Under the pieces are notes generated by a model. That model searched no databases. It was given only the letters and a program-made list of their open reading frames with translations, and had not been told where the DNA came from. A stretch of DNA of 64,000 nt from Isurus oxyrinchus (lineage: Eukaryota): positions 35,154,001 through 35,218,000 of the forward strand of contig JANJGN010000026.1 of NCBI GenBank assembly GCA_026770705.1. The letters run 5' to 3'. Each line of letters starts with the position of its first letter. The stretch's first letter is position 1. The position numbers and the translations under genes are program-made. Below, in pieces: positions 1 to 64,000 of this stretch.

Positions 1-14
1 GAAAGAAAAAAGAA

Positions 15-218
15 NNNNNNNNNNNNNNNNNNNNNNNNNNNNNNNNNNNNNNNNNNNNNNNNNNNNNNNNNNNNNNNNNNNNNNNNNNNNNNNNNNNNNN
101 NNNNNNNNNNNNNNNNNNNNNNNNNNNNNNNNNNNNNNNNNNNNNNNNNNNNNNNNNNNNNNNNNNNNNNNNNNNNNNNNNNNNNNNNNNNNNNNNNNNN
201 NNNNNNNNNNNNNNNNNN
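15..218. other. Assembly gap (N run)
   Basis: Run of N. Confidence 0.99.
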
Positions 219-594
219 GGTTTCCCAAAGTGTTTTCCTGCCAATCCAGTCTTCCCCCAGTGTAATGTGGGAAACACGTCAGCAAATGCGCACAGAGCAA
301 GATTCCACAAATGTAATTGGAGAAATAATCAGGTCGCTGTTTTCAATGGTGTTAAATGAGGGAAAATTATTGTAGGAAGCTGGGAAAAGCTCTTCCTGCT
401 CCTTTTTGAAATTGGGGTATTGAGATTCCATCTGAGAGGGCAGATACTCTCAGTGGTTTCGTATCTCAACCAGGAAGGCAGCAACTGCAATAGTTCAATA
501 TTCATTCAGGGCCACAGGGACACTGCCGGCCCTGGAGTGTGGGCCTGACATCTCTCAAGTAAGAGAGTTACAGCCCAGGACTTTCTGGTTCTGG

Positions 595-672
595 AGATAG
601 AGAGAGAGGAAGCGAGAGAGAGAACGAGAGGGAGAAAGAGAAAGAGTGAAAGAGAAAGAAAGAGAGAGAGAG
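595..672. repeat. (GA)n-rich microsatellite
   Basis: agagagagga agcgagagag agaacgagag ... agagagagag. Confidence 0.85.
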
Positions 673-708
673 TGCTGCTACATACTGAACCACTGTGTTG
701 GAAGTGAA

Positions 709-3178
709 TTAGTATGAGGATGTTTTAAAGTGTTTCAACTGTTTGAAACAACCAGTGGCCTTGGTGAAAGTACACATCAGCACCTTCTTCAGCTCTTCCC
801 AGAACTTGCTCTGGGCCACTAACTGGAGCATATCGGTTGTCTCCTGAAGGATGTACCGCGGATCATTGAAATCCAGGCTGGTGATGTAGCGCTCACCTGT
901 GATCCGAACGTAGAGGAAATGTAAGAGATAGATGGCCCACAGGAGGAGGAAGCTGAGCGAGATGGCAAAAAGCAGGACAATGGACCTCTTGCGGTTGGTG
1001 AAGACGTGTCTCTATGACACTTGGTGCCCCGGAGTCCTTTGCGGGCTCTGCTGGCCGCTAAGATGTGCCCAGTCAGGCCGTAGAGCAGCAGAATGAGGAG
1101 GAATGGGAGGAAAAGAGTTAAGATGGTTCAGCCAGTCATAGGCCTGCCAGATGGGCAAAGAGTATTAGGTGGACTAGAGGGCGCAGAACCAGGGCACCCC
1201 GTCCGGGATGTACAAGGGCTGGTAGCTGAATTAGTATGGGATGTTCCTCACACAGCTCAGGGCACTGACCAGTGCTATAACCGGCAACACAGTTTTCTCG
1301 GTGCAGTATCTGGCCTTCAGGCTCTGACAGCAGATGGCCATGAAACAGTTGATGGTGAAAGCCACAGTCAGCCAGGCTGAGCCATCCTGGGTGACATAGA
1401 CCAGCAGATTGCTGAGTGTGCATGCGGGAGTGGTGGACAGGACACTATCCTGAAAGTAGATGCGGCCGATCCGGCTGAGGATGGCGGCAGTGATGATGAC
1501 CAGGAGGTCACTCACTGCTACCGCCACCAGGTAGCAGGTGATGCATCGGGAGAGTCTGCACTGTCCTCAGGATAAGATTACGATCCCCAACAGGTTGGCT
1601 GTGAGAGATCAGGAGAGAGAGATGTTACTGTGCAGAATCCAAACACCAACACTGTCTCGTCCAATCAGTTACTGTACCCCCACGGGCCGCCCCTCTGCCA
1701 TTTCTGGACTGCAGCTATTTCAAAGCCTTTTGTCAATGTTCGGTATCCAATGCTGCATGAAACTTGTCAATGCAGACGGCATTTCAGTCGGACCCCGCCA
1801 CAAATTCTGCTCTCTAGTCATTGAGTCGATCCCAAGGTCTCGCTATCCAAATTAAGATCATCCAAAAAATGTGCTACCGGTGGCCTAAGTCAAAGCAATG
1901 CCCGTATTCCCATTAAGCCTATGCTCGCTGACAAAGATTAGCTATCAGGCGGCAACGTCTCAGTTTTCGTAATCTCCCCCTTCCATTTTTGGAACCCCTC
2001 TGTTTCCTCACCTCTCCCAATCCCTGTACAACTATAAGTATCTGAGATCTCAGTGAACGTCCTATCCTGTTCTCTCGTGTATCCCTGAAATTAACCTTCC
2101 CATTAGTAGCAGTTCTGCCTGGAGCTGCTGAGGCCATCATCTCTTTAATTCCCTCTCTCAACGGCTGCCTTTCTCATTCCTTCTTTTGGACGTTCCTTAC
2201 AACCAAAGTCTTTGGTCAAACTTTGGGTTAAATATCTCTTCCTGGCGTTCGGTATTACGTGTATTTTTTCAGGCTCCTGTGAAGCATCCCCACCATACGC
2301 ACTGCAGTGACTGAAGAAACAAGCACAACTCCACCTTTCACGTGAGAAATAAAAATGAGCAATAAACGTTGAACTTGCTGGTTATACCCACACTCCGTGG
2401 ATGAATAAAACATTTCATTATTCAAAATATGCAAAACCAGCTGACAAAAAGCAAAATTCATAATAGGTCACCAATTTCTGACCTCCACTAACACCTTTCA
2501 AACGTTTCCATAATTAATTACTAAGGCTAGAATAGCAATCGGGATTGTCCAGTAAGCACTCACTGTACTGTAACTATTATATTATTTCACAGGTTGAAAA
2601 GTACATTAGTGTAATTACTAAACTTATGTTTATACTGCAATTCATCTAATATAATGATTTCACTCTAATTCGTTTTCTGATGCTGTAGTAAGATACATGA
2701 ACGAAAATATGTTACTACATTGTGGTATGCTATTATTCCACACAACACTTAAAACACTAAATTGTAATTGACGACCTCAAAATAAGCGTTCAGCGATATA
2801 ACAGGTTTATGTTCATGCAAAGCCACACATTATAATTCATTTTTCAGCAATCCAGTAAACAGTATTCCTACAAAATCAATTGAATTGTACCTTGTAATGC
2901 TGCACAATGCAAGTACAACGTATGCTCTATAATTCGCCATAACACAGTTTAATCCCATATAAGGCATCGGAACCTGGTTGAGAACCTTGACACTCTGATA
3001 GCACTGAATATTAGAGAAAAAAATTATCCCAACCCTGAAAGGGACGAGACAAACTTTCTGTGGATTTGTAAAAAAATCATAAATAACTTATCTGTGATCC
3101 AGCACTTACCAGAGGCACCAATAACAGCGAGAATGGGATAGCAAATGCCAAAGAAGAGGCTTTTACTGGCCCGTGCAT
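709..3178 (-). pseudogene. GPR139/GPR142-like class A GPCR pseudogene, two exons (3178-3110; 1598-709)
   Basis: Exon 1 reads MHGP...FFGICYPILAVIGAS|GTAAGT with a 1-nt frameshift. Exon 2 follows an ACAG acceptor and reads ANLLGIVILS*GQCRLSRCITCYLVAVAVSDLLVII...DGSAWLTVAFTINCFMAICCQSLKARYCTEKT...NIPY*...KRSIVLLFAI...SKFWEELKKVL. In-frame stops and apparent loss of most of TM7. Confidence 0.88.
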
Positions 3179-3869
3179 CGTCTCTCAGAAAAGAAAGTGA
3201 TTCCCGAAACTGTGCACTTTAGTTCTGCGATGCATTCAAAGCCTCCTTCACTTATTCCGAATGAAGTCTCCAGAGGCAAAATTAAGTTACAACATACATC
3301 TTAGTTGCAGTTCAGTAAACAAACAGATCAGCCCACGGTTTTATGCCTCCCATTCGTAACATTGGCAAGGTGCATGATGCCATTATACAAGTGGGTGAAT
3401 TGTTGGCTGCAAATTCTGCGGTGCCCCCTCTCCACAAACCAGGCCTTTGCGTCTACATCAAGTGGAGCTCCTGATGGAACGTACTGACTTGGTCCTATCT
3501 CGCAGCAAAACACTTTTCTTCCGATGATTGCCACTATGCTGGGCGGGGCTTGAGTGTGATGATTCACCCCTCTATCACTGTCTCACACCACTTTCTCAAA
3601 CTATAATACTCGTGACATGCAAGGCAACTGTTGAAAGCTTTCCATATTGCAAAAACAGAAAGAGAATTAATGTATGAGAATGCACCAGAGGAAGTGGGAG
3701 ATTAAAGATAAAGACTGACATAGGGAAAGAAGAAAAACGAAAGGAAAGAGTGCAAATATAGAGTATAAGTGAACGAAAGAACGAATGACAGAAATTAAGC
3801 AAGATAACGCCTGGTGTTTGTCATTATGTGCCTGCTGTTTCTCACATTACGACACATTAATTCTCGGAT

Positions 3870-4340
3870 GACTGGCATTCAGTGCAGATTTCCCATTCCC
3901 ACTAATAAGGTGATAGTGAGCAGCCTTCATGAATCACTGCAGTCCGCATGCCAAAGGTGTAGCCACAGTGTCTTTAGCACGGGTGTTGCAAAATTAGACC
4001 TCAGGGTCAATGGAAGACCGGCAACATATTTACAAGTTGGAATAGGATAAGGTTTGGAGGGGATAGCGGCTGTTAACCCTGGCACCCGCTGCCCTTCTGA
4101 GTGATGAGATCATTGGTTTGAAAGATACTTTCAAAGAAGGCTTGGTGTGTTCCTGCAGCCCATCCTCTGGACTCCACATACTCAAGCCACGCTTGGGAGT
4201 TTGGAGGTGAGCCAGTCGACGCAGAACATCGAGCTGTGGCGTGCTATTGTGGGAGGCTCAGTTCAGGTTGTTAACGGTGGAGAATTCACAGTAGGTCATA
4301 CCATTGAAAGCAATGTGGAGGTGGTAGTGTTGCCACTAAT
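3870..4340 (-). mobile_element. Degenerate CR1/L2-superfamily LINE 3' fragment
   Basis: Resembles the better-preserved LINE pieces at 54200-55350 and 60780-61150. Confidence 0.55.
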
Positions 4341-4908
4341 TCAAGCAATCAATGTCACCTCAGATGATTGTGTTTTAGAAGATTGCTAATAAATGGGGCC
4401 GTTCAATGTGTCAGGTAAATGGAATTCTTTTCTCGGACCAGAGTCTGGAGAAATGAGACAGGAGAACGTACTGAATTATACTTACTGCTCCCGATTAGCT
4501 ATTAGATTACTATAAGAATTAAGTTCATACTGGCCTGGACCCTCCATTTGTTATCACTGCACGGTTAAAACCATTCTTCTGTTTATATTTCACGAGACTC
4601 TGTCTCACTTACTGGTGCACAAGGCCAGCTCCTCTTGTAATACGTGTTTCCCAGTCGCTGTTATTTGTGCGTTTCTCTCTATACAACACGGGCCTCTTTC
4701 TCAGTTTAAAAAACACGAGGCACGGCATCCGTTATTACTGCAATGGATGAATCATTTGTTTATATCACAGAAGAGCTGGCCTCAATCATTCCAGCATTGA
4801 ACTCGTTTCGCTTTCGGTGGCACCAGATCCTGCCTGAGTTATTTCTGCTGCAGAATATCTTTCTGTTTAGATCATTGACAAATTTGTCTTTAATTGTGCC
4901 ATAAAATT

Positions 4909-5004
4909 CGATTCCGGTGGGATTCGAATCGAACCCACAAATTGCAGATGCCTTTAGTGGCAGAGGCTAGAAGTCCGACACGCTGCCCGTTGTGCCACAG
5001 AGCG
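4909..5004 (-). tRNA. Intron-containing tRNA-Arg(TCT) pseudogene
   Basis: Reverse complement GCTCTGTGGCACAACGGGCAGCGTGTCGGACTTCTA-[intron]-...TTGTGGGTTCGATTCGAATCCCACCGGAATCG matches the vertebrate Arg-TCT framework. A duplicated TTCGA in the T arm and stem mismatches indicate decay. Confidence 0.75.
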
Positions 5005-5956
5005 GATAGTAGTAAGGAGTGATCGCTGATTTTATAAGAATATCCTTTTTTTTAGAATATTTTTATATTACATTGGGCCCTGCGCCAGATTTACTGCGAA
5101 ATGACATGTAATTATTTATATTTCGTCAGATACTGTGTGGAGATTAATATTACACTAGACCCTGTGTCTGCTTATATTACACCAGATCATCCCCCTGGAA
5201 CACACGAGTGTCTGTCTAGTGCAATGGAAATATGTGTAAGAAGGGAAATTCGGTCTCTTGGCGAAGAAGGTCGCCATCTTGCAATCGTGCACTGAAAATA
5301 TGTCAAATGCGATCCGTTTCGATGCGCTTAGCTTTCATTGTAGTATGTTTTAATACGGCATCAGAAGGACTCAAGTGAATCGTCGCCACAAGAAACTTAA
5401 ACATAATTGTTCATCCCACTTCACTAGCAGAGACATATTGGTTTCTTTCTTCATTGCCGGTTTCTTGTTAAATAAATTTACAATTTCCCATTGAAAACTT
5501 CTCAGAATTTTTAAGAGTAATATTGGCTCTACCGCACTTAATTCCGCTTGATCTCTTACCTCTTTGTTTGCTCTGAGACACTCCGCTGAGTGAAATTCAC
5601 TAAGTAAGTGGACATGGTTGCGGATAGAATTCTGAGTCATTTCAGATAAACTCCGCGGCCTGTAGCAAGTGATCTTCTTGATATTTGACTTAGCGAGAAA
5701 CCAATTCGTGGAGCACACAGTGGGACATCATGTCATATTGCTACTGCTCATCACTGCAGATCAGATTCTGCAGTTTGTTTTATACTCCCTGGCTGCTCCC
5801 GGGAACAGTTGGGTGACAGTTTGATCCGAGGTTAACGTGGTTTCCTCTCGCTGTGTGTCTGGGCGGCTGACAGCGCCGCTGCGCATTGTAGCTTCATCTA
5901 CCCGCGATTCTACACAAACCCCAACAGACAGGAGCTCCCACTAACAGTGCGGAGGC

Positions 5957-5995
5957 AGTTTTTGTACAGGGGTGAGATTGATTTTCATCACTGTG
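5957..5995 (-). promoter_or_regulatory. 23-RSS of V at 5996
   Basis: CACAGTG + 23 nt + ACAAAAACT. Confidence 0.95.
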
Positions 5996-6458
5996 TGTCT
6001 GAAAGCGCAGTAATAGACGGCAGCATCAGTCAGCTGCAGACCCGAGATGGTTAAGCTGATGAATTTAGCGGCGGTCAGGAGCCCTGCAGAGAAGCGACTT
6101 CTCGCAAATTCTGCCTTTCTTTCAATGTCAACGGTATCCTTCAACAATACAAACTGGGGCTCTGTGTCTGGGTGTTGTCGGTACCAGTGTAACATATAGC
6201 TTCTCCTTGTAGTATCATAGTTACAGTTTAAAGTCACCTCTTCTCCTTCTGTCTTGACATCTGACGAGAGTGACTGAGTGACAGAGTCCCCATGAGTCCC
6301 GTCTGGAAAAAAAATTATGAAAACAAAGGTTAAGACGACAGCTGATTGAAATCTGATTGAAACCATGCCTGGAAAATGAGATAAATATGAAATGTATTCC
6401 CTTCACGATTACCTGTCAGAAATGCTGCCCACACAACCCAGATGCTGAATAGCCGCAT
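5996..6458 (-). CDS. TCR alpha/delta V segment, apparently functional (leader 6458-6413, V exon 6302-5996)
   Basis: Leader MRLFSIWVVWAAFLT|GTAA (phase 1). V exon DGTHGDSVTQSLSSDVKTEGEEVTLNCNY...WYRQHP...LTISGLQLTDAAVYYCAFRH has Cys23/Trp41/Cys104, is open, and is followed by a 23-RSS. Confidence 0.95.
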
Positions 6459-8714
6459 TGTCGCTGTCCGCCCTGTCAATGGGCTGCTCGATATTTAAAG
6501 ACATCCTTTCTAATCCCCGCCCTCAATTATCCGTTGTCGTGTCCCAGGATGTTTACACCTCACTTCCTGGGTTCTCTGTGGTGCGGCGAGACTGGCAGGC
6601 TTTGAGAGAGCAGACAGTAACTTCAAGCGCCCTGACCTGGATTACACTCACTATCCTTACAGAGGAAATGGATCCGGATTTAGAGAGCAGTGTTGGGGAT
6701 GCAATCCTTCCTGATCCGCTGGAGTCCAACTGGACGTTATCAAGATGGAGATAGAACAGTATAATGTTTCCAGGATTTCCGATGATGCAGATTTATGCTG
6801 GACATTAAGCTATCAGGAGGTTGAAAACGGTGTGGGGTGGTTGGGTGTCATTGCACGAAAGTGGTAGACAGGAACATATTTCGAAAAGGTTATTCTCCTT
6901 GCCAAGAAGAATAGGGGAAATGAAGGACTGCTTCTCTTTTTGAAATGGTGAAATCTATTACATGTCAGTGTTAAATGTTTTAACTCAATTCTCCGGGGCT
7001 CCCTCTCTCTTCTTCCTCAAGAGTTCCCTTACACATGCCCAGATGATACTCCTCCCTCACTCTCACTGACCATAATTACAACATGTTCATTATTCCCTGT
7101 GTGTGTGAAAGATATCTCGATATTGCATTTTGAGCTCTTATATGTTTTATCAATGTTCTCCAGTTTTATTTCAAAACTTCCATTTAGAATAATGTTGTAG
7201 GCTATGTTATCACACAGACACTGCCTGATACGACTGCATTGAGGCACTGGGATGTGATGGTGATTGAAACAATTTTTAATTCGTTCTTCAGAAGTGAACA
7301 CAGCCGGCATGGCCAAGACTAAGCTCGCATTGCGAAATGTCATTGAGACGGTGATAGTAAGTCTCCTTGTCTGTGCTGTGGATACACACACGGTCCTATG
7401 CTTCTGTAGAGCCTTGATTCAAATGAGTGGTGTGCGAGGAAATTTCCGGGCGCAGTAAAGAAGCAATCTCATCGTTGTCAATTTGCAGTCACATGTGGGC
7501 CGGACCACGTAAAAGTGACTGATATCCTTTTCTGAAGCAGCAGTGAACCAGGTGCGGTTTTACAACAATGTGATACTCCCATGACCTTGGTTCGCTTTGA
7601 TCTTCAGAGTATTAGTGCTCTGTATTACGCTCAACAGCAGCAATCTCACTATTCTACCACTTCGCATTTTGCTCAGCTGACTGTTGCAGGACACAAGGAC
7701 TAGGGTCTGTCCCCTGGGTCTGGACCTTTCAAATGAATCAGCATCCGAATGCTTTGATATCAGCCAAGCATGTCGCAAGAAATCATTACAAATTGTACAT
7801 GTATTAAATCTGACTCGTCTTGGCCCAGCAATAGCTTCTGTTGTTTGTTCCCTCTGCCTGTCCCGCATTGCCTGCTCTGATATCAGGAATATTTTTGCCG
7901 GTGTTCCTTTTTGGCATCGTCTGGATGAGCAGTCCAGTGGGACGGGTAAATGCATCACTTCACCGAACGAGGACATCCTGGAGAGTTCCAGAGTCAGGAA
8001 TTATTCTGCAGAACTGTGCAGCGCCGGTCTTCATTATTATTTCACTTCTCACTATGTTTTGCTGCCGAATAGAAATCTACTCTCCCACTGACTGAAGTAA
8101 TGTGGATATTATAGTTTGTAATCGGGTGCTGATGGTGGTGGGTCTAACTCATTGCCTATTCACCCTCCTTCCCAACGTGTTTTGAATCTGATGTACTTTT
8201 TTAACACGTGCGCATCTGATCTACTCATTCTGAGGTTGATTTCGGGATCGGGGTCATGGAGATTCGCTCATACTGCCCCTGCCTTCAAGGATTAACACGG
8301 AAGAAGCGGGTGTAGCTTTAGCTTGTACCCATAATAATGTTTATGTCAACAGGTATTGTTTCCATTGGTATCGGCCACAAACCGAAACCCAACCCAAGTT
8401 TACCATGTTGAAATTTACTGGCGGTTATGAAGAGAAAACAGATTTTGAGGGGAAAATGTTTTTCTGCAGACCTCAACAGCTTGGAGAAATTGTTCACTTC
8501 GCCCATCCCGAGTGTGCAGCTGACCGACATTACAGATTGAAAGTGCTCACTGAGACTCTCAGCAACATCCCCGTCATGAAACTGCCCTCGCCTTGTAGAG
8601 TACGTGCTCTATCAGTTCACATCAATTGCAACAGTGCTTAGCTGTGAAAACCATGCCGTCTTCTTAAGTTCAATTTCAATTACCAGCCCCGTCTTGTCTT
8701 TGAACAGCGACCAA

Positions 8715-9500
8715 CAAAGCCCCATCGCCAGAACTTTCCAACAAGCAGCAAGATGTAGCTTGGCTGGTGATGAAAAAGGCCCTCCCCGTCAGATCCTTCC
8801 AACACTCCATGAGTCTCATCCCATCTGCACGCTGCCCTCGAGGTGACTGGCGAGGAGGAGACGGTTGTTCACCTCCTTGTGGAACGCATGTTTGCTAAGA
8901 AGGCCTGGAGAGAGGTGCAGTGATTTTTGTCGAGGTTCATTTCGAGCAATGCTGTGACACAGGACTCTGTGTTCCACGGGCTCTTCCCAGGGACACACTC
9001 CGAGACAAACATCAACTGCAGCCGGGGGATCATCAACTCGGTGAAAGCCGCTCTTTGGTCTGCCTGAAACCTGCTGGTCTTCCAGAGCAAAGAGTTGTCC
9101 CTGACTGAATGTTGCAGGCTGGCACATTCCAAAGTCCAGTAAGGGATGCACTAACGTTTGGGACAGACGCCGCAAGTGCGCAATTGGGGAAAAGGAATAG
9201 ACTGCTCAGGCTGCACGGCTCACAATGAATGTATGCAGTGAAAGCAACATGTATCATTATTGTATTGAAGCAACTCAAAGTGCAACATGATGTATGTTGA
9301 TAACTCCAATGCCATTGCACTGTCTGACTGTCTGTAATGGCCACATTGAAATGTCTACAATGTTCATTGATTGTATTGAAGCACCTTACGATCTGTGTGG
9401 AAAACTGGAATAAGATGGCACTTTTAGTGATGGCCATTTTGAAATGTTTTGTAATGTTCGCTTATTAGCATTTAGGAATAAAGTATATTTTTCCAAAAAA
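8715..9500 (+). mobile_element. Tx1/L1-clade non-LTR retrotransposon 3' fragment
   Basis: Disrupted frame LAWLVMKKALPVRSF...ETVVHLLVE..FAKKAW...DSVFHGLFPGTH..INSVKAALWSA*NLLVFQ...CCRLAHSKVQ resembles the C-terminal zinc-binding region of Tx1-like ORF2. A 3' UTR with AATAAA follows near 9477. Confidence 0.75.
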
Positions 9501-10559
9501 TAATAACCCGCTTTCTCTCTGCTTGCTTTGGAAACGTTTACAGCGAGTCGCCTCTCGAAGGCAGTCGCAGTTCACAGTATAAAAACAAAGAATTATGGCC
9601 ATCCTCATCGGATCGAGAAGCATCGGCACATAGCGAATCAAAAATAAGGTTTCATGTCCGTCACATTTCAGCTGAACTCAGTCTGAGGAGCTGCTGATTT
9701 CTGGTGAAAGGTCACAGACTGGAACCTCCACTCTGTTTCTGGTTGCATTGCATTTTCTGTTTGCGTTTCGAATTTGGTTAACTTTCTGCTGGGAGACACA
9801 AGAGAGGAGGGGGAAATATCACCTGAAGGACAATCACATGCCCATTCTTTTAGACAACTATTTGGTTACAATTTGGGACGAGAGAAAATATGCCTACGTT
9901 GGGGACACGCCAGTTTAAGGACGGATTTTACTGTATAATTATACTAGTGTTCTTTAAGAATCATCAGACAAAGGCATAAGTAAACACTCAGGATATCTCT
10001 CAGTTCCCTGGGACACAATCAGACAATGAAGCTCGCCACGTAGCAAAGACTGCACTGAACAACTACCCACTCAGTCCGACAGTAACTGCTGTGACTGTCA
10101 GTATCTCTGATGAAAGACCCTCTCTAATGGGATTTATAGGACATCCCCCGGCAGCCCTGCCTGTCTCCCCCATTGGGGCTGAGGAAGGGGCAGAGGGGCG
10201 AATTTCCAAACACAAACCCTATCCAGGTCAGTTCCCCCCCCAACCCCCAAACCTTGTCTCCTCCTCCTTTCACCTACTGAGTGATATTCTGAGTGATGAG
10301 ATCAGACGGTGTAGGAGGAATTGGGAAAACTATATTTGACGAGTCAGCACTCGTGTTGAAATGCTGTTAACCAGTTAAGGCATTCGCTACTTTTTATTGG
10401 AAATGAATTACAAGAGGTACTTCCCCTTCCCCACCAACCCACCACCCACTCCCATCCCCCACCACTTCCGTTATAGCTTTCCTTACAGCAGTTTCTTAAT
10501 TTAACAGATTGCAACAATAAACATATCTGCTATTCGAAGAGATTGTTACTGAGGATATA

Positions 10560-11047
10560 ATGAGGCTCATGCCGCATCGTCATCTGGTTATATTGTCGCT
10601 GGTGTTTGGTAGGTGCAGCCATATCATTTTATCCGTTTGCAGTAATGCAATGTTAATAGACTTTTCAAATCAGTATTGCATTCAGCTTTTCCTTACGTTT
10701 AATTTCAGGTGTGATTCAGGCAGATTCTGTGTCCTAACCTCATACCACACTGAATATTACTGAAGGAGGTAGTATGAAAATAGACTGTAGCTACACAACA
10801 AGTCACGGTAATCCAGATCTGTACTCGTACAGACAGCACAAGAACCAGGCTCCTCCTTTCATTTTGAATCGAGATATAACTAATAAAAGCGATGCAGATT
10901 TTGCCAAAGGGAAATTCGAGGCCGGCCAGACTGACGAAGGAAAGGAGTTTCCTTTAACGATCACTCAAGCGGAAATCCAGGTCATCGCCGTATATTTCTG
11001 CGTGCTGAGCAGTTGGTTTAAAACACATCTTTCGCTGTACAAAAACC
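10560..11047 (+). pseudogene. TCR alpha/delta V pseudogene
   Basis: Leader 10560-10608 MRLMPHRHLVILSLVF|GTAGGT. V exon from 10709 has TAA at 10735-10737 and Trp41 replaced by Ser (TCG), ending YFCVLS. Heptamer lost; nonamer ACAAAAACC at 11039-11047. Confidence 0.92.
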
Positions 11048-12519
11048 CCAGTGATGAACTGCCAGCTCAAGGAAACCCGCCGCCGTGGTTAAGTGCTATT
11101 CGTGGCTCAGTGTAATTGTTCCATCTCACCACCCTATTTCCTCTAGTCATAAATTTGTGTGTTCAAGACCCACTCCAGACACCCGAGCACATAAACCAAT
11201 GCTGACACTTCTACTGCCAATATGAAGGGAGCATTGCAGTGTCCGTGGTCCTATTTTTCAGATGAGCTGCTAAATGGAGGCTCAATTTAACGTGGAGGAT
11301 CCATTCCGAGGAGGGTCATTTATTGTGTAAAAGAGCGGGGCAGCTCTTCCATAAATTTAAGCCTCAAACGGCATCACTGAAACAGATGATCACATTGTTC
11401 TTTGTGGGTGCTTGCTGTGCGCATTTTGACTATTTACTACATTACAATAGTGACTGCAATTCATATTTACTTCATTCTTGCTGCGAGACAGGCTGGTTGA
11501 GCTCAGCAGCCCTTTGCTTTCTGTAATTGTTCGTAGGGAACGATGTGTGCAAATTGTGGACCTGCACACATCATATTCGCATGGAAGAATAATAAGACTA
11601 AGTTCAGTTTATCGGAGTGCATGCATACATTTCCTGATACATTTACAGCTTTTGCTGTCTTCTTAATGAAGCATTTAGAAGTGCGGTGTGATTAAATTAA
11701 ATCTCGCTGACGCTTTCACTGAATCATCCGTCACTCATGTTCATACCAAAATTCCCCAATAGCGCAGCATGTTGTCCGCATTTAGTGGACATTCCTCATC
11801 ACTGACAAACCGAGTTAGAGCCAAATATGATTTGTCATAAATTACAGTTGCTGAGATAGTGTGCTAATATCTGCATGGATAGTACATACCGATGGAATCG
11901 AATGAAAATAAGCAGCGAGAAGCAAGCAAAATAAGCTGATGAAACCCAGCAGGCAACATATTTGAAAAATATCACGTTACTTTTTAAATCATTTCATTTT
12001 CAAACCCCAAGCTATCTGCTACGATGTTCTTTAAACGTAACTGAATCTAACCATATTACAGGAAATGAAGTGATGCGCGGTAACCTTGAAAGTGGAACAA
12101 TCGGTGCAAACACGAGCAGAAATCTTTCCTGTTAAGATTCAATTCACAGCTGGGTTTCAAATGCCAGGGCGCAGTAAAGATCAAAAACAAAAAGTTTCCA
12201 CAGAAAAATAAGTGCGAGGGCCTCAAAACATTTTGGCTGCACCGAAAAAGATTATTTTAGGAAAACAGAAAAGAAAATATGTTTTTGCGAAGATTTATGC
12301 TTCTGAATGTCTGGCTGTCCAGTTTTGAAAAAAGAACAAAGAAACCCGGGTTAACTACAAAACCGAATTATTTTGGAACAATATTGGAATTGTAAATGTC
12401 GTGTATGAATACTTAATTTTTCTATTCTTTCTCTATCTCTCTCCCTCTCTCTCTTCTCTGTCCTTTCTCTACTTCATTCTCTCTGCAAGTAAATTTCACT
12501 CTACATTGTCAAGGAGATG

Positions 12520-12745
12520 CCGAGGGCAGGCACAGCACGGGTTATTTTCCAGAGTCAATCTCCCTCTATTCTGCCCCTATAAAACACTCCCAGGACAGGT
12601 ACAGCACAGGATAGATACCGAATAAAGTTCTTTCTACACTGTCCCTGTAAAACACTCCCAGATTTGATGCAACTCTGTTAGAGCCAGAGTAAGTCCTGCT
12701 TTACAACTTCCCATCAAACACTTCTGGGACAGATGAAGCATGGAA
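12520..12745 (-). repeat. Degenerate minisatellite, paralog of 46030-46380
   Basis: Units such as aaacactcccaggacaggtacagcacaggatagatac are the reverse complement of the units at 46030-46380. Confidence 0.65.
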
Positions 12746-14320
12746 TATATTTCAGTGCATTCTTAAAATGGTAATGAACTTTTAAACCTTTTGAATATTT
12801 AGTTTCCAAATTAAATTGTGTTTTTTTAGAAATAAGGAAGTAAATTGCATTTTTCTAGCTCCTTTTGCGATCTCATGGTGTCCTAAAGTATGTTGCACCA
12901 TTATATCCAATGGAATACTTGGGAAGTTATACTGCAATACAAGGAAACGGACCAGAAAATGATGCTGACAGTGGGATCCAACAAAGATAAATGTGATAAT
13001 AAACAGTTATTCTGATATTTGATATGATTACGGGCTAACTATTGGAACAAGGATAATTCCCATGTTGGAAATGTTATGCCATCGGAAAGGACAGGCAAAG
13101 ACTCGCTTTAAATTCATATGCAAGAAATGATATGCCCGAAACTGAAGCTCTTCCTATAATGTTAGACTGTATTTTGTGCTGAAATCTGTAATGATGTTAA
13201 TCAGTAATGAAAGTGAAAATTCTACTACTGGAAAACATGGCGAGCACACAGTTTCTCCAGCCTGGAGCTCAACAGATTAGGGATCTGTTATTAGTCATTA
13301 GGCTAAATATTAATTCAGAAAATGTAATAGATTTATGCTGTGAGAAACATATGAATGCATTCGCGGATTGTTGCCTTATCTCAGCCTCAAATCAACAAAT
13401 CAATTCCCAGGCATATCCTCACACATTTCTGAAACATAAATAAGCAAATCATTCACATGATCCACAATTCGTTGGGAGATCAAAGAACATAGCCACATTC
13501 AGGAAGGATACGAAGAATTTTGTTCTTTCGGGTGACATATTCCGTTACTTGCAAGTGTCTCGATGATTTCTCCTCCTGTTCCATATTCAAGTAGATAGTA
13601 TAAGCAAAGGCTGCATAGTTAATGTTATTACCCTTTTGTTACGGTTAAAAGGTCTCTTCAGGTGGCGCTCAGAGCAATTACAAAGGGAAGTTGTTCGTCG
13701 GATTGCAACTAACAATGTTTCTGCCAGTTCTGTCTCTACAATTTCCGATTGATAACAGGGGCGGCTTGTAACCACTGCACCCTCTGGTAGGAAATCTAAG
13801 AATTTTACACAGTTTGAACAATGAGCAGAATGCTAATTTATCCATGGGACAATTTCAAGCAACCACACTTTCTGAAACGGACTTCAAAAAATTCAACTGT
13901 GTAACAACGGAGGAAATATGAGAAATATTAAAGGAACGGGCATTTCACCTTATTTAAGTTTCTCCTCAATGATGACATTATCTGATCTTTACATTGATGC
14001 ATCGCACTCGTTAATGTTTGCTTTCTTCCACTTATGATTGCATTGTTTCCTAACTTTTTGTCCTCTTCCCTTTTTCGCTTTCTGGTTTCCTCTTATTCAT
14101 TCTGGCTTGTGTGCTAACTTTTCCTTTTTTTCTCGCTATGTTTCCAACTCTCTTCATTTCTGACTCTGTTCAAACTTACACTTTGACTCTGTTCAAACTT
14201 ACACTTCTTGATTTTATTTTACTTTCTCATCTCATTAATCCTGCCCTCGGATCTTTCTAAAAGCGCCACTCGAAAGACCGATCCTTGAAACACAGCGGAA
14301 CTGCTCACACACTCGGTCTA

Positions 14321-14640
14321 GGTTTCTGTACGAGCTCAACATTTGATCGTTAGGCTGTCACCTTATGGAGCACAGATCGGTGGCAGCGTCTATAACCTGA
14401 GCGTCCCTCAGTCATGGGAAAGCGTTTGTTGCCCCCCTCGATTGAAGCAGTGATCATCTCGTGTTGATCAGTCCTTCTTGAGGCCATCACCAGATGCTGA
14501 TGGGGTGGCGGTGGTTGGGCTGGGGGGGAGGTGGAAGGCGGTGGGCGATGGACAGATTCCGGAGCTGTCTGCACCAACGCGCGATGTCAGATGCAATTAT
14601 GATGATATGATATGATTCCCATTTCACTAACAACCATCCG
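14321..14640 (-). pseudogene. Degenerate TCR V pseudogene (paralog of 44220-44513)
   Basis: Reverse complement ...WCRQ...QHLVMASRRTDQHEMITASIEGGNK...AQVIDAATDLC; nonamer ACAGAAACC at 14329-14321; frameshifts. Confidence 0.7.
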
Positions 14641-14891
14641 CTGATGGAGCTGCATCACCTCATCTTCACTGATCACCTCCGTGCTGATCAGAGTTGAAAA
14701 CAGCAGAAATACTCAGCAAATCCGAAGCTTCATCACAACACATGCAATACAGGCTGAAGCAATTCTCCAGGGGGTCAGGTTAAAATCAGGAGATGGACAT
14801 TTTATTTTGAAGACTTAACAAGGAGCCACTCAGAGGCGCCTTCCTATCGACCTAACGAAAGAAAATGAGTCATGGAGCTTACCCACTAGAA

Positions 14892-15531
14892 GTTTCGCAC
14901 TGACACAGCTCACGCTGCCACTGAGCTCACACCAGGCTGCCCATACTCAGTGTTTCACACTGACACAGCTCACGCTGCCTCTTAGCTCACACCAGGCTGC
15001 CCATACTCAGTGTTTCACACTGACACAGCTCACGCTGCCTCTCAGCTCACACCAGGCTGCCCATACTCAGTGTTTCGCACTGACACAGCTCACGCTGCCT
15101 CTTAGCTCACGCCAGGCTGCCCATACTCAATGTTTCACACTGACACAGCTCACGCTGTCTCTGGGCTCACACCAGGCTGCCCATACTCAGTGTTTCACAC
15201 TGACACAGCTCACGCTGCCTCTGGGCTCACACCAAGCCGCCCAGACTCAGTGTTTCACACTGACACAGCTCACACTGCCTCTTAGCTCACGCCAGGCTGC
15301 CCATACTCAGTGTTTCACACTGACACAGCTCACGCTGCCTCTGGGCTCACACCAGGCTGCCCATAATCAGTGTTTCACACTGACACAGCTCACGCTGCCT
15401 CTGAGCTCACACCAGGCTGCCCATACTCTGTTTCACACTGACACAATTCATGCTGCCTCTGAGCTCACACCAAGCCGCCCAGACTCAGTGTTTCACACTG
15501 ACATCAGCTCACACTGTCTCTGAGTTCACAC
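14892..15531. repeat. 60-bp tandem minisatellite, ~10.5 copies
   Basis: Unit tttcacactgacacagctcacgctgcctctgagctcacaccaggctgcccatactcagtg repeats in register over successive 60-nt lines. Confidence 0.97.
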
Positions 15532-16026
15532 TAGATGGCCCACTTTCAATATTTCTCATTGAATCACGCTGATGTATGGTGGTGCATACTGATAATTGCA
15601 TGGTTCAATCATTCACGGGAATTCCTGCCAAGCTGCAGCCCTCAAGTTAGTTACAAATTAGAACAGATATTGCCTCCTTACAAGTATAGATCTCCTAAAT
15701 CTCATCTTCAACTAAGCATCCAAGGATTCTCGAGTATTTTCCTCCCGCATTCTGGCTGAGCCTTTATTCCACACTGTGTTCAATCTCATTGTGACAACAG
15801 GAATGTCCAAACATCTCATTTTATAGTTTGAGCCCGTGTGCTTCTCCACATGGATTGCAATGTGACCTTATCTTTCCATATTTACAACACACCAAGAATA
15901 AAAGAAACAATGGCAGAAAGTATTTTTATATTTTTGCATTTTTTAAGTCAATTTTCTTCAGTAAAGTTTATGAAAACTGTTGTGAGTCTGGAACTCGCCC
16001 CGACTCAGAACCCAACACAGTCTCCC

Positions 16027-16041
16027 ACTGCCCTCTGGTGG
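16027..16041 (-). promoter_or_regulatory. CTCF-like site
   Basis: Reverse complement CCACCAGAGGGCAGT. Confidence 0.7.
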
Positions 16042-16250
16042 TGGTGACATGGAACTACAAGGTAAGTCTTCACAGAATTTGTTTGCCCTCCGGGCTCATG
16101 ATTACGTTCAACAATTTCCGATTCTAAATTCTTCCCCAGTTGTTTTTTTAAAGAAGTTTTTGGACAGTGGTGGTGCATCTGATTTTCACAATAAACCTCC
16201 TCCAGACCAAGACACTGCCTTTTATCTTTCCTATTGGAACATATTTTTGA

Positions 16251-16540
16251 GATCTGAGCCATGAAGATTCTGTTATTCAGCCACTATCCGCAAGAGTTAA
16301 GACAAAAGTAGAAGAAGTGAGCTTAAAATGTACCAATGATGCAACATGGGAAGGCAAATGGTACCAGCAATAAGCTGAAACACAGCCAATGCGTAGTTTT
16401 ATATGCTACCCGAACGATTCTGTAAAATAAAGCGGATTTTGCTAAAATGCACATATCAGAAGCGTGACAAAATTCATCACATTAATCATCACTGGACTGT
16501 ATCTAACTGACGCAACAGTTTACTCCTGCTCCCTGAGACT
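16251..16540 (+). pseudogene. TCR alpha/delta V pseudogene (family of the 5996 V)
   Basis: DLSHEDSVIQPLSARVKTKVEEVSLKC...WYQQ*AETQP...KFITLIITGLYLTDATVYSCSLRL; stop, frameshifts, degenerate RSS. Confidence 0.85.
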
Positions 16541-16784
16541 CACTGGGTTGGAAACAAGTTAAACACTCATACCGGTACACCGGTGTGTAGATTTGAAAAT
16601 CCACTTCAAAAACTCAATTACGAGGCGACCGGATGTGAAGACCATCACAACATAACTATTTAGAAAATCTAGCATGTTCCTATGTTCAATATTGATATCA
16701 GCTATGTTGGCTTTTCAGCAGAGCACATGACTCTGAGTCACCCAATTTCACTGAACCTCGTTTGAAAATATTTACACGCGCTCG

Positions 16785-16798
16785 CCACCAGAGGGCAG
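16785..16798 (+). promoter_or_regulatory. CTCF-like site
   Basis: CCACCAGAGGGCAG. Confidence 0.7.
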
Positions 16799-17032
16799 TA
16801 GGGGCTGGGTTATATAAAAAGTGAAGTCAGACAGCATCTGCGGAGAGATAAAAAAATGCGCTTCTAATAGAACTTTATCAGTACTCGAACTGAGATAATT
16901 GACAGAGACCCAAGTGCAGTAGCAACACTCGTTGGTTTGACTGTCCGAACGGGCTACAGATTGAGGACGGCTTTTTCCATGCTTTCGTGATATTGAACGT
17001 TGCTGGCCGAACCAGTATTACCTGCCCATCCC

Positions 17033-17111
17033 TATTCACAGTTTAAAGTAACTGTGTCACCGGCAGCAGGGGTTTGTACAGGGGGATTCCAGGACACCAG
17101 GGAATTGGAAT
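17033..17111 (-). pseudogene. Truncated 5' end of a second supporting TCR-delta V
   Basis: Acceptor ttatcctcCAG then DSNSLVSWNPPVQTPAAGDTVTLNCE*, aligning with the start of the 23501 V; breaks off after Cys23. Confidence 0.88.
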
Positions 17112-18286
17112 CTGGAGGATAAAAAAAATAATAATCTTTTCGTTTAGCCAGTGTTTGTCCGGGGGAATTTGCCAATCGCGTGAATAGCTCTCTTTGTGCA
17201 GTAATTTTCTTTGTTTGAAGCCGGTGCGAAACGTATTCACGGTTATTAAATTAGGATCAAGTCAGGAATGAGGTGATTTTTTTTTTCCACAGCGAATTCT
17301 TCCAATCAGGGCTTCACTGCCTGATTGGAATAGATTCTATTGAACATTTCAAACTGATAATGGATCTGTGCTGGATATGGAGAAAATTCTTGGGTAGTGG
17401 GATTAATTGAATTATACTTTTAAAGATGCAGCACCTACACGATGGGTCGAATATCAAACTTGCATGCTGGATAATTCTATGAATTATACTACATTCCCGT
17501 TTCTATTTTCCCTGTTGAGAGACAAACCAGATGCAACATCTTATGATCAGTGAGGCTATCAGTTTTTTAAAAAAACATGTTTGTCGCAGAGGAACACATC
17601 TGCGCATTGCAAGATCCAACAAAAATGGGCATCATTAGCACCGATTTTGCCAAACCGAGAGTTAACATCAGTGGTCAAATGTCAATCATTTACTGCGGTT
17701 TTAAACTGTCCGGGAGCTTCTATCTGTCCTTTTCTCTATTTCTCTATGTTCTACCAATAGGCTCCAATTTTCTGCAGTTCAGTTCATTTGGAATATTCAC
17801 AATGAATTTCATTTTATTTATATTATTTCATGTTTCCTTTATTTCACATTTACGTTCTGCTGTTTGCGGTTCTTCCAATCGTGGTAACTTGCCCCAAACT
17901 CTCTCAGCTGTCGGTTGGTTTCAGTCTGTTCAGTTTCCGCAGTGGTTTTACTGTTACTCACTGGGAACTGCCTCTTTCGGCTCTCTGACAATTTCGATTC
18001 TTTCCGCACATTGAGCGATTATCTCCCGGGTTCTCTGGGCGGAGTTTTCTCTCAATTTTACATTACAGAGGAATAATAATGAAAAAGAAGAATGGGCCAT
18101 TCGGCCTGTGGATATAATCCATTACAATTTAACCCCGCCCGAAATCTAACTGATTATTTCCATCCAGCTCCCTGTGTTGGTCTGTTCCATTCTCCGTCCT
18201 GTATTTTCAAGTGTTCCAATAAATACATCAATTCTATCTCCAACTATTCCTGCCACAGCAGGTTCCTCATTCTGACTTGTCTTTGT
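17033..18286 (-). repeat. Left arm of ~1.3-kb inverted repeat (partner 22270-23579)
   Basis: Continuous reverse-complement alignment, e.g. 17160-17192 vs 23420-23455 and 18090-18286 vs 22270-22470. Confidence 0.9.
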
Positions 18287-19283
18287 GTATTCCCAAACTG
18301 GAAATCAAACATTACTGAAATAAAACACCTGTTTACGTATAACGCACCGCAGGGCTGGTGCAGGAAGCATTTGGTTAAATGACAGGGAGAGTTTGCATTC
18401 ATTCACGTGTGCTCTGCGCCTGGGCAGGTCCTTGGACGATTTTCTGCAATTGCTTCGCATTGAGCTGTTTTCTTGGCAGCTTTGTTTGTCGTGGTTTTTA
18501 ATTGCCTTCCACTCGCAGGAGCAGGAAGGACCCAAGTCAACCTCAGCCAGAACGCGGACAGAAACCATGTTATTGGCATTATTCCAAACCAGACACTAGC
18601 CACCTAGCCAGCGGAGCTAACCAGCTGCTACTTAGCCTTGGTGTATGTTGTCTACGTCTGCCAGGATATTAGTAATGTAACTGCAGCTCATCATATTGTA
18701 ACCTGAAGTCCAGTCGCTGGGCCATGGAAGATGCCAGACCTGAGGCGCCGGCCTTCAGGTCAGACATCTAACTGATGCCCCACCAGCCCATTCAAGGCGA
18801 TGCTAAACAATGTCCAGAATATTAGAATAAGAGCAGTACGCGGGGATTCACCTGGTGCCCTGTGCCCACATTTTACCTTTAACAAACACCACCCAAAACA
18901 AACACATACACCGACCTTCCAGTTCATTCCAGTGGGGAAATGAAGGCGGCAGCACAACTAGCAGAAAGAAAAGCTCCCCTTCCCCACCCCTGTACACCAG
19001 AGTATTGTGGGAGGGGCTTTCACATCCGGATCACAATCCAAATGTGGAGTCGGCAAATTGCAGCCTCCTTTTATAAACCTGTCTCTTATTCACACAACAC
19101 TTAGCCAGCGACCTGGGAACCGTCCGGCCCATCAATGATCTCAGTGGAACTGCCCCGTGCAAATCAATTTCGATCCCCCTAAAGTATTTCAGGCTAGCTC
19201 TGAGGCCCGGTCTCCCAGTGCAGTCCAGGACTGCAGTCTCCAGCTCCCCGTCATATAAACCCTCAGCTCCAGGCAGAAGAACG

Positions 19284-19762
19284 ATGGGAATCCTCCTTGT
19301 TTTCACGCTGTGTATCTGTTTACCCCGTGAGTAGCGATCAAACAAACCGACATTGTGTGGATTTAACATAAAGCTGCTCGAGTCCATCCCAACTACAGAC
19401 ACTGTCTGGGGTTTAACCCCGCACTGTGGTTCTCTGATGGTCCATTAAACTCTCTCTGTTTAATTTCCAGGCTTTTTCAGTCAGTCAGTGACACAGACCC
19501 CGGCAGCGGTGACCAGGAAGGAGTGTCGTCAGCCTCTCACCATCACCTGTGTTTTCTCCGGTGCTTTGCGGGATTATTTCCAAACGGGATATTTCTTCAG
19601 ACAAACCCAGACCGGGACAGAGTGGGAGCGGATCTCCAGCGGGGGGAGATTTGTTGTGTCGGTGAATAAAGCACAAAAGACATTTTCGCTGGAAATTCAG
19701 GAATTGAGAGTTGAAGACACCGCCACCTATTACTGTAAAGCTTAGTACCGGTATTACAGATA
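19284..19762 (+). pseudogene. NAR-TCR V (IgNAR-like V); leader 19284-19326, V exon 19471-19762; in-frame TAG at 19743-19745
   Basis: MGILLVFTLCICLP|RFFSQSVTQTPAAVTRKECRQPLTITCVF...FFRQTQTGTEWERISSGGRFVVSVNKAQKTFSLEIQELRVEDTATYYCKA*YRYYR. NAR hallmarks: deleted CDR2 region, GGRF..SVNK..K.FSL, YCKA. Extra FR1 Cys. TATA-like ATATAAA near 19253. Confidence 0.9.
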
Positions 19763-19800
19763 CACAATGATGGGTCTCAGCTTCCCGCGATACAAAAACT
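19763..19800 (+). promoter_or_regulatory. 22/23-class RSS of the NAR-TCR V
   Basis: CACAATG + 22 nt + ACAAAAACT. Confidence 0.9.
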
Positions 19801-20097
19801 CTCACTGTAGATTATCACAGAAACAAATGAAAGAGCGGAGTTAAGCTGCAGTTAAACCCCCACAGTTCCGCGTCACACTGTCTATTTTATAATGAGACTG
19901 GATTATTGCTGTTAACATCTTGAGTGTGTGTGGATGGTGATGTCTTTCCCGGGATTGGTGTCAGTGAATGGGGATTGGGAATGATTGATCCCAGTTAGAA
20001 ACCCCTAACGCCAGATGTGATCCTGGTCTAACAGCTGGAACCGGGAACCGCTGCCCCCGCTGTTTATGATGTCCCCAAATCTTCGCAAGTACCCGAG

Positions 20098-20172
20098 GGA
20101 TTTTATAATGACTTGTAACTCTATGTGGATGGGGTACCTGGAATCACAGTGGGAGAGACCTTAACAAATACC
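20098..20172 (+). other. NAR-TCR D segment (coding ~20126-20144) flanked by 12-RSSs
   Basis: 5' side GGATTTTAT-12-CTCTATG (degenerate heptamer); D TGGATGGGGTACCTGGAAT, open in all three frames; 3' side CACAGTG-12-ACAAATACC. Confidence 0.85.
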
Positions 20173-20478
20173 TCTGCCCAATCACAATATAAATTCTCCG
20201 CGCCCGGATAGTGAATTGTCGGGTTGATGTTATTATCTCTGGAATCTGATTACAATTCATTGTAATTTCCATTATTCAGTTATCGTTCTTTGTTGTTCTG
20301 CTCGGTTTTTGTGAAGCTATTATCTCGTTCCCGGACCATTTACTCTGAGCTCAGTGCCTTAAAAAGAAGAGTTTGAACCGACAGAGACTTTGAAAATTGT
20401 TTATTTATTTAAATCAGTTGAATAATTGGGCAGTTTCTACTGTCTGATGATGATTTCCCGGCAGGTTAAGGTGTCGGT

Positions 20479-20564
20479 GGTTGTTGTACCGGGGACACTG
20501 AGAGCGGAGTCACTGTGGAAATATTATGTGGAAGGATCCGGGACAGTGTTGACTGATACAGCCG
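20479..20564 (+). other. NAR-TCR J segment (coding 20518-20564) with 5' 23-RSS
   Basis: GGTTGTTGT-23-CACTGTG; translation KYYVEGSGTVLTDTA (NAR-type GxGT motif without F/W); phase-1 donor G|GTAAGT. Confidence 0.92.
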
Positions 20565-21479
20565 GTAAGTGACTCCATACTCCGCCGGGTTACAGCCTGT
20601 CTCGGGTAATGTTCACCGTCAGTTTATTATTGATATCAGTGGTGTTTGGGGGAGATGTTAGAGTTGACGGAATCTGGACCATTATTAGTTCAACGGGCAC
20701 ATCGGGGATACCATCAACACCACGGACTCTCACACTCTGAATCGCTTTTAATGAGCGCAGATTGTCAACACTCAGGACTCCACACCCCGTATTAACTGTG
20801 ACCGAGGCAGATCTATCTGTCCCTTAGAGCCCGGGAGCGAGGTCCCAGAGCTCTCTCCTGGGCAGCAGATTGCAGTCTGAGCCGCAAATGTGAATGAGGT
20901 ACCGGGTGAACAAATTCAATACAACTGCGGCCAGTTCGGATACCTGCAGCGGCTCGTTCCAGACCTGACCCGGAAGAAAAACGGGAGAGTGACACAAGGG
21001 GCCTCAGATATATGAGATGCTGATGTGGGTCCAGGTTGAATTCTATATTTGGACAATGAGTAACGAAAATTAATGACATTATCTGTGCCATTTCTTTCAA
21101 TTGCCTTTATAGAACCAATCACTTTCCTCCTTTTCCGTCCTTAAATTGAAATGTGAAAGTTTGGAAATGCAGACACTTCTCTATATTGAATGTAGATGTT
21201 TGAGATATGGGATTGCTGTAATTTATCTGTATCTCTGATTCCTGTGAATTGAAACAGCACAGTGCAGTGAGAAAGTGAGGATGATATATTAATCTTATAA
21301 AGGAGAAAAGGGACATAAGGAAACATTTATAAACAAGGAGAATGCTCATTTAGAACCAGCAAGAAAAAAATAATCGAAAGGGAGAGAACGATTGGATGAT
21401 TTCTGGGCGATTTTCAAAGTAAATTCCGACTCGGTGGTAGGTGAGGTTTATGGAGGGAAGGGCTGAAATAGACTCCAGT

Positions 21480-22020
21480 CCGGAATGCTGTGTAAAGTTT
21501 TGGTCCCCTTACAGAAGGGAGATCAATCGTCATTGGAATGAGTGCAACAAAGGTTCATCAGACTGATTCGTGAGATGAAGGGATTGCCCAATGGGATGAG
21601 ATTTAGTCGTCTCGGCCTATATTTCCTAGAGTTTAGAAGAATGAGAGGTGATCTCATGAAAACATATAATATTCTGAAGGGACTTGATAGGGCAGATTCT
21701 GGGTCAGTGTCTCCCCAGACTGAGGAGTATATAACTCGGGGTCACAGCTTCAGAATAAAGAGTCATCGATTAGAACTGAGAAGGAAAATAAATCTTCAAT
21801 AGAACCACTGTTGTTAATCTGTGGCATTCTGTAACTCAGAGAGCGGTAGGTGTTCATAATCTGTATGCATTCTAGACAACATTCGATAGGTTTTCGGACA
21901 CTAAAGGGATCAGGGATATGGGGTGAGTGCGGGAATGTGACGTTGCGGTTGTAAATCAGCCAGGATATTACTGAATGGCTGAGCAGGTTTGAAAGGTGAT
22001 ATGGTGGCTCCTGCTTCTAT
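21480..22020 (+). mobile_element. CR1 LINE 3' fragment
   Basis: QQRFIRLIREMKGL..RFSRLGLYFLEFRRMRGDLMKTYNILKGLDR...TRGHSFRI, followed by a CR1 3' UTR. Confidence 0.85.
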
Positions 22021-22269
22021 TGATTGGATTCTCTGCTTTGGTTTCTTACACTCCTGAGGGAAGAAACAATCAGCAACAATCCACATCCCTCTGGGAAGAT
22101 TGAACATTCTGGTTCTCTTTTTTCTGGAATACAGAACCACAAGGAGAATCCATATAAATCTTTCAATATTGAACGGGTTTAATCTGGACAAGTTGAGTCT
22201 AAAGCAATAGCTGTCAACACATGACAGTAGCTAACAGAACAGATCAAACATTTAAGACAAATGAATTTA

Positions 22270-23579
22270 AACAAAGGCAGGTCAGAATGTGGAACTTGCT
22301 GCCTCAGGGAGAGGTTGGAGATAGTATTGATATATTTATTGGACCACTTGAAAATAGAGGAGGGAGAATGGAACAGACCAACACAGGGAGCTGGATGTAA
22401 ATGGTCAATTAGATTTCTGGTGGGGTCAAGCGGGAATTGATTATATGCACAGGCTGAATGGTCCATGCCTTTTCCGCATTCTTCTTCCTCGATAATGTAA
22501 AATTGAGAGAAAACTCCGGCCAGAGAACCTGGGACAGAATCAGTTAACTTGCGGAAAGAATTGAAATTGTCAGAGAGCCGGAAGAGGCAGTTCCCAGTGA
22601 GTAACAGTAAAACCACTGCGGAAACTGAACAGACTAAACCCAGCCGACAAGTGAGAGAGTTTGGGACAAGTTCCCACGGTTGCAAAAAAGGCAACAGCAT
22701 ATAATAAATGTGAAATAAAGGGAATGTGAAATTAAAGAAATAAAATGAAATTAATTGCACCTTTTTTATATTCAGCTGAACTGGAGAAAATAGGACCCTA
22801 TTGACAGAGCATAATGAAATAGAGCAAAAGGCAGATAGAAATTCCTGAGCAGTTATAAACCGCAGTAGGTGATTGACCTTTCACCACGAGAGATGCTCAC
22901 TCTTGGTTTGGCCCAATCGGTGCGGATGAACCCCATCAGTTTATGTTGGATTTTGCTATGCGCAGTGATGCCACACAGCTGTGTCCCTCTCTGACAAACA
23001 TGGTTTTTTTGGAAACTGGTTGCCTCGCTGAACATAAAATACTCCCTCGTGTTTGTTTCTCACCAAGGAAAATAGAAACAGGAATGTAATATAATTCATA
23101 GAATTATCCAGCACGGAAGGATGATATTCGGCCAATTGTGTTGGCGCTGACCCTTTAAAAGTGCAATACAAATGTTCCCACGGCCCATGAATTTACTCTA
23201 GAGCTCTATATTTTTATTTACATTTCCAATACAGACCCATTATCCGTTTGAAAGTCACTATTGAATCTATCCCCTACACCAATTCAGGCAGTGCAGTCCT
23301 GATCGGAAGAACTCGCGACGTAAAATAAAACATCACCTCATCCCCCATTTAGTCATATTTTCATAACAGTGAACATGGTTCAGATAGGCTTCCAGCAAGT
23401 TAAATTACTGCAAAACGCAGAGCTATTCGCGCGATTGACAGATTCTCCTGGACAAACAGTGGCTGAACAAAAAGATAGTGCTCATTTTCTTATCCTACAG
23501 ATTCCAGTTCCATAATTTCCTGGATTTTGCCTCTACAAACGTCTGCTGTCAGTGACACCGTTACTTTAAACTGTGAATA
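22270..23579 (+). repeat. Right arm of ~1.3-kb inverted repeat (partner 17033-18286)
   Basis: See left arm. Confidence 0.9.
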
Positions 23580-23800
23580 TTCAGGGTTCTGCACAGTACA
23601 CTGGTACCGTCAGTCCCCAGGACAGGCTCCTGAATATTTTCTTCAGAGACGCACTTCAGGAGAGGAGAATAAAGAAAACGCTGCCGGGGGGAGAATTTTT
23701 GCTTCTATCGATTCTAACGAGAAAATCAGCTGGTTAACGATCTCCAAACTACAACTAAGCGACTCCGCTGTTTATTACTGTGAACTGAGTCGGTGCACAG
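23501..23800 (+). CDS. Leaderless supporting TCR-delta V (second domain of NAR-TCR)
   Basis: Acceptor tatcctaCAG at 23500, in frame with the NAR J donor: DSSSIISWILPLQTSAVSDTVTLNCEYSGFCTVHWYRQSPGQAPEYFL...LTISKLQLSDSAVYYCELSRCT. Non-canonical CDR1 Cys. No leader exon seen upstream. Perfect 23-RSS at 23801-23839. Confidence 0.93.
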
Positions 23801-24016
23801 CACAGTGATATAGAACATGGAGGGAGCTGTACAAAAACCTCAACATAGTGGGGATTAGAGATACTCAGTGATGCAGAGCACGGAGAGAGCTGTACAAAAA
23901 CCATGAACATGTTGGAATTACAGACACACAGTGACACAGAGCACTGAAAGAGCTATACAAAAACCTGAACATGGTGGGATTACAGACATAGTGATACAAG
24001 GCACAGAAAGAGTTCA
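23801..24016 (+). repeat. Tandem array of 23-RSSs, 63-bp period
   Basis: CACAGTG(23801)-23-ACAAAAACC; CTCAGTG(23864)-23-ACAAAAACC; CACAGTG(23927)-23-ACAAAAACC; CATAGTG(23987) with similar spacer but no nonamer. Confidence 0.95.
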
Positions 24017-24054
24017 AATAATTGTCCATTTTCGGGTTGAAGTTGAAAAGAGCA

Positions 24055-24112
24055 TACACACACACGTATACACACACACACAGACACACACACGCAAATG
24101 CACACACACACA
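24055..24112. repeat. (CA)n microsatellite
   Basis: Imperfect CA run. Confidence 0.85.
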
Positions 24113-24329
24113 GAAGGGGGTAGGTGGAGGCAATTACTCTACGAATGTATTTTCAATTCACCTTACAATTTTGTGTCACAGAATAAAATCGTTAAACACA
24201 TCAAGTTCGCACGTTCTTTCTGGCTCTGCAGAGCCTTTAATATTTTTATACTTCGAGCCGCCTACAGTAATCCCGCCAAAATAATTCATTCAATTATCCA
24301 TTCTTCAACAAGCCATATGCACTTTTTGG

Positions 24330-24720
24330 GCATAAATGGTTGAAGCCTGACAGCCTGAGAATGTGGTGCTAAAACATCCGAGATTATCAACATCATAACA
24401 GAGGCATAGAGTCTAAAAGCAAGGGAATACTACTGTTCCCTTGGAAAGCACTGGTTCCCCCTTAACTGGAACATTGTGTCCACTTCCAAGCATCGCACTT
24501 TAGGAGGGATGTGAATGGTTTAGAAAGGGCGCAGATAAGTTTACCAGAATCATCCCAGGGATGCAGAACTTCAGTTAATTGGATAGATTGGGGAAATTGG
24601 GCTTGATCTCCATGGAGAATGGAAAGTTCAGGATAGATCTGATAGAGGTGCTTAAAATCATGTGGGCCTGGGTAGAGTAGATCAAAATAAACAGTTTCTA
24701 TGGGTGGAAGGGTAGAGAAG
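24330..24720 (+). mobile_element. Degenerate CR1 fragment
   Basis: gcactggtt...aactggaacattgtgtccac...cactttaggagggatgtgaa...tttaccagaat matches CR1 ORF2 C-terminal sequence elsewhere in the window. Confidence 0.7.
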
Positions 24721-24986
24721 AAGAACAGGAGGTTAGTTTTCTATTCTCTTCCTCGCTGAATGGGCCGTGGAAGGCAGCGGCTCCAATAATTCAATTCAGC
24801 TGGGAAAGCTCCCTCTCTGTGGCACAGGGAGTGCAGGCGGCATTCTGCGAGAATTGTCCGTACATTCGCGGCTGTACAAACCACCACTTTTGTCCATTAA
24901 GACTGAATGTTAATATTGAAGTCACTTTTCGTATAAATCGAGCCTTTTTTCCCGCATACACGTCAGATATGCACAGCCTGCTGCAT

Positions 24987-24987
24987 C

Positions 24988-25025
<38 letters not shown>
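24987..25025. repeat. (CA)n microsatellite
   Basis: CA run. Confidence 0.9.
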
Positions 25026-25026
<1 letters not shown>

Positions 25027-26400
25027 GGGCCGACTGTGTGTCACAGAAACCTGGCCTCCTGTTTTCAATGGCTCAGGGCAAAATATTGTCAGCAGGATAA
25101 CAGCACGGTGATTGGCTCTTTCTTCCATTGATGCGGGGTCAGGAGGTCACATTCAGGCTCCGCCCAGCAATAAAACACCCAGATGGTCAATCGTGTAACT
25201 TTTGACCCCGAACTTGGAAGAGGGGTAAAACCGCAGTTCTTAAAGGGGTTCTGCACCGCTCGAGCTGTTTGGCTAAGTTTTAGTAGTTAGGAGGGATGAT
25301 TAGTGGTTGAAATATGGATCGGAAGAAAGTGACATTTTTTAATGCATTGATTCAGTGGTTGAATATCAATTGTTTATTTTTAATAACTAAAAACGATTTC
25401 GTACAGTCAACACGTAATGTAGAAACAGTAGTTTTCGAGGAGTAGATGCCATCAGTTCAATGCAATGTTGCCGTAATAAACACAATCTGGATCTTGTTTA
25501 TCGCTGTATCCTCTTAAAGCACAGCATATGGACTTGGGAATACAACAATAATTAGGGCCTGGTGAATGCTAACAGAGACAGAGCCTAGTTTAATACCAAA
25601 GAGGAAGTGGAAAATAATGGGGACCCATTAAAACATTCACAGAGAAAATGCCTAGCATCATAATCAAGGAGCCTAGGACTGGTACAAAAATATCCTAATA
25701 TTTCCTTATGTGACTTAATCCTAATTTTGTTTTATTGTCCCCGTGTGAGGCGCTTTGTAACATTTGACATATTTTAAAATTTTATAATACATGTTAAACG
25801 TGTGTAAATGCACTTTGTTATTGTGAGATTACACTTTGTGTTGTGTGGATACTCATTGGCTACTGCTGGCATAACTTGCATTGTGTGGATATAACTTGCA
25901 TTGTGTGGGTATAAGTTGCAATTTCTGGGGACCTTATGTGTTGTGTGTGAGTCTAACTTCTATCATGTCAGTACATTCGGCAGCATTTGCCTCTCACTGT
26001 CATTCTGATTCTTACCTGCTCTCATGTCACTGAGCTATGTTGGCTTCGGCCTAATGGCTATCAATGTTTCTTTCAGTGTCTCCCATAAATGATCGTTCCA
26101 CATGACTAAACGTACTTTAGCTCTGCGCAAGCACTAACAAGTTACATTCAAAACTGCACTGGGCTGCATGAAGTACCAAGACTCGATAATCGTCTCCCAA
26201 GTGTCTCCCAACATTCTACCACCTCCCAAAAATAACATGGACAATAATTGCTGAATCTATTTGTTCAAGTAACTGTAAATAATTATGGAAGCTAATTGTC
26301 TGTAAAATTCCAACAGTATAAATAAGGGTCTTTTTGAGCTTATCACAGAGAATCTCTGTCATCAACTGTCACCGGCAGAGAACATCACTTCTCATAGAAA

Positions 26401-26470
26401 ATGCACGGCCACGTTTCTGATGTAGTTTATGTCACTTACTACCCAATTCTTGCTGCTATTGAAGTTCCAG
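26401..26470 (+). pseudogene. Orphan first coding exon of a GPR139/GPR142-like GPCR
   Basis: MHGHVSDVVYVTYYPILAAIEVP + G|GTAAGT, paralogous to exon 1 at 3178-3110; no matching second exon found downstream in the window. Confidence 0.8.
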
Positions 26471-27258
26471 GTAAGTCTTTGGGCTGAACCATCAATTGGA
26501 CAAATCATTGTTTTATGAAGCTGGTTTTGTCAATGAAAATTAAGGAGAGTGATATAGTGATCTTCAGGCATTTCTTTAAACTCATTTGATCAGAAGTATA
26601 CAAACTTTCCATCGTTTTAATATTTCTTTGTTTTAAACTCAAGAATTAAGACTCTGAAACACCCAAAACACTGCATCTATTCCTTTACACAATACCGAGG
26701 CTGCTCAGGTCGCTAGATTGATTTCTAAAAAGTAATATTCTGGTAAACTTTTCGAAACCAATAGTTCAAGGCTATTCTTATACAAGTGAAGATCCTGACA
26801 ATACATTTCCAACGATACCAACTTTGGGTAGATTTTCATTTCGTGTTAGTCTAAAAATTGCAATAGCCAGTGTTATATCTGCCTTGAATTAAGGCTCCAT
26901 TGTTTTCAGGTGATTTACAATTCTGGAGGGATGTGGAATGAGCTGCAGGTTCATTATCAGCCATTTCATATTTCCGCCTGAAGTTAAGATTCACCTGCCT
27001 GAAATGGTTGAGGGGTGAAATTAGCCTTGAGCTGTTAAGCAAGCTGGCTATCAGTTTTACACTCGATACAGTCCTGTCCCATTGACACCAGAGAAGTAGA
27101 AATTAGACCAAGTGGAAAACTGTTAGATCATTCGATCCAGCCTAAAAACGGTTCCTGCCCCATGGAAGTAAAAGGATATCGGGTGTAGGTGGGAATGTGG
27201 AGCTGTGGCCATGATCAGGTTAGCCATGATCTTATTGAATGACGAAGCAGGTTAGAGG

Positions 27259-28160
27259 GATAGTGTGGAGGATAGCCATAATCTCCAAAACAATATAGAT
27301 GGGTTGGTAGAGTGGGCGGTAAAATAACAGATGGATTTTAACAGAAAGAAGTGTGAGGGCATACATTTAGAGAGGTCAAAGAGTTAAAGGGATTACGACA
27401 TGAATGGGAATATAATAAGAGGGGTAGATGGAACGAGAGATCTTGGCGTGCAAGTACACAGGTCCCTGAAGGCAGCAGTTCAAGTAGACAAGGTTGTAAA
27501 GAAGGCATATGGCACGCTCTCCTTCACTGGCAGAGGTATAGAATATAAAAGTAAGGATATAATGTTGGAATTGTATAAAACACTGGCGAGGCCACAACTG
27601 GAGTATTGCGTGCAGTTCTGGTCGCTACATTACAGGAAGGGCGTAATAGCTCTAGAAAGAGTGCACAGGAGGTTTACAAGAATGTTGCCAGGGTTAGGAA
27701 AGAGTAGCTACGAGAAGAGATTGGATATGTTGGGGTTATCTTACTTAGAATAAAGAAGGCTGAGAGGTGACTTGATTGAGGTGTACAAAATTATGAGGGG
27801 AATAGATAGAGTGGACAGCATAAAATTGTTTCCCTTGATGGAGAATTCCAGAACCAGAGGACATAGATTCAAGATAAGTGGCAGAAGGTTTAGGGGGTAC
27901 ATAAGGAAGAACTTTATTACGCAGAGGGTAGTGACTGTCTGGAATTAGCTGCCCAAGTTGGTGGCAGAGGCAGGAACTTTAAACTCTTTTAAAAAGTACC
28001 TGGATCTGCAGCTTAAGTGCTGTAAACTGCAGGGCTATTAGCCCGGTGCAGGAAGGTGGGATTAGAAAGAGTACCTAGGTGTCCTCGGGCTGGCATGGAT
28101 AAGATGAGCCGAATGGCCTCCTAGTGTGCTGTAACTTCCCGATGGTTCTATGGTTCTGTG
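27259..28160 (+). mobile_element. CR1 LINE, 5'-truncated
   Basis: RDLGVQVHRSLKAAVQVDKVVKKAYGTLSF..RGIEYKSKDIMLELYKTLARPQLEYCVQFWS...; 3' end gccgaatggcctcc...ggttctatggttctg. Confidence 0.92.
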
Positions 28161-29959
28161 AAGTTATGAACTAAATGCAGTCTAAAAATCAAAGTGGAGA
28201 TCTGATCTAAAGAAACACTAGTGTCACTTTTTTAAATTACAAAGTCAATCATTATACTTATCGAGTAAGTTAACATAAGTAGTTATGTTTCAGTTCTTTA
28301 TTGCTTTCATGAGAAAACCAGGTGAATATTTACTTCTTGGAGCGTCTCCTGTTGAGGTGCCGCTGCTTTGTTCTAATGGTTTCGCTGCCCTGTGTTCTGA
28401 AGCATTTTTCTCTGGCCAGAGCTGGTTGAGCGAGGAAGGAAATGCTGTTGTGTTGTTTCATACATGACAAAAATCCCGGTAGATAACCGAGATCCGACGT
28501 GTTTGCAGAAACATCTTTGAGGCTGAGCAAACGAATTTACAATTTAACATAGACCTTTCATGGGAACCAGGTTATGTTCTGCGAACGGAAGCTCATGCTG
28601 ACATCACTGGTTTAATGATCCAGAGGCCTGAGCCAACGACATGAATTATACTAATTAATTTCAATGGAGATAATTACTATAACTCTGGAATAAAGTTGTC
28701 TTACCAGAAATAGCGATCAGCTAACTACCAGATCATCGCAATAAACTCTACCCAGTTCACTACCGTCCTTCAGGGAAGGAAATCTATGCCGGCCCAGATA
28801 TGATTCCAGATCCACAACAATGTGGTTGAACATTAACCGCCTTCGTAAATAACCCAGAAAACCACTCAACCGGTAAGTGGCAGCTCGCTACACCCACTGA
28901 AAGGCAATTAGTGAGAGACAATAAATGCTGGCGCTCCAATGTCGCCTAAATCCTTTGAATGAATAAATAAAAAGGACCTGGGCGTAGGAGGGACTGGAGT
29001 GCCAACCCTACATCCGGAAATCTGGAAGGTATTTTGAAACCGCTGTTAACTTGAGAGTCAGGCATTGTACCGAGCCGTATACCAATGGAACAAACATACA
29101 GCTGAACACACAAGTAGCTACCTGCCTGTAAATGAACAATGGGCAAATTCCAAGTTTCTGTCATTATGTGCAGCTCTAAATGAGCATGATAAGGTTTTAG
29201 TGGTATACAATGGTTAGATATGTACCAATAAGCTGCAAAATTTGCATTCCGTTCAGTGCAAGATAAAACGTGATGAATGGGAAATTCACATGGAACCAAA
29301 AGTTCCCGATGTTGTGGAGATATAAAATCGGGGAACTGCATTAGGATATCCGTTTGATGCCCTGGAGATCTACACACTGGTATTAATGAGACAGATTCTT
29401 CCATTCGATCCAGCCCAAAAACGGGTTCTGCACCATGGGAGTCAAATGTTATCAGAGGCAGGTGGGAATGTGGAATTGAGGCCACAATCAGATCAGCCAT
29501 GACCTTATTGAATAGCAAAAAAGGTAGACGGGCCGAATAACCTGTTTCTGCTCCTGATTCGTTTGTTTGTATGTCCCTGAAATATCCGCCCAAGGCCACT
29601 GAATTAATAGTTTAGTAGAATGGCCACTATAGTAATCTTCTACTCATTGCCGTTACAGGCCACATATCAGCACATTCCATACTTCAGTCGGTCAAACGTC
29701 AGAATTCACCTGGGAGTGAAGAAAAATGTCAGGGATAAAATTGTTTTTTTCCTGTAGCTCAGAGTGAGAGCAATACCAAGCAAAATTCAAACCATGCCAG
29801 ATTTTTGGTTTAATCATAGTGCACTGTCCCAAAGAAGAAATCCAGCGCCAATATTTGGTTTGACTCCCTTGAGGTATTGAATTGCCTTTTGGCCAATGGG
29901 GGTGAAGAGTGGGAGAAGAACTACGGACATGATTCTGGTTACATCTAGGGGTGCAGACA

Positions 29960-30350
29960 TCCATTCATGCATCAGGCCATCCCTCCGTCCATTCGTCCGT
30001 TCATCCGTCCGTCCATTCATCCGCCCGTCCCCCCCCCATCCCTTGGTACATCCATTCATCCATCCATACATCCATCCATCCATCTATGTATCCACCCATC
30101 CAAACATCCATCCATCTGTCCATCAGTCCGTCCGTCTATACATACACCCATCATCCATCGATCCATCGANNNNNNNNNNNNNNNNNNNNNNNNNNNNNNN
30201 NNNNNNNNNNNNNNNNNNNNNNNNNNNNNNNNNNNNNNNNNNNNNNNNNNNNNNNNNNNNNNNNNNNNNNNNNNNNNNNNNNNNNNNNNNNNNNNNNNNN
30301 NNCGGCCCATGTGTGCATCCGACCACCCATCCATCCGCCCATCCATCCCA
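29960..30350. repeat. (CATC)n microsatellite spanning an N gap (30170-30302)
   Basis: catccatc repeats on both sides of the gap. Confidence 0.92.
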
Positions 30351-32149
30351 CATAACTTATCAATCCCTTCGTCACACCATAACCCTCTTTGTGTTCAGAA
30401 GGAAAAATAACGGATGGTCCGAAATCCTGTGACCCTTTCTTCCCTCAAGTTCTAATGCCCCACTGACTTTGAAAATTTCTATAAGACAATCTGCATACAG
30501 CCCTAATGTTTCCGCTGTTTGAAAACTAATAGCTGAGTGGTAGATTGCCTAGATAATTCTGTCAACCACCATTTCTCTTTCATCTAGTAGGAGCGCAGAC
30601 AGAATATGCTGTTCTGAATCCAACAGGAAGAAAAACGACCACAAAGTGGCTTTAGCGACACTACTTTGCCCACGGAGAGGAAGGAGGTAGTTAAATCAGG
30701 GCGCCAAGATTGCATGGTGGGATTCTGGCTTCCGAGTGACTTGATGCATTAGCATTGGGATGTTTCTTCCTCTTTTGTAGAATCAGGGCCAACCTATTTA
30801 TAGGAAGTGGATTAATTGCCTCGGTGTGGAGAAAGAAATATGGGGACCGGTTTTAAAAATCGTTACCAAGACTGTAAATGTAATTATTCTAATGCCCTTA
30901 TGGTTATCCACCTGACAGTGCAGGGGTGCTGTTGATATACTCATGGCGATTTGAGATTCTCTATCTGGGCTGGGCTCGATGCTTTGCTGCACCTGGAAGA
31001 GTTTCAAGTTCCCGATAAAAACGGGCTTTGAACAGAAACAAGAGAGAATTTCGAACTACTGCCCAACCACAGTGAGGAGGGAGGAATGGAAAGGAGCAAG
31101 TGTGCTAATGCACCAAGGAGCCTTTGACGAGGATGATAACATGTAAAATAATAACAATTAGAAACTGCAGATTTACATTTATATCGCAATTTATACAACC
31201 TCATCACGTGCAAAACATCCGTACAGCCACTGAAATGTAGACATTGATGTAGGAAACACAGAACCAATTACCCACAACCACATCCTACAAGGAGAAATGT
31301 GATAATGACCAGATGATGTTTTCTTTAGTAATGTTGCACGAGAGATAAACATTAGACAGGATACCAGCAAGATTTGACCTGTTCTTCTTAGAAATAGTGC
31401 AACTGATATTTTAAGTCCACCTGAGTGGGCAGACATTCGAATTTGACGTTTGAGTACGACACTTCCGACAGTTCAACACTCCCTCGGAATTGGGCTCGAA
31501 ATTTTGAGCTCAATATTGGGGAATGGGCCTTGAACTCAAGATCACCTGACTCAGTGACGTGAATATTACCACTGAACCACGTCGTTGAACAATAACAACA
31601 CCGCCACTGTCACATAGTGCTTATGTTACTGAACTAGGCATTTAGGTGCGTGGGCGAATGTTCCAGAAGCATCGGATGAAATGTCACCACCCTGGAAACA
31701 TAAGTTAAGTTAGGCATATGCATCTGAACGTGAAAAAAGACCATCATGATTGTTAGTGAATCCCATGAAACCACTGGTTAGTTGTTAAAACCAACCACCC
31801 TTCAGTTAAATAAATTTACGAGCCATATCCAGTCTTGTGTTTATGTGTGTACAGGGAAATAGTTCTCTACTGACTGCCCTCTGAAATGCCCTATCAGCCA
31901 TTTAGTTGTCGGAAGAGAAATTAGAGACCAACAATAAATATTGGTCTTACCAACGACGCCTACAATTTGTGAATTAATTGAACAAAACACATTCGTGGCC
32001 ATAAGCAGTGGTCAGCTGTAGTACAGATTGTAACAGCACTTGCATATTGTCCAGAAAGAGGCACGCTCAATAACAACAGGACAACTTTCTAACTGGCCTT
32101 CAAATGTCTCACAGGTGTTGCTTTTGTTTGGATCAACATCGATATGGCG

Positions 32150-32630
32150 CATTCACGGGTTAACATGTAAAGAAAATACAAGGATGACAACATAACTGAC
32201 GGGCTGTAACTATCAGGAAAGGTTGAACAGGCTGGGCTCTTTTCTATAAAAAGCTGTGCTGAACGGTGACACAAGAGAGTTCTTTAAAGTCTTGAAAGAT
32301 TTCGATAATGTTGGAACAGGTTTTCTGCCCGTGGGAGTCCAAAGCCAGAGACCATAAACGTCAAATCTTCACCCATAAATTCCACCAAAGGATTAAGCAT
32401 AAATTTATTAAACTAGTGACTGGTTGGAATGGGACCTCGATACACCCGGGTTGGCTAAAGCTATAAGTGTAAATGTATTTAAATAGAAGCTAAATAAAAA
32501 CCTAGGGTGAAGTGAAAAATAATGCGCTGATGGTATTAGATCAGGTCGTGTGGGAAAAGGTTCGTGTGGAGCATAAACATCGGCAGAAACTCATGGGCGG
32601 AATAACATGTTTCTTCAATACAATTTTACC
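32150..32630 (+). mobile_element. Old CR1 3' fragment
   Basis: aactatcaggaaaggttgaacaggctgggctcttttctata...gtgtggagcataaacatcggc. Confidence 0.65.
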
Positions 32631-32752
32631 AATATGCTGTAGGGGGCAATGATATGTGTAAATCCTCATTGTCTAACACAAAGGGCACTTGTATTGTTAA
32701 AAATAATGTCATGGCTCATCTTTGTGAAGCAGAGTGTGTCTCTCCCGAGGGC

Positions 32753-33070
32753 AGGTTTTGTAACAGTGGGGTTGCTATTGCTATCATAATGACTTTCTGG
32801 ATTGTGCAGACGAAGATTGGACATCTTCGTCCTTCTGAAAGCGAAATAGCCTGTCTTCTCGGCGATTTAAAGTTCAATTTCCAATTGCCCAACCACACCT
32901 TTTTCGTTTTCTGTGCTGCTCATGACCCACTCCAGCCGTCCATTCGGACTCACCCTGGACCAGTGGAAGGCGGATATCTCCGAGCTGGTATAGCTACAAT
33001 AAAACTGCGCCGGATCTCCCGGCTCGACTGTTTTGGAAACCGGCGACAGCAGCACTTCATCCGCAAGATT
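32753..33070 (-). pseudogene. Divergent TCR V pseudogene
   Basis: ADEVLLSPVSKTVEPGDPAQFYCSYTSSEISAFHWSRVSPNGRLEWVM...EIEL*...IFVCT; degenerate RSS CATTATG-23-ACAAAACCT (32791-32753). Confidence 0.78.
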
Positions 33071-33500
33071 CCACCCCCCCACATCCACCACCCTTCCCAT
33101 TCTCTCCACACCACCCCCACAACCCTACCCCGGCCCCCCGCCCCCTCCCCGCCACCCTCCTTCTCCCCGCCCTGGAGAAACATGAATAACATCCTTGCTA
33201 AAGCTTTTACCATTTTCTTTGCACTGGAAAAGCAAAGGGTTGGGCTCCAGTCGGTCGGGAAAATTGCAAATCATCAATAGCTCATATGAAGACGCAGAAT
33301 ACATTGCTCACGGACCAAGTTCATCACGTAATGTGCGAGATATCATCATAACATTTTGCAGCGCATCGTTGCAACGCCGTCTTTCTGAAAGACACGCACT
33401 GGTTCCTTTTCTCTGCCTCTAGATCAGAGACCACATGGACCCTCCGACAAAAAAGCATGAACTGAGTTACATAGCCCCACATTCTGAAAACATATTACAG

Positions 33501-33501
<1 letters not shown>

Positions 33502-33547
<46 letters not shown>

Positions 33548-33571
33548 GAAATATACATACAATATATACAT

Positions 33572-33616
<45 letters not shown>
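33502..33616. repeat. (TA)n microsatellite, two blocks
   Basis: TA runs. Confidence 0.97.
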
Positions 33617-33622
<6 letters not shown>

Positions 33623-34451
33623 TGCAATTTTATAAACCACTGAAAGCTAAAGACAGCAAGAAATTGAGTGAGAAAGGCAGGAACAGAAGGGAACGAAACA
33701 GGATGAAAGGAAAAGAGAAAATGAGCAAACTAAACGAGAGAAAGAAAACAATGCATAAAAGCAAGGAAGAACTGGGTTGAACTGATGGTGAATGTATGTT
33801 TTTAAACAGTTAACAAATTAATGTAACTCGATTACTTTAAACGCCTTTCTTCAACCTCCATTGAAATCAAGAGCGATTTCCTCTGGTCAATACAATTAGG
33901 TAAGGAGATGATAAACAGAGCAGGACGATTCATTCTGGTTACTATGTCCAAAGGTGTCTGATTTTTTTTGTATTTCAAATCATCCTTCAGATAACAGTGA
34001 TAATCAAAGTGGCAATTTAGGCTGCTCTGCTTCCGTTGTTGCTGTTACAAAGTCAAAGAGGAACTTTTGTCTCCAAGATTTCTTCAATTGACCAAGGCGG
34101 GGAAATACACTCTGAGCAACCAGTATAAAGGAAGTCGTGATTTAGAAGGAAATAATGTATCATATATTTTCCATTGCAATATATCAGACAGTGGACACAT
34201 TCCTCCTGTCGTTTACCGAACAGGGTTTCAAAGAAGGTTTCAAATGTTGAAAATCCATCAATATGAATGAAGTATTTAATTCTCTGGTGACACTTTTCTG
34301 ATTTCATTGCAATACAGACTGCAATTCGAAAGTCGTTCACTGGTTGCAAAATCATTGTGTGAACCTCTTTCTTCGCTGCTTTCTTCCACGTTTTGTTTTT
34401 GGAGTGGCTGTTTGATTGTCACCCAACTTTCCGAGGCTTTTCTCAAGGAGG

Positions 34452-34870
34452 GGATACAGTATGAACTCGGGGCTGTTCTCACACATTGTGGCCATGGCAG
34501 AGTGATAAACACCACTATTCACTCATCCTGGTCGGCGTCACGTACGCTGAGATTTGGATGCTGTGAATTCTAAAACGGCATTGGTGGTGCTCTCCCTGGA
34601 AGCCGCTATGGGTATATACCAGGAGCTCAGACAACCAGTGGATTGTATGAGCACCTATTGGAGCATGCGCTGAACCCAGGCTGAATCGTGACTGAATTCG
34701 CTTCCACTGGCAATATGCAGGCAGCTAGAGAATCCTGTATCAAACACGAATAATCCTTGGGTATAATTTCTGAATCTTTATATTCAGGCAGTTGTGTAAT
34801 CCCAGTGATTGGAATGAGATATATAATACTCACAGAATGGTAACAGCAAGAATGCGTGAGTTACACCCAT
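34452..34870 (-). pseudogene. Degenerate TCR V pseudogene with leader
   Basis: Leader 34870-34834 MGVTHAFLLLPF|GTGAGT. Exon from 34724 ..ANSVTIQPGFSACSNRCSYN..SWYI..LPGRAP..NSGVYHSAM. RSS CACAATG-23-ACTGTATCC (34490-34452). Confidence 0.72.
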
Positions 34871-36714
34871 GGCTGTTTCTCTTATTGTTGGCCGGCGATG
34901 ACAGGTTACGGTTCTTTTCTTAACTGGTGATGTTTTTTTGGAGACCTCAGCATGTGCAAGCATAAAAGCAGATCTAAAGACTCCGCCTCTTACCAGTTGC
35001 ATTGCGCATGCTACAGGATTGGAATAAGATAAGCTTGGCGATTAATATTCGGTATATATCAACAAGATAAATTCCGGCATAGAAAGATTATGGAACAGAA
35101 ATGATATTGCTTCCCAAAAAGTAATGAGGGATTTTTTTTACATGTGTATGAAAACTGGATGGAGAAATTTACTCTCTTCTGCACCTTCTCAGTTAGTTGT
35201 AGCCTCTTGACCAAGAGAACATATATTTCCAGGTGTAGTTTATGACCATTTGATTTAGTATTTGAATTGTCTTCACTTTTGTTCAGTTTATAAGTTGAAT
35301 GTTTACAGATCCCTGCTCTGAGGCTGAATATTTTCAGGAAGCTTAGGTATCAATCCTGTGAAATTTATCCACGATAGATGACGATTGGACATCGATTGGG
35401 AGACAGGAGTGAATCTGAAAGGAAAAATCAACGGGAGCAAGGTCATGTTAGGCAGATTGTTTGAAGAGAAGGAGGCAGGTGACGAAGCAAGCGAGTTAAG
35501 ACTGGAATTCCCAGAGGGTGGCTCAGTTTGGTTTTTGAACCGATATGCCAGAAGGAATGGAATGGGTTCAACATGTTGCTGAATAACTCAAGCATTCGGC
35601 AGAAACCTCGCGTTGTACAGATTGTAATGATTCGCCAGTTAGAATATTTTTTTATACATATTCGTTCACGGGATGTGGGCGTCACTGACAAGGCCAGCAC
35701 TTTTTGCACATTTCTATTTGCCGTTGAACTGAATGGCTTGCTAGGTCATTTCAGGGAACAGTTAACTGTCAACAGCATTGTTGTCCCTCTGGAGGCGCAA
35801 GTAAGCCAAACCGCGTAAGAACGGGTGAACCAGATGATTTTATTTATGAGAAAATGATAAATTAATCATTATCATTACTGAGCCTAGCTTTTAATTCCAA
35901 ATTTATTGTCATTGGCAAATAAATTCTACTGGCTGTCATTTGAAGCCGCGCCACTAGACCATAAATCTAGGCTTTCAGCTTATCAGCCCAGTGACATTAT
36001 TGCTCCTCCACCGTCTCCAACGGAGATTCTTAGGAGGCATTGTCGAGAAGGAAATTGAGTCCGACTCTTCAGTTTCAGGGATGGGAGTTAAGGAGAAAAC
36101 TAAAACATATGTTTTCAGTGGTGTTGATCTGGAACAGGTGGTGTAAGTGATGATATTTCAGAAACCTATTGCAAATTAAATGAAGTGAAAATAATTCATA
36201 CACTAGCTTATTAAGCAGCAGGAAAAATAATCAAGTGGACACAGTTTCAAGTTGCTGAAAGGTAATCTAGGGCTGATATCAGGATTTTGTTTACGGAGAG
36301 CGCAATCGAGATTTGGAATACCATCAGATTTTAATTTAATAGGACAGGAAATTACAGAGAGTCATAAGCGATTTTCATTGTTAACTCCTGTGCCAAGTAC
36401 AGAGGATGGAGATGTACTCTTGTTTTTGCAATGCTCTCTGAGATTTTAATATAACTGCTATCATTTAAACTTTTTCTGACTAGCTTTGATCGATTATAAA
36501 CGCAATTTATAATTACAATTTAATATAATTTCAGGAGTGGGCCTCATATCTCTGCTGCGTTGTAATTTGAAGGAAATCCCTGTGATCCTCAGTGGAGGCA
36601 GTGTTACTGTTTCCGTTTATTGGTGTGAGAGCGCCTTCTGGTGAACACTAATTGGGTCTTTCTGTCTGGGTCTCTCTCCAGGATACGTGATATCACTGCA
36701 TCAGTTTGTCCTCC

Positions 36715-36933
36715 ATGGAATAGAAATCCAGGACAGTGTGACAGGTCAGGGTGTGGCTGACCTTCAGTTCAGTATTGTTGGTAATTTCGTTAACATAGAA
36801 CGGAATAGATCAATGAGTGACGTGTAGGTTCCTGCCGACATCCCCCCAGATAAGATGAATGATGTATTGTGGAGGCTGGCCTTGTTGTTGGCTACACCAA
36901 TTCACGTAGGGCAAGACACGTTTGCCCTCAGAC
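36715..36933 (-). pseudogene. V relic
   Basis: SEGKRV/YVNWCSQQQGQPPQYIIHL...*...NNTELKVSHTLTCHTVLDFYS resembles FR2 (WYRQ..GQPPQYI) and FR3. Confidence 0.6.
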
Positions 36934-37902
36934 GTTACGTTTGGAAAAGGCCATCTTGGTTATAGCAGACACATGGGGAATGGAATTTTACTGCAAAAAT
37001 AAAGTATTTTACTATTTCGTTGGACATGGGCGTCACTGACAAGGCCTGCATCTGTTGTCCATCCCTAACTGCACTTGCCAAGGTGCTGATGAGGCTTCCT
37101 GAGCGGCGATACAATGCGCAGTGGAGCAACACTGTTCAGTATGATGATCCCTGAGGCTTTTAACACTGCAGTTTTGGAAACTTCATTTCGGAGCGGAAAT
37201 ACAGATCCCCAGATCCCCCTACCCCATCAACACCCCCACCTCTACCCTCCTCCCCGCACCCCCCACCCCCCTGCCATCTGCAGTTGAACTAACCAATGTC
37301 AAGCTTGGACAGCGGCATCAGTCTGTCCAATAGTACAGGGAAAGCAAGCCAGCTCAGTCCGAGAGCAACAAATGGAAGCTGCGGCTGGTAATGTCTGCAG
37401 TTTCATAGGGTGAACCTGTTAGGTGGGTCTATTAAGGGAAATATTTAAACTTGTACCGTCATCAGTGCAGATGTCTTTCAATAAAAGAATTGCTCAATGG
37501 CAACTGGAGCTTCCCACAGCCGCTATAAAGGGGAATGTAAATGCCACGGTGTCCGGAGGGATTCGACACAAAGAGAATATTTCCAACAAAGACCATTTCC
37601 ATATGCATTAAAATGGGAGTCACTGTCAGGTTGATCCAGTATGGTAGAGGTTCCACGGTCGATGAGTTCAATGGTGCAGGGGTGAACTGGTCATTCCAAT
37701 TATTTAGAACATATTGACGTTAACAACAACCATTTTCACAATAAATTGCTTAACCATGAGGACAGAGTTTTCAGACTTCCATTTGAAGTTAATGGCTGAA
37801 TTTTATTGCATGTCTCTTAGTCATTTAATGAACATTAATAAAGAACAATGTTGTCAATCTGCAACTATCTCTGACACGCAAAAGATCAAACCTAGTCGCC
37901 TA

Positions 37903-37916
37903 CTGCCCTCTGGTGG
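37903..37916 (-). promoter_or_regulatory. CTCF-like site
   Basis: Reverse complement CCACCAGAGGGCAG. Confidence 0.7.
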
Positions 37917-38123
37917 AATGTACATTTAAATATTTTTGATGAAAATTTAGAGGAAATGGCGGCTCAGGGTAATGTGCTCAGTTTGAACAGCAGCTCGGAT
38001 AATAAAGTAATTGAAATAAGGAAACCTTAGTCTTATGAAGTATTTATTTTACACCGGTCTTCGATTTTCCCGCCGCAACTTCCGATTTTTGCCTGCTGTG
38101 TCTCTGTACTACAGAGGGCTGGG

Positions 38124-38422
38124 GGTTTCTGTACGAGGATTGAACTCGTTTCCATTAGTGCCAAGCTGCATTGTCGGCCAGCTGCAGCTCCGAGATCGTT
38201 AAAGTTATGAATTTAGTGAAGCTGTTCAACTTAGATAAAAAGTGTTTTTTTTTTACAAGATCGATTTTACTTCAGAACATCTCGGCATTTTATCAGAATA
38301 AATTCGGCATGTCTGTCAGTGTGATGCCGGTACCCGAATAAATGTAAGCCGCCGCTCCAACTAACATCGCATTTTCATGCCATCACTTCTCCTGTCTTAA
38401 TCCCTGACGACAGTAGCTGATC
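38124..38422 (-). pseudogene. TCR alpha/delta V pseudogene (family of the 5996/16251 Vs)
   Basis: QLLSSGIKTGEVMA*KCDVSWSGGLHLFGYRHHTDRHAEFILIK...TKFITLTISELQLAD; YYC and heptamer lost; nonamer ACAGAAACC at 38132-38124. Confidence 0.8.
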
Positions 38423-40602
38423 TGTAAAAAAAAATGTTCAAACAGGAAAGATCAATCATGCGGGAGTTTAAAATGCAAACTCAATTCATATTTAAAACGA
38501 ACGAAGATATGGAGTGTTTTTGATCCACAGCCATCGCCAGCAGCCTGAGTTTGACAGTAAAAACCAACAGGATTATAGAAATCAGGGAAAGAATGTATTG
38601 TTGCCAGGAGGAAACTGATTACTGATTACACAATCCATAGGAGATGGTTCTGGAACTCTGCAGCCGGGAAAATCTCTCTTGCGGGGGGAAAAGCAATCTC
38701 ACGTCCCTCTGCACGGCTGTAACAACCGATGTCAAATACAGAGCAGAGGCAGCAATCCCTCCAGTAAAGCAAGCAAGCCAGGTCAGGGCGAGAGCAGCAA
38801 ATGAAATTTGCGGGCTGGGCTTCAAATAGTAGTGTTGCCACATGTAACATCCATGTGTGAGGGATTTTCGGTTTGTCCTCACTTTCTGTCACAATGATCC
38901 CTTCCTCCTTTCTTTGAAAGAATCCATTCCAAGAAGAACAAATCCTGCCTCTGTGACCTGCAGATGGCGAATATGTGAATGATAATTCGGAATGTACTCT
39001 GTGCCTCACTACCATTACAAATGGAGGAGTATGAGGCAGTTCCTGCAATAAAGAAACACATCTTGCAATATCACTTTAAATTGAACCGGTGAGTTAGAAC
39101 TGGAGGGCAGAATTTCAAAGGAGAAAATGAAATTATCCGCTGGTATCGAGAACGTTATTCTCACACACGATATGGTGAGAGTGGAATAAGTTTCTGGTTA
39201 GAGTGGCGGACGGATAAACCACTGAATTGTTTAAGGCCGAAGTTGAGTCTTAATAGGGCTGCGAGGCAGGATCGCTTCGAACGGACGAGGGCACAAGTCT
39301 GAATTATCTTGCCAAATAAAGGAACGCAGGAGTTCTAATTGGTTGTTACAAATAACCGGCACCAGATGGCAGTGGAGGATGGTTTCAGTGTGTAGGGTTC
39401 AGTTTCCCGCCGAGAACAGCAATCAGTAACTTTGTTGAAGAAAGGCATTAAAGAAAGATTCAAACATAGAGGCAATACTTTCAAATGTTTTTCTGTTTTT
39501 ATCAATATTGTTGTGTCATTCACGGTTCAGTTTGTTGCACACTTCCCTCTGGATCTTAAGAGTTTTACCCATTCTTCGATGCAGAATAAACAACCTCAGC
39601 TTGCAACCCGCATCCAACAACTGAAGTTCATCTCCTTCCTGTGTAATTAGTGCCGGCTACCTGTCATCGTTCAAAATTCTACAAAGCTCCAGACTCTCAT
39701 CGTGTTTTCCTCCCATGTTTCCCGGTTATCAGTGATTCTTTGCTCTTTTTAGATGCTACGGAGGAGGAGGGATTGGTGGGGGAGGGGGGGGGGGGGGGGG
39801 GGTGCGGTGCCGCGGTGAGTAACTCTGACAGAAACTGACCCTCCCCTCACGGGGAGCGGCGACGCGGCTTCCCATTTACCTGTCAGCCATCAGCCTGATG
39901 AGCTGCATAAAAGCTTTGCGCTCATCTACCTGCTTATATATATATACATTATTTATTCATTATCAAAAAGGTACGGATGTCCTAGACTTTATACTTCAAC
40001 TGCCAATATGCAGACATTATTTGTCAGACCAGCCTGATTTGTTATCCCTCTCGCCGCAGAGCCAGAGGTTTCTGGATTCCAGTCCACTTGAGTCCCCAGA
40101 ATCAATGCGGGCACCCGAGTGCAATCCTATGGGAAGAGTGGACCTCTCTGATGAGGTGTCAACTCGTGATCGTCATTTGCCCTCACATGTGGGTTGATAA
40201 ATCGCAACGCCACTTTTTCAAAGAAGAACAGGCTTGGTTAACATCTATACACCCATAAAGATCTCTGGAACAGACGGGTAATTAAACGATTACTATTTAA
40301 AGGATCATTCCGGGTGCAAATTAGCTGCTGAGTTTTCTACATTACTTTATAACAATGACGGAAAAACAATTTGGGGTGTCACGATACGCGCTACATGAAC
40401 ACTCTATTTTTCATTTTCTCAAATTCCCACATTTGTATATTTATGATATATTCAGTGGATTAGAATTATTAGTAAAATGTATCGCATATGCGGGAACCTG
40501 TTCAGACTCACTCCTGATCACAATGGTTGCGTCATGCTCTGTGATATTGAGAGACTCTCTGACAGTTTTTGTACAGGTTCAGCCCAGCCCCGAGTCTCTG
40601 TG

Positions 40603-41052
40603 AGTCTCAGTGCGCAGTAATACACCGCGGAGTCTGCCAGTTCTGTTTCAGACACTTTAAGCGGGACGGTGCCGATCGAATCGTTGAGCTCCGCTGAAAA
40701 ACGGTCCCCAGGAAATCTCTCTTTGTTCTCGGTGTATTTAGTCCTCAGCAGCAGATGCTCCATGGATCCGCTGGGATGCTGACGATACCAGAATAAGCTG
40801 AGATCGTTGCTGTATGTAGCTGTATAATTACAGAACAACCGAACATTGTCTCCTTCACTCACTGTGACTGCAGGCGGTGCCTGTGAAAAAACGGAATCTC
40901 CTCGACAATGTCCTGTAAGAGCCAAGAGTGACATTAAATTAAACGATATCATTTCACTTTGTTCATGCGCTTTAATAGGATCATCGCCCTGGACAATAAC
41001 CTGAGAAATGAATCGGAGGAGCTAAACACAGATATATACCCCACCACTCAGT
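40603..41052 (-). CDS. TCR alpha/delta V with intact V exon (40912-40603) but defective own leader (41052-41001)
   Basis: GHCRGDSVFSQAPPAVTVSEGDNVRLFCNY...LFWYRQHPSG...LKVSETELADSAVYYCALRL is open. RSS CACAGAG-23-ACAAAAACT (40602-40564). The leader-like exon reads TEWWGIYLCLAPPIHFS with no ATG. Confidence 0.88.
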
Positions 41053-41119
41053 GGCTGTAATCGGAAGGTGCTTGGACCGAATAAATAAAACTTCCTTCAA
41101 TGAACATTCGGCTCCTTCT

Positions 41120-41478
41120 ATCGAAATCAGGTCCTCAGCTTCGTTTCCTGTAATTTGAAGGGAAAGTGAAAACTCTCGGTGAGCTTAAAGCTTTGGTGTT
41201 TGTCAAAGACCGTCTCCGACACCGGCGGGGCCCGTAGTCTCACTTTAAATCTTCCAGCCTCATTCATTCGAGCAGCTTTCCTACTACCGTGCAGCGACAA
41301 AGTGGATCCAGATGATTTTCTCATTTGGGATCAACATATTTTTACCAGCTGTTAATCGAACTGTCCGATTGAATGTAGGGAATGGTAAAGATGTGACTCG
41401 CAGAGTTGTACAATTTATGAACCTACCAGTGAAAAGAGCTGCTGCTGTGAGGAATAAATACAAAGCAACAGGAGACAT
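41120..41478 (-). pseudogene. Intact leader exon (41478-41427) followed by a decayed V-like exon
   Basis: MSPVALYLFLTAAALFT|GTAGGT (phase 1). Downstream fragments KSSGSTLSL and FSLSLQITGNEAED are V-framework-like but carry stops and frameshifts. Three CCAAT boxes lie at ~41577-41647. Confidence 0.62.
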
Positions 41479-41929
41479 GTTTGCAGAGAGCTCGCGGCGG
41501 ATCTAACCAGAATAGGGTGAAGTGAAATTGTTTTAGTCAAGGGTTGGTAAGAAGTGGCGTTACACCCCGGCCTCTGCTGATTGGTTCATTGCTGACTGGG
41601 TCACCAATCAGCTGAAAGCTTCTTTGTGTTTAATTCAACCAATCAGGTCGCAGCTCCTTTGATCTCTAATTCGTATCACCAGCGTCGGGAGAAAGGAAGG
41701 AAGTGAATGTATTCATCTCACAACAGGGAATTGGACAGGGATTAAACTCAATGTTCACCCCTTAACAAGTTCAATCGGTAAGACGGAGAGAGAAGGAAAG
41801 AGCTGCTCTATGATTATGAAAACACCGTTAGCCCTAGTTAACAGGCTTCAGTTGGAAATTCATTTAGACTTAGGTGATTAAATAAACTCGTCAAGCGACC
41901 ATCAAAAACAAAAAATCCCAAACCCGCAA

Positions 41930-42200
41930 ACCCTTCCTCCGAGAAGGACAAGGGCGGCAGACACCGCCGGCTGCAAGTCCCCCTCCAAGCCCCACACAAG
42001 TATAACTGAAAACTATAACGGCCGCCCCTTCACTGTCGCTGGATCGAAATGCTGGAACTCCCTCCCTAACAGCACTGTGGACGTACCTACACCACATGGA
42101 TTGCAGCGGTTCAAGAAGAAAGCTCACCATAGACTTCTCAAGAGGGGTGGGGAGGAAATGCTGGTCCGGCTAGCGACTTTCAATACCAGTACAGCATGGA
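41930..42200 (+). mobile_element. CR1/L2-superfamily LINE 3' end
   Basis: cccctccaagcc...cttcactgtcgctgg...ggaactccctccctaacagcactgtgg..tacctacaccacatgg; same family as 54200-55350. Confidence 0.75.
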
Positions 42201-42619
42201 AAAATGTCCTCCTCCTGTCACCCGCTCGGATAATCAATCCAACGACTAATGATGCACCCTACTGCGCTCGTGTTTCTGTCAATTAGTCCGTGTCAATCAT
42301 CCCAGTACGAGAACTGATAAAGTTCTGCAAGACGCGTATTGTTTATGTATCCACAGATACTGACTTACTTACTTTTTTGCATAATCATTCTGTCAGCCGC
42401 CCTCTGGTGACAAGAGCGTATAAACTTTTACAAAGCAGTTTCAGAGATAGCAGTTGGCTCAGGGTCATGTGCTTTGCTGAAAGGCAGACATAATTGATAT
42501 CACCATTGAACATCGGAACATGATAATTTTTCTAAATGATTATGCTGTGATGGTCTTCGCATCCAGTCGCCTTGTAACTGAATTCTTGAAGTGGAGTTTC
42601 ACATCCACAAACTGCCGGG

Positions 42620-42910
42620 TGTACATGTATGAAGGTTTAACTTGTTTCCAACACGGTGACCCTCAGGGCGCAGGAATAAATTGCAGTTAGATACAGCCCA
42701 GTGATGGCAAATGAATTTTGTCAAGCTGCCGACATTTGCAGACCAATGCATTTTAGCAAAATCTGCTTTATTTTTCAAAACCTTTGAAGCATTACATAAA
42801 CTAAGCATTGGCTGTGTTTCAGCTTGTTGTTGGTACCAGCTGCCGCGTCTGTTTCTGTCTTAAGCCTTACGAATAGTGCCTGAGCGACAATATCTCCATG
42901 GCTCAGATAT
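42620..42910 (-). pseudogene. TCR V pseudogene (inverted paralog of 16251-16540)
   Basis: LSHGDIVAQALFVRLKTETD/WYQQQAETQP...KNKADFAK...CALR; Cys23 region deleted; heptamer CACCGTG (42658-42652), nonamer degenerate. Confidence 0.82.
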
Positions 42911-43148
42911 CAGAAATTTGTAGTAAACAAGGAAAGATCAAAAACACGGGAGTCTTGGCCTGGAGGAGGGTAACTTATGAAAAGCAGATACGCAGCCACC
43001 AGATACGGTCAATAAATAAATAAATGAATAAAACTTATGAAAGAAAAAGAATCGAAGGAGAGTTTAGAATCGGAAATTGTTGAATGTTATTTTGAGCCCG
43101 GAAGGCGAATAATTCTGTAAAGTTGCACCTTGCAGTTCCATGTCAACG

Positions 43149-43162
43149 CCACTAGAGGGCAG
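43149..43162 (+). promoter_or_regulatory. CTCF-like site
   Basis: CCACTAGAGGGCAG. Confidence 0.7.
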
Positions 43163-43715
43163 TGTGAGACAGTGTTGATTTCGGGGTCGGGTTGCATTCT
43201 GGTCTCACAACAGTGTTCAGAAATTTTACTGAAGAAAATTGACGAAAAGAACAAATTCAGAAACAGAAACATTATTTTTTTCAATGTTTATATAACTCTT
43301 GGTAGGTTGTATCTATTTGAAAAAAAAAGAAAATGCATCCACGCACATGGGTTCAAACGGTAAAATATTTAGACTAATATCAGGATATATTTGTTGTCAC
43401 AATGAGATGCATCACAGTGTGGAACAAACTTTCAGCCAGAATGCGGGAGGAAAATACCCTGGAATCCTTTGATGCTTAGTTGAAGGCGAGATTAGGGCCT
43501 TTATGGATAGGAGAGCGATACGAGGAAGAAGGCAACAGCAGTTCGAATTTGTAACTACCTTGAGAACTGCAGCTTGGCGGGAATTTACGTGAATTATTGC
43601 ACCCATGCAATTGTCAGTGTGCACCAGCAGAAAGCAGTGTGAATCACTGAGAAATTTTGAATGTGGACCGTCCGGTGTGAGCTCGGAGACAGCGTGAGCT
43701 GTGTCAGTGTGAAAC

Positions 43716-44020
43716 CTTATCTTTACCTTGCTTGCCCTGCTCTCAACCCTTAATTAGCACATTCCTTAGATAATATCATCACCTTCAACACCTCTTTGTC
43801 TTTCTGTCTGTGACATCTTTTGGTTATCTCCACTTATCACTGGCCGTTTATCCAGCTCTACTTGCCTGCCCCCCCACCCCCTTAAACCAGCTTATATTTC
43901 ACCTCTCTTCTATTTTTACTTAGTTCAGTTGAGGAGTCAATCGGACTCGAAACATTAACTGTGCTCCTCTCCGCAGATGCTGCAAGACCTGCTGAGTTTT
44001 TCCAGGTATTTTTGTTTTTG
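43716..44020 (+). mobile_element. Penelope-like element terminal fragment
   Basis: ...tcgaaacattaactgtgctcctctccgcagatgctgcaagacctgctgagtttttccagg...; absent from the paralogous position near 14880. Confidence 0.6.
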
Positions 44021-44219
44021 ACTCAGTTTCTGTCGTTAGTTCGATAGGAATGCGCCTCTGAGTTGCTCGTTGTGAGTTCTTCAGACGATAATATCCATCC
44101 CCTGGTTTTAACCTGACCCTCCGGACAATTTTCTCAACCGGCATTTCATGTGGTCTGATAATACTTCGGATTTACAGAGTGCTTCTGCTGTTTTCCAGCA
44201 GAAGCGGGAATCATATCCA

Positions 44220-44513
44220 TGAAGTTCTCCATCACCATTGCATTTGACATCGTGCGTTGGTGCAGACGGATTCCGAATCAGCCCCCTCCCCCAGCCCACC
44301 CCACGCCCCCCTACCACCGACCAACCCCTCTCTCCACGCGCCCAGCATCTATTGATGGCCACAAGAGGAACTGACCAACATGAGATGATCACTGCTTCAA
44401 CCGAGGGAGGCAACAAACTCCGTGCCGTGACTGGGAGTCGCTCGGGTTACAGACGCTGCTGCCTATCTCTGTGCCACAGTCTCACAGTTCAATGAAGAGC
44501 TGCTACAGAAACC
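44220..44513 (+). pseudogene. TCR V pseudogene retaining a 23-RSS
   Basis: FDIVRWCRRIPNQPP-[C-rich insert]-QHLLMATRGTDQHEMITAS...ARVTDAAAYLCA; CACAGTC(44475)-23-ACAGAAACC(44505-44513). Confidence 0.78.
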
Positions 44514-45037
44514 TGGACCAAGTGGGCGAACCACACCACTGTTATTCGATCATCGGCCTTTTGAGTGGTGCTTTTACAAAGATCCCAGGGTAGGGGCTAT
44601 GAAAACAAAACAAAAAATAAAATCTAGAATTGAAATACTTAAAGATAGTCAGAAATGAAGAGAATTGGACACAGAGTTGGAGAGAAAAAGAAAAAACTTA
44701 TCGCACAATCCAGAATGAGTGGGAGAAAAACAGAAAGCAAAACCGTGTTTAACCATTCGTGAAGAGGACAGAAAATTAGGAAACAATCGAACGATAAGAG
44801 GAAACAAGTAAAAATTAACGAGTGTGAAGCATAGAGGTAAAAATCAGATAAAATAATTATTGAAAAAAGCTTATATAAAGTAAAATGCCCTTTCCTTTAA
44901 CTTCACTCATATTTACTTGATAGTTACACAGTTGAATTTTTTGAAGTACGTCCCTGAAAAAGTGGTTGCTGGAAATTGTCCCATGGATAAACTTGCATTC
45001 GGCTCATTGTTCTAAAGGTGTAATATTCTTAGATTTC

Positions 45038-45051
45038 CCACCAGAGGGCGC
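45038..45051 (+). promoter_or_regulatory. CTCF-like site
   Basis: CCACCAGAGGGCGC. Confidence 0.75.
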
Positions 45052-46029
45052 AGTGGTTAGATGTTCCTCCCTGTTATCAAACTGAAATTAGAGAGGCAGA
45101 ACTGGCGGAAACACTGCCAGCTGCAATCCCGCCAACAACTTCCATTTGCAGTTACTCTTACGAGCACCTGAAGATGCCGATTTAATCTTAACAAAGGGGT
45201 AATATCAGTAAATATGCAGCGTTTGGTCTCGTCCTGCACCGCAGTGTTTATGCAATATTCTGAGATATGGGACAGGAAGAGAAAACATTGTGACACTAGC
45301 AAATAACGAAAAATGGCACCTGAAATAACAATCTCCTTTTTGTCCCGTCTCCCCAACTCCAACTGAATGTCGGTATCAACCTGTTACATTTTATGAATTA
45401 TATTTAGCCTAATGAACAATGACAGTCCTCTAATCTGTTGAGCTATAGACTGGGGAAAGGGTGTGCTCGCTATGCTTTGCATTAGTAGAGTTGTCACCTT
45501 CATCAAACCGAATGAACACGTCCCAGTTCACAAATTTCAGCACAAAATCCTGCCTAACATTTGAGGAAGAGCTGCAATTTCGGACATATCACTTTTTGGA
45601 TGTGAATTGAAACCGAGTCCTTTCCTGAACTATCTCATGGCATAACATTTCTAATTGCATTACTTTTGGAAGAACAGGGGGATTGTCCCTGGCGTATTGT
45701 TCCAATATTTAGCCTTAATCATATCTAATATCAGGTTAAATGTTTAATTTCACATTTCTCTTTGTTGGATCCTGTTGTAAGTATTATTTTCTGGTTCGTT
45801 CCCCTGTATTGCAACATTTTAACTTCAAAAGCATTCCAGTAGATAGAATGGTGCAAAGCATTTTGGTACATCATAAGAGCGAGTAACGTGCTAGAAAAAT
45901 GCAAGTTCTTTCATTCTAAATAAACATAATTTAAATTGGAAATTAAATAGTCAAAAGTTTAAAGCCCATTATAACTTTGAGAATGTCCTTTATTATAACC
46001 TATATTTCTGCCCTAGTGTGTTTATGGGA

Positions 46030-46380
46030 AATTATAAAGAAGGCTTTACTCTATATCTGACAGAGTTACATCAAATCTGGGAGTGTTTTACAGGGAAAGT
46101 ATAGAGGGAGATTTACCCTGTATCTAACAAAGTTGCATCAAAATTGGAGTGTTTTACAGGGGCAGGATGGAGAGAACATTGCTCTGTATCTAACAGTTGC
46201 GTCAAATCTGGGAGTGATTGACAGGCACATTATAGAGGGAGCTTTACTGTGGATCTAACCCCGTGCTGTACCTATTCTGAGAGCGTTTGATGGGGACAGT
46301 ATAGATGGAGCTTCACTCTGTATCTAACCCTGTGCTGTACCTGTCCTGGGATTTTTCTGACAGCGCAGAGGGAGCTTTAC
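46030..46380 (+). repeat. Degenerate minisatellite, ~53-66 bp units
   Basis: Recurring tagagggagctttactctgtatctaac...ctgggagtgttt units, about six copies. Confidence 0.8.
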
Positions 46381-47680
46381 TTCGAGAGAGAATGAAATAG
46401 AGAAAGGACGTGCAGAGAGAGAAAGAGAGAGATCGGAATCATTAAATGTTCATATACAACTTTAAAAATTATATTATTGTTCTAAAATGAGTTGGTTTTG
46501 TCGTTAAACCGACTGTTATTTTTCCAGAACTCTTTGGTTGGATCTTCAGAAACACAAGATATTTTTTGCAAAAAAATTGTTTTGTTTTCTGTTTTGTCTG
46601 AAATAATCCTTTTCAGTCCAGCCAAAGAAGTTCATCGGAGTTATTTTTCTGTCGAAATCTTTAGTTTTTGCTCTTTTATGCGCCCTGGCATTTGAAAACA
46701 AACTGCTAACTGAATCTTAACGGAAAGTTTTCTGCTCGTGTTTGCACCGACTGTATCAGTTTCAATGTTACCGTGCATCACTTCGTTTCCTCTAATATGT
46801 TTCGCTTTCAGTTAAGTTTAAAAACATTGCCTCAGATAGCTTGGAAATTGAAAATAAAATGAATTCGAAAATAACTTGATTTTTTTTTCACCTTGTTGCC
46901 TGCCGTGTTCCGTTATAATGCAATTTTGGCTCCTTATTTTGCTCAGGAGTGTTATAACAAATTATATGCATCTTGTGAAATTTATCAATCGGTTTACTTT
47001 GTCTGTTTCTCTCTGTCTAACTTCATTCGATTCCATGAATATGTTTTGTCCAACTAGATATTAACACCGTTTCTCAGCAACTGTAATTTTTGCGATTCAT
47101 ATTTGGCACTAATTCTGAGTTGTCAATGAAGAGAAAATGTCCACTAACTGGGAGCAACATCCTGTTCAGTGGGGAATTTGTAATCAATATGAGAGAGAAG
47201 AGTGACCGATAATTTAGTAGAAGTGCCAGCGAGATTTGATTTAATCACACGACACTTTTAAATGCTGCGTTAAGAGGGCAGCAAAGACACCAAATATATC
47301 AGCAAATATATGAATACAGCCAGAAGCTGCTTCCCAACACAAATTACCTTGCTAGGCCATTCTGGAGGGCAGTTAAGGCTCAACTACATGGCTGGGGCTG
47401 TGGAGTCACAAGAAGGCCAGACCAAGTAAGGACTGCAGGTTCCCTTCCCTAAAGGACATTAGAGAACCAGAGGTTTTGTTTTTGTCATGGCAACAGATGA
47501 TCGCCATTGAGACTAATCTGTTTTCAATTCGAGATTGTTTTTATTAATTAATTGAACAGATTCAATTCCACCACTTGCTGTGGGGGGCCGGAGGGGAGGG
47601 GTGGGGGGGGGGGGGTGCGGGGGGGGGTGGGGGGGCGGGTGGTGGGGGTGGGGGGAAGATTGAACCCAGTCTCCACATCA

Positions 47681-48222
47681 GCACCGTGTGAGAGTTGGAG
47701 AAGTTTTGTAAAGCGGGGAGAACAGAATAAAATAGGGAGGATAAAATCCAGGAAATATTGTATCACATCATAAAGTAATTACAATGTAATACAAGGCAGT
47801 CAACATCTGTAAGTGACCGACACAGACGAGTCAACGCGTTCCTAAGTGATCTAAGGCCTTACAGGGACCAGTGACATTGCCGCTACCCCACCATCTCACG
47901 TAACTGCTAAAATAAAGCAGAAATTACGTACTCGCATCGCCGTGAAATTGACTACAGTGCCAGGGTCCAACAATGGTGATGAAAAATAATGAAAACTATT
48001 GAATAAAGCAGCAGATCAATTAAGGAAGCCTAAGAACTCTTTGTTACTCAGGTCACTTAGGAAGGCGTTGACTTGCCGGTGTCGGTCACTTACAGATTTT
48101 GACTGCCTTGTAGTACATTGTGATTACTTTATGACGTGAAGCAATATTTCCAGGAATATTGACCTCTCTATTTTATTCTGTTCTACCTGCTTTGCAAAAT
48201 CTCTCCAAATCTCACACGGAGC
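47681..48222. repeat. Local inverted repeat, arms ~47681-47856 and ~48045-48222
   Basis: acaaggcagtcaacatctgtaagtgaccgacac vs gtgtcggtcacttacagattttgactgccttgt, extending ~175 bp. Confidence 0.9.
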
Positions 48223-49313
48223 TAGCACAAATATGGTTTAAAAATGAGCATAACTGAAAATATTGAGATTAATGCTGCCATGTTCCCCATTTCCTAACAG
48301 GTAGAAATATTTGCTCAAGTTTACAAACCGCCGGAGGAATTCGCTTGAACGTGTATATTTCACCGTGGACTTTTTTCTGATTGGTATAACTGCCATCCTG
48401 CGGTTTTTGTTTTCCCGCTCAAAAATTAAACTAGGTCATCAAAACCCTGTTGTCTCAGATATAGGTAAAGGGAAGGTGGAGTAGAACAGATTAATGAGAC
48501 AAATTGTCGGAAAGGGGAAGGCGATCTGCTTTCGATACAGTCCAATGTTCTTAGTCTGGGAGTAGCGAGCCTTTTGAGGGGTTGCGCTCAATAACTGTTC
48601 GTGGATTGGTGCACAGAATATCCCATCTGCTTACGCAACGCCGCAAGGGCCGATCCTGAGGCTAGGTCGAGTTACTGACACCATTTTTATTAGTGTTGGG
48701 TGAAAAACAGAAAAAGTTGTGGACTGGCCCACAAGTTGCTATAATTAATTTACTATTTCCATCAACAATTACAGAAAGCAAAGGACGACCCAGTCCATCC
48801 AGAATGCCCCGCAGTAGAAATTAAGTAAATTAGAATTGCAGTCACTATGGTAATGTAGGACATAGTCAAATTATGCACAGCAAGCTCCTACGAAGAGCAA
48901 TGTGATCACTTGTTTCATTGATATTGTTTGAGGTTTAAATGCACGGGAGAGCTGACCAGCTCTTTTGTGCAACAAGCGGCAGAGTTTTTAAGGTCCTCCT
49001 CGGGGAGGGAGTTGGTGGGGGTTGGGGGGGGTGGCCGTGGGGCGGGGGGCGGTTGGTTGTGGGTGCGTGAGAGGCGGAGTTTCCATTTAATAGCTCATCC
49101 GAAAATTGGCACCACGGACATTGCAGCTCTCCCTTTATACTGGCAGTAGAAGTGTCAGCCTGAGTTAAGTGCTCACGCTTCTAGAGTGGGGCCTGAACAC
49201 TTACATTTCTGATAGACAAGTAGGGTTGTGAGATGGAACAGTTAAACTGAGTCACGGATAGCACTTACCCACAAAGGCCGGGTTTCTTTGAACTGGCAGT
49301 TCTACATCACTGG

Positions 49314-49805
49314 GGTTTTTGTATAGCCACAGATGAGTTTTAAACCAGTGTGTTTCTCAGCGCGCAGAAATATACGGCGGACTCCTGGATTTCTGCTCGA
49401 GTGATCATTAGAGGAAATGACTTTCCTTCGTTAGTCTGACCTGCCTCGAATTTCTCTTTGGTAAAATCTGCATCTTTTTTACTGCTTCTATCTCGATACA
49501 AAATAAAATGCGGAGCCTGGTTCGTGTGCTGTCTGCCCAAGTACAGGCCGGGATTACCGTGATTTGTTGTGTAGCTACAGTCTATTTTCTTGCTGTCTCC
49601 TTCAGTAACACGCAGTGTGGTCTGAGTTTGGGACACAGAATCTGTCTGAATCACACCTGAAATAAAACGTAAGCAAAAGCTGAATGCAATACTGAGTTTA
49701 AAAGTCTATTAACATCACATAACTGCAAACAGATAAAATGATCTGGCTGCACCCACCGAACATCAGCCACAATAAAATCAGATGAGAATGCGGCATAAGC
49801 CTCAT
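49314..49805 (-). CDS. TCR alpha/delta V, open frame but lacking Trp41 (leader 49805-49757, V exon 49656-49353)
   Basis: MRLMPHSHLILLWLMF|GVIQTDSVSQTQTTLRVTEGDSKKIDCSY...LYLGRQ...ESAVYFCALR; RSS CACACTG-23-ACAAAAACC (49352-49314). Confidence 0.9.
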
Positions 49806-51133
49806 TATATCCTCAGCAACAATCTCTTCAAATAGCAGATATATTTACTATTGCAATCTGTTACATTACGAAACAGTTCTGCAGAGAGCTTTAACGGAAG
49901 GGGAGTAGGGGGGCGGAGGCTGGTGGAAGTACCTTTTGTAATTCTTTTCCAATAAGAAGTAGCGAATGAGTTGACTCAGTAACCGCATTTTGACACGAGT
50001 GCTGACTGGCCAAATATAATTTCTCTACTTCCTCCTACACCGTCTAATGGCATCACTCAGAATATCACTCAGTAGGTGGAAGGAGGAGGGGACAACGTTT
50101 GGCTGCTGGGGGGAGCTACGCTGGATGGGGTTTGTGTTTGGCAATTCGCCCCTCCCTCCCCTCCTCAGACTTCTTGGTCAGAAAAGAAAATAATGAGGTC
50201 ATTTAAAGAACAATTGTACATTCGTCATGTTGCAGGAGGGAAATAGCGAACCAGAGAAACTAGGAGAGGGAATAACAGGACTGAAAAAGACGGAAGAGTC
50301 ACAAATAATGAAGGCAAGGGTGAATAAGAGACACTGAGGAAGAAATCACACGATGATTGTCATAAGGGAACAGCTGCTTTTCCCAGTGTTGTTCTAGCCA
50401 TTGCCCAGTTATGGGCGATGGTGGCAAGATCGGCATTTATTGCCCATCCCTCGCTTCACATAAGAATGTTATGATGAGCCTTCTCCTCCAACCGCCAGAG
50501 TGTGTATGGTGAAAGTGCTCCACAGTACAGTTTTTACCGGAATGAGAATTGACAGTGGTTTGTAGGATTAATTGATAACACAGTACATAAAGAGGTCATT
50601 TTGTTAAGCTTGAAGCCTGCAGGAGTTATCCAATAAACCCCAAGCTATTTTCCTTTTCCGTAGACCTGCATGTTTCATTTTGAAACATTTATCCAATTGC
50701 TTAATATTGTACCTGCTACCATCATTCTTTCAGGAAGGCTTTCAAGATCACAATAACTCGCCTTGAAACAACTCATAAATCCTCACACACACCCTTTATC
50801 CCCGCCCTCCCCGGAATGATTAACTTTAATCGATATCATCTGATTATCGTCCCTCCTGCCAGAAGAAATGATTTCCTCTCATGTACTTTATAAGAAAATT
50901 TTCATAGCTTTGGTCACCTCAAATAAAATTCCCCTTAGTTTCTCTGTTCCAAGGGGAAAAAAGGTTTCTCGATTCACTACAGCTAAATGATATCCGTACT
51001 CCTTGACACCATTGTGTTAGAACGTGAAAAAATGTGTTTTTCATCATTTTCTCAATGAGAAATTTTATTTTTGAAGAGTCGTTCCGTGGCAGATGCGATT
51101 GCTTATCTCTCCAGCTTTTCTATGGTATAACGA

Positions 51134-51657
51134 TGTTTTTGTACGGAGTAGAGCAGCTTTGTCACACTGTGATCCTCAATCCGCAGAAATAGATGGCGCT
51201 GTCTTTAGGCTCTGCTATAGAAATTGGCAAACGAAAAACTTGATAATGACGGAAATGACGAGCATCGAATTTTCCGTTCGCAAACTCGGCATCCCTGCGC
51301 CTGGTTTTATCATGGTACAACAGAAAAAGGGATGCCTGGTTCGGGTGCAGCCGGTACCAGTAGCAACCTGGATCCATCAGAACTGGAGTTGTACTCACAG
51401 TTCAATTGCGGATTATCTTCCTCATGTAACTTCAACTCATGTTATCTCTGCACTACCGAACTCCCTCGGATTTTACCTGTAAAATAATATAGAAAACAGC
51501 GGTTAACACACTTAGTGATTACGAGCATTCCAGTCCACAATTGCGGTATAACTATTATAAGGGGCGTTTGGATAATTTCCACCAGAGAAAGGAAATCATT
51601 TTAATACTTACAGATTAAAAGGGGAAGAATGATAAGTCACATCAAAACAGGGTTCAC
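51134..51657 (-). pseudogene. TCR alpha/delta V pseudogene with intact RSS
   Basis: Leader contains a stop. Exon from 51476 GKIRGSSVVQR*HEL...LNCEYNS/frameshift/YWYRLHPNQ...DSAIYFCGLR. RSS CACAGTG-22-ACAAAAACA (51171-51134). Confidence 0.9.
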
Positions 51658-51959
51658 ATGTCCCTGTATAACTATTAAAAAGGAGATCTGGAACAGCTCA
51701 ACAGGCGTCAGCTCTAAAGTCCTGGCAAAATATTCCTGACTCTAATGTTAAAGTCTTGCCGAGCACGTGCTTAATCAAGGTTTGCTTCCTTGGCACACGA
51801 TCACCTCAATGACATCCGGAAAGTTGCTCAGTTACAAACAGCAGAAATTACCAGGTGATAGACGTAAGCAAGAAACAAACGCAGTTAGCGCCAGTCCGGT
51901 TGGGACAGCAAAGATCACTAGTGTGCATGCTTACGTCATACTAGTGGAACACTAGGTGC

Positions 51960-53700
51960 CACAAAACCCACTGTAATATAAATAGACACATAATCAGGAG
52001 TATTATAAATAAATGTTTAGTGTCGTACTGCAATAACTGAGGCAGACATTGTGTAATATAAGTGAAAGCAATGTTTCAAATATTTTAAACAGAGACATAT
52101 TCTAAGTAAGTGCTAACTCAGTGCTTTGTGAGATAAGCATGGTATACCGGAGTGAAAACTGAAAAAGCATCTAGTGTAAATTAAACGAAGACACGATTTA
52201 GTGCTGATATAACTGCACAACCAGTGGTGAAGTTCAAACACTGACCGACCCTGGTCTAACATAAAGAAGCAGTGTCTTCAATGCAGTACTCACTGATACA
52301 AGGTCTAGTGTAAAATAAAGATAGAAATGGTCTACCGCCGTAAACAATGTTAAAGGATACACGTCTATTTTAATGTAAACAATGGCATTGGCTTGTGCTG
52401 TGAAAACTGAGATAGGGTCTTGCGCAATATAAGCAACCACATGGTTTGAAGCAGAGCATAGAAAAAGCGCTACGCATAAGAGAACGACTCACATAGTTCA
52501 GTGCTAACAAAGAAAGGTCATCTAATGCAATAATTGCTTAAGCACAGTCCAGCTTAATACAAATAGCGACATGCTCTACTGTCGTAAAAACAGGCTAGGT
52601 CGAATCTTTTATAAGTTGAAACACACATTCTAGTGCATTAATATCTATGGCACAGTTTTGTGTAATACGAACAGAGATCATATTCTTACACCAATAACTG
52701 AGATAGGATAAGTGTAACTTAAACAGTTCAACAATGTAATGTAATATGTAGAACAGCGTCTACTGCAATATAAACGTGGCTGGAAGCTTGTGTAATATGA
52801 ACAAGGACAGAGTCTAGAGGCAGGTCCTCAATTATTGTAAACAGTGACTTTATCCAATCTAATAATGACGAATACCCAGAGAAACATACGAAGTGTCATG
52901 CTATTGCTTAATATAAACAGGAACAGGGTCTACTGGCATTTTAACCGAGACATGGCCGACTGCACGATTAACTGAATCATCCCCCAGTGTAATATAGCTG
53001 AAGCATAATTTAATTAATTAATGTCTAAGACCTGGCCGACTGTATTGTCAGAAGGGATGCGTTGGACGGCAATAATAAACTGACGCCGGTTCCGCCCGAA
53101 AGCAAACAGACACATGGTCGAGCGGAGTAACAATTAAGAGATGGCCTGACACAAGTTACAGAGTAGAAGGAGCTGAGATAGACATGGGTGCAAAGATGCA
53201 AGAGACAAGTCCAACATAGAATAACATGTGATCTCGTGCAGCAACAACGGAACTGCACTGAGACCGAGTCTGTAGGAGATAGAACAATGGCATGGTGTTC
53301 TGGGATATTATGTCAAAACATGATATAGTGTGATATGAAATCAGATAAATGTCCGCGGTAATATGGACAGAGAGAGAATCTAGTATAATCAAAACTGAGA
53401 TAAGGCCTGGAATAATTTGCAAATGGACACTTCACAGTTTACGACAAATACAGGATGCAAATTAACAGAACTATAGCCTAGTGCACTATTAAATAAAGCA
53501 GGACCTAGTGTGATACAAGCAGGGGGCGATTCTCATGCTGTAGTAAAATACCACTTAGTCTAATATAAACAGAAATATGATCTGGTTTAAAGTGATCAGA
53601 GGCATGGTCTAGTGAATTAAAAACTGAGAGAGGACACCCTTTAAAAACAGTGGCGTCGTCTAATACATTTTTAACATAGCCTGCTGAAATACAAATGAAG
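51960..53700 (+). repeat. Highly degenerate short-period (~27 bp) satellite
   Basis: Recurring variants of ggtctagtgtaatataaacagagaca; further patches at 55690-55850 and 59950-60520, and inverted at 5070-5190. Confidence 0.65.
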
Positions 53701-54190
53701 GAATGGTCCTACGGCCATCGGGTGGACGCTGAATGCAATGACCCTAGTTCGCCGATGCCACAATGTTAATGGAAATGATAGTTCTCAGGAGGACTCTAAG
53801 ATTCTGTAAAGGAATACAAACCGATTAAAAGTGTGGAAGCAGCACAGAAGACGGACTAAGCGTGACATTCTGCACTTGGTAGTGGTGCTGAGGGGCGGGG
53901 GGACAGGGCCTTAGTTATAGATCACGGAAAGTTAAAATTCTGGCACAGTATGCGGTTAGGAAATCAAATGGTATGTTAGCCATTTTTGAAATGGATTAGA
54001 GTATGAGTTTAGAAGTCTTACAGCAATTGTATAAGGCCTTGGTGAGATTACCTCGGGTACAGTGTACAGTTTTGGTCTTCAAACCTAAGCAAGGATGTAT
54101 TTGCCTTAGAGAGGATGTGACAAAGGTTGACCACATTAATTCCTGGGATGAGGTGCTTGTCTCATGATGAGAGGTTAAGTCGGCTTTGCA
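53700..54190 (+). mobile_element. Old CR1 fragment
   Basis: caattgtataaggccttggtgaga...agtgtacagttttggtct...caaaggtt. Confidence 0.65.
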
Positions 54191-54199
54191 CACATTTCA

Positions 54200-55350
54200 C
54201 TGAACTTTTTAATTTTTTTTTTTAAAGGATGTGGGCTTCGTTGACTGGGCCAGCATTTTTTGCCCATCCCTAATTGCCCTTAAGAAGGGGTTCGTGAGCT
54301 GCCTTGCGGAATCGCTGAAGTCCCTGTGGTGCAGGTACACCCACAGTACAATTACAGATGGGGTTCCAGGATTTTGACCCAGCGACAGTGAAAGACCGGT
54401 GATATTTTCCCAAGTTAGAATGCTGGGTGTCTTGGATGGGATGATTCCTAATGGCGGCAATCCTATGTGTCTGCTGTGTTGCCCTTCTTGCTAGTTGTGG
54501 TCCTGAGTTTGGAAGTTGCTGTCTAAGGAGCCTTGGTAAATTCCTGCAGTGCAGCTTGTTGATGTGCGTCGGTCGTGGAGGGAGTGAATGCTTGTTGATG
54601 GGATGTCAAACAAGTGGGTTGTTTGATCAGGGGCCGCATCAAGCTCCTTGATTGCGGTGCTCATCCAGACAAATGGAGATTATTCCAAAACACCCGTGAC
54701 TTGTGCCTTGTGGATAGTGGACAGGCTTTAGTGAGTCAGGGGGTGAATTACTTGACGTACGACTCCTAGCTTCTGGCCTGCTCTTGCAGGCATAGTATTC
54801 ATGTGGCTAGTCCAGTTCAGTTTCTGGTCAATGATAACACCCAGGATGTTGATATGTGGGGATTCTGAGATGGAAATGCCTTTGCACATCAAGAGGCAAT
54901 GGTCAGATTCTTTCTTGTTGGAGATGTTCATTGCCTGGTACCTGTATGGCGTGAATGTTACTTACCACTTATCAGCCGAAGTCTGGACATTGGCTAGGTC
55001 TTGCTGCATTTGGACATGGACTGCCTCAGTACCTGAGGAGTCGTGAATGGTGCTGAACATTGTGTAATCATCAGTGGACCTCATCACTTCTAACCTTCTC
55101 ATTTAAGTAAGGTCATTGATGAAGCAGCTGAAGATGGTGGGGATGAGGGCACGACCCTGAGGAACTCCTGCAGTGATGTCCCAGAACTGAGATGATTGGC
55201 TTTTAACAGCCACAACGATCTTCTTTAGTGCTGTGTATGACTCCAACCAGCGGAGAGCTTTCTCCCAAATACCCGTTGATTCCAGTTTTGCCAGGGCCCC
55301 TTGACGCCTCACTGAGTCAAATGCTGCCTTCATGTCAAGTGCAGTCGCTT
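54200..55350 (-). mobile_element. CR1/L2-superfamily LINE, RT fragment plus 3' end
   Basis: ALDMKAAFDSV...LAKLES.GI...LRWLESY...GVPQGRALIPTIFSCFINDL; ILGVIIDQKLNWTSH; A-rich tail near 54210. Confidence 0.85.
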
Positions 55351-56364
55351 TCAACTGTCCTCTGATAATAATGAGAAGGGATCTCACATATAATTTTTAA
55401 GGAGCTGCGAGGATTTCGGCTTCACCGGGGAATCTAGTACCAAGGCTCACAATCTCAGCATACAGGGTTGACAATTTGGGACTGAGGTTTCTGTACCCAT
55501 TGAACTTTGGGGTTTCTGGTGACAAAAAGAATTAAGGAATATGGGGATATTCCTGTAACGTGGAACTGAGGCAGAACATGAACCATAAATTTACTGCTTG
55601 GTGGTGAGGACTCGAATGGTTGATTGCCTAATATATTCCTATATCGTATATTTTTATGTAGAACTGTCTCATTATTTTTACATTAATAGAGAAACGTGGC
55701 TGAGTGCAATCATTCATGTTCCAGTGTCTAGTGTAATATAAACAAAAATATGATTTGGTACAGTGCAACTGAGATAAGTTCTAGCGGACTAAGGACAATG
55801 ACATGCTCTTGTACAGTAATGACAGAGATAGGTCCTTGTGCACTATGAGCACACGTTCGGCTGCCAGTAGGTGTCTACAGATTTCAAATGCGCCACTACA
55901 GCACTGCCTCATTATGTCTACAGCACATTTTTATTTTCAGCACTAGTTGAAAATTTGACATTGTAATTGATGTACAAATGCTGTGCAAGTCATTGATAAT
56001 CGTATTAGCAGGTCAACAGACACTGACCGACCACCCCATCACGTTCCACAGGAGGTAAAATGGGTTTTAAGTGCACTACTTGAAGATGAGCTTCATGCAC
56101 AGAAACATCAACGACAGAGGAAAGTGTCTCAGAGCCCAGCAATGTATCTTTGGTTATTTAAGGTCAAGAGGGGAATATTGACCAATATATTGTGTGGGAC
56201 CATGCGAGCTTTAAGTCCTGCCAGAACAGCCAAGGTTCATGATCTCTCCAAAAAGATAGCACCTTTTCAATAACCCGATTAGAATTCTGGTAGTTATGCT
56301 CAGGTTCTGAATTTGAGGTGGAATCCACAATGTTATGACTCTCAAATCAGCACAATAAGAAAGG

Positions 56365-58645
56365 AATAATTGGCAATCTACTTGTGCGAGGCTCCTTGGG
56401 GATGAGCGACCATAATATGATAGAATTCTTCATCAAGATGGAGAGTGACATAGTTGATTCTGAGACTAGGGCCCTGAATCTTAATAAAGGAAACTACGAT
56501 GGTTTGAGGCGCGAGTTGGCTATGATGGATTGAGAAACAATACTTAAAGGGACAAAGGTGGATAGGCATTGGCAAACTTTCAAACAGCGCATGGGTGAAC
56601 TGAAACAATTGTTTATTCCTGTCTGGCGCATAAGTAAAATATGAAAGGTGGACAAACCATGGCTTACAGGGGAACTTAGAGTTTGTGTTAGATCCAAGGA
56701 AGAGTCATACATATTGGCCAGAAAAAACAACAGGCTTGAGGTTTGGAAGCACTCTAGAATTCAGCAAAGGAGGACCAAGCAATTGATTAAGAAGGGGAAA
56801 ATAGAGCCAGAAAGTAAGCTTGCGGGGAACATAAAAATTGACTGTAAAAGTTGCTCTAGGTATGTGAAGAGAAAAAGATTGGTGAAGACAAATGTAGGCC
56901 CCTTATAGTAAGAAACAGGGGAATTTATAATGGGGAACAAACAAATGGCCGACCAACTAAGTACATACTTTGCCTTCAAAATGGAGGACAAAAATAACAA
57001 GGAATGTTGTGGAACACATGGTTTAGTGAGAGCGAGGAACTGAAAGAAATCAGTATTAGTAGGGAGTTGGTGTTGTGGAAATTGATGGGATTGAAGGCCG
57101 ATAAACCACAAGGGCCTGATAATCTATATCCCAGAGTGCTTAAGAAAGTGGCCCAAATATTATGGATGCATTGGTGGTCATCTTCCGAGATTCTATATAC
57201 TCTGGACCAGTTCCTGCAGATTGGAGGTTAGTTAATGTAACCCCGCCATTCCAAAAGGGAAGTTGAGAGAAAAGCGGGAATTATAAACCAGTCAGCCTGA
57301 CGTCCGTAATGGGGAAAATTCAAAAGTCTATTAGAAAACTTTAATAGCTGAGCACTTGGAAAACAGTGACAGATTCGGACAGAGTCAGCATGGATTTACA
57401 AATGGGAAATCATGCTTGACAAATCTACTGGAAGTTTTCGAGAATGTAACGAGTAGAGTTGATGGGGGGGCCCAGTGGATTTGGATTTTCAGAAGGCTTC
57501 GACAAAGTCCCACATAAGGGATTAGCGTGTAAAATTAAATCACATGGGACTGGGAGTAGTGTTTTGAGATGGATGGAAAACTGTTTGGCAGACAGGAAAC
57601 AAAGAGTTGGAATAAATGGGCCTTTTTCTGAATGGCAGCAGTGATTCGTGGGGTACCACAGCGATTGGTATATATTAATGATTTAGATGAAGGAGCTAAA
57701 TGTAATATCTCCAAATTTGTCGATGACACAAAGTTGGGTGGGAGGGTGAGCTTTGCGGAGGATGCAGAGATGCTTCAGTAAGATTTGGAAAAGTTAAGTG
57801 AATAGGCAAATGCATGGCAGATGCAATGTAATGTGCAAAAATGTGATGTTATCCACTTTAGTAGCAAAAACAATAAGGCAGGTTATTATCTGAATGGCTA
57901 TACATTGGAAGGGGAATGTGTAACGAGACCTGGATGTCCTCGTGCATCAGTCCTTGAAGGTAAGCATGCAGGTACACCAGGCGGTAAAGAAGGCAAATGG
58001 TAAGTTGGCCTTCATAGCGACAGGATTCGAGTACAGGAGCAGGGTGTCTTGCTACAATTATACAGGGCCTTGGTGAGACCACCTTTGGAATATTGTCTGC
58101 AGTTTTGGTCTCCATTCTGACGAAGGGTATTCTTGCTATAGATGGAGTACAGCGATGTTTACTCAGACTGATTCCTGGGATGTCGGGACTGACATATGAG
58201 GAGAGATTGAGTCGGTTAGGATTACATTCGCTGAAGTTCAGAAGAATTGGGGGGGGATCTCATAGAAACATATAGAATTCTAACAGGACTAGACAGGGTA
58301 CATGCAGGAAGGATGTTCCCGATGGTGGAGGGGTCTAGAACCAGGGGTCACAGTCTGTGGATACGGGGTAGACCATTTAGGACTGATATGAGGAGAAATT
58401 TCTTCACCCAGAGAGTAGTGAGCCTGTGAAATTTGCTACCAAAGACAGAAGTTGAGGCCAAAACATTGTATGTTCTCAATAAGGAGTTAGATATAGCTTT
58501 TGGGGCGAAAGGGCTCAAATGATATGGGGAGAAACCTGGAGCAGGCTATTGAGTTCGATGATCAGCCATGATCATATTGAATGATGGAGCAGGCTCGAAG
58601 GGCCGAATGGCCTACTCCTGCTCCTAGTTTCAATGTTTCAATGTA
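56365..58645 (+). mobile_element. CR1 LINE, ~2.3 kb of disrupted ORF2 with 3' end
   Basis: SDHNMI, KPWLT, GPDNLYPRVLK, RQSQHGF, FQKAFDKVPH, SKFVDDTKLG, RPPLEY, RTRGHSL; ends gccgaatggcctactcctgctcc followed by ttcaatgt repeats. Confidence 0.93.
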
Positions 58646-60189
58646 AGTCATTTTCGCTACTAAAGAGCTGAAAGGCTTGAGGTCATATCTTATATTTACA
58701 AATATACCATTTCATTCGCTGACACAGTTTCTGTTAAGCATCCCTATGCTAATATCACATAAAGCAGCCTGAAGAATACAATTGCTAACCTTAATTCATC
58801 CAATTTCAATTTATGGGCTCATCAAGCCGAAAGGAAAGATGGAGCCCGTTCACCCCATCAAAACTGTGCCCGATCCCTGGAAAAAAATATTCTTATAATT
58901 AGATGTACTCTCCTTCTCTTTCTCCAAACCCCTGCACCTCTTCCACTTGCAAGCATCTGTACAGTTTCCTTTTTAAAGTCCCAACTGAATATAGTTCCAT
59001 TCCCCTAAAGGAAATAAAGCCCAGCTCACAACAATTCGCTGCATAAAAAAAAGTGACTTTTCCCCTTTATTCCTCTACGAATTGTCTGAACATTGGCTAC
59101 CGATCCTCCTGCCAGTGGAATTAGCATCTCACTAACAATTCTGTGAAACAACCTTTCAGAAATTTAGAAACCTCTGGTATAATCCCCCTCTAAGATTCCC
59201 TGCCCTAAGGAAGAAATCCTGTTTCTCTAATCTCTTTAGATACCCGAGGTATCTCAACTCTGGTTCAATTTGAATAAATATCTTCTGGGCCCGCTCCAAA
59301 ACTATTGTATGCTTCTGAAAGTGTGGTTTCGAATAAATTTAATACCTGTTTTCCCTTCAGATAAGTTCCAGCGATATATGCTCGTTTACAATTAGTCTAA
59401 ACAACAATTTGTGTAATTCCAATCTCTGTACCAATACTATTACTTTCGCCGACAGCGCACAGAATGACCTGTCCTCGACAAAATTGGTTTCAGTTTTCAA
59501 TGTCAGTAAGATCACTCTCACCACCTGCTGACGAACACCCTCTACTACAAGCCCCGGAGTTTATCTAAAATGATTCAGAATTTGCCAGTGAATTTCACTC
59601 AGTGAAGTTTTCCAACGCAAACCACGAGAGACTAGAGATGAACAAGAATTAAGTACGGATGTGCCAATATTACTGTTATGAATTCCGAGAAGTTTTCCGT
59701 GAGAAGGTGTGCAGTTACTGAGCAAGAGACTGGCAGCGAAGAAAGGAACAAAACCATTTCTGCCGGTGGAGCGGGATGAACAGCTGCAGCTCAGTTTCTT
59801 GTGGCGGAGGCTCACTTGCGCCCCTCTTATGGCGCATTGTAAACGTCTGGAACGAACAAAGAGCGCATCGAAATTTTGCAGATATTTTCAGTGCACGGTT
59901 GCAACACGGAGACTATAATGTCAAGCGACACTTCCCGTTTACAGGTGTTTTCATTACACCAGACAGACGTTCATGTGATAGAATCAGAGGCATGGCGTAA
60001 TGAAATATAAACGGAGCCAGGGCCCAATATAGTAAAAACCAGGAGACAACGTCTGATGTAACATAAACAAAGGCATGTATTTATGCAGCAACATCTGGCA
60101 CATGGCCAAATGTAATATAAATTATTATATTATAATACAATGCATCGTATTATGAAATACTATATTATAATAGCATTACAAAATCAAGT

Positions 60190-60276
60190 GTAGCTGCATA
60201 GGGAAATTGGTTGTCACTCTATTCTATGCATGGGTAAGGCATTCAAGGCTTGTGGGCTTGAATTCCACCATGGTCA
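60190..60276 (+). pseudogene. Very degenerate tRNA-Arg(TCT) relic, paralog of 4909-5004
   Basis: TTCTA-tgcatgggtaaggc-ATTCAAggcTTGTGGGcttGAATtCCACC, at the same position within a duplicated block. Confidence 0.5.
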
Positions 60277-60779
60277 AATTTCGAGGGGACAAATTGAGAC
60301 AAACTCAGCTCTGATTCTGCAGCAGTAACAACTGCGGCGGGGTTCTGGTGTAATATCACGTGAAATAGATGCAATGCTAGAATGAACTAAATTACGTGCT
60401 CTTCTGTAATTTAAACAGGTGTTTCATCAGTGCAGCAATAACAGAAACCGTGAATCATATTATATAAATGGAGAAATAGCTACATAAACAGTGATAGAGA
60501 GTATAGATATAGTTCCAAGCTAAGATATCCATTTGCTTGACGAATCAAATGACCCGAACTATCAATAATCTATGAAAATACAGTCACGTAAGCTTACATT
60601 GATTAGACGCACGGCCACCTCCATTTGACCTTCCATGGTATGACCTACAGTCAGTTCCCCAAGAACATCCTGAGCACCCGTGGCTACAGCAGCACATCAG
60701 AGGTTGAATCCTGATTCCCAATCGCAGCTGTGGGGTGTGAAGCCCATAGGATGCACTGCAGCAGCACACAAAGCCTTTA

Positions 60780-61430
60780 TTTTACTAGTTTATGGGCTTC
60801 GCTGGCTGGGGAAGCAATCATTGCCCATCCCAAGTTGCCTTTTAGAAGGTGGGGGGAGCTGCCTTCTTTAACCGCTGCAGTCCATGTGGTGTAGGTACGC
60901 CCAAAGTGCTGTAAGGAAAGGAGTGCCAGGATTTTGACCCAGTAATTGAAGGACTAGTGGATATATTTCCAAGTTCGGATGGTGAGTGACTTGGAGGGGA
61001 ACTTCCAGGTAGTGGTGTTACGGTCTATCTGTCTGCCCTTGTCCTTCTAGGCGGTAGCGATCGTGGATTTGGAAGGTAATGTCGTGTACCCTCGGAGAGT
61101 TTCTGCAGTGCACCTTGTAGATGGTACAGACTGCTGCTACTGTGCATCAGTGGTAAGTACCCCCCAAACCCATGATCTCAATCACTTGGAAGGGCAACGG
61201 GAACATGGTAAGAACCATCACATCCACTTTCCCCTCCAAGTCAAACATCATTCCAACTTACATATATCGCCGGTCCTTCATCGATCCTGGCTCTTAATTT
61301 TGTAAATCCTAGCTGACAGCATTGTGTGTTCAACTTCAGCAGAGGAGCTGCTGTGGTTCAAGAAGGTTGTTCCCTGGTGGGAAGTAGAAACGTGTGTTAA
61401 ATACGGGCCTTCATAGCGCTTTCCACATCA
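60780..61430. mobile_element. Two oppositely oriented LINE 3' fragments (60780-61153 on -, 61160-61430 on +)
   Basis: Same family as 41930-42200 and 54200-55350. Confidence 0.7.
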
Positions 61431-61994
61431 CCAGAAAAGATGCAAGGCAATGCGAGAAACAGCGGGTACAGAATGACAAATACCAGGCGTTATCTTTCTT
61501 GCTTTTGTCAGTTTTTCGCTCAGTTTTACTGTATATTTGAAATCTTTGGTTTTTGTTCTTTCTCTATTCCAGTTTTTTCTCTCCTCTCCTCCACTTTCCC
61601 TCGTGCACTCTCATTCATTAATTCTCTTCCTGCTTTTGGAATATGATGAGTTGCCTTACATCGCAAAAATATTACTTTTATGAGCACGACGTCGAGGCAG
61701 TGATGGCGGGGCGAATTTTCAAACACAAAGCCCGCCCAGCGCGGTGCTGTACACAACCCGGGTCTCTCCTCCTCCTATATGAATTATATTCTGAGTAATG
61801 CCGTCAGATGCGGCAGGAGGACGAGACAGTTCTCCTGTTCAAACCCAGATAATTGATTTGTTACATTTTGATAACAGCAGAATTGCTTCCTCATCTCCTG
61901 CTCTACATATATGCCAACCCGTTTTTCCACGGTTATTTAACAGATTACAACAGCAAATAAAACTGCTCTTCCAAGGGGCTGTTGTTGCATCATA

Positions 61995-62489
61995 ATAGAT
62001 CTCAAGTCGTACCGTCATCCCGTTACATTCTGATTGGTGTTCGGTAGGTACGGCCATGCCTGGTATCTGTTTACACTTATGTGGTGTTATTAGACATTCT
62101 AACACAGTTAAAGTTATAGTTAGCCCTCGGTTCATTTTTATTTCAGAGGAGATTCGGGCAGATGCGGGATCACAAGCTCAGACTGCACTCTACGTGTCTG
62201 AAGGAGATGGTGTGATTATAGACTGTAGATTATAGACACAACAAACCTCGGTGACCCCAATCTGTGTTAATACAGACAGCATACAACGGCTCCCAGTTTT
62301 ATTTTGCATCGCGAAAACGACAGAAAAATGGACACCGATATTGTCAACGGAAGATCGAAGCCAAGCAGACTAATTCAGAAAAGAAGTTTTCTTCATCGAC
62401 CGCTCGAGCGGAAATAGAAGGCACAGCTCTATCTTTCTGCTGGTTGCGGTCAGAATTATTTCAAACTCATCTGCCGCTGTACAAAAACC
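61995..62489 (+). pseudogene. TCR V pseudogene (third member of the 10560/49805 family)
   Basis: Leader relic ending ttcg|GTAGGT. Exon from 62147 EIRADAGSQAQTALYVSEGDGVIIDC...LC*YRQH...ARAEIEGTALSFC. Nonamer ACAAAAACC at 62481-62489; heptamer decayed. Confidence 0.85.
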
Positions 62490-62957
62490 ACACTGATATA
62501 GAACTGGCACAGGCGTTCTCTCCAGGTCAAAGGAACATGCCCTGCTTTGTCAGTGCTATCCGCTGCTCAGTGGGCCTGACTGCTGCATCTGAATTATAAG
62601 GGTATGAATTCATTTTTCACTCCAGAGAGTTCAGTCCATCATCCAGGCTGATTCTCGGGTTAAACCGACGGTCCCACGACTTTCTTAGATAAAAAAATCC
62701 CAGACCTCTATTTTGGAAAATGATGGCAGATTTCTCCCAAGTTTCCTGGACCTATTCTAATGTTTCAACCGACATCACTAAAACAGCTTATCAGGTTGTT
62801 TTTTTGTGGGAGCTTATGGTGTATATATTAGCTACCGCGTTTCTATATTTCAACAACGACTGCCCTGCGAATTAATCCATTAACTCTTTAAGGTGTGTCG
62901 GGCAGACTGGATTTTTTCGCTGCCATTGTTGGTATATGTAACATATTGAACATTGTA

Positions 62958-63302
62958 ATAGGGAGCAACTGTTCCCCTTAGTTGAAGGGTCAGTCACGAG
63001 GGGACATAAGTTCAAGGTGAGGGGCAGGAGGTTTAGGGGGGATGTGAGGAAAAACTCTTTTACTCACAGGGTGGTGACGGTCTGGAATGCGTTGCCTGAG
63101 AAGGTGGTGGAGGCGAGTTGTCTCACATCTTTTAAAAAGTACCTGGGTGAGCATTTGGCACGTCATAACATTCAAGCTTATGGGCCACGTGCTGGTAAAT
63201 GGGATTAGGTAGATAGGTCAGGTGTTTCTCACGTGTCGGTGCAGACTCGATGGGCCGAAGGGCCTCTTCTGTACTCTGTGATTCTGTGAGTCTGTGATTC
63301 TC
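62958..63302 (+). mobile_element. CR1 3' end
   Basis: RGHKFKVRGRRFRGDVRKNSFTHRVVTVWNALPEKVVEA; tail (ctgtgatt)n. Confidence 0.9.
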
Positions 63303-63699
63303 TGAGTCTGTGTGTGAATTCCTGAAACTATCTGAACTTCTAGAATCACTTTGATGATGTTAATTATTTGACTGGATCTCATGCCTGGACAATGGCGCGC
63401 TGTGCCTGCAAAGCAGCTGATAGGATTTGCAACAATCCGCAAAAAGCATTTGAGCAGAGACCCGAAACAACTATTTTTCCCTGAGCGAGCAACGGAAGAG
63501 GGAGCACAGAGCAGCTTGCCCCTAAGTTCAACGAGGTTCATTAACTTACACTCGACTTTCTCCTCCATGTTTTGTTTACACATATCCTCTAAATCATGAT
63601 GTTTGACGACCCAGTGTTCTCTGGGAAAATAAAACGGAAAACTCAGAATAGCAGCTATTTTCAGTAAAACGTAAAACAAAACAATTCACCATGTTAGTC

Positions 63700-64000
63700 G
63701 GAATGCTATTTTCTTGCTCTATGTGACCCAAAACAACGGTTTACTTCCAATGCTTGTTAAGTCAAAGGGGGATATGATCGTGTTAGCTTGAGTTATCAGG
63801 CTGGCTGGCGGACAGCAGAAAGTGTGCATAAATGGCTCTTTTTCGGATTGCCAGGATGTGACGAGAAGAGTCCCACAGGGTTCTGTATGGAGCCTTATTT
63901 TTATACGATTTACATCAATGACTTAGACGATGTGCTTGAAGACATGCTAGCTAAATTTGCAGGTGACATAAAGATAGGTAGGAAAGTATGTTGCGATGTG
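63700..64000 (+). mobile_element. CR1 RT fragment running off the window
   Basis: WLADSRK..VPQGS..IYINDLD..AKFAGDIKIG. Confidence 0.75.

Follow-up and report, generated by a model that had tools for sequence, protein, structure and literature searches.

The NAR-TCR, reportedly described by Criscitiello in 2006, is a doubly rearranging TCR-delta of cartilaginous fish. As presented in the parts of PMC1845163, PMC5931798 and PMC12227049 compared, it resembles the cassette analyzed here in its leader, its IgNAR-like V with a Cys in the a-b loop and without the Trp of WYRK, its own D and J, its leaderless supporting V-delta with a Cys in CDR1, and its position in a TCR-alpha/delta locus. The cassette lies in a window of 64,000 nt of the Isurus oxyrinchus genome (contig JANJGN010000026.1, here C26; positions 35,154,001–35,218,000). 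It differs from the described system in that its V contains a stop codon and one signal of its D lacks CAC. The surrounding locus differs as well: it holds at least 65 NAR V matches, which occur in both orientations and to either side of C-delta, most of its supporting Vs are followed by stacked RSSs, and some units are V-D- or V-D-J-joined. None of these features of the locus was found in the text compared from these three papers, although table S1 of PMC12227049, which gives NAR-TCR V coordinates in shark genomes, may bear on copy number.

The first V also resembles the V of IgNAR, the shark heavy-chain-only antibody, in its VNAR matches in PDB, its sister position in the tree and its 22-bp RSS spacer, but it is about 50% identical to the IgNAR-like Vs of the same genome, which have more D segments. 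The cassette does not have the layout of an IgNAR cluster, with several Ds and with constant exons behind the J: it has one D, and its J is followed by a TCR V exon. Marsupial TCR-mu, in the parts of PMC7615758 and PMC3457774 compared, is likewise a two-V TCR chain, and, as in its V-mu-j, sister cassettes of the one in the window have a pre-joined, invariant V exon behind a rearranging V-D-J. In the window's cassette a pre-joined exon is absent. The joined exon of the sister cassettes differs from that of TCR-mu in being of NAR type, in forming an extra domain that precedes a still rearranging supporting V, and in keeping a (dead) leader and intron, which counts against retrotransposition.

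Unless stated otherwise, the features of the window cassette are on the plus strand. The leader exon (19284–19326) encodes MGILLVFTLCICLP plus 1 nt and ends in a phase-1 GT donor. The IgNAR-like V exon (19471–19762) has a short CDR2 region, the a-b loop Cys (KEC) and FF instead of the WY motif, and it is followed by an RSS with a 22-bp spacer (19763–19800; CACAATG/ACAAAAACT). The D segment of 19 nt (20126–20144) has an intact 12-RSS on its 3′ side (20145–20172) and a damaged one on its 5′ side (20098–20125, minus strand). The J (20518–20564; KYYVEGSGTVLTDTA) is preceded by a 23-RSS (20479–20517, minus strand) and ends in a phase-1 donor. The initial annotation had described all of these parts, and the leader, the V with its 22-RSS and the J with its 23-RSS and donor were recovered where it had placed them; of the two 12-RSSs it had assigned to the D, the 3′ one stood and the 5′ one, with the heptamer CATAGAG in place of a CAC-starting one, did not. 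No second D was seen by eye between 20172 and the J; a nonamer at 20304 was considered as the mark of one and was rejected, as no heptamer lies at 12 or 23 bp. Upstream of the cassette, an inverted remnant of another (17033–18289, minus strand) comprises the intron and codons 1–25 of a supporting V and is 77% identical to 22268–23579.

The supporting TCR-delta V (23501–23800) is open as far as a perfect 23-RSS at 23801–23839, and has a Cys in a CDR1 that is two codons shorter than in most paralogues. Its acceptor AG is at 23499–23500, and the J donor reaches it in frame (G|AT = Asp), as had been proposed. No leader-like exon of normal quality was found in the 2.9-kb intron ahead of it: none of the eight ATG..GT candidates (0/8) combined a hydrophobic core with a good donor, whereas all three conventional Vs in the window have a leader. 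No good candidate for a leader exon splicing directly to 23501, which the initial annotation had named as refuting its proposal, was found among these eight. The layout is not due to chance, since the same order and spacing occur in dozens of paralogues.

The assignment to the NAR-TCR family was confirmed by the tree placement of both Vs and by the diagnostic residues. The best PDB matches of the first V were VNARs (E 1e-19). In a tree of 65 V domains, built from a subset of paralogues of our choice and with bootstrap values not fully settled, the first V fell inside a clade of 31 NAR-TCR-type Vs from its own genome and from other elasmobranchs (98/93). This clade was sister to nine IgNAR-like Vs of the same genome (99/99) and apart from TCR Vs, with which the supporting V grouped. 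A grouping of the first V with conventional TCR Vs, which had been put forward as evidence against the family assignment, was therefore not obtained. According to the part of PMC1845163 compared, the first V of NAR-TCR is diagnosed by a leader, the a-b loop Cys and the lack of the WYRK Trp, and the supporting V by its TCR type, the lack of a leader and the CDR1 Cys. All first-V diagnostics were found (MGILLVFTLCICLP leader, KEC, GYFFRQ), as were those of the supporting V (TCR-type, GFCTVHW in CDR1, no good leader candidate). The cassette has a D and a J of its own, the J donor matches the supporting V in frame, and D, J and C segments that appear to be those of TCR-delta lie on the same contig. 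It was also borne out that automated annotation easily misses such cassettes: as listed, none of the names of 56 homologous gene models is NAR-TCR (e.g., 'uncharacterized', 'DSCAM-like' and 'Ig gamma-1 heavy chain-like'; some names are shortened), and protein searches returned no protein under the name NAR-TCR.

The initial annotation had called the cassette complete, and here the sequence disagreed. The V reads YYCKA-stop in frame: a TAG at 19743–19745 starts 20 nt ahead of the heptamer, so that the V is not open up to its RSS. At the 5′ RSS of the D the nonamer is present and the heptamer at 12-bp spacing is CATAGAG (CATAGTG in the sisters); CACATAG, the one alternative that begins with CAC, would have a spacer of 14 bp. 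A usable 12-RSS is thus not found on both sides of the D. CAC is consistently needed for appreciable cleavage according to the part of PMC10536018 compared, which also gives the 12/23 rule; the RAG requirements applied here come from mammalian work. From these two lesions we infer that V-to-D joining is blocked in the window copy and that the cassette is dead. A D-to-J joint would still be possible, a direct V-to-J joint would break the 12/23 rule, and any joint of the V would need about 18 nt to be trimmed off its end to remove the stop. With the stop codon in the V and a 5′ D signal lacking CAC, the window copy is likely a pseudogene unable to make a two-V chain. Counting against the pseudogene call, no part other than these two is disrupted: leader, splice sites, V framework, J and supporting V remain open, and the supporting V has a perfect RSS.

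Both lesions were found in six copies (L001–L006, on contigs C26, C151 and C152), three of them on C26; some of the unplaced copies may be haplotypes. The copies are 98.4–98.7% identical, differing from the window copy at 20–25 of about 1,515 positions. Of the 29 NAR Vs on C26 that are unjoined, none outside the three copies of this clade has its V tail interrupted by a stop. Similarly, 21 of the 25 unjoined C26 cassettes in which a D was found have a CAC 5′ heptamer, and the clade accounts for three of the four exceptions. The presence of both lesions in all six copies indicates that they were inherited and that a pseudogene was duplicated. The lesions are older than the copying into at least six places, after which the copies drifted by 1–2%. 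Decay private to the window copy comprises the V heptamer CACAATG (CACAGTG in the five sister copies) and two amino-acid changes in the J (20533, 20556). Among the sisters, one has lost the supporting-V acceptor (TG) and another lacks a base of a nonamer. The dN/dS among the three C26 copies was 0.64, which is uninformative at 0–4 changes per pair.

That the stop and the altered heptamer are assembly errors is extremely improbable, since the six separately assembled copies share both despite their differences from the window copy; the short-read contigs over 19200–20700 (runs X1–X3 and X21) are fragments of many paralogues, too broken up to confirm either base, and no listed piece spans the TAG. 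Rescue of a complete working cassette, with the V end deeply trimmed and the shifted CACATAG heptamer used instead, would fit the intactness of the remaining parts, and a CAC-starting heptamer does lie 2 nt away. However, this heptamer has two mismatches besides its 14-bp spacer, and the trimming of about 18 nt is needed as well, so that two rare events would have to coincide in one cell, and we regard this reading as very unlikely.

That the NAR half is dead but the supporting V still serves in an ordinary delta chain with one V, the NAR leader being spliced straight to 23501 and the NAR V skipped, is somewhat less improbable, though still unlikely. The skip would be in frame because the donor of the leader and the acceptor of the supporting V share phase 1, and an open supporting V with a perfect RSS fits such a chain. 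Against it, the chain would carry an unpaired CDR1 Cys, the intact NAR V acceptor would compete for the leader, and two of five sister supporting Vs have acceptor or nonamer lesions. The two-codon CDR1 deletion of the supporting V is, moreover, common to copies without the canonical Cys. Taken together, the window cassette is a real NAR-TCR cassette, of a known kind, and likely a recently duplicated pseudogene. The architecture proposed by the initial annotation thus held for family and order of parts and failed for a complete working cassette, and the copy is one of dozens in the locus.

A working cassette would have its V (22), D (12/12) and J (23) joined in this order by RAG locally, and its supporting V (23) joined to D-delta (12/23) and J-delta (12); splicing of the NAR J onto the supporting V, in phase 1, would then stack two domains. 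A disulfide that links the a-b loop Cys to the Cys in CDR1 likely holds these in place, as established for the NAR-TCR family. The D (12/23), the Js with 12-RSSs and the C exon lie at 29.90–29.93 Mb of C26 on the minus strand, 5.25 Mb from the window's supporting V (35.18 Mb, plus strand). Since the latter is inverted relative to D-J-C-delta, it would join by inversion; it could still be cut and joined over this distance, but has no leader of its own. The C exon appears to be delta, judging from the D and its RSS types; the C used as query was taken from a model bearing the label 'TCR alpha-like'. A second D-J-C set on contig C242 is a haplotype or a duplicate.

Behind the window's supporting V there are three tandem 23-RSS units with a 63-bp period (23801–23988). 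The units at 23801 and 23927 have consensus heptamer and nonamer, and the one at 23864 has the heptamer CTCAGTG. The two additional units were absent from the initial annotation. A TGA lies in frame inside the first RSS, and joining at a later unit would therefore be non-productive in this copy. Among 52 supporting-V matches on C26, at least two RSS-like units were found in 40 (up to nine), one in 10 and none in two; each of the three conventional Vs in the window has a single RSS.

The search for Vs in the same genome gave at least 140 matches at 60% identity or more, with 150 of 603 candidates scored, and by our count at least 65 NAR-TCR V matches are on C26. A census of 60 C26 regions around matches and the window, parsed for V ends, gave 61 V ends: 29 unjoined, 13 V-D joined, 16 V-D-J joined and three without a recognisable RSS. 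Copies on C242 and unplaced contigs were counted with a second parser, which missed most joined exons. Eleven of the 29 unjoined cassettes passed all integrity tests, and so working copies exist; two more failed only through an acceptor misplaced by the parser.

The 16 V-D-J-joined exons on C26 keep the leader intron, and their junctions run from the end of a V through a short G-rich stretch into the start of a J, from which we infer RAG joining in the germ line. Their CDR3s are of the YKYGCGSVWKDG and YRYRCGSTVSKD types and recur in 4 of 65 proteins examined, gene models from Carcharodon (P0001, P0004, P0023) and Cetorhinus (P0015), which shows that they are inherited and not somatic. Eleven have an open frame, four Cys and phase-1 AG and GT sites; in 10 of the 11 the leader is unusable through a stop at codon 4, loss of ATG or loss of the donor. 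Each of the 11 is located 3.3–5.9 kb after another NAR unit and precedes a supporting V. All nine joined exons that follow the five units whose unjoined leader-V is intact are open; the five broken ones are all behind odd or broken units.

Four joined exons with a common leader stop at codon 4 gave a pooled dN/dS of 0.30 (simple Nei-Gojobori count, pairs non-independent), compared with 0.69 for the frameworks of 11 intact unjoined Vs. One joined pair differs at 12 of 79 synonymous vs. 7 of 247 non-synonymous sites (Fisher p 2e-4), with 1, 2 and 16 differences at codon positions 1, 2 and 3, and at 13/121 and 48/497 positions of flanking non-coding DNA; a second pair of the same leader-stop clade gave p 0.022. 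By its low dN/dS and codon-position pattern, this clade seems to have been under purifying selection after the death of its leader. The leaders of the exons with the codon-4 stop are nearly identical (0–2 of 45), which gene conversion could explain and which counts against this reading. Also counting against are the good leaders of models P0004, P0015 and P0023, real or borrowed by the gene predictor. For one joined cassette (L077), contigs of runs X21, X22, X24 and X6 showed no splice joints and its joined V exon had no depth from three runs guessed to be RNA, neither of which bears on expression; one DNA contig (second organism label) ran gap-free across the V-D boundary but covered about 23 nt of the J side, short of the required 31 nt.

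On this genomic evidence we tentatively propose, at somewhat less than even probability, that the locus encodes delta chains of three to five V domains, in which joined exons are fixed stalk domains. Such a chain would consist of a rearranging NAR V-D-J, one to three germline-joined, leader-dead NAR exons (345–348 nt, one of 336 nt, with phase 1 at both ends) and the supporting V. Judging from its position, the invariant CDR3 Cys of a joined exon might pair with the a-b loop Cys of the preceding domain, parallel to the CDR1 Cys of the supporting V in a two-V chain. In a weaker form, a joined exon may borrow the upstream leader and so be available, ready-made, as an invariant first domain. Germline-joined NAR-TCR exons or chains of more than two V domains were not described in the parts of the literature compared (PMC1845163, PMC12227049, PMC3457774, PMC6795676, PMC7615758, PMC5192425, PMC12698447, PMC5931798, PMC3149040 and PMC10536018); the original NAR-TCR work of Criscitiello 2006, Ott 2021 and Deiss 2019, which lies outside this comparison, could describe them.

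As a dead copy of a known receptor the window cassette itself matters little, beyond the caution that a tidy V-D-J layout can conceal a stop in the V tail. The main interest is the locus outside the window, with its pre-joined sister cassettes. If the joined NAR exons are indeed conserved and were kept open after the loss of their leaders, T-cell receptors of variable length would be assembled from fixed Ig spacers.

In the Isurus oxyrinchus genome, five regions of C26, the contig that carries the cassette of the window, contained a rearranging NAR unit followed by one to three open NAR exons with V, D and J fused in the germline and then by a supporting V (30.05-30.06, 31.15-31.16, 35.94-35.95, 37.89-37.91, and 38.75-38.77 Mb; L066-L073, L076-L077, and L079-L080). 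A usable leader was absent in eight of the nine open joined exons. In a Heterodontus gene model (P0002), the supporting V was preceded by two NAR V ends with identical CDR3s; this may be a gene-predictor artefact or a second example of tandem joined exons.

Besides, 13 NAR units on C26 had the D fused to the V, while the 3′ 12-RSS and the J remained unjoined (for example L082-L084, L093-L096, L102, L103, and L108). The YRYNIG type of these units was found in nine copies and was matched by a Carcharodon model (P0008). Three open NAR Vs with a leader lacked a recognisable RSS (C26 positions 29986967, 30013404, and 30036014; L086, L088, and L089); they had a J ~430 nt downstream and ended in KYTYKNFTM, a tail similar to that of a Cetorhinus model (P0007).

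Behind the supporting Vs, 23-RSS units were arranged in tandem (2-9 per array, period ~50-63 bp), both in the window (23801-23988) and for 40 of the 52 supporting-V matches that C26 contained, whereas a single RSS followed conventional Vs. Conventional TCR alpha/delta Vs in the window lay in both orientations: 5998-6297 and 40605-40904 (both minus strand) looked intact, and 49355-49642 and 51174-51401 (minus) and 8255-8461, 10717-11010, and 16257-16538 (plus) were broken or altered. A long inverted duplication in several pieces (10179-17036 versus 42140-50168; 72-82% identity) included V pseudogenes. A truncated supporting-V remnant retaining its upstream intron (17033-18289, minus) was inverted relative to the cassette, and a 60-bp unit was repeated in tandem at 14892-15531 (10.7 copies, 91% match).

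Two similar D-J-C-delta sets, either haplotypes or true duplicates, were found at C26 29.86-29.96 Mb and on contig C242 at 550-650 kb (L123-L142), both including a transmembrane exon as well as an open C exon; next to the C242 set, unjoined NAR cassettes were densely lined up. The five C26 regions with joined exons tentatively point to a delta chain with three to five V domains, in which these exons might serve as fixed internal domains.
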